Shown piece after piece: positions 1 to 64,000 of a stretch of DNA of 64,000 bases. Numbering within the stretch: the first letter of the stretch is position 1; the number at the start of each line of letters is the position of its first letter. A program made the position numbers and the translations under genes. Source of the DNA: Scyliorhinus canicula (Eukaryota); contig NC_052149.1 of NCBI RefSeq assembly GCF_902713615.1, positions 126,917,256 through 126,981,255 of the forward strand. The letters run 5' to 3'. The notes beneath the pieces are model-generated. The model was given only the letters and a program-made list of their open reading frames with translations, was not told where the DNA came from and did not search any database.

Positions 1-142
1 GTGACTCCAGATCCGCAGCAATGTGTTGACTCTGAAATGCCCTCTGGAATGGCCGAGCAAGACACTCAGTTCAAGGGCAACTAGGGATGGGCAATAAATG
101 CTGGCCCAGCCAGAGATCACACATCACATCAAACAATAAAAA
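1..142 (+). mobile_element. 3' end of a SINE/CR1-like retroelement
   Basis: GTGACTCCAGA...GGGATGGGCAATAAATGCTGG...AATAAAAA tail; its first ~70 bp match the reverse complement of 12832-12885. Confidence 0.6.
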
Positions 143-752
143 TATCTCCAGGGATTTTCAGGAATATTGGATCAGGAATAAATATCGGACTGAACTCGAC
201 CCAACGAGAAAGTAACTGAGAGTCTCCCCAAAAGCCTGGAACACTGAAGCCACTGGATTGTGAGCCCTGCTGGACCTGTTTGTCATCAGAACTTTGCTAA
301 GAGATAAGCAGGGAGTGGAGAGAGCAGAGTTAAAGCTGGGGGAAGTGGGACCTCGGTGTCTCACTGTGCTGCTGCTGCTGCTGTGATCAGTTATATCAGA
401 GAGTGTGACAGGGAGCCAGAGCTCACATCAAACTCTGCTCGTGTCTGTCACACACAGACTGACAGGAGTCTAGTGAGTGATTTCACTCCATGGTCCAGGA
501 ATGTGAACACAGTCTGCAAATGTCCAGATCTCCTCTACACGGTGGGTAAAAGCTGCTTACTTATATCTTGCTGCTTAAAGGGGGGAATGGAACTAAAGAA
601 ATACAGCTGGGCACCCTGTTCTACACAGTGTTCTTCAATGAACCATTTCATTCACTGCAGCTCCCCACTAACACCTTCAACTATTCAGCATTTGTGTTTG
701 AGAAAGTTTCAGTATTGAAAGGGTTAATAACGGAGGATTGGGGTTTACTTAC

Positions 753-787
753 TCAGTCTGAGCTTGGTTCCTTTACCGAACGTAAGC
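753..787 (-). CDS. IGKJ: Ig kappa-type light chain J segment (LTFGKGTKLRL, FGxG motif)
   Basis: Minus strand G CTT ACG TTC GGT AAA GGA ACC AAG CTC AGA CTG A, then a GTAAGT donor (752-747); preceded by a 23-RSS. Confidence 0.95.
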
Positions 788-826
788 CACACTGACAGCT
801 TCCAGTGCAGGGGCTGTACAAAAACC
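788..826 (+). promoter_or_regulatory. J recombination signal sequence, 23-bp spacer
   Basis: Heptamer CACACTG 788-794 (1 mismatch to CACAGTG), 23-nt spacer 795-817, perfect nonamer ACAAAAACC 818-826. Confidence 0.95.
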
Positions 827-839
827 TCTGCTCTCTGCT

Positions 840-940
840 TCACTCACTCACTCTCACCCTCTCTCTGTCTCTCTCTGTCTCTCACTCACTCATGTCTTTC
901 TCTCTCACTCTTTCTCTCTCCCTGTTTCTCTCAATGTCTC
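840..940. repeat. (CT)n/(CTCA)n low-complexity tract in the V-J intervening DNA
   Basis: ctcactcactctcaccctctctctgtctctctctg... Confidence 0.8.
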
Positions 941-1173
941 TGTGTTTTGTTGGGAGACTTGAGAAGTCTAATTTTGAATGATAAATCCTTCAGCTGCTCT
1001 TCATACGTGGACATGGAGAATAAAAAACCTGAGGCCTTCAGTGACTGGAGTGTGTAGTGGACAGTGAAAATAATTTGTTCAGTTCCTTTTTTCTGTTTAA
1101 ATATAAAACTGTTTATATGTTATATAAAACTGTGGGTCGTGGTCTGGAGACGAGGTGGGGCTGTGTGTATTGG

Positions 1174-1201
1174 GGTTTTTGTAAGGCTCTGTATCACTGT
1201 G
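1174..1201 (-). promoter_or_regulatory. V recombination signal sequence, 12-bp spacer (kappa-type 12/23 arrangement)
   Basis: Minus strand CACAGTG (1201-1195) ATACAGAGCCTT (12 nt) ACAAAAACC (1182-1174); heptamer and nonamer are both consensus. Confidence 0.97.
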
Positions 1202-1502
1202 TGAGGCAGGCTCTCACTTTGCTGACAGTAATAATCAGCGACATCCTCATTCTGCACATTGCTGATTGTCAGGGTGAACCTTGTACTGGACAGTTCTCTG
1301 CCGGTGAATCGGTCGGATATTCCTGTGAATCGAGTTGTTGCATCATAGATCAGCAGAGCCGGTTTTTGACCTTCTCGCTGTTGGAACCATTCAACATCAC
1401 TACTAGCAGATTGACTGGCCGTACAGGTGATGGTCGCGGTCTGGCCCAGGCTCACTGACAGCACCGGGGGAGACTGGGTCATGATGATGTCTCCACTGAT
1501 AC
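1202..1502 (-). CDS. IGKV: Ig kappa-type V exon (L2 + V region), open and apparently functional
   Basis: AG acceptor at 1504-1503; (G)[52 protein letters not shown]...[14 protein letters not shown], with conserved Cys/Trp/Cys and no stops, directly followed by the RSS. Confidence 0.96.
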
Positions 1503-1688
1503 CTGAGGGGTAATAGAGAAACAGAGTGAAGTAAGAACTGTCACAGAAAGAGCCTGTACAATGAGATATTGTTGGAGACACTGACTGTTCCTCTGCTTTC
1601 AGCATTTTCCCTTCAATCACAAGTCAGTAGAATTGGATTGAAATGGAGAGCAGGAAAATATTCAAGGTGGAAGGAGAGAGATTTGTAC

Positions 1689-1737
1689 CTGCGATGCAGA
1701 ATGCCAGAGGCCAGATCAGCTGGATGGCTGAAATCAT
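1689..1737 (-). CDS. IGKV: Ig light-chain leader exon (MISAIQLIWPLAFCIA+G)
   Basis: ATG at 1737; 49 nt ending phase 1 at a GT donor (1688-1687); a 186-bp intron joins it in frame to the V exon; hydrophobic signal peptide. Confidence 0.93.
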
Positions 1738-1797
1738 GGTGTCTGCTCCTGTCCCTGTGCTTGGTTACTGATAAACTCTCCCTTCACTGGGCTCTGC

Positions 1798-1851
1798 TTT
1801 ATAAAGCTGCAGCCTGTGAGAGTCTGACAGCCCGTTCCTCAGTATGTAAAT
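1798..1851 (-). promoter_or_regulatory. V promoter: TATA-like TTTATAAA (1798-1805) and variant octamer ATTTACAT (1851-1844)
   Basis: Positions ~65 and ~110 bp upstream of the ATG fit IgL promoter architecture; octamer is 7/8 match to ATTTGCAT. Confidence 0.7.
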
Positions 1852-1869
1852 GGTATGAGGCAGAGACAC

Positions 1870-2145
1870 CACGTCAGCACCTTCACTTCCTCTTCTTCTC
1901 TCACTCACTACTCACTACTACTCAGTATCAGTCCCTTATTTTCTGCCTCTCCCCCTCTCCCCCTCTCTCTGTGTCTCTCTGTCTTGTTCTTCCAGTCTCA
2001 CTGTATCTGCTTGCTCTCCCCCTCTCTCTCCCTCCATTGATACCTGTCCCTCAGACTCTCTCTCTATCTCTCTCTCTTTCACCCTGATTTTATCTCTCTT
2101 TCTCCCTCACTTTATTTCTCTATTTGTTCCTCTGTGTTTTCATCT
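1870..2145. repeat. Pyrimidine-rich (CT)n low-complexity tract upstream of the V promoter
   Basis: Visible CT/CTCA repeats. Confidence 0.75.
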
Positions 2146-2460
2146 CCCTCTACCTGAGAGGAGGTAACAATCTCATTCACTCTATTAGTCCCCTCAGGAT
2201 AACTTCATTGAAGATCATGTCTCGTTCTTCTGAACTTTGATCGTTGTACAGCTGCAGTAAAATGTCCCTTTTTTATTTTCTGTTCCTCTTATAATAAACA
2301 CCAACATTCCATTTCCCTTCCTGATCACTTGCTGGACCTGCAGACTAACGTGATCTGTAGTTGCAGCTTGCCAACGCATAACAAAGCATTTATCCCCACT
2401 CCCTTATTTCTGTTAAACAACATCCATATTCAGATATTACACTGTATACCATGGGACCAT

Positions 2461-2575
2461 GGGCGGGATTCTCCAGCCACACCCACCCGGTGACTGGACA
2501 TTCCGCCCGAGGTCAAAGGACCTTTACATGGTCCGCGTCCCACCCGTGACTACCTTGCAGCGAAGAATCCATCCC
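2461..2575. mobile_element. PIF/Harbinger-type MITE
   Basis: TIRs GGGCGGGATTCTCC / GAAGAATCCATCCC; 3-bp TSD CAT (2458-2460, 2576-2578). Confidence 0.7.
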
Positions 2576-2753
2576 CATATCTTGTACAGTAACATTTTGT
2601 GTGGCACCTGACCAAATACCTTTTGGAATTCCGTGTACATCACATCAACAGCTTCCCCTTTTTCCACCTTCTGACTTCCTCAAAGATGGATGAGCTCAAG
2701 CGAGAGCACAACAGGCCGAAGATTCGCACCCCAAGTGCCATTCCAGAACACCC

Positions 2754-3137
2754 CTGACCTCACTGACCTGGTAATTCTGACCTCACTGATCTGTTACCCC
2801 TGACCTCACTGCCCTGTTACCCCTGACCTCAGTGACCTGTTATCCCTGACCTCACTGACCTGTTAATTCTGACCTTACTGACCTGTTACCCCTGACCTCA
2901 CTGACCTTTTACCCCTGACCTCACTGACCTGTTAATTCTGACCTCACTGACGTGTTAATTCTGACCTCAATGACCTGTTAATTCTGACCTCACTGACCTG
3001 TTAATTCTGACCTCACTGACCTGTTGTCCCCTACATCACTTATCTGTTAGCCCTGATCTCATTGACCTGTTACCTTTGAACTCACTGATCTATTGCCCCT
3101 AACCTCACTGACCTCTTACCCCTGACCTCACTGACCT
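2754..3137. repeat. 23-bp minisatellite, 17 units of (C)TGACCTCACTGACCTGTTA(CCC/ATT)
   Basis: Units counted directly; each carries two TGACCT hexamers 3 bp apart. Confidence 0.9.
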
Positions 3138-3619
3138 CCAATTCCCTCCATGGCCTCACTCCTCCCTACCTCTGTGTCCTGCTGCAGACTCACATTCCCT
3201 CCCTCACCCTTCCATCCTCTGACTCTGGTCTCCTGCCCATCGCTACTTCCTTCATCCCACCATTGACAGCAGAGCCTTCAGGTGCCTAGGGCCTGCTCTC
3301 TGAACTCTCACCCTTAAACCCTCCCCCTCTCCAGGTCACTCCACTCCATCAAACTCCATCCTTCAATCCAAGCCTTCGATTAATCTTCCTTAAATAACCC
3401 CAACTCCCCCGCTCCTCTTACTGCCGCTCTGTGTAACATCCTGGGATGTTTTGTACATTAAGGCACTATTTAAATTCATTTTGTGTGGGGATTTTGTTTG
3501 GGGACAGAATTAGACAAAGTGGTGATGGCTCCTTCAGTCAAATATCCTGATGAAAGGGTCCAAACTGCCCCAAACAGAATGGTAAAATCCCAGGATGTTA
3601 ATAATGGGGGATTCAATGA

Positions 3620-5385
3620 TGGGACACCATTCATTGAATGTCAAGAGGCAATGGTTGGATTCTCTCTTGTTGGAGATGGACATTGCCTGGCACTTCTGTG
3701 GTGTTAATGTTACTTACCACTTGTCAAATCAACTCTGGATACTGTCCAGTCTTGCTGCACTTGGACAAGGACCGCTTCATTATCTGAGGAGTCGTGAATG
3801 GTGCTGAACATTGTGCAGTCATCCGCAAACATCCCCACTTCTGACCTTATGATGGAAGGGAGGACGTTGATGAAGCAGCTGAAGATGGTTGGGCCTTGGA
3901 CACTACCCTGAGCAACTCCTGCAGTTATGTCCTGAAGCTGAGATGATTGACCTCCAACTACAGCAACCATCTTCCTTTGTGCCGTGTATGAGACCAACCA
4001 GCGGATGGTTTTGCCCCCAATTCTCATTGACTCCAGTTTAGCTTGGGATCCTTGATGCCACACTCGGTCAAATGCTGCCTTGCTAGGGGGGCAGCAAGTT
4101 CTGGAGCACAAGTCTTCAATATTATTGCTGGAATATTGTCAGGGCCTATAGGCTTTGAGTATCCAGTGCCTTCAGCCATTTATTAATATCACGTGGAGTG
4201 AATCGTATTGGCTGAAGACTGACATCTGTGATATGGAGACCTCAGGAGGAGACCGAGATGGATCATCCACTCGGCCCTTCTGGCTGAAGATGGATGTGAA
4301 TGCTTCCGCCTTGTCTTTAGTACGAATGCACTGGGTTCTTCCATCATTGAGGATGAGGATATTTGTGGAGCCTCCTCCTCCAGTGAGTTGTTTCATTGTC
4401 CATCATCATTCACAGCTGGATGTGGTAGGACTGCAGAGCTTAGATCTTATCCATTGGTTGTGGGATCGTTTAGCTCTGTCTGTCACTTGCTGAAAGTGCT
4501 GTTTGATACACAAGTAGTCCTGTGTTGTAATGCACCAGATTGCCTGGTGTTGTTCCTGGCGTGCTCTCCTGCACTCTTCATTAAACCAGGGTTGCACCCC
4601 TGGCTCAGTGATAATGGTAGAGTGGGAGATATGCAGAGTCATGAGGTTGCAGATGGTGGTTCAGTACAATTCTGCTGCTGCTGCTGACCCACACCACCTC
4701 ATGGATGCCCAGTATTGAGTTACTAGATCTGTTCTGAATCTATCCCATTTAGCACTGTGGTAGTGCCACACAACAGAATAGAGTGTGTCCTCAATATGAA
4801 GATGGATCTTTGTCTCCACAAGGACTGTGTGGTGGTCACTCCTACCGATACTGTCATGGACAGATGTGTCTGTGGAATGTAGATTGTTGAGGATGAGGCC
4901 AAGTATGTTTGTCCCTCTTGTTGGTTCCCTCACCACCTGCTGCAGTCCCAGTCAAGCAGCTATGTCCTTTAGGACTCCGGCCAGCTCGGTCTGTGGTGGT
5001 ACTACTGAGCCACTCTTGGTGACGGACATTGAAGGTCCCCACTCAGAGTATAATCTGCACCCATGCCACCCTCAGTGCTTCCTCCAAGTGGTGTTCAACA
5101 TTGTGGTGCTGTCTCATAAACTGAGGGAGATGTGGGGTATGGTAATCATATTTAACACATGTTTAACCTGACACCATGAGACTACATGGGGTCCAGATTC
5201 GATGTTGAGGATTCCCAGGGCACCTCCTCCCGACAGTATACCACTTTGCCCCCACCTCTGCTGGGTCTGTCCTGCTGGTGAGACAGGACATACCCAGGGA
5301 ATGGTGATATTGTCTGGGACATTGGCTGCAATTCTCCAGCCTCTTTGCGCTCTCGTTCAAACAAGGCCGGTGAATAGCGGGAGAG
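3620..5385 (-). mobile_element. Degraded CR1-like LINE (APE endonuclease + reverse transcriptase fragments)
   Basis: ORF fragments ...GVAQGSVQGPTIFSCFINVLPSIIRSEVGMFADDCTMF (RT) and PGYVLSHQQDRPSRGGG (EN). Confidence 0.85.
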
Positions 5386-5387
5386 GA

Positions 5388-5865
5388 CAAAAATGAGATC
5401 CGTGCTAGGTGCCAAACAGTTTGCAATGTAACCGGCCGCTCCCATAGGCCAAATCAGGATCTCGCCGTAGCGCGGCAAGAAACCAATTATCACCACGTAA
5501 GCCCCATTTCCATACAATTTTTTTTTTTAAATTTAGTGTACCCAATTCATTTTTTCCAATGAAGGGGCAATTTAGCATGGCCAATCCACCTACCCTGCAC
5601 ATCTTTGGGTTGTGGGGGTGAAACCCACGCACACACGGGGAGAATGTGCAAACTCCACATGGACAGTGACCCAGAGCCGGGATCGAACCTGGGACCTCGG
5701 CGCCGTGAGGCTGCAGTGCTAACTCACTGCGCCACCGTGCTGCCCCATTTCCACACAATTAACGGGAGCGACCCCATATCCAACGGCCTCCTGTCATTCA
5801 GCCGCGTCCCCAGTAAGTGGTCACGCTGACGCCGATTAGTACTCCATTTAAAAAGGTAAACCTGG
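5388..5865. mobile_element. Harbinger-like element, left part (continues at 11778-12615 after the L1 insertion)
   Basis: Sequence resumes across the TSDs of two insertions; right portion carries Myb-gene-like coding remnants and a terminal GGAGAATTGAGCGC. Confidence 0.55.
5520..5746 (-). mobile_element. tRNA-derived (HE1-like) SINE with poly(A) tail and long TSD
   Basis: Head GGGGCAGCACGGTGGCGCAGTGAG, B box GGTTCGATCCC, A-tail; TSD ATTTCCA(T/C)ACAATT at 5506-5519 and 5747-5760. Confidence 0.9.
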
Positions 5866-6335
5866 ACTTCCGGTGGCGGCGATGCCTGAGTGAGCCGCAC
5901 ATTCGGCGGGCTCTCACTCCGGCGGGGCTTTGGAGCTGATTCCCCGCGATAGCGGGACCACGGGGGGGAAAAAGGCTGCCACGAAAGAGCAGGAGAGCGG
6001 GCTGACATCGATGGAACCGTGGGAGGCCAGCAGGTAGGGGAAGAGAGAGAGAGAGAGACACGGAGGCAAGGAGCAGAGGAAACTGACCTGCAACGTAAGA
6101 TAGCGGACCCACGGACCTTCCTTCCTCCAGGAGAAGAAAAGAAGTTTTGGAGTCGCTTGGACCCACTTCAGAGGCCCAGAAGGTAAAATTTAAGGAGCTG
6201 GGAGAAGGAAGGCGGCAGCGAAAGTGCTGAGGAGCGGGCTGCGGCACATGGAACAGCGAGAGTCCAGAAGGCAGAAGAAGAAGGAGAAAAAGGGACAGAG
6301 ACAAGGAACTGAAGAAAATTACCTGGGACCTAAGA

Positions 6336-7110
6336 TGGCGGACACACGGACCCCGGACTTAGCAATCCAGCAGGCGCTGGATAACATGCTCCAGGTAATG
6401 AAGTCCAGTTTTGAAGCGCTGAAGCGGGACAGCTTGGACCCAATCCAGAAAGCGGTGGATCAGCTGAACCAGAGGCTGGACGCCCAGGATGTTAAAGTTA
6501 AGGAGCTGGGAGAGGCGGTGGAGGAGCAGGCGGATGCTAGAAGTTGATGGCCTGAAAGAGCGGCAGAGAAGACTGCTGGACAGAGTGGAGGAACTGGAGA
6601 ATAGAGTCCGCAGGAACAATCTGAGGATGGTCGGCCTCCCGGAGGGGGCTGAGGGAGCTGATGCTGCAGCGTTTGTAGCAGACCTGCTTAAGCAGCTGAT
6701 GGGGGCCGAAGCCTTTCCGCGACCGCCGGAGCTGGAGGGGGCACACAGTGCAGGCAAGGCAGGGGCGGCCGGGCGGACCCCCCCACCCGATGGTAATTAG
6801 GTTCCACAGGTTCGTGGACAAGGAGCGGGTGCTGCAGTGGGCAAAGAGCGCCAGGAGCAGCACGTGGAACAACAGTGTTCTCCGCATTTATCAGGACCTA
6901 AGCCAGGAGGTGGCTCGGCGGCGAGCAGCCTTTAAGAATGTCAAGGAGGTGCTGTTCAAGAAGCACGTGAAGTTTGGTCTGCTGTTCCCAGCCCGGCTAT
7001 GGGTCACGCACCAGGGTCAACACCACTACTTCTCCGAGCCCGAAGAAGCGATGGATTTTGTGAGGGACCTGGGGCTGGTCCCAAAAGGAGGCCCCAAGGA
7101 GGCGAATTAG
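6336..7110 (+). pseudogene. L1 ORF1p (coiled coil + RRM + CTD), frameshifted
   Basis: LENRVRRNNLRMVGLPE, VIRFHRF, IYQDLS, FGLLFPARLWV motifs spread over three frames. Confidence 0.9.
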
Positions 7111-7777
7111 GGCCCGAGGATTACTGTGGGAAGGAACGCCGAATGTGCCTGGACTGCTGCTCAACGGGTTGCTGGGTCAAAGGGGCCAAGCGGAACATTT
7201 GGGACTCTTTTTCCTTTGTTCATGGACATTGGTTTGGGGGGTTAACCCCCCCCCCCCCCCCTTTCCTTTTTTTTGGGTTTTTTTTGTGGTCTGTCGTGTT
7301 TCTTATGGGTTTATTTTTGTGCTTTTTCCTCTTTTTTCTGTTTTTTTTTTTCTGTTTGGGCTAATTTGTACTTTTTGTGCAGCTCGCGGAGGACACTGGA
7401 GCCGGCTTGCCCTAGTGGGTGGGAGAGGGGGATGGGGCGCCGGGGAGTGGGGAGGAGGACGGGGAAACAATGGGAATGAGACAGGAAGGCGCCGGAGTGT
7501 TGAGTCACTGGGCTAGCAGATTGGCTAGTCAAGGGAGTCAGGTGGGGGGGGAAGTCACAGCCAGTAGATGGCAGGGGTGGGCGTATCGGGGGATGGAGTG
7601 GGGGGGGTTGTTCTGCTGACGGGGGAGGGACTTGAAATAGGCACTGGAAAGGAGGTCGAGGGTGGAGGCAGCCAAAGGGCGGGCCAGGAATGGCGCGACG
7701 CACGGGCCAGGGGCCGGCCCGAGAAAGGCTATGGCTGACCGGCGGGGTGGGGGGGGGGGGGGGGGGGTGGGGGTGGG

Positions 7778-10700
7778 ATGTGCCCCCCGACCAGGCTGAT
7801 CACCTGGAACGTCAAGGGACTGAATGGGCCGGTTAAGAGGGCGCCGGTGTTCGCGCACTTGCGGGCCCTGAGGGCGGACGTAATTATGTTGCAGGAGACA
7901 CATCTGAAAGTGTCGGACCAGACCAGGCTAAGGAAGGGCTGGATTAGCCAGGTCTTCCACTCGGACTTGGACTCGAAGTCCAGAGGGGTGGTAATCATGA
8001 TCAACAAACGGGTGCAATTTGAGGCAGAGGGCATATCCGCAGACAGGGGGGGCAGATACCTGATGGTACGGGGCAGACTGGAGGGGAGAAGAGTGGTGCT
8101 GGTGAATATATATGCCCCGAACTGGGATGACGTGGACTTCATTAAAAGAGTGCTGGGGAAGATCTGGACCTGGATTCTCGCAGGCTAATAATGGGGGGGG
8201 GGGACTTTAACATGGTCCTTGACCCGCCTTTGGATCGGTCATGTCCCAGAACGGGTAGGCTCTCAGCAATGGCAAGGGAGCTGAAAGGGATTATGGAGCA
8301 AATGGGGGCAGTGGACCCCTGAAGAGCCAGACAGCCGACAGGAAGGGGCTACTCGTTTTACCCGCACGTCCATAAAGTATATTCTAGGGTAGATTTCTTT
8401 GTACTAAGCAGGGATTGTATAGGGGAGGTAAAGAACACAGAATATTCAGCAATTACTATCTCAGACCATGCCCCGCACTGGGTAGACCTGCAGATCGGGG
8501 GAGTGAGCTATTAACGCCCACAATGGAGGCTAGATGTGGGACTGCTGTCGGAGGAGGGGATCTGCGAGAGGCTTCAGAGGTGTATGCAAAATTACCTGCA
8601 GGTGAATGACACGGGGGAGGTCTCAGCGGCGACCTTGTGGGAGGCGCTAAAGGCAGTAGTGCGGGGGGAGCTGATTTCAATTGGGGCCCACAGAGCCAAG
8701 GCAGACCGGGCAGAGATGGATAGATTGGTCAGGGAAATGGGTCGGATAGATGAAGAGCACGCGGAGTCCCCGGGGGAGGTTTTACTCAGGGAGAGGCAGA
8801 GTACAGGCGGAACTGGGGGCACTATCCACGAGTAGGGCCGTGGAACAGCTTAGGAAGGCGAGGGGAGTGGTGTACGAGCATGGGGAAAAGGCTAGCAGAC
8901 TGTTAGCGCAGCAACTCAGGAGGAGGGAGGCGGCCAGGGAAATAGGTAGAGTGAGGGACGAGGGGGGGGGGCGCAAAGTGGAGGACCCGGCAGGATTGAA
9001 TAAGGTATTCCGGGACTTCTATCGCAAGCTGTATACTTCGGAGCCGCCAGAAGAACCGGAGGGGATGAAAAGGTTTCTGGACGGGTTAACATTCCCAACA
9101 GTTGGGGGGGGGGGGGGGGGGGGGGGGGCGAGTGGAAGAGCTGGAGGCCCCGATTAGAGTAGAGGAGGTATTGGGGGGCCTTAAGGCTATGCAGTCGGGG
9201 AAGTCCCCGGGGCCGGATGGATACCCAGTAGAGTTTTATAGGAAGTTCTCTGAGCTGGTGGGCCAGGTCTTGGCGAGGGTTTTCAATGAGGCAAGGGACA
9301 GAGGGACCCTGCCGCCGACAATGTCACAAGCCACTATATCTCTGATATTGAAGCGAGGTAAAGACCCGGAGGCGTGCGGGTCCTACAGGCCAATCTCCCT
9401 GATTAATGTAGACGCCAAGCTCCTGGCAAAGGTACTGGCGGGTAGAAGGGAGGACTGTGTACCGGAGGTGATTGGGGAGGATCAAACGGGGTTCGTGAAA
9501 GGTAGGCAGCTGCCGGCCAACCTGAGAAGATTACTTAATGTGATAATGATGCCCCCAGTGGGTAGGGAGGTGGAGGTAGTGGTGGCAATGGACGCCGAGA
9601 AGGCCTTTGACCGCGTGGAGTGGGACTATCTATGGGAGGTGCTCGGACGGTTTGGGTTCAGGGAGGGATTGGTGGATTGGATCAAATTATTATATCAGGC
9701 CCCGAGGGCCAGCGTCAGGACCAACAGAGAGGTGTCGGAATACTTTAGGCTGTACCGAGGGACCAGACAGGGCTGCCCGCTCTCCCCGCTGCTGTTTGCG
9801 CTGGCCATAGAGCCGCTGGCGATTGCGCTGAGAGCCGCAGAGGGTTGGAAGGGGATGGTGAGGGGCGGGGTTGAACATAGGGTTTCTCTTTATGCAGACG
9901 ACCTGCTCCTGTACGTGTCGGACCCAGTGGCCGGGATGGGAACTATACTGGGAATGCTGAGGAAGTTCGGCCAGTTCTCAGGATACAAATTAAATACGGT
10001 CAAGAGTGAAATGTTTGTGGTCCAGGCAAGGGGCCTGGAGAACAGATTGAGAGGGCTACCGTTTAGGGTGGTTGAGGAAAATTTCCGGTATTTGGGAATC
10101 CAGGTGGCACGAGACTGGGGCAGGCTGCACAAGTTAAATTTGGCCAGGGTGGTAGAGCAAATGAAGGCAGAGTTTCGGAGATGGGATGCACTCCCGCTGT
10201 CGCTGGCAGGGAGGGTGCAGACTGTAAAGATGACAATCCTCCCTCGATTTCTATTTATTTTTCAGTGCCTCCCGATCTTTATCCCACAGTCCTTCTTCAA
10301 AAGAGTTAACGGGCTGATCATGAGCTTTGTCTGGGCGGGTGAAGAAGGGTGAAGAAGGCGATGTTGGAGAGGAACCGCAGCGAGGGAGGGCTGGCTTTGC
10401 CGAGTCTGATTAATTATTACTAGGCGGCCAACATCGCTATGATAAGGAAGTGGATGGTGGGTACGGGGTCTATTTGGGAGCGGGTGGAGGCGGCTTCGTG
10501 CAGGGGCTCCAGCTTGGAAGCCCTGGTCACGGCTCCTCTACCGCTGCCGCCGGCCAAGTACACCACCAGCCCGGTAGTGGTGGCGACCCTGCAGATATGG
10601 GGCCAGTGGAGGAGGCAGGTAGGGGAGGTGGGGGCGTCTGACTGGGTGCCAATCTGCGACAACCATCGGTTTGCCCCCGGGAGTATGGATGGGGGGTTCC

Positions 10701-11557
10701 GAGTATGGCGGCGGGCGGGGGTGGGAAGGGTGGGTGATATGTTCCTGGAAGGGAGCTTCGCGAGTTTGAGGAGCTTGGAGGAGAAATTTGGGTTGGTAAG
10801 GGGAAATGATTTTAGATACCTACAGTTGCGGGACTTTGTTCGTAGACAGGTCCCATCTTTCCCACGCCTCCCGCCAATGGGGATCCTAGACAGAATAGTC
10901 TCTAGGAAGGAAGAAGGGGAGGGGAAAGTCTCGGGTATATATAAGGTGCTCATGAGGGAGGAAGGGTCCCAGACAGAGGAACTGAAACTTTAATGGGAGG
11001 AGGAGCTAGGCGGGGAAATGGAGGATGGGCTGTGGGCAGAGGCCCTGAGTAGGGTAAATTCGACCACAACATGTGCTAGGCTCAGGCTGATTCAATTTAA
11101 GGTCGTTCACCGGGCCCATATGACGGAGGCTCGGATGAGAAAATTCTTTGGGATAGAGGACAAATGTGCTAGGTGCTCGGGAGGACCAGCGAACCATGTT
11201 CACATGTTTTGGGCATGCCCTAAGCTGAGGGGGTACTGGGAGGGATTTGCGGGGGTCATGTCCCGGGTGCTAAAAACAAGGGTGGTGATGAGTCCAGGGG
11301 TGGCAATTTTTGGGGTTTCGGAGGACCCGGGGGTCCGGGGGGAGAAAGAGGCCGATGTTTTGGCCTTTACTTCCCTGATAGCCCAGCGACGAATATTATT
11401 GGCGTGGAGGGACTCAAAGCCCCCGAAAACTGAGTGGTGGCTTGCGGACATGTCGAGTTTCCTGGGGGTGGAAAAAATTAAGTTCACCTTGAGGGGATCT
11501 GTGCAGGGGTTCGACCGGAGGTGGCAACCATTTATTGAATTCTTTGCGGGAGAGTGA
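7778..11557 (+). pseudogene. L1 ORF2p (APE endonuclease, RT, C-terminal Cys-His knuckle), disrupted
   Basis: TWNVKGLN, MLQETHL, DAEKAFDRVEW, TRQGCPLSPLLF, YADD, CARC...HMFWAC. Confidence 0.92.
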
Positions 11558-11777
11558 GTGTCAGCAGGGGGTGGGGGGGAGGGGATAGAGTAGAGTAGGT
11601 GGGAAAATATGGCGGGTAGTACCGGTGGGAGAGGAGCGGGCTTGTGCAGTATGTTACGATGGAAGTATTGAAAGTTCGTGGATGTTTGCACATTTTTGCC
11701 TCTTTTGCTTTCTTTCTGATGATGTCTGTAACTGTTTATAAAGCCAAAAACTACCTCAATAAAATTGTTTATTAAAA

Positions 11778-12615
11778 AAAAAGGTGAACCTGGCGGAAGG
11801 GCTTCTGTGGGGAGCTGAGGAGGTGAGTAGCCATCTTTACTCACAGGCAAAGAGCCCGGGGGCACTGGGTTTGCCAACCCAGTGCTGGATGGGGAATGAG
11901 GGACCCTCAGCTGGGGATGGGTTTTCCACCGAGGTGTGTGTGTCTGCACTGGTGGAGGGGGGATGACAGCTGTGACACGATTATAAAGGTTGTACCCTTG
12001 GAGATCTCCTCTGAGGTGTTCTGCTCGGAGTCAGGAGAGGGGGCCTCACGGGAAGGGCTGGCGCCATCGGCTGGAGGACTTGCGGGAGAATGGACATGTG
12101 GTCAGTGGGAGGGATGGGCCAGTCAGTAAGGCAATAATAACTCACGTTTGACAGGTCCCTGGGTGGATTCTGGTGGTTCCTCACATCAGCAGCATCCGCC
12201 AGCCTCCGTGTAGGTGACTAATCTGTCCTCAGCTACACCGTCACATCCAGGGCCTGCTCCTCAAAGAGGTGAGGATTCTTATGTCCGCCAGTCTGAGCCC
12301 TCTCCCGATGGTTATGGGAGAGCTTTTCCTGAGGAGACACAGAGAGGGCATCGTTAGCTACAAGCGTGGTTCACAGTGGTGGGAGAGGGGGGTGTGATGG
12401 AGGGGTGAAATGCTGTTCGACTTTGTTAGTGGGGGGTTAGCGAACGTGGTATCGTTGAATCAGCTGGCGAGCCTTTATTTGAGACAAGATGTCCGTGAGG
12501 CCTCGTCAATGGACCAATTAACTTGGAATAGAGTTGCCGGCTCGCTGGGCTGAGAGCCGGGAACTTTGCAGCAATTCCCGCTCGCTAACACTTTAAAATG
12601 TTTCCGGAGAATTGA
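11778..12615. mobile_element. Harbinger-like element, right part
   Basis: Continues from the L1 TSD; GC-rich; ends in a GGAGAATTGAGCGC TIR-like motif. Confidence 0.5.
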
Positions 12616-12654
12616 GCGCATTATCTGTGAAGCATAATTCTGAAAGTATGACTG

Positions 12655-13523
12655 TGTCTGACCAGTCAGTGGGACAGCTCCCCCAATTCTAACACAAGCC
12701 CCCAGATATCAGGAAGGAGGACTTTGTAGGGTCGACAGGGCTGGGTTTGCCGTTGTTGTTTCCGGGGTCTATGTCGATGCCGGGAGGTCTGTTCGGTTTC
12801 ATTCCTTTTAGAATTTTCAGCGATTTGATACAACTGAGTGGCTATTTCAGAGTCAACCACATTGCTGTGGGTCTGGAGTCACATGTAGGCCAGACCAGGT
12901 AAGGGCGGCAGATTCCCTTCCCTAAAGGACATTAGCGAACCAGACAAATTTTTACGACAATCGACAATGGTTTCTGATGTGTTGGGCTGGCTGGGTCACT
13001 GTGGACTGCGTTTGATGCAGTGTAGCGAGAGACAGACTTCCAGCACTTGATGAGATGCAACACGATTTTATTTAGCATCTAAACAATTATACATGTTCAA
13101 CTGTAGGCTGACACTATGTTGACTTGACTGGGGACCTGATGCTAGCCTGACCAGACTAACTGACTACCACATGGTGTTTGCACTGGCTGCTGCTCACGAG
13201 CTCTGACTGTCTCAGAGGCTGGATCCCGAGAGAGCTGGAAAACTGGTGCCCTCTGGCTTTATAGTGGTCATGTCCCGTCTGGTGATTGGCTGCTGTGTTC
13301 TGTGTGCTTACTGGTCATCCTGTGTGTCAATCACTGCCTGTCTGCACTCCATTATATACATGGATGTATATTATGACAGTTCCATGGTCACCATCACTGA
13401 GACGAGCTTTTAATTCCAGATTTATTCATTGAATTTAAATTCCACCAGGTGCCATGGTGGGATTTGAACCTGGGCCTCTGGATTACTAGTCCAGTGACAT
13501 TACCACTGCACCACGGCCTCCCC
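12655..13523 (-). mobile_element. 5' end of a CR1-like LINE with tRNA-Thr(AGT)-like head, body and endonuclease N-terminus; split by a solo LTR
   Basis: A box TGGTGCAGTGG (13513-13503), anticodon arm CTGGA-CTAGTAA-TCCAG, B box GGTTCAAATCC (13470-13460); sequence runs into ...DIWGLVLELGELSH (APE start). Confidence 0.7.
12975..13378 (-). mobile_element. Solo LTR (404 bp)
   Basis: TG...CA ends; TSD GTTTC/GTTCC; TATAAA and AATAAA on the minus strand. Confidence 0.8.
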
Positions 13524-14099
13524 CACATTGTGCTGTGGGGCTCCATGGAACTGTATCCCAGCATGAAGTGTCCCTCAGGAGGGGAGAGGGAATGTTCGGA
13601 GCCCTGAGCTCCATTTCCCAGCCCAGGCATTTTGTCTTCCAATGAATGAATGAGATGCCAATTTGGAGCCAGGTTAGGGACAGTCTCGTGCTGTGGACCC
13701 AGGTCTACAAGAGGCAATTGGAGATATCCCTGAAAGGGAAAGATTGGCTGGGTTATGGGGATAGAGAGGGGGAGTGGGACTAATTGGGTAAGTCACAGCA
13801 CGATGGGCAGAATGGCCTCCTTCTGTGCTGGAAGATTCGAGGTAGTGGACACGTTTCACAGTTTTCTCCCGTGTCAGTAACAAACATCCAGCTGCTCTGA
13901 GCCCCTTCTTTCACTTCCTCTGTTGGTTACGTTTCAATCTTCCGATCTGACAGTCTTTGCTGTTATTTTTTACACTGGGGGTTTCTGCTGTGGTCTGAAT
14001 CTCTAACAATAACTGTCCAATCAGTGACAAGAACAGCAGCTAAGAGCAGTCAGGACTGAGGAGCCAGGCTCACTGGGAAACACATTGGGAAGATCAAAG

Positions 14100-14790
14100 C
14101 CATCATCTTCAGCTCCCGATACAAACTCCATCACTCTCCCTGAGCACTGTCTGCTGCTCAACCAGACTCTTTACAACATTGGCCTCATCTCTCTGTTCCT
14201 CCACAATTCCCAGCTTCCCACCATTTAGAAATGACTCTGATTTCTCTTTCTTTGGTCCAAAGTGGATGATTTCACAGCCCCACATTGATCTCCATCTGCC
14301 ATTGTCTTCAGACCCCATCACAATCTCTGTTCCCCAGACACTGATTCCATCCCTCTCCCTGGGCCTGTCTGACTCTGAACCACACAGTTCACAGCCATGG
14401 TGTCCTATTTGACCCTGAGATGACCTTTCCACCACATCATCCGCTCCATCACTAAGACGGCCTATTTCCCCTTCGGTAACATCGCCCGAGTCCGTCCTGC
14501 CTCACATCATGTGCTGCTGAGAATCTCCTCCATGTCTTTGTTCCCTCTAAACGTGACTATTCCAATGCTGTCCTGGCCGGCCTCACACCTACCACCCTCC
14601 GTAAACATCAGCTGATCCAAAACTCTGCTGCCTGGATCTGAACTCACACCAAATCCCGTTCACCCATCACCCCCTCTGCTCACTGACCTACACTGACTCC
14701 CGGTCCAGCAATGCCTCGATTTTAAATTCTCATCCTTGTTCTCAAACCTCACCCGGTCCTCCACCCTCCCTATCTCTGTAACCTCCTCCA
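14100..14790 (+). mobile_element. Degraded L2/CR1-group LINE 3' fragment
   Basis: Similar to 36000-36560 (e.g. gactattccaat, atccaaaactctgctg, aaaattctcatccttgtt). Confidence 0.55.
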
Positions 14791-14943
14791 AGCTGCCTAA
14801 CTTAGTGTGGTCAGTAACTTGGATATATGTCTCTCTATTCCTTCATCCAAGTCATTGAGAAATACAGTGAAAAGCTGAGGCTCCAGCTCAGATCCCTGGG
14901 GACATCACTATTCACATCTTGCTGATTGGAGTACACACACTTG

Positions 14944-15216
14944 GGGTGGGATTCTCCCATCCCGTGCCAGAGTGTCCACGCCATTGTAAACGCTGTCGTG
15001 TTTTATGACAGTGTGAACAGGCTGCTGCCAAGAGTAATTCTGGCCCCTACAGAGGGCCAGTACGGCCGCTTGGCCCATCCCGCGGAGAGCGGCCCCCAAC
15101 CAGCGCCGGGCCAAACACACGGGCGCCAATGGCGACGATCTCATGCCGGTGTCGGGGTGGCGTGGCCCGGTCGCGGGGATTCTCCGGCACGGCTCCGGGC
15201 TGAGAGAATCCCGCCC
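14944..15216. mobile_element. Harbinger-type MITE inside a CR1 fragment
   Basis: TIRs GGGTGGGATTCTCC / GAGAATCCCGCCC. Confidence 0.7.
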
Positions 15217-15419
15217 ATTATCCCTGCTCCCTGTCTCCTCCCTCCAAGCTAATTCCTTATCCATGGAAATTGATTTCCTCAAATTCCATATGATTCAGTC
15301 TCTTGTTTGGCACCTGGAAATCCATCAATATAACATCACAGACATTCCCTTATCTACCACATTGATGACCTCATTAACAAATCTAACCAGGTTAGTTAAA
15401 CATGTCTGACCCGCCTCAC

Positions 15420-15520
15420 CGGACAGGCGCCGGAATGTGGCGACTAGGGGCTTTTCACAGTAACTTCATTGAAGCCTACTCGTGACAATAAGCGATTTTC
15501 ATTTCATTTCATTTTTCATT
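15420..15520 (+). mobile_element. SINE 3' tail ending in (CATTT)n
   Basis: ggcgactaggggcttttcacagtaacttcattgaagcctactcgtgacaataagcgattttcatttcatttc. Confidence 0.7.
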
Positions 15521-15711
15521 TAAATCCGTGCTGACTCTCTCGGATCAGTTCATATTTCTGACTGATTTTGTGTCCAATCACAGATTCCAGTCAATTCCCC
15601 ATAACAGACATTAAACTGAGATGTTAGTTGTGAATAACGCTAGTATACAGCTAGCACAGTCATGAGGGGCTGAGTAGATTCCTCCTGTACTGGAGATATA
15701 TCTAGCTCATC

Positions 15712-16264
15712 AGGTACATCAGACTACACAATCCAGTCTGTGTACACAGGTACATAACACTTCACTCTCCAGTCTTTGTACACAGGTACATCACATTTCA
15801 CAATCCAGTCTGTGTACACAGGGACATCACACTTCACAATCCAGTTTGTGTACACAGGGACATCACACTTTACAATCCAGTCTGTGTACACAGGTACATC
15901 ACACTTCACAATCCAGTCTGTGTACACAGGTACATCAAACTTCACAATCCAGTCTGTGTGCACAGGTACATCACACTTCACAATCCAGTCTGTGTACACA
16001 GGTACATCACACTTCACAATCCAGTCTGTGTGCACAGGTACATCACACTTCACAATCCAGTCTGTGTGCACAGGTACATCACACTTCACAATCCAGTCTG
16101 TGTACACAGATACATCACACTTCACAATCCAGTCTGTGTACACAGATACATCACACTTCATAATCCAGTCTGTGTACACAGGTACATCACACTTCACAAT
16201 CCAGTCTGTGTACACAGGTACATCACACTTCATAATCCAGTTTGTGTACACAATCTAGTCTGTG
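15712..16264 (+). repeat. 36-bp minisatellite ACAATCCAGTCTGTGTACACAGGTACATCACACTTC, ~15 copies
   Basis: Direct reading; 12-aa periodicity in the ORF track. Confidence 0.95.
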
Positions 16265-17940
16265 AGAGACCCAGTGCAGTAAAACGGTATTGACCGTTTC
16301 CTAGTGTCAGGTGTAGTGAGAGATTCGGTGCAGTAAAACGGTATTGACCGTTTCCTAGTGTCAGGTGTAGTGAGAGACGCGGTGCAGTAAAACGGTATTG
16401 ACCGTTTCCTAGTGTCAGGTATAGTGACTGACCCGGTGCAGTAAAATGGTATTGACCGTTTCCTAGTGTCAGGTGCAGTGAGAGACACGGCGCAGTAAAA
16501 CGGTATTGACCGTTTCCTAGTGTCAGGTGTAGTGTGAGACATGGTGCAGTAAAACGGTATTGACCGTTTCCTCGTGTCTGGTATAGTGAGAGACCCAGTG
16601 CAGTAAAACGGTATTGACCGTTTCCTCGTGTCAGGTATAGTGAGAGACCCGGTGCAGTAAAACGGTATTGACCGTTTCCTAGTGTCAGGTATAGTGAGAG
16701 ACCTGGTGCAGTAAAACAGTATTGACCGTTTCCTAGTGTCAGGTGTAGTGAGAGACATGGTGCAGTAAAATGGTATTGACCGTTTCCTAGTGTCAGGTAT
16801 AGTGACTGACCCGGTGCAGTAAAACGGTATTGACCGTTTCCAAGTGTCAGGTATAGTGACTGACCCGGTGCAGCAAAACGGTATTGACCGTTTCCTAGTG
16901 TCACGTGCTGTGAGAGACCCGATGCAGTAAAACGGTATTGACCGTTTCCTAGTGTCAGGTATAGTGAGAGACACGGTGCAGTAAAACGATATTGACCGTT
17001 TCCTCGTGTCAGGTGTAGTGAGAGACACGGTGCAGTAAAACGGTATTGACCGTTTCCTAGTGTCAGGTGTAGTGTGAGACATGGTGCAGTAAAACGGTAT
17101 TGACCGTTTCCTCGTGTCAGGTATAGTGAGAGACACGGTGCAGTAAAACGGTATTGACCGTTTCCTCGTGTCAGGTGTAGTGTGAGACATGGTGCAGTAA
17201 AACGGTATTGACCGTTTCCTAGTGTCAGGTGTAGTGAGAGACATGGTGCAGCAAAACGGCATTGACCGTTTCCTAGTGTCAGGTGTAGTGAGAGACACGG
17301 TGCAGTAAAACGGTATTGACCACTTCCTATTGTCAGGTATAGTGAGAGACCCGATGCAGTAAAACGGTATTGACCGTTTCCTAGTGTCAGGTGTAGTGAC
17401 TGACCCGGTGCAGTAAAACAGTATTGACCGTTTCCTAGTGTCAGGTGTAGTGAGAGACACGGTGCAGTAAAATGGTATTGACCGTTTCCTCGTGTCAGGT
17501 GTAGTGAGAGACACGGTGCAGTAAAACGGTATTGACCGTTTCCTAGTGTCAGGTGCAGTGAGAGACACGGTGCAGTAAAACGGTATTGACCGTTTCCTAG
17601 TGTCAGGTGTAGTGAGAGACACGGTGCAGTAAAACGGTATTGACCGTTTCCTAGTGTCAGGTGTAGTGAGAGACACGGTGCAGTAAAACGGTATTGACCA
17701 TTTCCTAGTGTCAGGTATAGTGAGAGACATGGTGCAGTAAAACGGTATTGACCGTTTCCTAGTGTCAGGTGTAGTGAGAGACACGGTGCAGTAAAATGGT
17801 ATTGACCATTTCCTAGTGTCAGGTATAGTGAGAGACATGGTGCAGTAAAACGGTATTGACCGTTTCCTAGTGTCAGGTGTAGTGACTGACCCGGTGCAGT
17901 AAAATGGTATTGACCGTTTCCTAGTGTCAGGTGTAGTGAG
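16262..17940 (+). repeat. 54-bp minisatellite, ~31 copies, each with an AAACGGT-ATTG-ACCGTTT hairpin
   Basis: Unit TAGTGTCAGGTGTAGTGAGAGACACGGTGCAGTAAAACGGTATTGACCGTTTCC; 18-aa periodicity in the ORF track. Confidence 0.95.
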
Positions 17941-18392
17941 AAACGTGTGAAAACAGTGAGGGATCCATCTCCTGGTAATAAAGCAATGAGAGAGGTCGGA
18001 CTATAAACATAACATCAGCAACGTCAGATAAAAATTTAGATTGGGGAGTTGCCGAGTCGCTTGCTGAATGTTTGGTAAATAATTAAATACTGAAAAAAAT
18101 CATTGAAGTAAAGTCACTGAAGCTTTTGTTGTGGGGGAAGAGAGAGAGAGCGAGAGAGGGTTACCCCTCGGGGGGTTTATGACCAGTGACAGACAGGGGC
18201 TGAGGAAATGGGAGTTTTGGTCGTTTATATTGTTCCTGTTGGTGAAAATCTCGAAGATTCCTTCCCCCCCCCCCCCCCCCCCCCCCCGCCCACCACCCCC
18301 ACCCCCACTGCTACTTGAAGTTTTGTTTAGAGTCTGAAAGTTTTAATCTGTTCAGATAAATGTTGTAAGAATGGAAATAAACAAATATTTAC

Positions 18393-18681
18393 ATAATAAC
18401 TTTTATTGTCACAAGTCGGCTTACATTAACACTGCAATGAAGTTGCTGTGAAAAGCCCCTAGTCACCACATTCTGGCTCCTGTTCAGGTACACAGAGGGA
18501 GAATTCAGAATGTCCAAATTACCTCATGGCACATCTTTCGGGAAATGTGGGCACCCGGAGGAAACGCCCACAGACACAGGGAGAACGTGCAGACTCCGCA
18601 CAGTGACCCAAGCTGGGAATCGAACCTGGGACCTTGGAGCTGTGAAGCAACAGTGCTAACCACTGTGCCACCGTGCCGCCC
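18393..18681 (-). mobile_element. tRNA-derived SINE with GTGACAATAAA/(ATT)n tail
   Basis: Head GGGCGGCACGGTGGCACAGTGG, B box GGTTCGATTCCC. Confidence 0.88.
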
Positions 18682-18733
18682 TGTTATATTTGTGTGTCTG
18701 TGTGTAATGAAGAATTTGTGTGTGAGATCTCAT

Positions 18734-18857
18734 GGCCGGGATTCTCCCGGAATTGCGGGGCGGCCCATCCCAGTGCCAAGAGCACCATGACCCACTCCGG
18801 CGTCGGGCCGCCCGGAAGTTGGGGAATCCTCCAGCGGGGGGTCGGACAATCCCACCT
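18734..18857. mobile_element. Harbinger-type MITE
   Basis: TIRs GGCCGGGATTCTCC / GGACAATCCCACCT; TSD CAT both sides. Confidence 0.7.
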
Positions 18858-19062
18858 CATGTGTTTCCTTCTCCAAATTGTCATTTGTTTGTGTTGTTCC
18901 AGCAATCTGAGTTCAAAGCCTTACAATGTGGATTCTGAGTTGGATTTAAGTACAATAAAATGAAACAAACCAAAGTTTGAAGCTATAAAGTTTGAGTTGA
19001 GATTTCTGTCCAGAGAGCACAGTTTGAATGGACTCTAAAGATACAACAGCTTTTCCCTGTGT

Positions 19063-19397
19063 TCATAGAATCTGCAGTGCAGAAAGAGGCCATTCAGCCC
19101 ATCGAGTCCCCACCAGCCCTTGGAAAGCACCCTATCCAAACCCACACCTCCACCCCATCCCCGTAACCCAGCAACCCATCTGTACGTTTTTGGACACTGA
19201 GGGCAATTTAGCATGGCCAATCCACCTAACCTACACGTCTTTGGATTGTGGGAGGAAACCGGAGCATCCGGAGGAAACCCACGCAGACACGGGGAGAACG
19301 TGCAGACTCCACACAGGCAGTGACCCAGAGGGGAATCGAACCTAGGACCCTGGAGCTGTGAAGCAACCGTGCCAACCACTGTGCCACTGTGCCGCCC
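19063..19397 (-). mobile_element. HE1-like SINE with CR1-type tail
   Basis: Same head; tail ...gatgggctgaatggcctctttctgcactgcagattctatga. Confidence 0.88.
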
Positions 19398-19559
19398 TTG
19401 TGCCACCGTGCCACCCTAAAATGAACCAGACTCTGCAGCAACCTCTCACAGACTAACAGGAACTTCACTCTTTCCAATCACAGCTTGAGCTTTCTGATTG
19501 CTGAATGGATCCATTCCCCCTCGAGCAGAATGGACCCTCGTGTTTTTATTTCGAGGTAA

Positions 19560-19682
19560 CCTCCAATGCCTCTGTGTACCTGAATAGACACCGGAATGTG
19601 GCGACTAGGGGATTTTCACAGTAACTTCATCACAGTGTTAATGTAAGCCTACTTGTGACAATAACGATTATTATTATTATAT
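19560..19682 (+). mobile_element. SINE 3' part with (ATT)n tail
   Basis: ...cctacttgtgacaataacgattattattatt. Confidence 0.75.
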
Positions 19683-19885
19683 GTAACAAGATTTCCAGCA
19701 GCGTTAATAATCGGAGAATTTATCTAAAGATTTTTATTGCCACAGTATCGTCATGGTTTTGAGTCTTTACTTTATCTAGAAAGAAAATGGTTGAACCCAT
19801 TCAGGACCATTGTTATCTTCTGCTTGGGAACAGGAGATCTGATATAAACACACTGACCAATGAGAATCAGACTGTTTAACACGAG

Positions 19886-20231
19886 GGGCGGGATTCTCCG
19901 CTATCCGGCAGGATGGGCCGTACCGGCGGCGAGGGGCGGCGGAACCACTCCGGCATCGGGCTGCCTGGAAGTTGCGGAATCCTCCGCACTTTCAGGGGCT
20001 AGGCCGGTGCCGGAGTGTTTGGCGCCAAGCCAAATGGAGCCGAAGCGCCTCCGCCAGCCTGAGTTGCCGCATGCGCGGGAGCGCCAGCGTGTGCTGGCAT
20101 CATCACGGGCCAGAGAATCGCTGGGGGAGCTGCTGCCAATTGCCACCAACACGGAGAATCCGGCAGCCGGAATCGGGGCAGCGGATCGGGATTCACACCG
20201 CCCCCTGGTGGTGGGACGGAGAATCCCGCAC
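19886..20231. mobile_element. Harbinger-type MITE
   Basis: TIRs GGGCGGGATTCTCC / GGAGAATCCCGCAC; flanks GAG/AAG. Confidence 0.75.
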
Positions 20232-20644
20232 AAGACCTTTGAAAACGATGATGTTATTGAAGAGAAAGAAAATCTGTCCCTTTAAATCTGAATCCAAATT
20301 CACACACATGAGGAAGAAGTCATTTGAATTTTGATAGTGTAAATTACAGTTTACAAAGTATAATGATTTGAGGTTTGGTTCCTGATAAAGTTCTGAACAG
20401 GAAATTTTAATTTGAAAAGGTTTGACAACAATTGACATTAATTCAAATGCTGCCAGCTGCTGGGCTGAAAGAAGAATTTAAAATATGTTTGTTCCCAAAA
20501 TGTAAACATAAACCTGAAGCTTGAAGTTTGGTAGAAATCCAATTTTAAGCAGAGTTAAAGAAAGCAGCTCAACAACAAAACTATTAGAATCTGGGATCAG
20601 TTTAAAATGAAAATGCTCCAGCTACAAACGAGAGAGATAAGTAA

Positions 20645-21456
20645 GGCCTGATCTTTCCAAAAGTGAACAAAGTTCCCGAGCGAGTGCGTTTAGCTACATG
20701 ATTCCTGGCACTCGCCGTGCTGAGAAACACAAGGATTTTCAACACGATTGGCTTTGAACGGGAATGTCGAGGCCGAGGCCACACATAGTCCCGTTTGGTA
20801 CACTGGGAATCTCCGCCCGCCGGACCTTCACGTTGTAGCGAGAAATCGGGAAACTATTTGTAAAAGGTGTACCGATCTCAGAGGCCACGAAAAGAATCTC
20901 CGTGCTCCCCCCTCCCAGCCCGAATGCAAGAGGGTCCCCTCCCAACCCACACTGGGCAACCCCAGCCCAATCAAGCATGTGCAGAAAATGACAGCTGGTA
21001 GTGCCACATGGGAACCTTGACAGTGCCAGGCTGGCACCCAGGTGGCACTGCCAGGGTACTCAGGTGGCACCAGCAGTGGCAAGGCACCACCTTGTCCAAA
21101 GGGAATGCAGCTGACCACCTTGGAGACCTCCATGATGCTGTTCCTTCTGGAATCCCCGGTTATAGGGACCAGGACCAAGCGGCGCTAACCCGAGGTCACC
21201 GAGGTAAAGGGATTGAAACCCAAAGCCTCAGGTACCTCATGAATCTGCACATTAGAGTTAGGCTTACTGCCTCACCCGGATATGCAGATTTGCTAAAAGG
21301 TGATGCCGCCCATGGTCGGGATTCACCTTGCAGCACCTTGTGTGATTTGTGTTGTGAGCCGGGTAGATCCCGGGAGCGGGGTCTCCTGGCTTTCCCCAGC
21401 ACCGCTGCACCGCGGTGAGCTGCTTTCCGGCGCTGCATGGCCGGAAGATCATGGCC
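20645..21456. mobile_element. Non-autonomous Harbinger-like element
   Basis: Imperfect TIRs GGCCTGATCTTTCC / GGAAGATCATGGCC; flanks TAA/AAA. Confidence 0.5.
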
Positions 21457-22630
21457 AAAGAAGCAAAACCATGTCAATGTCTGGAACCAAATAGAAACAT
21501 ATTCTGAGTGTAGGCCTGAGGCCTGCTGCTGCCACTAATATTTGCAATTTTGTGTTTTACATTTTATTTCAGCTCTGCTTTGATTTTAATATTTGAAGTG
21601 ATTTTGTATTTTCTCACTTGATAAACACTGATCTTAACCCAGCTATGATTGTCCTTTGATTAATTAATCAATAATAATCAGCAGTGCCCTGTTTTTCTCA
21701 ATCTTGTTTTCTCTCTATACTGGCCACACAGCTTTGTTTAGACTAAAACCTTTGTTTTTCCACTTTCTCAAACTAGAATATTAAAATAAGTTGTTTTTTG
21801 TCGATTAGAGTTGCTGTTCTCCGGCATTCTGTGACCTTGGATTACAGAGCAAGTCGCTGAGTAATCTTATCTGCTGTGGTCACCTGAAGCATCAGAAGAT
21901 GAAGTTTCATTGATGGGCATAACACCTGATTGATGACAGATGGGAAAACACCATCAAGAGCTCCATAAACAAGCTGAATATGACAAAGTCTGCTTCACCT
22001 TGAGCTCCCTGTGAGAGGAACTGAGAAGAGCTGAGATTTGTTTGGGGAAAGATTGTGTGGCAGGCTTCACGAGACTGGAATGGAGCCAGAAATCCAGTTT
22101 AAAGAGACATTACTTCAGAGACTCAGTGCTGGGGTGGAATAGTCATCCACGGACGTCAGGAGGAAGGGTCAGAAACGGACTGACTGACCATAGTGCCCAC
22201 CCACTGGGGTTACTCAGTGACTTGGTAATGAGTTTACTGAGGGGACAGTAAGGTGGGCACCAATTGTGGGGGACCCGTGGTGGAACAGACCAAATCGTGG
22301 TTATTGTTTGTGTTTGAACAAACATCTGACTGTCTTCTTTTCCTCAGATATGTACAAACTGCTTCACCTTTTGTCCGGATTCTCCTGTCTAAACCCGTTT
22401 GGCCATCATTTTTCTTTATTTTCTTTTATTTTGCAATTTCAATTTTTTAACATGGACAATTAATGTGCCGGTGCCTTTAAGGTGGACTTCGAGTGTCTGG
22501 CCTTTACAATGGCACCTGCCAATTGGTTGAGATTTCCTCTGCAAGTTCCTTCCTCCGTGTGACTGTGTTTTCTGTTTTACTTTTGTGTTGGTCAGAAGCT
22601 GGAGGGTCAGAACTCTGATTTCTCTCTCAT

Positions 22631-22966
22631 GAGCAGCACAGCAGCACAGTGGTTAGCACTGCTGCCTCACAGCTCCAGGGACCCGGGTTCAATTCCATTC
22701 TTAGGTGACTGTGTGGAGTTTGCACTTTCTCCCCATGTCTGCCTGGGTTTTCTCCCGGTTCTCCCGGTTCCTCCCATAGTCCAACGATGTGCAGGTTAGA
22801 TGGATTGACCATGCTAAATTGCCCCTTAGTTTCCAAAAGGTTAGATAGGATAACTGGGTTACAGGGAAAGGGTGGAGGAGTGGGCCAAAGTAGGGTGCTC
22901 TTTCCAAGGGCTGGTGCAGACTCGATGGGCTTAATGGCCTCCTTCTGCACTGTAGGGATTCTATGA
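22631..22966 (+). mobile_element. HE1-like SINE with CR1-type tail
   Basis: gcagcacagtggttagcactgctgcctcacagctcc... ending ccttctgcactgtagggattctatga. Confidence 0.88.
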
Positions 22967-23214
22967 CTCATCTAATGGATTCTTTTTGATGATCTGAAGT
23001 GAAAACCTCTCTTTCTGCACAGCCAGACTGAACTGCAAGGAAACCAAAGTCAAGTCACCAGCTGCAGACAGGGTTCAGATGTTTAACTCCATTTTAATAT
23101 CTTGTGTGGGAAGTCTGTTCCTATCTCAGTAAGACTGTTAGTCATTCTGGTGGAGTTGGAAATAAGTAAGAATTAAACTGATCTGAAGCTGTTCCTTTGA
23201 TTCAAGGCCCAGGT

Positions 23215-23726
23215 TATTAAAAGTTGAAGTGCCTCTCCCAGAGGGAGTCCTATTGGCTGGTAGTACTGGCTGAATGCTGCTGCCAGAAGACCATCTCTAC
23301 CGCTACCGGTGGATCGATCCCAAAACATCCTGGCAGGACACCCTGCTGCAATAACTTCAATACCCGAAGAAAGGACACTCATTTTTCATTTCAAATTAAT
23401 CCCCCTTATTATTTTCACCCTTTTCCTCCTCTCTGGGTGTTTCTGTCTTGTGTCTGTTGAGTAGAGGGTGGAATGGGAAAAGGTGGGAATAGCAGATTAG
23501 AAAGCAGATATTCCATTGTGATTGCTGTACATGTCAAATTTGCTTGTGTTATAAATAAACAGTTATCGTTGTCAATTTACAAACCAGGTGGCATTAACTT
23601 ATTGAGCAGTCAAAGAGCCAAAGATTCTGTGAATTTTATACAAATTATTGGTTAATTCACTTGTGTTGGGACTCAGGGGTCTGTGGGGCTGGAATTGACC
23701 GTGCACTAGCCCAGGGTGTCATAACA
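23215..23726 (+). mobile_element. Probable LTR (3' portion)
   Basis: AATAAA at ~23554 and terminal ...GGGTGTCATAACA; 5' boundary unclear. Confidence 0.4.
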
Positions 23727-24040
23727 CTTTCAATAAAGATATCTTTCTTCCTTTTCATATACTCTTTTTTAAAATATATTTGTTTTATATAAATTAGAGG
23801 TTATGGTTATAATCTTATTATCATTATTCAAAAAATTTCCAACACAATACTTGTGAGAGTTGCTCATTCCTGTAACGTGCAGCTTTGAACCTCAGTGAGA
23901 CTCTGAAAGGGATTCTCACCTCTCCTCACAGGGAAACCCTTTATTGTCCGGTGAGTCCCTCCAGACAACTGAATGAGATAAGCTGGGAACTATTCCAGGT
24001 GTAAAAGGGTCTGAGGAAATGATTCAGAGTTAGAAATAGA

Positions 24041-25460
24041 GGGCTGGATTCTCTGATTGCCGACGGCGAAATTGCATTCAGCGAGTGGCCGGAGAATCCA
24101 TTTTGAGGCCAGAATCGGGGGCGGCGCCATTTTTCAGAGGCTCTGCCCCCTCCAAAATGGCGACATTGGGGTATATGCCGCACTCTGTTGGGACGGCCTC
24201 AGGATGTCACCTGAAGGCCCTCACCCGATGCTCCATGCCCAATGGACCCACTTTCCGACGATGTGGATCACTTGTGGTCTGAGATTTTGTCAACCTGGTG
24301 TGGTGGCTGCGGAGTGTGTCCAGCACCGCGGCAGTCAGGGGGTGGAGCCGTTCCATTGGCCGGGGGGGGGGCTTCGGCGGGAGCTGGGGGGACTGGTGGG
24401 GGGATAGTCCGGGGTTGGCGAGAGGGGTTACGGGGGGGGGGGTACTACCTGGCAGGCTGGGTCCACGCATGGCTGGCACCATATTGTACGGTACGGCCGC
24501 AGCAGTTTGCTGCCGTGCACATTCGTGGCCATGATCCGCCAATTCTCTATTCGTATCTGCAGGTAAAGCCGGGGGTTTTACATAGCCATGCTTCTGGCCC
24601 CCCCCCCCCCCCCCACTGGGCGGCGCCAACCTTTTCATCGTAGTACTAGGTACATGCTCCGGACATAGCCTCAAAGTCGGAGAAAGCAGCCCAGATTTCA
24701 GGAAAAACACACAGGACGGGATTCTCCTTTTCTGAGATTAAGGACTGGATTCTCCGATTTTGAGGCTATGTCCGAAAGAAGTGTCGAGTTTTAGGATGGA
24801 ACAGTTGGCATTGCCCTCGCACCGATGCTCTGCCCGGTGGGGGGCTAGCAGTTGGCATTGCCCTCGCACCGATGCTCTGCCCGGTGGGGGGCTAGCATTT
24901 GGCAGTGCCCTCGCTCCCGCCAGGTGAGGGGCCAGCAGTTGGCAGTGCCCTCGCACCGATGCCCCGCAAGGTGGGGGGCTAGCAGTTGGCAGTGCCCTCG
25001 CACCGATGCTCTGCCCGGGGTAGGGGGCTAGCAGTTGGCAGTGCCCTCGCACCGATGCTCCGCCCGGGGTGGGGGGCTAGCAGTTGGCAGTGCCCTCGCA
25101 CCGATGCTCCGCCCGGGGTGGGGGGGCCAGCAGTTGCCCCACATAAAACCCACAGCATTCCCGACAGAAACGGCCAGGGAATTGCCGGGGCCGTGGCTGC
25201 GCATGCTCACAGCGGCATCCTGCAGCGGTTGCGCCACACAACATGGTGCGGCCGCATGCGCACCCGGTCTGCCAGATAATCCCCCTCGCCATCCCCGGGC
25301 AACCCCCAACCAGTCCCCTCAGCCCCCACTGAAGACCCCCCCCCGGCCAATGGAACGGCTCCACCCCCTGACTGTGGCAGTGATGGACACTCACCACCCC
25401 CACCCAATCCCACCCCCATCCCACCCCCATCCCTCCCCCCCCACCCCCACCTCCTATACC
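24041..25460. mobile_element. Compound Harbinger-type MITE/non-autonomous elements
   Basis: GGGCTGGATTCTC TIR starts at 24041 and ~24743; 24330-24400 recurs inverted at ~25310-25380. Confidence 0.6.
24802..25140 (+). repeat. ~48-bp tandem repeat inside a MITE, ~7 copies
   Basis: CAGTTGGCAGTGCCCTCGCACCGATGCTC recurs at 24802, 24849, 24897, 24936, 24983, 25032, 25081. Confidence 0.85.
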
Positions 25461-25464
25461 ACCT

Positions 25465-28400
25465 ATACCTTCGTCCAGATCATTTATGTATATCACAAAC
25501 AACAGTGGTCCGAGCACGGATCCCTGTGGAAAACCGCTAGTCACCTTTCTCCATTTTGAGAAACTCCCTTCCACCTGTTGCCTCTGTCTCCTGTTGCCCA
25601 GCCAGTTCTTTATCCATCTAGCTAGTACACCCTGAACCCCATACGACTTCACTTTTTCCATCAACCTGCCGTGGGAAACTTTATCAAATGCTTTACTGAA
25701 GTCCATGTATATGACATCTACAGCCCTTCCCTCATCAATCAACTTTGTCACTTCCTCAAAGAATTCTATTAGGTTTGTAAGACATGACCTTCCCTGCACA
25801 AAACCATGCTGCCTATCACTGAGAAGTCTATTTTCTTCCAAATGTGAATAGATCCTATCCCTCAGTATCTTCTCCAATAGTTTGCCTGCCACAGACGTCA
25901 AGCTCACAGGTCTATAATTCCCTGGATTATCCCTGCTACCCTTCTTAAACAAAGGGACAACATTAGCAATCTCCAGTCCTCCGGAACCTCACCCGTGCTC
26001 AAGGAGGCTGCAAAGATATCTGTTAAGGCCCCAGCTATTTCGTCCCTCGCTTCCCTCAGTAACCTGGGATAGATCCCATCCGGTCCTGGGGACTTGTCCA
26101 CCTTAATGCCTTTTAGAATACCCAAAACCTCCCCTTTCCTTATGCCGATGTGACCTAGAGTATTTAAACATCCATCCCTAGCCTCAACATCCGTCTTGTC
26201 CCTCTCCTTTGTGAATACCGATGCCAAGTACTCATTAAGAATCTCACTCATTTCCTCTGACTCCACGCATAAATTCCCTCTTTTGTCTTTGAGTGGGCCA
26301 ATCCTTTCTCTAGTTACCCTCTTGCTCCTTATATATGAATAAAAGGCTTTGGGATTTCCCTTAACCCTGTTAGCCAAAGATATTTCATGACCCCTTTTAG
26401 CTCTCTTTATTGGGTTTGAGATTTGTCTACCTTCCTGATATTCCTCCAAAGCTTCATCAGTTTTGAGTCGCCTTTTTCATCTTAGCTAGTCTCACAATTC
26501 CACCCGTCATCCGTGGTTCCCTAATCTTGCCATTTCTATCTCTCATTTTCACAGGAACATGTCTGTCCTGCACTCTAATCAACCTTTCCTTAAAAGACAC
26601 CCACAGTTCAAATGTGGATTTACCCTTAAACAGCTGCTCCCAATCCACATTCCCTAGCTCCTGCCGAATTTTGTTATACTTGGCCTTTCCCCAATTTAGC
26701 ACTCTTCCTTTAGGACCACTCTTGTCTTTGTCCATGAGTATTCTAAAACTTACGGAATTGTGATCGCTATTCCCAAAGTACCCACCGACTGAAACTTCAA
26801 CCACCTGGCCGGGATCATTTCCCAATACCAGGTCCAGTATGGCCCCTTCCCGAGTTGGACTACTTACATACTGCTCTAAAAAACTCTCCTGGATGCTCCT
26901 TACAAATTCTGCTCCATCTACACCTCCAACAATACATGAGTCCCATTCACTGTTGGGGAAGTTAAAATCTCCCATCACAACCACCCTATTGTTCTATAAT
27001 CTGTCTACATATTTGTAACTCTACTTCAAGCTTGCTTTTGGGAGGCCTGTAGTAAAGTCCCAACAATGTTACTGCACCCTTCCTATTTCTTAGCTCTATC
27101 GATATTGCCTCAGTGCTCGAATCCTCCATCGTGCCCTCCTTAATCACAGCTGTGATATCATCTCTGACTAGTAATGCAACTCATCCACCCCTTTTACCTC
27201 CCTCTCTATCCCTACTGAAGCATCTATACCCTGGGATATTTAGTTTCCAGTCTTGCCCTTCCCTCAACCAAGTCTCAGTAATACCAATAACATCATATTC
27301 CCAGGTATTAATCCAAGCCCTAAATTCACCTGCCTTACCTGCGACACTTCTCGCATTAAAACAAATGCACCACAGACCACCTGTCCCTTTGCGTTCATCA
27401 TCTCTTCCCTGTCTACTCTCCCCCTTAGTCACATTGAGTTTATTATCTGGTACCTTACTGGCTTTAGTTGCTGCCTCTTTACTGACCTCTAACTCCCTAA
27501 TCTGGTTCCCATTCCCCTGCCAGATTAGTTTAAAACCTCCCCAACAGTGTTAGCAAAAGCACCCCCTAGGACATTGGTTCCAGTCCTGCCCAGGTGTAGA
27601 CCATCCGATTTGTAATGGTCCCACCGCCCCCAGAACCGGTTCCAATGTCCCAAAAATCTGAACCCCTCCCTCCTGCACCATCTCTCAAGCCACATATTCA
27701 TTCTGACTATTCTTGAATTTCTACTCTGACTGTCCCGTGGCACTGGTACCAATCCTGAGGTTACTACCTTTGAGGTCCTACTTTTTAACTTATCTCCTAA
27801 CTCCCTAAATTCTGATTGTAGGACCTCATCCTGTTTTTTACCTATATCGTTGGTGTCTTTATGCACCACGACAACTGGGTGTTCACCCTCCCCCTTCAGT
27901 ATGTCCTGCAGCCGATCTGAGACGTCCCTGACCCGTGCACTCGGGAAGCAACATTCCAATTGGGAGTCTCATTTTCGACCACAGAAATGCCTGTCTACTC
28001 CCCTTACGATTGAATCCCCTATGACTATAGCCCTGCCAGTCTTTTCCCGCACTTCTGTGCAACAGAGCCAGCCACGGTGCCATGAGCCTGGCTACTACTG
28101 CCTTCCCCTGGTGAGTCATATCCCCCAACAGTATCCAAAACGGTATACCTGTTTTGGAGGGAGATGACCGCAGGGGACACCTGCACTGCCTTCCTGCTCT
28201 TTCTCGGCCTTTTGGTCACCCATTCCCTGTCTCCTTCACCAATACTAATCTGCGTGTGACCAACTCACTGAATGTGCTATCCACGACCTCCTCAGCATCG
28301 CGGATGCTCCAAAGTGAGTCCATCCGCAGCTCCAGAGCCATCATGCGGTCTAACAGGAGCTGCAGCTGGACACACTTCCTGCACATGAAGGAGTCAGGGG

Positions 28401-28700
28401 CATCGGCCGCGTCCCTGAACTCCCACATTGAGCACGAGGAGCATAACACGGGTCTGGGATCTCCTGCCATTTTTACCCTTTACCTTAACTGATTACAAAT
28501 ATAATATCAAATAATGAATAAGTGAAAGGAATAAGGATTCTACTTACCAATCAGGTTATCGCTTTGCTGTGATGTCACTCTTCAAGGTAAGTTTTTAAAG
28601 ATGACCCCTGGCCACTGTTCCCGCTGGAAATCTGAAGGCTGCTTCTCCTGAAGGCTGTGACGTCCAAGTTCAACTTCTTTCTACTTCTACCTGCCCTCGA
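25465..28700 (-). mobile_element. CR1 LINE with 5' UTR, ORF1 (Zn-finger + SGNH esterase) and ORF2 (EN, RT), lacking its 3' end
   Basis: CSSCSMW...MCRKC; TNDIG...DGLHL esterase; CFNARS...ITETWL; [28 protein letters not shown], then an abrupt junction. Confidence 0.92.
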
Positions 28701-30342
28701 GCCTTCTTCTTGATCTTTACTCGGCTGGGATCCTTACAGCGGTTGTGTTTTTTTTTTTGCAACAGCCAATCAGTGGCTCCGAGCTACTGCCCTCTGCTGG
28801 ATGCTTGCCTGGAGGATCACTTGCGTCTCGACCAGGGTCTCGATGCCCGAGGCCTTGGAGAACAGGGAGTGGACCATCTCTGTCTGGGTCTATACCACAT
28901 TACCCAATGGCTGTGCCACCACCCTCTGGGTCTGTGCCACATCAGCCAGTGACTGTGCCACCTCCCTCTGGGTCTGTGCCACATCAGCCAGTGACTGTGC
29001 CACCTCCCTCTGGGTCTGTGCCACATCAGCCAGTGACTGTGCCACCTCCCTCTGGGTCTGTGCCACATCAGCCAGTGACTGTGCCACCTCCCTCTGGCAC
29101 TGGCCCAAGTCAGCCAGTGCCCGGGCAATGCCATCGACGCCCTCAACCATGACCTGTTGTGACTGTGCCACGCTCTAGAGCGCCATTACAATGTCCAGGT
29201 GGCTCTGGTACATGGCTGTCTGTGACAGCACAACCCTGTACTGGGGCTCGGCCCTCACCCACACAGAGTGCCCCAGACCTTGGACATCCTGACACATGGC
29301 CAATACCTTTGCCCACAAAACCTTCACAGCGGGTGGCACCCATGCTGTGTTGGTCTGGGCAGCACGCATGGTCGGCACCATACCCTGCCCCTGCAGTCCA
29401 TTGGACTTCTCGCACTGCACCTGCAGGCGCTGGATGATTGCTGACAGCCCCTCCTGTAGTCCCCGGCTCTGTGACTGTATCTCCATTATTGATGGGACCG
29501 TCGTTTCCAGAATCCCGCAACCCATCCTGCAGCACCTAGTCCCTGTCAGGCTGCCCTCCAACCGTCTGCCCACTCGGGAGTTCCTACCTCCACCTGATGT
29601 ACCACAGTACGTGGTGGTGGGGCGGTGTGGGTGTGGTGGCAGTGGAGGAGTGGATGGGGAGGGAGCATGGGGTGGAGGTGCTGGTGGTGACATATGGGTG
29701 CCATGGGGAACCACAACTCAGTGGGGTCTCAGTTGCTCGCCTGACACCGACCACCGCCTCGGCAACTGCCCTCTCTCCAGGCCCACCAACCAGGTCCAGT
29801 GCCCGCTTCCCCAGTACGGTGAGAGGCTGCAGGTCCGGTAGGCCCCCTCCACTCTCTTCCCTCTCCCGGCGGCTGTGGGTAGCTTTCTCCTGCTGGGGTG
29901 GGGGAGGGAGACAGAAAACACACTGTGTTAGACAATCAGACACATACAACACAGGAGGTGGGCAGATGGTGGCCATTGTGGCCAGGGCACCGGCCATGGC
30001 AGCCAGTATGGGTGCTGGCATGTGCTGCAGGGTGGGGAGTGCTCGCCCTCTGGGTGGGGGAGGCGGGGTTTCGGGGGTTAGTGCCAGGGGCACAGCGCTG
30101 CCGACTTACCTCGGCCTCGTTGAGGAGGTGGTGCAGTCTTTTGTGGCACTGCTGTCCGGACCTGGTGGAGGGGTCCATGACGCTCAAGGCATCTTACACC
30201 TCCATCCAGGCCCGGTGTACGGCAACAGTGACAACCTTCTTCTCACCCCGGGGTACAGGGTAGCCCGCCTTTCCTCCATGGCGTCCAGCAAGGTCTCCAG
30301 CTCAGTGTCTGTGAACCGGGGTGTCGCTCACACTGCTGCCAT
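28700..30342 (-). pseudogene. Harbinger-associated Myb/SANT-like DNA-binding gene with coiled-coil repeats, intron-containing, disrupted
   Basis: MAAV*ATPRFTDTELETLLDAMEERRATLYPG...QQCHKRLHHLL; GTAAGT donor at 30109; CAG acceptor ~29894; heptad repeat (REVAQSLADVAQTQ)n; enclosing element ends with a GAGAATCCCGGCC TIR ~30888. Confidence 0.75.
28915..29100. repeat. 42-bp tandem repeat encoding a 14-aa coiled-coil unit, ~4.5 copies
   Basis: gccacctccctctgggtctgtgccacatcagccagtgactgt. Confidence 0.85.
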
Positions 30343-31174
30343 CTTGTTGTTTGGAATGAGTGTGTGGGGAGTGAAGTGCGACTTTGCAGCAGCAGCTTGT
30401 CAGCCTCTCGACTGTCAATCCCGACTCCGGCAAATCCAACACCGTTTCCCGTTGGAATCAATTGTTTCCCACTTGGCACCGGTGCTAGCCCCATTAACGG
30501 CTAATGAATTGCTCCAGTCGCGCCCGCGCAGTTGACGGGCGCTGGTTGGGGACCGCTAAAGGAGGTCCCCGCGGCGATTCCCCACGGTTGACCAGCCGGG
30601 ATACCGCCGGCATGGTTCACGTATGGCTCCTTCCAATGGGAGATCGGCATCGCGGCTGCGGTGGCCGTCCTGGTGTGGGGAGTGGGCATCGGTCTCCGTA
30701 GGCGGGGGACCTCCACAACGGCCAGGCCCGCAATCGAGGCCCACCAATCGGAGTGCGCGGGCGATCACTGGTGAGGCGGGGCCTACCTTCTCCGTGCTGG
30801 ACCCCCTGTGGGATTCAGAATCGCTGGACCAAGAGGCCCGTTAAAGCCGGCGTGAAACACTTTGCCGCGTTTTTAGAGAATCCCGGCCACTGTCTTCCAG
30901 AAGCTCTTTTAATAATCTAATTATTGACTAAATGGTGAAAAGAGATTGTGAGGACAATGTTACCATGGAGATGAATGGGATACTGTAACCATGGTAGCAA
31001 GGTGATCAGAATGGATTGGGAAGAATAAACTCGGTTTTGCTGCCTCTACGTGGTTATATTGAGATCACATTTATGTTTCCTTAATAAACTGTGATTTAGT
31101 GGAAATGTATATGGACCATCGAGAAAAATGGACAAATTACTGTCAGACTTGTGAGTGAACAAAGGAACACACCA

Positions 31175-31820
31175 CACAGACTAGATTGTGAACTGTGATG
31201 TACCTGTGTACACAGACTGGATTGTGAAGTGTGATGTACCTGTGTACACAGACTGGATTGTGAAGTGTGATGTACCTGTGTGCACAGACTGGATTGTGAA
31301 GTGTGATGTACCTGTGTACACAGACTGGATTGTGAAGTGTGATGTACCTGTGTGCACAGACTGGATTGTGAAGTGTGATGTACCTGTGTACACAGACTGG
31401 ATTGTGAAGTGTGATGTACCTGTGTACACAGACTGGATTGTGAAGTTGTGGTAATACCACTGTATATATATGTGTGTGCCTGTATTAGGGGATGTACAAT
31501 AGTACCGGCTATTACAGGTTTGTCGAAAGCCGCTGCATAGTTTGTCGGTAAGCCGCTGCCGGCTAGCTCCGCCCACAGGAGCAGGATAAATATCCATGAG
31601 GTCTCCTGAGCTGCCATTTTACAGCTCCACTTGAGGTAATAACATCTCACGGTAATAAAGCCTCTTTTGTACCGTTTCGTGTTTCTGTGTGCAATTGTTA
31701 GCGCAACAGCACTGTGATGTGCTTGTATACGCAGACTGGATTGTGAAGTGAGATGTACCTGTGTACACAGACTGGATTGTGAAGTGTGACGTACCTGTGT
31801 AGACAGAGAGGATTGTAAAA
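31175..31820 (-). repeat. Second, inverted copy of the 36-bp minisatellite, split by an LTR-like insert
   Basis: Reverse complement of the unit at 15712-16264. Confidence 0.92.
31447..31708 (+). mobile_element. Short solo LTR-like insert
   Basis: TG...CA ends, AATAAA at ~31657; TSD not evident. Confidence 0.5.
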
Positions 31821-31828
31821 TGTGAGCA

Positions 31829-32121
31829 TTGGTGCGACCATCAATTCACTCGGAGACTCGAGTCAAAGTATACATTCGTTTTAGTGAGCTTACAACATTG
31901 CCTGCCTGCGACCGGTACATTACTGAAGGCGGTCCCGCAGGTCAGCTGCTCTTATACTTCCTGAAAGGGGCGGTGCCATGGGCGGAGCCCCTACATGCTC
32001 CACATCTCCCCCATTGGGTGAAGCCACACAGTGGCCCATAGATGGAGCCCACAGGGTTAATACCATGGTCTAATGCAACACAGTATATTGGTGAATTAAT
32101 AGTTCTTATACATTCACCACA
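31829..32121 (-). mobile_element. LTR-like element
   Basis: Ends TGTGGTGAATG...GGTCGCACCA on the minus strand; a related fragment sits at ~62023-62110. Confidence 0.4.
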
Positions 32122-32235
32122 CACTACAAAAGAGGAAAATCAAAGGTGGCCTGGCATTACCGAACCGGCAATACTTCCACTGGGCAGCAATGGCAGAAAG
32201 ACTGAGAGGATGGGTAAGCAAATCCAACTCAGAGC

Positions 32236-32584
32236 GGGGCAGCACGGTAGCATGGTGGTTAGCATAAATGCTTCACAGCTCCAGGGTCCCAGGTTCGGTT
32301 CCCGGCTGGGTCACTGTCTGTGTGGAGTCTGCACGTCCTCCCCGTGTGTGCGTGGGTTTCCTCCGGGTGCTCCGGTTTCCTCCCACAATCCAAAGATGTG
32401 CGGGTTAGGTGGATTGGCCATGATAGTTTGCCCGTAGTGTCCTTAAAAGTAAGGTTAAGAGGGGGGGGGTGGTTTTGGGTTACGGGTGTAGGGTAGATGC
32501 GTGGGTTTGAGGAGGGTGATCACTGCTCGGCACAACATCGAGGGCCGAAGGGTCTGTTCTGTGCTGTACTGTTCTATGTTCTAT
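32236..32584 (+). mobile_element. HE1-like SINE with (TGTTCTA)n tail, inserted in L1 ORF2
   Basis: GGGGCAGCACGGTAGCATGGTGG head; L1 coding sequence resumes after the tail. Confidence 0.9.
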
Positions 32585-32830
32585 GGGTGCGGATGGAGGA
32601 GGCCTCCTGCAAGGGGACCCTCCAGGCATTGGCTCCAGCAGCACTCCCATCCCCTTCGGCAAAATATACATCAAGCCCAGGGGTAGCGGCCACACTGAAA
32701 CCGTGGGGCCCAATTACAGCAGCACTTCAGGCTGACTAGGATCTGCCCCGTGGCCCCCATCTGTGACAATCACAGATTCCCCCCCCCCCCCTCCCAGCCA
32801 TGCCAGACACCACCTTCAGCAAATGGAGAC

Positions 32831-33930
32831 AGGACAGGGTCACGCTGACAGTTAGGGGCTTTTACACAGGGCACAGAGTGGCAGCACTGGACAAACTGAC
32901 GGAGGACTGGGAACTGCCAACAGGACAGGGACACGCTGACAGTTAGGGGCTTTTACACAGGGCACAGAGTGGCAGCACTGGACAAACTGACGGAGGAATG
33001 GGAACTGCCAACAGGACAGGGACACACTGACAGTTAGGGGCTTTTACACAGGGCACAGAGTGGCAGCACTGGACAAACTGACGGAGGAATGGGAACTGCC
33101 AACAGGACAGGGACACGCTGACAGTTAGGGGCTTTTACACAGGGCACAGAGTGGCAGCACTGGACAAACTAACGGAGGAATGGGAACTGCCAACAGGACA
33201 GGGACACGCTGACAGTTAGGGGCTTTTACACAGGGCATAGAGTGGCAGCACTGGACAAACTGACGGAGGAATGGGAACTGCCAACAGGACAGGGACACGC
33301 TGACAGTTAGGGGCTTTTACACAGGGCACAGAGTGGCAGCACTGGACAAACTGACGGAGGAATGGGAACTGCCAACAGGACAGGGTCACACTGACAGTTA
33401 GGGGCTTTTACACAGGGCACAGAGTGGCAGCACTGGACAAACTGACGGAGGAATGGGAACTGCCAACCGGACAGGGACACGCTGACAGTTGGGGCCTTTT
33501 ACACAGGGCACAGGGTGGCAGCACTGGACAAACTGACGGAGGAATGGGATCTGCCAACAGGACAGGGACACGCTGACAGTTAGGGGCTTTTACACAGGGC
33601 ACAGAGTGGCAGCACTGGACAAACTGACGGAGGAATGGGAACTGCCAACAGGACAGGGACACGCTGACAGTTAGGGGCTTTTACACAGGGCACAGAGTGG
33701 CAGCACTGGACAAACTGACGGAGGAATGGGAACTGCCAACAGGACAGGGACACGCTGACAGTTAGGGGCTTTTACACAGGGCACAGAGTGGCAGCACTTG
33801 ACAAACTGACGGAGGAATGGGGACTGCCAACAGGACAGGGACACGCTGACAGTTAGAGGCTTTTACACAGGGCACAGAGTGGCAGCACTGGACAAACTGA
33901 CGGAGGAATGGGAACTGCCAACAGGAAAGG
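32831..33930 (+). repeat. 91-bp minisatellite, ~12 copies, derived from L1 ORF2
   Basis: AGGACAGGG recurs at 32831 and 32922; the last unit reads through into ...LDKLTEEWELPTGKEMKHLRIKHFLR. Confidence 0.92.
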
Positions 33931-34375
33931 AAATGAAACACCTGCGAATAAAGCACTTCCTCCGCAAAGAGACAGTCGGGTACCCCAGGGCCCCAGAGAC
34001 CACACTACTAAAGAACCTGATGAATACAGACAGTAAAGAAGGGGGAAAATATACAGACAGCTTCTGGACAGAGCCCGAACACCATTGGACGAGACCGGAT
34101 GGAAATGGGAAGATGAACTGGGGACAGATGTAGGGTGGGGACTCTGGAGCGAAGCACTGAGCAGGGCTAACTCCACCTCCTCCTGCGCAAGGCTCAGCCT
34201 AATGCAGCTCAAAGTGGTGCACAGAGCGCTCCTGACCAGAACCCGAATGAGCAGGTTCTTCCCGGATGTAGGGGATAAATGTGAACGGTGCCAGAGGGGC
34301 CTGGCCAACCACACCCATATGTTCTGGGCTTGCCCCAAACTTGCTGTGTTCTGGACAGCCTTCTCTGAGGCAATA

Positions 34376-34486
34376 GGGAGGCACAGTAACACAGTAATTA
34401 GCACAGTTGCTTCATAGCTCCAGGTCCCAGGTTCAATTCCCGGCTTGGGTCACTGTCTGTGCGGATTCTGCACGTTCTCCCCGTGT
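34376..34486 (+). mobile_element. SINE head fragment
   Basis: gcacagtaacacagtaattagcacagttgcttcatagctccagg...ggttcaattccc. Confidence 0.7.
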
Positions 34487-34974
34487 CAAATGCTGCCTCG
34501 ATTTCAAGGGCAGTCACTCTCAGAGAAGGAAGGGCTGGAGAGACACAAAAGAGACAATGCGGGAGGGAGGCCCCTCAGCCACCGCCCCCCTCCCCCCACC
34601 CCAGCCAATGGAGAAACATGGCCGAAGCCGACAGGGGGAAAAAAGAAAGAGGAGGGAGAAGGGGAGAAGAAGGGGGAAACCCCCACCCCCCCCATACCAG
34701 CCAGGGAGGTCACAAGGGGGGAGGGGAGGGGAGGGGCGGGCTGGTGGCGGGGGTGGGGGAGGACTACACTCCGAGCCAGATGGCGGCAGACTGCACACAG
34801 GAAAACTCAAGGGAAGGAAAAGACAAACCTTTCTGTGTTGTACAGTAAATGAACACGACCAGTAATGTATATAATTGTTTAGAATTCTTGAAAATACAAA
34901 TAAAATATTTTTTAATATACCCCACCTCACTCCCACCTTTCTCCACCCCTCCACTGTCGCTAAATTATCTGACT

Positions 34975-35890
34975 TGGGTTTCTCTGGTGGCCGACGGCGA
35001 AATCGCGTTCGGCCGGAGAACCAACATTTACGACGAAATTGGGGCGGCGGCGCTTTCGTGATACTCCGCCCCCTCCAACGCGGCCTGCTCGAGGGGTTCG
35101 CAGCATCGACAGCCTCAGGATGTTGCCTGAGGCCCTCCCCCCGATGCTCCGCCCCCTCCAATGCGGCCTGCTCGAGGGGTACGCAGCATCGACAGCCTCA
35201 GGATGTTGCCTGAGGCCCTCCCCCCCCCCGATGCTCCGCCCCCTCCAACGCGACCTGCTCGAGGGGTACGCAGCATCGACAGCCTCAGGATGTTGCCTGA
35301 GGCCCTCCCTCCCCCCCCCCCCCGATGCTCCGCCCCCTGCAATGCGGCCTGCTCGAGGGGTACGCAGCATCGACAGCCTCAGGATGTTGCCTGAGGCCCT
35401 CCCCCTCCCTCCCCCCGATGCATCGCCCTCGACCGGCCGAGTTCCCGATGGCGTTGGTCGCGTGTGCTGTGAATCGTGGGGAACTCGGTGTGGCGGCTGT
35501 GGACTCAGTCCATCACCGCCACAGTCGGGGGAGAGCCGATCCACGGGCAGGGGGGACTTTGGCAGGGGCTGGGGGCACTGTTAGGGGTTGGTCTGGGGGT
35601 AGCGAGTCGGCCAAAGGGGGGGCATTATTTTCCAGGTTGGGTCTGTGCGCGGCCGTCGCCTGGTTGTACGGAGCAGCCGCTGCAGGCCACCGCCGTGCGT
35701 ATGAGGGGCCACGGACGGCAATTCTCCGGGCCGTATCAGCAACTAAAGTCGGGTGCTCTACGCTGCCGGCATACTGGCACCCAGCCAGACGGAGGATCCG
35801 TGGCCGTTTTGCACCGAATATCCGGTCGTAAAACACCACCGTTCCCAAGCCGGCATCAGGACACAGCCGGAAAATCGGAAAATCCAACCC
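34975..35890. mobile_element. Harbinger-type non-autonomous element
   Basis: Similar to 24041-24700; ends GGAAAATCCAACCC. Confidence 0.65.
35058..35425 (+). repeat. ~90-bp tandem repeat, 4 copies, each with a GCCTCAGG-ATGTTG-CCTGAGGC hairpin
   Basis: GATGCTCCGCC-like starts at ~35060, 35143, 35230, 35324; length varies only in poly-C. Confidence 0.85.
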
Positions 35891-35999
35891 CTTATCCGAC
35901 ATCCAGCACTGGATCAGCTGAAATGTCCTCCAATTAAATATTGGGAATACTGAATCCATTGTTTTCAGCCCCCACTCCAAACTCAGTTCTCTAACTAGC

Positions 36000-36560
36000 T
36001 ACTCCATCCCTCTCCATGGTAACAGTCTGCCATTAAACTAGTCTCTTCACAACCTGGGGCTGACATTTAACCCCGAGCTGAGCTTCCGACCTCATATTGG
36101 TGACATCACTAACATGGCCTTCTTCCACCTCAGTAACATCGCTCAACTTCACCCGTCTCAGCTCATCTACTGCGGAAACCATCATCCATGTCTCCGTTAC
36201 CTCTGGACGTGACTATTCCAATACACTCCTGGCTGCTCTCCCACATCCTACCCTCCGGAAACATGAGCTCATCCAAAACTCTGCTGTCCCAGCCTGAACT
36301 CCCACCAAGTCCCGTTCCCCTATCACCCCCTGTGCTCACTGACCCACACTGACTCCTGGCCAAGCAATGTCTTGGTTTTAAAATTCTCATCCTTGTTTTC
36401 CAATCCCTCCATGTCCTCGCCCCTCCCTATCTCTGGAATCTCCTCCAGCCCCACAACCCTCCGAGATATCTGCGCTCCTCTAATTCTGGCCCCTTGTACA
36501 TTCCTGATCAGAATCGCTCCCCCATTGGTGGCTGTGCCTTCAGCTGCCATTGCCAAGGCC
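36000..36560 (+). mobile_element. Degraded L2/CR1-group LINE 3' fragment
   Basis: Homologous to 14100-14790. Confidence 0.55.
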
Positions 36561-36779
36561 TGTAGCCATCTGCCTGCGCACCCCACTGACCACCCACCAT
36601 GGCCCATGGCTGTGCAGAGCGTCACCGGCATACCCGCCCCCCCCCCCCCAACCCCCATCACCACCACCCGATCCCCAACCTCCCCCTCCCTTCTGACAGC
36701 CGGGCGCCACCCTGCTGGCGGGGCAACATGAGGCCCACCCAAGGAGAACGCCCACATGGGTTGTACCATCCACCGGTAC

Positions 36780-37740
36780 CCCTGCCGGCAGGAATGGGTG
36801 CCAGGGTCTGAGTATTCCATTACTCTCCTGACTTGTGCCCTGTAGATAGTGGGCAGGCAAGGAGTCAGGAGGTGGGTTACTCACCACATGACTTCCTAAC
36901 CTCTGACCTGTTCTTGTCGCCACAGTTTTTAGATGGCTCAACCAGTTCAGTTTCTGGTCAATGGCAACCCCAGGATGTTTAAAATGGGGATTTAGCAATG
37001 GCAATGCCAGTGAAAGACATGGAGCAATGTTTAACTTCCCTCTAGTTGGATGGGGTCACAGTGGTTAGCACTGTTGCTTCACAGCGCCAGGTTCCCAGGT
37101 TCGATTCCCCGCTGGGTCACTGTCTGTGAGGAGCCTACACGTTCTCCCCGTGTCTGCGTGGGTTTCCTCATGCAGTCCAAAGAGACGCAGGTTTGGTGGA
37201 TTGGCCATGCTGAATCGCCCTCATTGTCCAATACGGTCAGGAGGGGTTATTGGGTTACGGGGATAGGGTGGAAGTGAGGGCTTGAGTGGGTCGGTGCAGA
37301 ATTAATGGGCCGAATGGCCTTCGCCTGCACTGTGTGTTCTATGTTCTATGTCCTGGGTATGACTCCGACCAGCGGAGGGTTTCCCCCCTGATTCCCATTG
37401 ACACCAGTTTAGCTCAGGTTCCTTGATGCCATACTCGGTTAAATGCTGCCTCGATGTCAAAGGACAGTCACTCTGGCCTCACCTCTGGAGTTCAGCTCTT
37501 TTGTCCATGTTGAGCTGAGTGACTTTGGCAGGACCCAAACTGAGCATCAGTGAGCAGGTTATTGTGTAGCAAGTGGCACTTGATAGCATTGTTGATGATC
37601 CCTTTCATCATTTTGCTGATGATTGAGAGTGGGCTTATGGACGGTAATTGGCCGGATTGGATTTGTTCTGCTTTTTGTGTACAGGACATTTCTGGGGAAT
37701 TTTCCACATTGCTGGGTAGATGCCAGTGATGTATCTGCAC
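36780..37740 (-). mobile_element. CR1-like LINE RT fragments with a SINE (37051-37351, +, TGTTCTA tail)
   Basis: Matches 3620-4100; KMMKGIINNAIKCHLLHNNLLTDAQFG. Confidence 0.7.
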
Positions 37741-37836
37741 TGGAACAGCTCGTCCTGGAGCGGCGGGAGGAACCACCCGACTCAATAACCACCACCCGAC
37801 TCACTAACCAACCCACCCATCTGGCACCGTGTCCAA

Positions 37837-40800
37837 CTACCATCCTACCCAGCTATCACCCTACACAGCTATCACCCTAACCAGCTATCACCCTAACCAG
37901 CTATCACCCTACCCAGCTATCACCCTACCCAGCTATCACCCAACCCGGCTATCACCCTACCCAGCTATCACCCTCCCCAGCTATCACCCAACACGGCTAT
38001 CACCCTACCCAGCTATCACCCTACCCAGCTATCACCCTACCCAGCTATCACCCTACCCAGCTACCCACCCTACCCAGCTATCAACCTACCCAGCTACCCA
38101 CCCTACCCAGCTATCACACTACCCACCCTACCCAGCTAACACCCTACCCAGCTATCACCATACCCAGCTATCACCCTACCCAGCTATCACCCTACCCAGC
38201 TATCACCCTACCCAGCTACCATCCTACCCAACTATCACCCTACCCAGCTATCGCCCTACCCAGCTATCACCCTACCCAGCTATCACCCTATCCAGCTATC
38301 ACCCTACCCAGCTATCACCCTACCCAGCTACCATCCTACCCAGCTATCACCCTACCCAACTATCACCCTACCCAGCTATCACCCTACCCAGCTATCACAC
38401 TACCCAGCTATCACCCTATCCAGCTATCACGCTACCCAGCTATCACCCTACCCAGCTATCACCCTACCCAGCTATCATATTGCCCAGCTATCACCCTACC
38501 CAGCTATCATATTGCCCAGCTATCACCCTACCCAGCTACCCACCCTACCCAGCTATCACCCTACCCAGCTATCACCCTACCCAGCTATCACCCTACCCAG
38601 CTACCCACCCTACCCAGCTATCACCCTACCCAGCTATCACCATACCCAGCTATCACCCTACCCAGCTATCACCCTACCCAGCTATCACCCTACCCAGCTA
38701 CCATCCTACCCAGCTATCACCCTACCCAACTATCACCCTACCCAGCTATCACCCTACCCAGCTATCACACTACCCAGCTATCACCCTATCCAGCTATCAC
38801 GCTACCCAGCTATCACCCTACCCAGCTATCACCCTACCCAGCTATCATATTGCCCAGCTATCACCCTACCCAGCTACCCACCCTACCCAGCTATCACCCT
38901 ACCCAGCTATCACCCTACCCAGCTATCACCCTACCCAGCTACCCACCCTACCCAGCTAACACCCTACCCAGCTATCACCATACCCAGCTATCACCCTACC
39001 CAGCTATCACCCTACCCAGCTACCATCCTACCCAGCTATCACCCTACCCAACTATCACCCTACCCAGCTATCACCCTACCCAGCTATCACACTACCCAGC
39101 TATCACCCTATCCAGCTATCACGCTACCCAGCTATCACCCTACCCAGCTATCACCCTACCCAGCTATCATATTGCCCAGCTATCACCCTACCCAGCTACC
39201 CACCCTACCCAGCTATCACCCTACCCAGCTATCACCCTACCCAGCTATCACCCTACCCAGCTACCCACCCTACCCAGCTATCACCCTAACCAGCTATCAC
39301 CCTACCCAGCTATCACCCTACCCAGCTATCACCCTACCCAGCTATCACCCTACCCAGCTACCCACCCTACCCAGCTATCACCCTACCCAGCTATCACCCT
39401 ACCCAGCTATCACCCTACCCAGCTATCACTCTACCCAGCTATCGCCCTACCCAGCTATCATTTACCCAGCTAGCACCCTACCCAGCTATCACCCTACCCA
39501 GCTATCACCCTACCCAGCTATCACCCTACCCAGCTATCACCCTACCCAGCTACCCACCCTACCCAGCTATCACCCTACCCAGCTATCACCCTACCCAGCT
39601 ATCACCCTACCCAGCTATCACCCTACACCTACCCAGCTATCACCTACCCAGCTATCACCCTACCCAGCTACCCACCCTACCCAGCAATCACCCTACCCAG
39701 CTATCACCCCACCCAGCTGTCACCCTACCCATCTACCCACCATACCCAGCTATCACCCTACCCAGCTATCACCCTACCCAGCTACCCACCCTACCCAGCT
39801 ATCACCCTACCCAGCTATCACCCTATCCAGCTATCACCCTACCCAGCTGTCACCCTACCCAGCTATCACCCTACCCAGCTATCACCCTACCCAGCTACCC
39901 ACCCTACCCAGCTATCACCCTAACCAGCTATCACCCTACCCAGCTATCACCCTACCCAGCTATCACTCTACCCAGCTATCGCCCTACCCAGCTATCACCT
40001 ACCCAGCTATCACCCTACCCAGCTACCCACCCTACCCAGCTATCACCCTACCCAGCTATCACCCTACCCAGCTATCACCCTACCCAGCTATCACCCTACC
40101 CAGCTATCACCCTACCCAGCTATCACACTACCCAGCAATCACCCTACCCATCTACCCACCCTACCCAGCTATCACCCTACCCATCTACCCACCGTACCCA
40201 GCTATCACCCTACCCAGCTATCACCCTACCCAGCTATCACCCTACCCAGCTATCACCCTACCCATCTACCCATCCTACCCAGCTATCACTCTACCCAGCA
40301 AACACCCTACCCAGCTATCACCCTGCCCAGCTATCACCCTACCCAGCTATCACTTAAACCCATCTACCCACCCTACCCAGCTACCCACCCTACCCAGCTA
40401 TCACCCTACCCAGCTATCACCCTACCCAGATACCCACCCTACCCAGCTATCACCCTACCCAGCTATCACCCTACCCAGCTATCACCCTACCCAGCTATCA
40501 CCATACCCAGCTATCACACTACCCAGCTGACACCCTCCCCAGATATCACACTACCCAGCTATCACCCGACCCAGCTATCACCCTACCCAGCTATCAACCT
40601 ACCCAGCTATCTCCCTACCCAGCTATCACCCGACCCAGATATCACCCAACCCAGCTATCACCCTACCCAGCTAACTCCCTACCCAGCTATCACCCTACCC
40701 AACTATCACCCTACCCAGCTATCACCCTACCCATCTATCACCCTACCCAGCTACAAACCTTGCCCAGCTATCACCCTGCCCAGCTATCACCCTACCCAGC

Positions 40801-43800
40801 TATCCCCTACCCAGCTATCACCCTACCCAGCTATCACCCTACCCAGCTATCACCCTACCCAGCTATCACCCTACCCAGCTACCCACCCTACCCAGCAATC
40901 ACCTTACCCAGCTATCACCCTACCCAGCTATCACCCTACCCAGCTATCACCCTACCCAGCTATCACCCTACCCATCGGCCCACCCTACCCAGCTATCACC
41001 CTACCCATCTACCCACCCTACCCAGCAATCACCCTACCCAGCTATCACCCTACCCAGCTATCACACTACCCATCTACCCTCCCTACCCAGCTAGCACCCT
41101 ACCCATCTACCAACCCTACCCAGCTATCACCTTACCCAGCTATCACCCTACCCAGCTATCACCCTACCCAGCTATCACCCTACCCAGCTATCACCCTACC
41201 CAGCTATCACCCTGCCCAGCTATCACCCTACCCAGCTATCACCCTACCCAGCTATCACCCTACCCACCCTACCCAGCTACCACCCTACCCAGCTATCACC
41301 CTACCCAGCTATCACCCTACCCAGCTATCACCCTACCCAGCTATAACCCTAGCCAGCTGCCCACCCAACCCAGCTACCCACCCTACCCAGCTATCACCCT
41401 ACCCAACTATCACCCTACCCAGCTATCACCCTACCCAGCTATCACCCTACCCAGCTATCACCCTACCCAGCTATCACCCTACCCAGCTATCACCCAACCC
41501 AGCTATCACCCTACCCAGCTATCACCCTACCCATTTACCCACTCTACCCAGCTACCGCCCGAACCACCAGGCACCCTCCCACCTGCCACAGTACACAGCC
41601 ATCACCCAACCCAGCTATCACCCTACCCATCCACCCACCCTACCCAGCTATCACCCTATCCAGCTATCACCCTACCCAGCTATGAACCCACCCAGCTATC
41701 ACCCTACCCAGCTATCACACTACCCAGCTATCACCATACCCAGCTATCACCCTACCCAGCTATCAACCCACCCAGCTATCACCCTACCCAGCTATCACCC
41801 GACCCAGCTATCACCTTACCCAGCTATCACCCAACCAACCTACACACCCTACCCAGCTATCACCCTACCCAGCCATCACCCAACCCAGCTATCACCCTAC
41901 CCATCCACCCACCCTACCCAGTTATCACCCTACCCAGCTATCACCCTACCCAGCTATCACCCCACCCAGCTATCACCCTACCCAGCTACCCACCCTACCC
42001 AGCTATCACCCTACACAGCTATCACCCTACCCAGCTAACACCCTTCCCAGCTATCACCCTACCCAGCTATCACACTACCCAGCAATCACCATACCCAGCT
42101 ACAACCCTACCCAGCTATCACCCTACCCAGCTATCACCCTACCCAGCTATCACCCTACCCAGCTACCCACCCTACCCATCTACCCACCCTACCCAGCTAT
42201 CACCATATCCAGCTATCACCCTACCCATCTACCCACCCTACCCAGCAATCACCCTCCCCATCTACCCACCCTACCCAGCTACGCACCCTACCCAGCTACC
42301 CACCCTACCCAGCTATCACCCTACCCAGCTATCTCCCTACCCTGATATCACCCTACCCAGCTACCCACCCTACCCAGCTATCACCCTCCCCAGCTCTCAC
42401 CATACCCAGCTATCACCCTACCCAACCATCACCCAACCCAGCTATCACCCTACCCATCCACCCACCCTACCCAGCTATCACCCTACCCAGCTATCACCCT
42501 ACCCAGCTATCACCCTACACAGCTATACCCCTACCCAGCTATCACCCTACCCATCTACCCTCCCTACCCAGCTACACACCCTACCCAGCTATCACCCTAC
42601 CCAGCTTTCACCCTACCCATCGACCCTCCCTACCCAGCTACACACCCTACCCAGGTACACACCCTACCCAGCTATCACCCTACCCAGCTATCACCCTACC
42701 CATTTACCCACTCTACCCAGCTACCGCCCCGAACAACCAGGCACCCTCCCACCTGCCACACTACCGAGCCATCACCCAACCCAGCTATCACCCTACCCAT
42801 CCACCCACCCTACCCAGCTATCACCCTACCCAGCTATCACCCTACCCAGCTATCACCCCACCCAGCTACCACCCTACCCAGCTACCCACCCTACCCAGCT
42901 ATCACCCTACCCAGCTATCACCCTACCCAGCTATCACCCTACCCAGCTATCACACTACCCAGCTATCACCCTACCCAGCTACCCACCCTACCCAGCTATC
43001 ACCCTACCCAGCTATCACCCTACCCAGCTATCACCCTATCCAGCTATCACGCTACCCAGCTATCACCCTCCCCAGCTATCACCCTACCCAGCTATCATAT
43101 TGCCCAGCTATCACCCTACCCAGCTACCCACCCTACCCAGCTATCACCCTACCCAGCTATCACCCTACCCAGCTATCACCCTACCCAGCTACCCACCCTA
43201 CCCAGCTATCACCCTAACCAGCTATCACCCTACCCAGCTATCACCCTACCCAGCTATCACCCTACCCAGCTATCACCCTACCCAGCTATCACCCTACCCA
43301 GCTATCACCCTACCCAGCTATCACCCTACCCAGCTACCCACCCTACCCAGCTATCACCCTACCCAGCTATCACCCTACCCAGCTATCACCCTACCCAGCT
43401 ATCACTCTACCCAGCTATCGCCCTACCCAGCTATCATCTACCCAGCTAGCACCCTACCCAGCTATCACCCTACCCAGCTATCACCCTACCCAGCTATCAC
43501 CCTACCCAGCTATCACCCTACCCAGCTACCCACCCTACCCAGCTATCACCCTACCCAGCTATCACCCTACCCAGCTATCACCCTACCCAGCTATCACCCT
43601 ACCCATCTATCACCTACCCAGCTATCACCCTACCCAGCTACCCACCCTACCCAGCAATCACCCTACCCAGCTATCACCCCACCCAGCTGTCACCCTAACC
43701 ATCTACCCACCATACCCAGCTATCACCCTACCCAGCTATCACCCTACCCAGCTACCCACCCTACCCAGCTATCACCCTACCCAGCTATCACCCTATCCAG

Positions 43801-46800
43801 CTATCACCCTACCCAGCTGTCACCCTACCCAGCTATCACCCTACCCAGCTATCACCCTACCCAGCTACCCACCCTACCCAGCTATCACCCTAACCAGCTA
43901 TCACCCTACCCAGCTATCACCCTAACCAGCTATCACTCTACCCAGCTATCGCCCTACCCAGCTATCACCTACCCAGCTATCACCCTACCCAGCTACCCAC
44001 CCTACCCAGCTATCACCCTAACCAGCTATCACCCTACCCAGCTATCACCCTACCCAGCTATCACCCTACCCAGCTATCACCCTACCCAGCTATCACACTA
44101 CCCAGCAATCACCCTACCCATCTACCCACCCTACCCAGCTATCACCCTACCCATCTTCCCACCGTACCCAGCTATCACCCTACCCAGCTATCACCCTACC
44201 CAGCTATCACCCTACCCAGCTATCACTCTACCCATCTACCCATCCTACCCAGCTATCACTCTACCCAGCAAACACCCTACCCAGCTATCACCCTGCCCAG
44301 CTATCACCCTACCCAGCTATCACCCTACCCATCTACCCACCCTACCCAGCTACCCACCCTACCCAGCTATCACCCTACCCAGCTATCACCCTACCCAGAT
44401 ACCCACCCTACCCAGCTATCACCCTACCCAGCTATCACCCTACCCAGCTATCACCCTACCCAGCTATCACCATACCCAGCTATCACACTACCCAGCTGAC
44501 ACCCTCCCCAGCTATCACACTACCCAGCTATCACCCGACCCAGCTATCACCCTACCCAGCTATCAACCTACCCAGCTATCTCCCTACCCAGCTATCACCC
44601 GACCCAGATATCACCCAACCCAGCTATCACCCTACCCAGCTATCTCCCTCCCCAGCTATCACCCTACCCAACTATCACCCTACCCAGCTATCACCCTACC
44701 CATCTATCACCCTACCCAGCTACAAAGCTTGCCCAGCTATCACCCTGCCCAGCTATCACATTACCCAGCTATCCCCTACCCAGCTATCACCCTACCCAGC
44801 TATCACCCTACCCAGCTATCACCCTACCCAGCTATCACCCTACCCAGCTACCCACCCTACCCAGCAATCACCCTACCCAGCTATCACCCTACACAGCTAT
44901 CACCCTACCCAGCTAACACCCTTCCCAGCTATCACCCTACCCAGCTATCACACTACCCAGCTATCACCATACCCAGCTACAACCCTACCCAGCTATCACC
45001 CTACCCAGCTATCACCCTATCCAGCTATCACCCTACCCAGCTACCCACCCTACCCATCTACCCACCCTACCCAGCTATCACCATATCCAGCTATCACCCT
45101 ACCCATCTACCCACCCTACACAGCAATCACCCTCCCCATCTACCCACCCTACCCAGCTACGCACCCTACCCAGCTACCCACCCTACCCAGCTATCACCCT
45201 ACCCAGCTATCTCCCTACCCTGATATCACCCTACCCAGCTACCCACCCTACCCAGCTATCACCCTCCCCAGCTCTCACCATACCCAGCTATCACCCTACC
45301 CAACCATCACCCAACCCAGCTATCACCCTACCCATCCACCCACCCTACCCAGCTATCAGCCTACCCAGCTATCACCCTACCCAGCTATCACCCTACACAG
45401 CTATACCCCTACCCAGCTATCACCCTACCCATCTACCCTCCCTACCCAGCTACACACCCTACCCAGCTATCACCCTACCCAGCTTTCACCCTACCCATCG
45501 ACCCTCCCTACCCAGCTACACACCCTACCCAGGTACACACCCTACCCAGCTATCACCCTACCCAGCTATCACCCTACCCATTTACCCACTCTACCCAGCT
45601 ACCGCCCGAACAACCAGGCACCCTCCCACCTGCCACACTACCGAGCCATCACCCAACCCAGCTATCACCCTACCCATCCACCCACCCTACCCAGCTATCA
45701 CCCTACCCAGCTATCACCCTACCCAGCTATCACCCCACCCAGCTACCACCCTACCCAGCTACCCACCCTACCCAGCTATCACCCTACCCAGCTATCACCC
45801 TACCCAGCTATCACCCTACCCAGCTATCACACTACCCAGCTATCACCCTACCCAGCTACCCACCCTACCCAGCTATCACCCTACCCAGCTATCACCCTAC
45901 CCAGCTATCACCCTATCCAGCTATCACGCTACCCAGCTATCACCCTACCCAGCTATCACCCTACCCAGCTATCATATTGCCCAGCTATCACCCTACCCAG
46001 CTACCCACCCTACCCAGCTATCACCCTACCCAGCTATCACCCTACCCAGCTATCACCCTACCCAGCTACCCACCCTACCCAGCTATCACCCTACCCAGCT
46101 ATCACCCTACCCAGCTATCACCCTACCCAGCTATCACCCTACCCAGCTATCACCCTACCCAGCTATCACCCTACCCAGCTATCACCCTACCCAGCTATCA
46201 CCCTACCCAGCTATCACCCTACCCAGCTACCCACCCTACCCAGCTATCACCCTACCCAGCTATCACCCTACCCAGCTATCACCCTACCCAGCTATCACTC
46301 TACCCAGCTATCGCCCTACCCAGCTATCATCTACCCAGCTAGCACCCTACCCAGCTATCACCCTACCCAGCTATCACCCTACCCAGCTATCACCCTACCC
46401 AGCTATCACCCTACCCAGCTACCCACCCTACCCAGCTATCACCCTACCCAGCTATCACCCTACCCAGCTATCACCCTACCCAGCTATCACCCTACCCAGC
46501 TATCACCTACCCAGCTATCACCCTACCCAGCTACCCACCCTACCCAGCAATCACCCTACCCAGCTATCACCCCACCCAGCTGTCACCCTACCCATCTACC
46601 CACCATACCCAGCTATCACCCTACCCAGCTATCACCCTACCCAGCTACCCACCCTACCCAGCTATCACCCTACCCAGCTATCACCCTATCCAGCTATCAC
46701 CCTACCCAGCTGTCACCCTACCCAGCTATCACCCTACCCAGCTATCACCCTACCCAGCTACCCACCCTACCCAGCTATCACCCTACCCAGCTATCACCCT

Positions 46801-49800
46801 ACCCAGCTATCACCCTACCCAGCTATCACTCTACCCAGCTATCGCCCTACCCAGCTATCACCTACCCAGCTATCACCCTACCCAGCTACCCACCCTACCC
46901 AGCTATCACCCTAACCAGCTATCACCCTACCCAGCTATCACCCTACCCAGCTATCACCCTACCCAGCTATCACCCTACCCAGCTATCACACTACCCAGCA
47001 ATCACCCTACCCATCTACCCACCCTACCCAGCTATCACCCTACCCATCTACCCACCGTACCCAGCTATCACCCTACCCAGCTATCACCCTACCCAGCTAT
47101 CACCCTACCCAGCTATCACTCTACCCATCTACCCATCCTACCCAGCTATCACTCTACCCAGCAAACACCCTACCCAGCTATCACCCTGCCCAGCTATCAC
47201 CCTACCCAGCTATCACCCTACCCATCTACCCACCCTACCCAGCTACCCACCCTACCCAGCTATCACCCTACCCAGCTATCACCCTACCCAGCTATCACCA
47301 TACCCAGCTATCACACTACCCAGCTGACACCCTCCCCAGCTATCACACTACCCAGCTATCACCCGACCCAGCTATCACCCTACCCAGCTATCAACCTACC
47401 CAGCTATCTCCCTACCCAGCTATCACCCGACCCAGATATCACCCAACCCAGCTATCACCCTACCCAGCTATCTCCCTACCCAGCTATCACCCTACCCAAC
47501 TATCACCCTACCCAGCTATCACCCTACCCATCTATCACCCTACCCAGCTACAAACCTTGCCCAGCTATCACCCTGCCCAGCTATCACCCTACCCAGCTAT
47601 CCCCTACCCAGCTATCACCCTACCCAGCTATCACCCTACCCAGCTATCACCCTACCCAGCTATCACCCTACCCAGCTACCCACCCTACCCAGCAATCACC
47701 TTACCCAGCTATCACCCTACCCAGCTATCACCCTACCCAGCTATCACCCTACCCAGCTATCACCCTACCCATCGGCCCACCCTACCCAGCTATCACCCTA
47801 CCCATCTACCCACCCTACCCAGCAATCACCCTACCCAGCTATCACCCTACCCAGCTATCACACTACCCATCTACCCTCCCTACCCAGCTAGCACCCTACC
47901 CATCTACCAACCCTACCCAGCTATCACCTTACCCAGCTATCACCCTACCCAGCTATCACCCTACCCAGCTATCACCCTACCCAGCAATCACCCTACCCAG
48001 CTATCACCCTGCCCAGCTATCACCCTACCCAGCTATCACCCTACCCAGCTATCACCCTACCCACCCTACCCAGCTACCACCCTACCCAGCTATCACCCTA
48101 CCCAGCTATCACCCTACCCAGCTATCACCCTACCCAGCTATAACCCTAGCCAGCTGCCCACCCAACCCAGCTACCCACCCTACCCAGCTATCACCCTACC
48201 CAACTATCACCCTACCCAGCTATCACCCAACCCAGCTATCACCCTACCCAGCTATCACCCTACCCATTTACCCACTCTACCCAGCTACCGCCCGAACCAC
48301 CAGGCACCCTCCCACCTGCCACAGTACACAGCCATCACCCAACCCAGCTATCACCCTACCCATCCACCCACCCTACCCAGCTATCACCCTATCCAGCTAT
48401 CACCCTACCCAGCTATGAACCCACCCAGCTATCACCCTACCCAGCTATCACACTACCCAGCTATCACCATACCCAGCTATCACCCTACCCAGCTATCAAC
48501 CCACCCAGCTATCACCCTACCCAGCTATCACCCGACCCAGCTATCACCTTACCCAGCTATCACCCAACCAACCTACCCACCCTACCCAGCTATAACCCTA
48601 CCCAGCCATCACCCAACCCAGCTATCACCCTACCCATCCACCCACCCTACCCAGTTATCACCCTACCCAGCTATCACCCTACCCAGCTATCACCCCACCC
48701 AGCTATCACCCTACCCAGCTACCCACCCTACCCAGCTATCACCCTACACAGCTATCACCCTACCCAGCTAACACCCTTCCCAGCTATCACCCTACCCAGC
48801 TATCACACTACCCAGCTATCACCATACCCAGCTACAACCCTACCCAGCTATCACCTTACCCAGCTATCACCCTACCCAGCTATCACCCTACCCAGCTACC
48901 CACCCTACCCATCTACCCACCCTACCCAGCTATCACCATATCCAGCTATCACCCTACCCATCTACCCACCCTACCCAGCAATCACCCTCCCCATCTACCC
49001 ACCCTACCCAGCTACGCACCCTACCCAGCTACCCACCCTACCCAGCTATCACCCTACCCAGCTATCTCCCTACCCTGATATCACCCTACCCAGCTACCCA
49101 CCCTACCCAGCTATCACCCTCCCCAGCTCTCACCATACCCAGCTATCACCCTACCCAACCATCACCCAACCCAGCTATCACCCTACCCATCCACCCACCC
49201 TACCCAGCTATCACCCTACCCAGCTATCACCCTACCCAGCTATCACCCTACACAGCTATACCCCTACCCAGCTATCACCCTACCCATCTACCCTCCCTAC
49301 CCAGCTACACACCCTACCCAGCTATCACCCTACCCAGCTTTCACCCTACCCATCGACCCTCCCTACCCATCTACACACCCTACCCAGGTACACACCCTAC
49401 CCAGCTATCACCCTACCCAGCTATCACCCTACCCATTTACCCACTCTACCCAGCTACCGCCCAAACAACCAGGCACCCTCCCACCTGCCACACTACCGAG
49501 CCATCACCCAACCCAGCTATCACCCTACCCATCCACCCACCCTACCCAGCTATCACCCTACCCAGCTATCACCCTACCCAGCTATCACCCCACCCAGCTA
49601 CCACCCTACCCAGCTACCCACCCTACCCAGCTATCACCCTACCCAGCTATCACCCTACCCAGCTATCACCCTACCCAGCTATCACACTACCCAGCTATCA
49701 CCCTACCCAGCTACCCACCCTACCCAGCTATCACCCTACCCAGCTATCACCCTACCCAGCTATCACCCTAACCAGCTATCACCCTACCCAGCTATCACCC

Positions 49801-50600
49801 TACCCAGCTATCACCCTACCCAGCTACCCACCCTACCCAGCTACTCACCCTACCCATCTACCCACCCTACCCAGCTATCACCCTATCCAGCTATCACCCT
49901 ACCCATCTACCCACCCTACCCAGCAATCACCCTCCCCATCTACCCACCCTACCCAGCTACGCACCCTACCCAGCTACCCACCCTACCCAGCTATCACCCT
50001 CCCCAGCTCTCACCCTACCCAGCTATCACCCTACCCAGCTATCACCCTACACAGCTATACCCCTACCCAGCTATCACCCTATCCATCTACCCTCCCTACC
50101 CAACTATCACCCTACACACCTCCCCACCCTACCCAGCTACACACCCGACCCAGCTATCACCCTACCCGGCTATCACCCTACCCAGCTATCACCCTATCCA
50201 GATATCACCCTACCCATCTATCACCATACCCAGCTGTCACCCTACCCATCTACCCACCCTACCCAGCTATCATCCTACCCAGCTATCACCCTACTCAGCA
50301 ATCACCCTACCCAGCTATCACCCTACCCAGCTACCCACCCTACCCAGCTATCACCCTACCCAGCTATCACCCTACCCAGCTATCACCCAACCCAGCTATC
50401 ACCCAACCCAGCTATCACCTTACCCAGCTATCACCCTACCCAGCTATCACCCTACCCAGCTATCACCCTACCCAGCTTTCACCATACCGATCTACCCACC
50501 CTACCCAGCCATCACCCGACACAGCTACCACCCTACCTATCCACCCACCCTACCTAGCAATCATCCTACCCAGCTATCAGAGTACTCAGCTATTACCCTC
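37837..50600. repeat. 12.8-kb satellite of a 16-bp monomer CTATCACCCTACCCAG (minus: GGGTAGGGTGATAGCT), ~800 monomers, with higher-order structure
   Basis: Direct reading; diagnostic variants recur at ~6.7-6.8 kb offsets. Confidence 0.97.
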
Positions 50601-50804
50601 CTCTCTTGCCACCTTACCCACCTCCCTACCCTTCTCTCTTACCTCACTCATGTCCCCACCCTCCTCACTTACCTCACGCACCACCCCACTTGCATGCCCT
50701 CACACACCCATTGTCTCAGACATTCGAACATTGAGCAGCTTTGTGATCTTTAAACTTACCAGAATATGGCAGCTATCGGTGTAAAAAGGGCAGGTGGACG
50801 CTCT

Positions 50805-53075
50805 GTGGTATTATCACTGGGCCAGTAATCCAGAGAGCTCAGGCTAATGCTCCCACTGGCAGCACCCAGCAGTAGCAGAGGCGCATTGATATACCGCCGG
50901 GAGGGAGTTACCCTGGGAGTCCTGAACATCAACTCAGGACACCATGAAATGCCATGGCATCAGGTCAAACCCAGACAAGGAAACCTCATGTTGATTACCA
51001 CGTACCGTCAATCCCTTAACTGATGAATCATTACTCCTCCATGTTGAACACCACTTGGAGGAAGCACTGAGGGTGGCAAGGGCACAGAATATACTCTGGA
51101 TGAGAGAGTTCAATGTCCATCCCCAAGAGTGGCTCAGTAGTACCACCACAGACCGAGCTGGCCGGAGTCATAAAGGACATAGCTGCTGGACTGGGACTGC
51201 AGCAGGTGGTGAGGGAACCAACAAGAGGGATAAACTTACTTGACCTCATCCTCACCAACCTGCCTGCCACAGATACATCTGTCCATGGCAGCATCAATAG
51301 GAGTGAGCACCGCACAGTCCTTGTGGGGACAAAATCCCATCTTCACATTGAGAATATCCTCCATCATGTTCTGTGACACTATCACCGTACTAAATGGGAT
51401 AGACTTTGAACAGATCCAGAAACTCAAGACTGGGCATCCATGAGGTGCTGTGGGTCATCATCAGCAGCAGAATTGGACTCAACCACAAACTGCAACCTCA
51501 TGACTGCATATCCCCCACTCTACCATTCCCACCAACCCAGGGGATCAACCCTGATTTAAAGAAGAGTGCAGGAGTGCATGCCAGGAACAACACCAGGCAC
51601 ACCGAAAAATGAGGTGTCAACATCCTAAACCTACAACACAGGATTACCTGCCTGCCAAACAGCATAAGCAACAAGTATTAGACAGAGCTCAGCAATAGAT
51701 CCATAACCAACAGGTCAGATCTAAGCTCTGCAGTCCTTCCACATCCAGCCATGAATGGTTGTGGACAATTAAACAACTCACTGGGGTAGGAGGCTCCACA
51801 AAGATCCCCATCCTCAATGATGGGGGAGCCCAACACATAAGTGCAAACAATAAGGCTGAAGCAGTCATAAAACTCTTCAACCAGAAACGCTGAGTGGATG
51901 ATCCATCTGGGTCTCCTCCGGAGGTCTTCAGCATCACCGATATCAGTCTTCAGCCAGTTTGATTCACTCCACGTGATATGAAGAAACAGCTGAAGGCTCT
52001 GGATGCTGCAAAGCCTATGGGTCCTGACAACATCCCAGCGATAGTACTGAAGACGTGTGCCCCAGAACATGCTTCACGCCTAGCCAAGCTGTTCCAGTAC
52101 AGCTACAACACTGGCGTCTACCCGACAATGTGGAAAGTTGGCCAGGTGCGTCCAGTACACAGGAAACAGGACAAATACAACCCAGCTAATTATCACCCAG
52201 TCATTCTGCTCTCAGTCATTAGCATCATGATGGAAGGTGTCATCAACAGTGTTATCAGCGGCTCTTAGCAATAATCTGCTCACTGAGGCCCAGTTTGGGT
52301 TTCACGAGGGTAACTCAGCTCCTGAACTCATTCCAGCCTTGGTTCAAACATAGACAAAGGTGCTAAACTCTCGAGGTGAGGTGAGAGTGACTGCCCTTGA
52401 CTGAGTTTGGCATCAAGGAACCCAAGCAAAACTGGACTCAATGGGAAGCAGTGGGAAAAGTCTCTCCTGATTGGAGCCATACATGGCACAAAGGTGGATG
52501 GTTGTGGTTGTTGGAGGTCAATCATTTCAGTTCCAGGACATCACTGCAGGAGTTCCTCAGAGTAGTGACCTAGGCCCAACAATCTTCTGTTGCTTCATCA
52601 ATTACCTTCCTTCAATCATAACGCCAGAGGTGGGGATGTTCCTGAATGACTGCACAATGTTCAGCACCATTCACGACTTCTCAGATACTGAAACTATCCC
52701 TGTGTAAATGCAGCAAGACCTAGTCAATATCCAGGCTTGGGCTGAAAAGTGGCAAGTAACACTTGCATCAAACATGTGCCAGACAATGGCCATCACCAAC
52801 AAGAATGAATCTAACTGCTGCCCCTTTCAATGTCATTACCATTGCTGAATGCCCCATTTTCAACATCCTGGGGGTTATCATTGAGCAGAAACTGAACTGG
52901 ACCATCCATATCAATACTGTGCTTAACAAAACTCATCAAAGGCTGGGAATCCTACGGCGAGTAACTAACCTCCTGACTCCCCAAACCCTGTCCACCATGG
53001 ACAAGACACAAGTCAGGAGTGTGATGGAATACTCTCCACTTGCCTGGATGAGTGCAGCTCCAACCACCCTCACCT
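50805..53075 (+). mobile_element. Degraded CR1-like LINE beginning with a tRNA-like head remnant
   Basis: 50805-50852 TGGTATTATCACTGGGCCAGTAATCCAGAG matches the head at 13523-13470; then EN and RT (GVPQSSDLGPTIFCCFINYLPS). Confidence 0.8.
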
Positions 53076-53975
53076 TTATCTTTTCAGTGGTGGCAGCAAC
53101 GGCAGGGTAAAATGCCAATAGTACGGGGATAGACAGCCGCGGTCTGAGGTAATGACACATTTCAGAAAGTGCGTGAGTATGTCCTGGAGGGTATTTTCAA
53201 ATTGGATTAAATTGTCAGTCATTTTTTAAGCAAGGGAAGGGACCTGTTTGATTTATTTAATTTTTTAATAAAATTTTAAATTTAAATAGTTTAGTCATGA
53301 CAGGCAAACTCAAAGATGTGTTATGTTCCTCCTGTTCTATGTGGGAAGCCAGGTACATTCCAGTGCCCGGGACCAGCATTTGTGCAGAAAGGCTGTCCAG
53401 CTATAGCTTCCGGAAGCTCGGATTTCAGATCTGGAATGGTGGCTGGAGATAGTGTGGAGCATCCTTGAGGCTGAGAGCATCATGGGTAGCACACTCAGAG
53501 AGATGGTCACACCGCAGCTGAAGGGACTTGAAGATGGAAGGGAAAGGGTAACACCAAGCTGTCTATGATAAACAGGCAGGTAGTTCAGGAGTTCCCTGGA
53601 AGCTGATGAAGGTACTGGTTCCTCCAGTGAGTGAGTGAGTGCAGACAGAGCCAAACATATGGCACCACAGGAGCCTGTATGTACAGGAGGGGAGGAAGAG
53701 ATGAAGAGCAATAATAATAGGGGAACCTATATCAGGGGAAAAATAGGCATGACTGTGGCCATCAACCACTGTGACTCCTGAATGGTGAGTTGTCTCCCTG
53801 GTACCAGGGACTTGGATGTTGCTGCACGGCTGCAGGGAATCCTGAATGGGGGGGAGATAAGGCAGAGGTCATGGTCCATCTTGGTCCCAATGATATCAGT
53901 AGAAAGAGCGATGAGGTCTTCCATCAAGAATTCAGGAAGCAAGGCAGTAGAATAAAAAGCAGGACCACTCGGGTT

Positions 53976-54290
53976 GGGCAGTATGGTAGCACAGTGGGCA
54001 GCACTGTGTGCTTCACAACTCCAGGGTCCCAGGTTCGATTCCTGGCTTGGGTCACTGTTTGTGTGGAGTCTGCACGTTCTCCCTGTGTCTGAATGAGCTT
54101 CCTCCGGATGCTCCGGTTTCCTCCCACAAGTCCCGACAGATGTGCTGTTAGGTGATTTGGACATTCTGAATTCTCCCTCTGTGTACCCAAACAGGCACCA
54201 GAGTGTGGCAACTAGGGGATTTTCACAGTAACTTCATTGCAGTGTTAATGTAAGCCTACTTGTGACAATAAAGATTATTATTATTATTAT
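53976..54290 (+). mobile_element. tRNA-derived SINE with (ATT)n tail
   Basis: gggcagtatggtagcacagtgg...gtgacaataaagattattattattatt. Confidence 0.9.
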
Positions 54291-54721
54291 TGTAATCTCT
54301 GGATTACTCCCAGTGCCAGGTGCGAGTGAGCACAGAAATAGGAGAATAATGCAGATTAACGTGTGACTTAAGAGCTGGTGCAGGAGGGAGGGGTGTAAAT
54401 TCCTAGATCACTGGGACCATTTGTGGGGAAAGTGGGACCTGTGCAAGCGGGACAGTCGACATCTCAACCACAGAGGGACTAACATCCTTGTGGATGGGTT
54501 TGCACGTGCTGTTGGGAGGAGTTTAAAATAATTTGGCAAGGAGAGGGGATGACAGAATGTTAGCACAATAGGGACGCAGCATTATTCAGTAAAGCAATCG
54601 AGTCAGAGACTATAGAACTTTATTGAATTTCAAGGGAGAAGGCAAGACTGGATGGCATCTACTTTGTTGCTAGGAGTATTACAGGTGAAGCGGATGAGTT
54701 AAGGGGGAGGATGAACACGTG

Positions 54722-54890
54722 GGGCTGGATTCTCCGCCCCGTTACACCACATTTCTGTTTCACCCCACTGGCGGGATGCTCCGTTATGCCAGCTAAACAA
54801 TGGAGTTTCCCATTGTGGGCAGCCCCACACCGTTGGGAAACCTCCGGGCTGCCGGCAAAATGAAGCATCCGCCGGCAGAGAATCCAGCCC
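54722..54890. mobile_element. Harbinger-type MITE in the CR1 endonuclease
   Basis: Perfect 13-bp TIRs GGGCTGGATTCTC / GAGAATCCAGCCC; TSD GTG; removing it restores N-T-W-N-C-D. Confidence 0.88.
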
Positions 54891-56185
54891 GTGGAATTGT
54901 GATATAGTTGCCATCACGGAGATGTGGTTGAGGGAGGGGCAGGATTGGCAGCTGATATCAAATCTTCAGGCGAGACGGGGGTGGGGGTAAATGAGGAGGA
55001 GGCACTGCATTATTAGTTAAGGAGTCAGTTACTGCAGGAAGGACAGATGTTGGGCGGGTTTCCTGTCGGCCAACACCAAAATCACAAAATGCAATTTGGT
55101 GGGGAATCTGTTTTGACTCTGAAATTGTGGCGCGCGCCGGTTTCAAAATCGCAATTCTCCAGTGCCTCAACAGCAGCGTCATTGTGTTCCATTCCTCACT
55201 TAGAGAAAATGGCATTGGCAGATCAGCGTGCCTGACCCGGTATTCTCCAGGACTCCGCGATTCTCCGCCTCCATCGGGGCGAGTTCCTGACGGCGAGGTT
55301 CACTTGTGCTTTTAACAATCGTGAAACAGGCATCGTGGCTGATGAGGGAGAGAGAGGGGTTCGGACCCGGAGAGGCACCACCTCTTCGATGCCGGTTATG
55401 ATGCTGGGGGAGGGGGTGGGCTGCACGATTGTCCTCAATACCTGGGCCCTCTAAAGCTGTGTACCTAAGCCCCTACTATATTTCCTATACACACACGACT
55501 GCGTGGCAAAGTTTGGCTCCAACTCCATGTCCAAGTTTGCTGATGACACAACCATAGTGGGTTGGATCTTCAACAACGATGACTCAGAGTAGAAGAGGGA
55601 GATAGAGAACCTTGTGGAGTGGTGCAATGACAACAATCTCTCCCTCAATGTCAGCGAAACTGAAGAGTTGTTCATTGACTTCAGGAAGCACAGTATCATA
55701 CACACCCCTGTCTGCATCAATGGTGTAGAGGTGGAGATGGTGCCGAGATGGTTAACAGTTTCAAATTCCTAGGTGTGCACATCACCAATAATCTGTCCTT
55801 GTCCACCAATGTCGAGGCTGTGACCAAGAAAGCACAACAGTGCCTATACCTCCTCAGGAAACAAAGGAAATTTGGCATATCCACATTAACTCTTCCTAAT
55901 TTTTACAGAGGCACCATAGTAAGCATCCTATCTGGCAGCATCACAGCCTGGTGTGGCAACTGCTCGGCCCAACACCGTAAGAATCTACAGAGTCGTGAAC
56001 ACAGCCCAGTCCATCACACAAACCCTCGCCTCCCATCCACTGACCCTGTCTACGCCTCCCACTGCATTGGGAAAGCGGGCAGCATAATCAAAAACCCCTC
56101 CCACCCAGCTGACTCACTCTTCCCACTTCTTCCATCGACCAGGAGATACAAAAGTCTGAGAACACGCACTAACAGGTTCAAAAAC

Positions 56186-56399
56186 CATGATGTGGAAATG
56201 CCGGCGTTGGACTGGGGTGAGCACAGTAAGAAGTCTTCCAACACCAGGTTAAAGTCCAACAGGTTTGTTTCAAACACGAGCTTTCGGAGCACTGCTCCTT
56301 CCTCAAGTGAATCACCTGATGAAGGAGCAGTGCTCCGAAAGCTAGTGATTTGAAACAAACCTGTTGGACTTTAACCTGGTGTTGTAAGACTTCTTATTG
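56186..56399. mobile_element. Penelope-like inverted (pLTR) insert, ~85-bp near-perfect palindromic arms
   Basis: Arms 56227-56310 and 56312-56396; 11-bp TSD GGTTCAAAAAC (56175-56185, 56400-56410). Confidence 0.8.
56310..56350 (+). ncRNA. Minimal type I hammerhead ribozyme
   Basis: AAUCAC-CUGAUGA-A-GGAGC-AGU-GCUCC-GAAA-GC-UA/GUGAUU: 6-bp stem I, intact core, 5-bp stem II, palindromic AGCU stem III, UA cleavage site after 56344. Confidence 0.85.
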
Positions 56400-57206
56400 G
56401 GTTCAAAAACAGCTTCTTCCCCGCTGTTACCCGACTCCTGAATGACCCTCTTATGGACTGATCTGATCTCTTCACACATCTTCTCGACTGAGTAATACTA
56501 CACTCCTGTATGCTTCATCCAATGCCGGTAGCTATGTATTTACATTGTTTTTTTTCATGAATGGAATGATTTGTCTGGACTATGCGCAGAACAATACGTT
56601 TCACTGTACCTCGGTACACGTGACAATAAAACAAATCCAAACCCAAGGATGGAGTGCTGGCCACACAACAGGCCGAGGAGGAGGAGGAGGAGGAGGAGGT
56701 GCAAAGGAGGTGCCACATGGGGCCTCATGTGTACCGGCAGCGCCTGACATTCGAGGACCTGCCGGACCGGGTATGCTGTCGAAGTCTCCGGGTGATCAGG
56801 GGACAGTGCGGAATTTCTGCCAGATCATGATGCTCCAGGCACCATCAATAGGAGAGGACACACGCTCCCAATGGTCGTCAAGGTGACGGTCGCCCTGTAC
56901 CTTTACGCCATGGTGTCCTTCCAGGCTCGAGTGGGATCCAGTCTGGGATCTCACAGAGCTCGGTGCAAAGGTACATCCACGTTGTCACGGAGGACCTATA
57001 TCCCCAGAAGCCACAATATATCCATTTCAATGTGGCCCATGCCCACCACGATACATCGCTGGGATACCCCGGGTCAAGGAGAGATCAATGGGGTGCATGT
57101 CCTCCTGCGAACATTTGCAGATGACAGGCCGCTCTACACAAACCGAAAGGGGTTCCACTCGATGAACATGCAGCTGGTGTGTAACCATCAGCTGAGCATC
57201 ACACAC

Positions 57207-58067
57207 AACTGTGCCCAATACCCGGGCAGTGTGCACAACGTCTTCATCATAAACAACTGTGCCCAATACCCGGGCAGTATGCACAACGTCTTCATCATAC
57301 ACAACTGTGCCCAATACCCGGGCAGTGTGCACAACGTCTTCATCATATACAACTGTGCCCAATACCCGGGCAGTGTGCACAACGTCTTCATCATACACAA
57401 CTGTGCCCAATACCCGGGCAGTGTGCACAATGTCTTCATCATACACAACTGTGCCCAATACCCGGGCAGTGTGCACAACGTCTTCATCATACACAACTGT
57501 GCCCAATACCCGGGCAGTGTGCACAATATCTTCATCAGACACAACTTTGCCCAATACCCGGGCAGTGTGCACAACGTCTTCATCATAAACAACTGTGCCC
57601 AATACCCGGGCAGTGTGCACAAAGCCTTCATCATAAACAATTGTGCCCAATACCCGGGCAGTGTGCACAACGTCTTCATCATACACAACTGTGCCCAATA
57701 CCCGGGCAGTGTGCACAAAGCCTTCATCATAAACAACTGTGCCCAATACCCGGGCAGTGTGCACAACATCTTCATCATACACAACTGTGCCCAATACCCG
57801 GGCAGTGTGCACAACGTCTTCATCATACACAACTGTGCCCAATACCCGGGCAGTGTGCACAACTCCTTCATCATACACAACTGTGCCCAATACCCGGGCA
57901 GTGTGCACAACGTCTTCATCATACACAACTGTGCCCAATACCCGGGCAGTGTGCACAACGTCTTCATCATACACAACTGTGCCCAATACCCGGGCAGTGT
58001 GCACAACGTCTTCATCATACACAACTGTGCCCAATACCCGGGCAGTGTGCACAACTCCTTCATCCTG
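57207..58067 (+). repeat. 48-bp in-frame tandem repeat, 18 copies (NCAQYPGSVHNVFIIH)
   Basis: First unit 57207, 18th unit 58023 (17 x 48 exactly, no net indel). Confidence 0.97.
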
Positions 58068-58120
58068 GCACACTCGATGATTCCTGACATGTTCGAGATG
58101 CCCCCCCCAACTGAGGGGTT

Positions 58121-59139
58121 TGTTGTGTTATACACCCTGGGGTAACACGGACTGCAACATGATGCAGATAAATGATAAAGCATACTCCAAACATAGGCGT
58201 TGGTTCAATAAGTTTTATTGAACTTCAGTAACGAAGCACGCAGCTGCCTGTGGGTTGACTCTCTACTACTCGAAGTAAACTGACACTAACTATCTTGACC
58301 AGGCTAGCTCTGATCCACGTGTAGAAGGTGTTGGCTGATTTGTACACCCTGTTGTGGGAGCGGTGTTTTCATAACCCCAAAATGTACCATGGAGTTCAAC
58401 CAACCTCTCCCTTTAATGGATTGTTGCTTTTGAAGCACGCGGCTTGGTCTCCAGGTGTGGGATTCCAATTATGGACACGTGGGTTTTTAAACACAAAATA
58501 ATGTTTATTCCATGAATTCAACTTAACCTTTTTAAATAAACATTGGCTCATTTACCACCCCTTACTCCAAAGATAACCCTGAAAATAATACAACACTAAA
58601 TAATCCCTCAAAATGGTCCTTCAAACCTCCAACCTCCAAAAGACTGAACACCTTTAACAACAGAAACACATCAGGTTAAAGACATAACTGTTATGAGTTT
58701 AAATCACCCAAATGATTCAGAGATAGTCTTTCATGGCAGAGATCACAGCAGATCCAGCTCACTGCAAACACAGACACACCCAAGCTCTTTTCCTCAAAAC
58801 GGAAACCAAAACACTGCAAAATGGCTGAGCTAAAAACCCAGCTCCACCCACACTCTGACATCACTTCAGTAATATGAGCTGCTCCATTTCTTAAAGTTAC
58901 ATTACTTAGACATCCATTTCTTAAAGGTACTCTCACGTGACAACCCTGAATGTCACTACAGTTGTCCCCAGTGGAAAGAGGCAGAGTGCTGATGCCTCGT
59001 GTGTTTTATAGTTGGAAGCCCCCCTCTGGTGTTCTGTCTGCTGATTGGTTGTGTTCTGTTCTGTATGTTGATTGGCTCACCTTGGTGTCTGTCACTGTCT
59101 GCTTTTGCATCATGATGTGCATAGGTGCATATTATGACA
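58121..59139 (-). mobile_element. Solo LTR inserted in the transposase, related to 12975-13378
   Basis: TG...CA; perfect 5-bp TSD GGGTT (58116-58120, 59140-59144); same ...TATTATGACA terminus. Confidence 0.85.
58350..58942 (-). mobile_element. Second solo LTR nested in the first
   Basis: TG...CA; 4-bp TSD ACCC (58346-58349, 58943-58946). Confidence 0.8.
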
Positions 59140-59849
59140 GGGTTTGCTCCTGGGTGATAGGGGTTATCCACTGCGGCTGTGGCTGATGACGTGGAGACCC
59201 TCTACAACAACGCCCATGTAGCGACCAGGAGTGTGACCGAGCGGTGCTTCGGCCTCCTGAAGATGTGGTTCAGGTGCCTGGACCACTCCGGAGAAGCCCT
59301 TCAGTATGGTCCCGAGAGGGTGGCCCGCATTATGGTGGCCAGCTGTACCCTCCACAACATCACGCAGCAGAGGGGCAATGTGCTGGCAGAAGAGGGTGAA
59401 CACCCGGCCTCCTCTGATGAGGAGGATGGAGGGGAGGGCGAGACAGGCAGGGCATAGGGCCTGGGCAGGCACTGGAGGCCCTACAATGTGTGCACAAGGG
59501 CCAATGTACACGGGACGCTCTGATCACCTCCAGATTCACCGACTAACGGTGTCTGACCAAGGGCACAGACACCACAAGGTCCCCCACACACCCCGCCCCG
59601 CCTCATGGCAACTCGCCCGCCCAAAACATCCTCTATGATACATTCCTGCCACACTACGGGATGCAGACCCTGGTTGGCAGTAACAACGGGTCTGGTCTAT
59701 GGGACGGAGGATGATGACAGCCCGCTCAGCAATGAGCTCTAGTGCTCCGCATCGTTTGACAATGTCTGACTCCTGCCACAGTAGCACTTTCCACCTGGGT
59801 GATCCCTGCCTGCGAGCTGACCAGTCCATTGAATCATTGATGTGCCAGA

Positions 59850-62800
59850 CCTCCGGTGGCGGCTATGAGGGAGTAAGTCTCACATTTGGTGGCTCGCGCT
59901 CCAGTCTGACTTTAAGACCTTTTCCCCCGATTTTTTTGAACTTTTCAGCGCTGGAGTGAAAAACAATAGCACTCTAGATCTGAATCCATACAGAGTTGTC
60001 TGGACTTAAGGAGCAGAAGGGAGCGAAAACAGGCGAAGGAGGGGCTGTCAAAGGTGGTGTGGAAGCTCAAGTGGGAGGAAAGATGGCCGATGAACGGACC
60101 ACGGAACGGACGGTCCAGACAGCACCGGACAACATGCTGAAGGTCATGAAAGAGAGCTTCGCAGCACTGAAGCGGGATAATTTGGAACCGCTCCAGAAAG
60201 CGGTGGAGCGACTTGACCAGAGGCTGGACGCTCAGGATAAGGAGGTCCAGGCACTGGAGAAGAAAGTGGAAGAGCAGGCGGATTTCCAAACGGTAGCGGA
60301 CGTGGAAATTAGAAAGTTGAAGGAGCAGCAAGCAAGGCTGATGGATAAGCTGGAGGATCTGGAAAACATTGGGCTCCCGGAGGGGGCCGAGGGAGTGGAT
60401 GCCACGGTATATGTGGCAGACATGCTGCAGAAGCTGGTGGGGGATGATTTCTTCCCGCGTCTGTTGGAGCTGGGCAGGGCACACAGAGTGCAGGCGAGGC
60501 AGCCACGAAGGGGAGGGGAGGGGGGGATTGTGGTCAGGTTCCGTAGGTTCGTGGACAAGGAGCGGGTTCTACAGTGGGCCAAGAGCACGAGGAGCTGCTC
60601 ATGGAACAACAGTGTCCTGCGCATCTACCAGGATCTGAGCCAGGAGGTGGCCAGAAGGAGGGCAGCCTACAGACAAATTAAAGGGATTCTATTTAAAAAG
60701 GTCAGGGTTGGGCTACTTTTCCCGACGCAGCTTTGGGTCACATACAAGCCGAACAGCAACATTATTTTGAAGTGATGGACTTCGCTAAGGGGCATGGACT
60801 GGTGCCGAACTGAGGACCCATGGACTCAGGTTAGGGTGTACTAAGGGATGTCTGCAGTTGTTCCCAGATTGCCCTTTGTGTTAGCGATGTCGTTCGGCAT
60901 GCTCTTTTACTTAAAAATTGGGGGTGTTCTTGTGTTTGTGTTTGCCTGTTTGAAAATTTTAAAGTTAAAGCCAAAGTTATAGTTAAAGTTTAAGTTATTG
61001 GGTGTTGGGGGGCTGTTCGAGTTCTTTTTGCTTTTTCTCTGGGAATGTTGGGAGGGGGGTAGGTGGCAGCACCCACCTCATTACACAGTTTGAATTGCAC
61101 TATTGTGGGAACGAGCTTTGTTCTTTGTTTGTTTTCTCTCTGTTTTGGTCCCAGAGCGATTGCTCGAACAGGGCTGTTCTGGGGAGGTGGTGTGGATGGG
61201 TGGGGGGGAGGGGAGCGGGGGGGACAATAGGTGGGAGACATGGTGGCGCCGGAGTTGAGAGCCACCAGGGTAGCTGCTTTGAGCTAGTCAACAGGAGCGA
61301 GGTGGGTGGTGTGTATACAGCCAGTATAGGACAGGGTTAGGTTACAAGGGGTTGTTGCTGGGGGGGGGGGGGGGTGGGAGGGGGGGTAAGATAAACTACT
61401 GACGAGGGAGTGAACTGAACCAGGTAACAGGGAAGGGGTCGGGGGTGGGAGCTGCCAAGAGGCGGACAAGGGGAGACGCGGCACATGGGCAGGGGGTGGG
61501 CCCAAGAAAGGGGGATGGCTGATCGGCGTTTGGGGGGGGGGGGGGGGGGGAGGGAGTGCAGGGTGCCCTCCAACCAGGCTGATCACCTGGAATGTTAGAG
61601 GATTAAACGGGCCGGTCAAGGGGACATGTGTGTTCGCGCACTTAGGGGCTCTGAAGGCGGATGTAATGTTACTGCAGGAGACACATTTGAAAGTGGCGGA
61701 CCAGATTAGATTATGGAAGGGCTGGGTTAGCCAGGTCTTCCATTCGGGGCTTGATGCTAAGACCAGAGGGGTCGCGATCATGATTAACAAATGGGTTAAG
61801 CTTGAGGCGAACAGCACAGTTGCGGATGGGGGGAGGGGTAGATTTCCCATGGTCCGAGGCAAGCTTGAGGGGGTGAGGGTGGTCCCAGTGAATATTTACG
61901 CTCCAAACTGGGATGATGTAGATTTCATCAAAAGGCTGCTGGGGAAAATCCCCGACTTGGATTTGCACAAGTTGATTATGGGTGGGGACTTTAATACAGT
62001 CCCCGACCCCGACCTGGACCGGTGATGTACCATCAATTGGACGAGACACACTATGAATGTCAAAACTTAGGCTTTAATCAGCTAGATGTTAGCCCGGTGT
62101 CCGACTACAGAGAAAGGCCGACCGCCGGGAATTCTGGGGGGGTGGACCCCTGGAGAATCAGCCGGCTGACGGGGAAGGAGTTCTCGTTCTATTCACATGT
62201 TCACAAGGTTTATTCTCGTATTGACTTCTTTATTATGAGTAGGGACTTTTTGGAGGGGGTGAGGGATACTGAATATTCGGCGATCACTATTTCAGGCCGT
62301 GCTCCACATTGGGTCGACCTGCTGGTCTGCAAAGAAAGTTACCAGCGCCCACAATGGAGGTTAGAGGTGGGATTGTTGGCAGAGGAGAGGGTGTGTGAGC
62401 GAGTGGGGAAATGTATGCAGGACTACCTGCAGGTCAACGATACAGGGGACGTCTCAGCAGCGGTGCTCTGAGAGGCACTGAAGGCCGTGGTGAGAGGGGA
62501 ACTGATCTCAATCCGAGCCCATAGGGACAGAACGGATAGGGCAGAGATGGACAGACTGGTGCAGGAGATGACACGGACGGATAGGGAATATGCGGAATCC
62601 CCGAGGGCAGAGCTCCTTAGGGAACGACGGAGACTGCAGGCGGAGCTGGGAGCGCTATCCACTGGGAAGGCCGTAGAGCAACTCAGAAAGGCCAGGGGTG
62701 CGGAGTACGGGGAGAAAACCAGCAGAATGCTTGCACAGCAACTTAGGAAGAGGGAGGCAGCCAGGCAGATAGGGACGGTAGTGGATGGGGTAGGGAACCG

Positions 62801-63822
62801 GGTGGGAGACCCGGCAGGACTGAACAGGGTATTCAGGGACTTTTACAGTAAGCTGTGTACCTCAGAACCCCCCACGGGGCCGGAGGGGATGAGGCGCTTC
62901 TTAGATGGGCTGACCTTCCCAAAGGTGGGCAGCGGGATGGTAGAGGGGCTGGGGGCCCCGATTAGAGCTGAAGCAGCACGGTAGCATGGTGGTTAGCATA
63001 AATGCTTCACAGCTCCAGGGTCCCAGGTTCGATTCCCGGCTGGGTCACTGTCTGTGCGGAGTCTGCACGTCCTCCCCGTGTGTGCGTGGGTTTCCTCCGG
63101 GTGCTCCGGTTTCCTCCCACAGTCCAAAGATGTGCGGGTTAGGTGGATTGGCCATGATAAATTGCCCTTAGTGTCCTAAAAAGTAAGGTTAAAGGGGGGG
63201 TTGTTGGGTTATGGGTATAGGGTGGATATGTGGGTTTGAGTAGGGTGATCATTGCTCGGCACATCGAGGGCCGAAGGGCCTGTTCTGTGCTGCACTGTTC
63301 TATGTTCTATGTTCTAAGTAATGGGGAGCCTGAAGGCCATGCAGTCGGGTAAAACCCCGGGGCCGGATGGGTATCCAGTGGAGTTCTACAAAACGTTCTC
63401 GGGTATAGTGGGGCCGGTGCTGGTTAGGGTGTTTAACGAGGCGAGGGACAATGGGGTGTTACCCCCGACGATGTCGCAAACCACCATCTCGCTGATATTA
63501 AAACGGGATAAGGATCCGGAGGTCTGTGGGTCCTATAGGCCAATCTCCCTGATTAATGTAGACGCTAAACTGCTGGCCAAGATCCTGGCATCCAGAATCG
63601 AGGACTGCGTACCGGACGTGATTGTGGAGGACCAAACGGGGTTTGTTAAGGGCAGGCAGCTAGTAGCCAATCTAAGAAGGCTACTCAATGTGATTATGAT
63701 GCCCCCGGAGGGCAGAGAGGTGGAGGTAGCGGTGGCAATGGAAATGGATGCCAAAAAGGCTTTTGACTGGGTGGAATGGGACTATTTATGGGAGGTGTTG
63801 GGACGGTTTGGGTTTGGAGAAG
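59850..63822 (+). mobile_element. Second L1-clade LINE (5' UTR, ORF1, EN, RT N-half), disrupted and ending within RT
   Basis: 5' CCTCCGGTGGCGGC; ORF1 60083-60810 homologous to 6336-7110; TWNVRGLN, LQETHL, DAKKAFDWVEW. Confidence 0.9.
62973..63315 (+). mobile_element. HE1-like SINE with (TGTTCTA)n tail in L1 ORF2
   Basis: Nearly identical to 32236-32584. Confidence 0.92.
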
Positions 63823-64000
63823 GCTCTGTGGCAGCGGCGTGCAGAGGTCTGGTGATGCCCGGGGCAAATCTTGATTATATGCCCCCAAAGACTCAAGTAT
63901 AAGGCCTAATATACTGAGAAATATTATGAGAAAGGAAAACATTTTGAATATATAAACACAGATGAAACATGAAATAAACGCTTTAAACATAGAACAGTAC

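Follow-up and report, generated by a model that had tools for sequence, protein, structure and literature searches.

The 12.8-kb tandem array described here is best read as a non-coding, G-rich and strand-asymmetric satellite with a minisatellite-sized repeat unit, a reading to which we give a probability of roughly 0.7 and which was judged on this one array beside immunoglobulin (Ig) genes. The array lies in a window of 64,000 nucleotides of Scyliorhinus canicula DNA (the whole stretch that was analysed), on the sense strand of kappa light-chain genes, and a preliminary description had likened it to an Ig switch (S) region. That likeness stands for composition (AGCT density, G-richness and predicted G4 structures) and fails for position and for preservation of the AGCT motif. 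The caveat attached to the same description, that the array could be an ordinary satellite, proves the better-supported reading in light of its satellite anatomy, its blocks of unequal exchange and its LINE flanks. A role for the array in the action of AID is unproven.

A long and even 16-bp array with satellite anatomy

TRF recovers a single tandem array at positions 37833–50599 (minus strand), with a period of 16, 790.9 copies (approximately 791 monomers), 87% matches and 2% indels, confirming that the G-rich 16-bp array first reported from inspection of the sequence is real. The consensus 16-mer reads CCAGCTATCACCCTAC on the plus strand and GGGTAGGGTGATAGCT on the minus strand. Base counts over the 12,767 minus-strand positions (6440 G, 3262 T, 2256 A and 809 C, that is, 50.4% G and 6.3% C) likewise bear out the claim of a G-rich, C-poor monomer on the Ig sense strand. 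This composition is even over the whole 12.8 kb, and GC skew stays between -0.76 and -0.80 across all full 1-kb bins of the array. Motif counts give 289 exact consensus monomers, 49 occurrences of a 17-mer variant, GGGTAGGGTGGGTAGCT, and 598 matches to the 16-mer when two or fewer mismatches are allowed, compared with 0.05 expected by chance. Within the 64-kb window, no copies of the 16-mer were found on the minus strand outside the array. The units are non-coding; TAG and TGA stops close each of them on the minus strand, and a search of the protein collection gave no homologue of the peptide that the plus-strand ORFs would encode. An exact two-monomer query gave zero matches among metagenome contigs, and the 16-mer, in any rotation tried, was not found in the literature.

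The internal structure of the array is that of a tandem repeat reshaped by recombination. Two overlapping 3.7-kb blocks (41640–45367 and 44520–48266, minus strand, spanning 41640–48266) are 94% identical at an offset of approximately 2.9 kb, against a background of 88%, and a further pair of 6-kb blocks is 91% identical at an offset of approximately 6.7 kb; these kilobase-scale duplications are traces of unequal exchange. Shorter-range periodicities are present at 81 and 97 bp. Upstream, at the minus-strand 5' edge, the monomers give way to degenerate G-rich repeats of 30 bp (2.6 copies, 50611–50689, minus strand), into which the array decays, and a 19-bp G-rich repeat (2.1 copies, 37772–37810, minus strand) lies at the downstream (minus-strand 3') edge. 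Replication slippage together with unequal exchange would have grown such an array and would keep its monomers homogeneous.

Position relative to the kappa light-chain genes

The V-kappa exon (DIIMTQSP...YYCQQ) lies at 1202–1500 on the minus strand and carries a recombination signal sequence (RSS) with its heptamer at 1195–1201, a 12-bp spacer and a nonamer at 1174–1182. The J-kappa segment (FGKGTKL; 753–826, minus strand) has a nonamer at 818–826, a 23-bp spacer and a heptamer at 788–794; this 23-spacer RSS and J sit approximately 400 bp downstream of the V exon, and the V/J pair is unrearranged. Because the V segment carries the 12-spacer RSS and the J segment the 23-spacer RSS, the arrangement has kappa polarity, in agreement with the initial identification of shark kappa light-chain genes whose V segment is 36 kb from the array. 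The best protein matches to V come from bamboo shark and cloudy catshark (83–91% identity). In a separate observation, kappa light-chain genes were located in Chiloscyllium punctatum, Scyliorhinus torazame and Hemiscyllium ocellatum. The C exon belonging to the V/J pair falls beyond the window start. The window as a whole is devoid of C-domain motifs, and its sense strand carries no C exon downstream of the array. The array itself is intergenic, 5' of V-kappa and separated from every C exon by over 13 kb.

Flanking LINEs, repeat context and possible origins

Both flanks of the array are LINE fragments. On one side, a 5'-truncated fragment comprising a reverse-transcriptase part (36861–37750, minus strand) points away from the array and shows 69–77% identity to the LINE at 52087–52980 and to 3975–4080. 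On the other, a fragment of the same family (50864–52980, plus strand) also points away and is 80% identical to 5266–3589. Both are assigned by their resemblance, at the nucleotide level, to the LINE at 3.6–5.3 kb, which carries reverse transcriptase; the short ORFs in the flanks have no match in Pfam. The two flanking LINEs are diverged copies in head-to-head arrangement, each with its 3' tail facing outward, and neither flank shows a promoter or a unique island. Reverse-transcriptase ORFs occur elsewhere in the window at 3.7, 9.1, 25 and 63 kb, and 29% of the window consists of tandem arrays, nine of them in addition to the 16-bp array. All nine lack AGCT and any comparable skew, so that the 16-bp array is unusual in combining the two, which counts against the ordinary-satellite reading. 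Regions dominated by simple tandem repeats have been reported in elasmobranch genomes.

We consider it improbable that the array derives from telomeric repeats, which would make it an interstitial telomeric sequence, or from repeats internal to a transposable element (TE). TAGGG occurs 592 times, one half of the monomer (GGGTAGGGT) resembles a telomere variant, and LINE fragments adjoin both array ends. Against a telomeric origin, the 12.8 kb contain just 11 copies of TTAGGG, never in runs, and no canonical run is seen at the edges, so the caveat that the array might be a telomere-derived (TAGGG) satellite is unsupported; with (TTAGGG)n runs absent from the array, we rejected its identification as an interstitial telomeric sequence. 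Against a TE origin, the window's other LINE copy (3.6–5.3 kb) lacks a 16-bp array, and the divergence and outward orientation of the flanking copies led us to reject the array as either a LINE 3' tail or a LINE 5' monomer array.

The array could also be imagined to serve the architecture or regulation of the kappa locus, for instance as a cluster boundary, as a G4-associated replication origin or barrier, or as a heterochromatin block that insulates neighbouring clusters and helps them to be expressed one at a time. Its placement between two clusters, its strong strand asymmetry and its high predicted G4 potential would all suit such an element. We nevertheless regard this as unlikely: co-duplication of a neutral satellite explains the same facts.

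Under the satellite reading that we prefer, the array would be a neutral occupant of DNA rich in TEs and tandem repeats. It sits between two clusters of kappa light-chain genes, and segmental duplication probably copied it along with those clusters. Arrays of 12–14 kb capable of forming G4s and R-loops, lying in the same orientation along the locus, would be likely to provoke germline non-allelic exchange and replication stalling, and may in this way cause entire kappa clusters to be gained and lost.

Switch-like measures and a possible AID target

An S region is expected to be a 1–10-kb tandem repeat array with dense AGCT/WGCW hotspots for AID, and a working one occupies a transcribed intron between a J or I exon and a C exon and undergoes germline transcription. 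On density, the catshark array performs well: AGCT occurs 648 times (5.08 per 100 bp, 13-fold denser than elsewhere in the window) and WGCW 675 times, placing its AGCT density below that of mouse S-mu (7.68) and above that of mouse S-gamma3 (2.19). One AGCT per 16 bp had been claimed, and the counted spacing is wider, at one per 19.7 bp; the accompanying statement that most monomers carry the motif, giving several hundred sites, agrees with our figure of approximately 82% of monomers. In addition, the S-mu core string AGCTGGGT is present inside the 16-bp monomer.

G-richness follows the same pattern. G makes up 42–58% of each 100-nt window of the array, G-cluster zones cover 83% of it, and the mean G4Hunter score is 1.195. 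The claim that the array forms G4s holds as far as folding prediction goes, which yields one G4 for each monomer pair; the consensus pair does not satisfy the strict rule, because its loops measure 2, 8 and 2 and the G3N1-7 limit is 7. For this reason no more than 115 non-overlapping motifs pass the strict rule, most of them located at the 17-mer variant, and 330 are found when loops of 1–12 are allowed.

These measures make it conceivable that AID targets the array somatically: activated B cells would transcribe it in the Ig sense direction, R-loops or G4s would form with the G-rich strand as the non-template, and AGCT sites would be deaminated and broken. Light-chain clusters could then be deleted or exchanged, in a light-chain parallel to class switching or to locus suicide recombination. 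The AGCT density within the mouse range, the G-clustering and predicted G4s, and the coincidence of the G-rich strand with the Ig sense strand are all in keeping with such a role, as are the recombination between shark IgH clusters that reviews describe as proceeding without classical S regions, and the mammalian like-switch repeats taken up below.

Several observations nonetheless make this proposal very unlikely. Within the array, AGCT is conserved no better than other monomer positions: its C ranks second in variability among the 16 (11.8%, chiefly C to A), the motif shows no sign of preservation, and the T flanking it and the G runs vary by only 1–5% across monomers. On the satellite reading, the switch-like values are accounted for by one 16-bp unit being repeated 790 times, rather than by selection for AID targeting. 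The LINE flanks offer no promoter or unique island, and the consensus monomer contains no CpG. In mouse, moreover, it is proximity to an enhancer and transcription, rather than repeat sequence, that govern AID targeting of S regions.

Position argues in the same direction. We rejected the array as an S region by location, since it is intergenic in a light-chain locus, outside the J–C intron and far from both V and any C exon. Light-chain loci do not class-switch.

RNA data add weak negative evidence. In raw reads from four RNA runs totalling 6.2 billion letters (poly-A/oligo-dT libraries from unspecified tissues), where the comparison covered 250 bp of the array edge, depth was 0 in all four runs over 37852–37985 and at most 0.53, in run X21 only, over 37986–38100, although the repeats neighbouring the array pile up reads in those same runs. 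Among approximately 20 probable RNA contig sets (poly-A selected, from unspecified tissues), the share of array words was 0.00–0.01. Array RNA is near-absent from the available poly-A data. This speaks only weakly against transcription, given the unspecified tissues, the poly-A selection and a read comparison confined to the 250-bp edge. Mammalian S regions, being intronic, would likewise be thin in poly-A RNA data.

A broader version of the proposal, in which each shark kappa cluster carries a 12–14-kb array 3' of its C exon that is sense-transcribed and cut by AID in activated B cells, permitting cluster deletion or exchange and possibly serving as a reservoir of S-region sequence, appears more doubtful still. 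Any recurrence of such arrays at kappa clusters would follow from segmental duplication by itself and would weigh as a single observation. Finally, although assemblies often mis-size long satellites, inflation or collapse of the array as an assembly artefact is scarcely credible: it contains zero Ns, unique words account for 51% of its 64-mers, and its variant monomers are grouped in distinct ordered blocks, as in a genuine long-read assembly of a diverged array, so that its existence is not in doubt and its exact length alone could be off.

Implications

Finding AGCT density and G-richness of the S-mu kind in a shark array indicates that such sequence readily arises as a satellite. Composition alone therefore cannot identify a switch region, and switch-like arrays need positional and functional tests. 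Were AID to use arrays of this kind, S-type targets would date back to cartilaginous fish and extend to light chains. Even if the arrays are neutral, 12-kb G4-prone repeats in the same orientation along the locus could explain the multiplication and loss of kappa clusters.

Comparison with known systems

Mammalian S regions such as mouse S-mu and S-gamma3 share with the catshark array a kilobase-scale tandem organization, G-richness on one strand, G-clusters and predicted G4 potential, and the core of mouse S-mu is built from the same short string that is found within the shark 16-mer. The two differ in setting: mammalian S regions are intronic and lie 5' of C exons, whereas the shark array occupies intergenic DNA of a light-chain locus, shows no visible promoter or I exon and yielded no detected transcript in the RNA data described above. 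Compared with S-mu, it is also longer and more uniform (12.8 kb of near-uniform 16-mers). According to reviews, S regions are lacking in cartilaginous fish.

A second point of comparison is the 3' regulatory region of mammalian IgH, whose like-switch repeats lie downstream of the constant genes and are used in locus suicide recombination. Those repeats reside within a transcribed super-enhancer and recombine with S-mu, in contrast to the shark array, which has no known enhancer, transcription or partner S region; any link between the two would be one of analogy only.

Amphibians are the first lineage reported to have S regions, and Xenopus S-mu, like the shark array, carries AGCT palindromes in tandem repeats. 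The Xenopus region, however, is AT-rich, functions independently of G-richness and lies in the J–C-mu intron, whereas the shark array is G-rich and intergenic.

The human minisatellites CEB1 and CEB25 are likewise non-coding, asymmetric in G and C between strands, and G4-forming, with units of tens of base pairs or fewer. Both are hypervariable and unstable through replication and recombination, dynamics that the internal block duplications of the shark array fit. Relative to CEB1 and CEB25, the shark unit is shorter (16 bp) and its array much longer (12.8 kb), bringing it nearer to a satellite, and it alone among the three is built from units that bear AGCT.

Structure and placement of the array

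The G-rich repeat forms one tandem array, at 37833-50599, in which Tandem Repeats Finder resolves 790.9 copies at period 16 (87% matches, 2% indels), with a unit reading GGGTAGGGTGATAGCT on the minus strand. Over its 12,767 positions that strand holds 6440 G, 3262 T, 2256 A and 809 C (50.4% G, 6.3% C), bearing out the preliminary description of G-rich 16-mers on the Ig sense strand, and GC skew stays between -0.76 and -0.80 across all full 1-kb bins. We counted 289 exact consensus monomers, 49 copies of a 17-mer variant, GGGTAGGGTGGGTAGCT, and 598 matches to the unit at no more than two mismatches, where chance predicts 0.05; outside the array, the minus strand of the window carries no copy of the unit. 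The array holds 648 AGCT sites (5.08 per 100 bp), a density 13 times that of the remainder of the window, so that the several hundred sites proposed earlier are present, at one per 19.7 bp rather than the proposed one per 16 bp. The array-encoded peptide found no match in a protein collection, nor did an exact two-monomer query in metagenome contigs.

Near the start of the window, a minus-strand ORF at 1120-1620 contains a V-set domain (DIIMTQSP...YYCQQ; Pfam E = 4e-18), the best relatives of which are antibody light-chain V domains in PDB and immunoglobulin kappa light chain-like proteins from five shark species. On the same strand, the 3' end of the V exon carries a V-kappa recombination signal (RSS) of heptamer, 12-bp spacer and nonamer, and a J-kappa segment lies approximately 400 bp downstream, with its own RSS of nonamer, 23-bp spacer and heptamer (CAGTGTG, against the consensus CACTGTG) followed by FGKGTKL. 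The two segments, spanning 753-1500, are unrearranged and constitute a cluster of kappa polarity with its C exon beyond the window start; no Ig C-domain motif was found anywhere in the window. The nearer end of the array is 36 kb from V on its 5' side, and the V/J placement upholds both this position and the identity of the G-rich strand as the Ig sense strand. Upstream of the V exon, at a distance of approximately 1.2 kb, lies a 23-bp minisatellite (2750-3137; 16.9 copies, 82% matches).

G4 and R-loop potential

Two consensus units yield a G4 with loops of 2, 8 and 2, and as a result the strict rule (loops of 1-7) recovers only 115 motifs, mostly at the 17-mer variant; allowing loops up to 12 raises the count to 330. 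Folding with ViennaRNA, with G-quadruplexes enabled, predicts a three-tetrad G4 per pair of units, so the G4-forming character suggested at the outset stands as a prediction for unit pairs, and is confined mainly to the variant under the strict rule. G4Hunter scores average 1.195 over the array and reach 1.2 in half of its 25-nt windows. G content is 42-58% in all 100-nt windows, and G-cluster zones, of the kind used for predicting R-loop initiation, cover 83% of the array.

Evolution of the array and its surroundings

When every unit is aligned to the consensus by wrap-around, variation is greatest at position 11 (A to G in 24%, the 17-mer variant) and at position 15, the C of AGCT, where 11.8% of units differ, mostly by C to A. 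The runs of G and the final T vary by only 1-5%, and thus AGCT is not specially preserved within the unit. On a larger scale, identical 64-mers reappear at offsets of approximately 2.9, 3.9 and 6.7 kb. Self-alignment gives 94% identity across 3.7 kb for the offset of approximately 2.9 kb and 91% across 6 kb for that of approximately 6.7 kb, compared with 88% when offsets are chosen arbitrarily. Such blocks above background are a signature of satellite-like growth by kilobase-scale unequal exchange.

The surroundings are rich in repeats: nine other tandem arrays occur in the window, tandem arrays in total make up 29% of it, and reverse-transcriptase ORFs appear at four places. Three further long minisatellites, 54 bp x 31 at 16262-17941, 91 bp x 12 at 32829-33930 and 48 bp x 18 at 57197-58064 (92-97% identity), all lack AGCT. 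Arrays of a 36-bp unit at 31174-31446 and 31713-31825 have a consensus that is the reverse complement of that at 15711-16252, approximately 15 kb away; these may represent an inverted duplication, or arrays at the two ends of one large element. The GC-rich stretch at 6000-12000 (55-59% GC, G skew +0.25 to +0.35), which includes a 416-aa plus-strand reverse-transcriptase ORF at 9102-10352 (RVT_1, E = 2e-36), is probably one long LINE, and an ORF at 55748-56353 matches the ALKBH8_N model (E = 9e-9).

Degenerate G-rich repeats mark both edges of the array, beyond which lie fragments of one LINE family: a 5'-truncated minus-strand copy at 36861-37750 on the flank that is downstream in the minus-strand sense, and a plus-strand copy at 50864-52980 on the upstream flank, both resembling another copy, located at 3.6-5.3 kb, with a reverse-transcriptase domain. 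Since the flanking copies are diverged (69-77% alike) and arranged in head-to-head orientation, each with its 3' end directed away from the array, an origin as a LINE tail or LINE promoter array is ruled out.

Transcription

Read-run searches with the array returned matching DNA runs in two organisms and no RNA runs, and its sampled words reached a share of only 0.00-0.01 in approximately 20 probable RNA contig sets from the same species. We also mapped the raw reads of four RNA runs, three of them oligo-dT and one single-cell poly-A (6.2 billion letters in total), to 34100-38100 at 90% likeness. The array edge included there is near consensus, and reads from any satellite copy would be expected to land on it. 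In these poly-A-selecting libraries from unspecified tissues, depth was 0 on both strands in all four runs at 37852-37985, and at most 0.53, in a single run, at 37986-38100, while hundreds of reads piled up on other repeats, among them a SINE at 37048-37315. The pile-ups, at 37048-37315, 34368-34501 and 36378-36511, fall on both strands and consist of partly aligned reads, mostly 90-95% alike, with loose ends resembling a tRNA-derived SINE head; they represent high-copy expressed repeats and not local transcription. The absence of RNA over the array is negative evidence of limited weight, given poly-A selection, unspecified tissues and the poor sequencing of G-rich repeats. In poly-A-selected data, coverage would likewise be thin over the S regions of mammals, which are intronic.

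Origin of the array and comparison with switch regions

Taken together, the unequal-exchange blocks and the repeat-rich context favor, with a probability of roughly 70%, the caveat already attached to the preliminary description: an ordinary G-rich satellite, which would have arisen in intergenic, repeat-rich DNA, grown by unequal exchange, and been copied along as kappa clusters duplicated. Long, same-orientation, G4-prone arrays would favor non-allelic exchange and replication trouble, and may in this way contribute to the gain and loss of kappa clusters in the germ line. That the array instead serves as an architectural element appears improbable, and the telomere-derived variant is not supported, TTAGGG occurring only 11 times in the array.

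The switch-like resemblance in composition is confirmed. In 129Sv mice, the S-mu intron has 432 AGCT in 5625 bp (7.68 per 100 bp) and the S-gamma3 intron 108 in 4918 bp (2.19 per 100 bp), a range that includes the array's density; core S-mu is described in the same paper as a multimer of AGCT(G)GGGT, and AGCTGGGT is present in every unit of the array. These statistics most likely follow from one 16-bp unit. A role as a somatic target of AID in B cells is very unlikely: of the functional marks accessible to testing the array shows none, and that mouse study finds AID targeting to be set by enhancer proximity and transcription, not by repeat sequence. According to reviews, cartilaginous fish have no switch regions, and nurse sharks nonetheless combine a VDJ from one heavy-chain cluster with the C of a different cluster. 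The reviews place the first S regions in amphibians, where they are AT-rich, whereas the shark array is G-rich.
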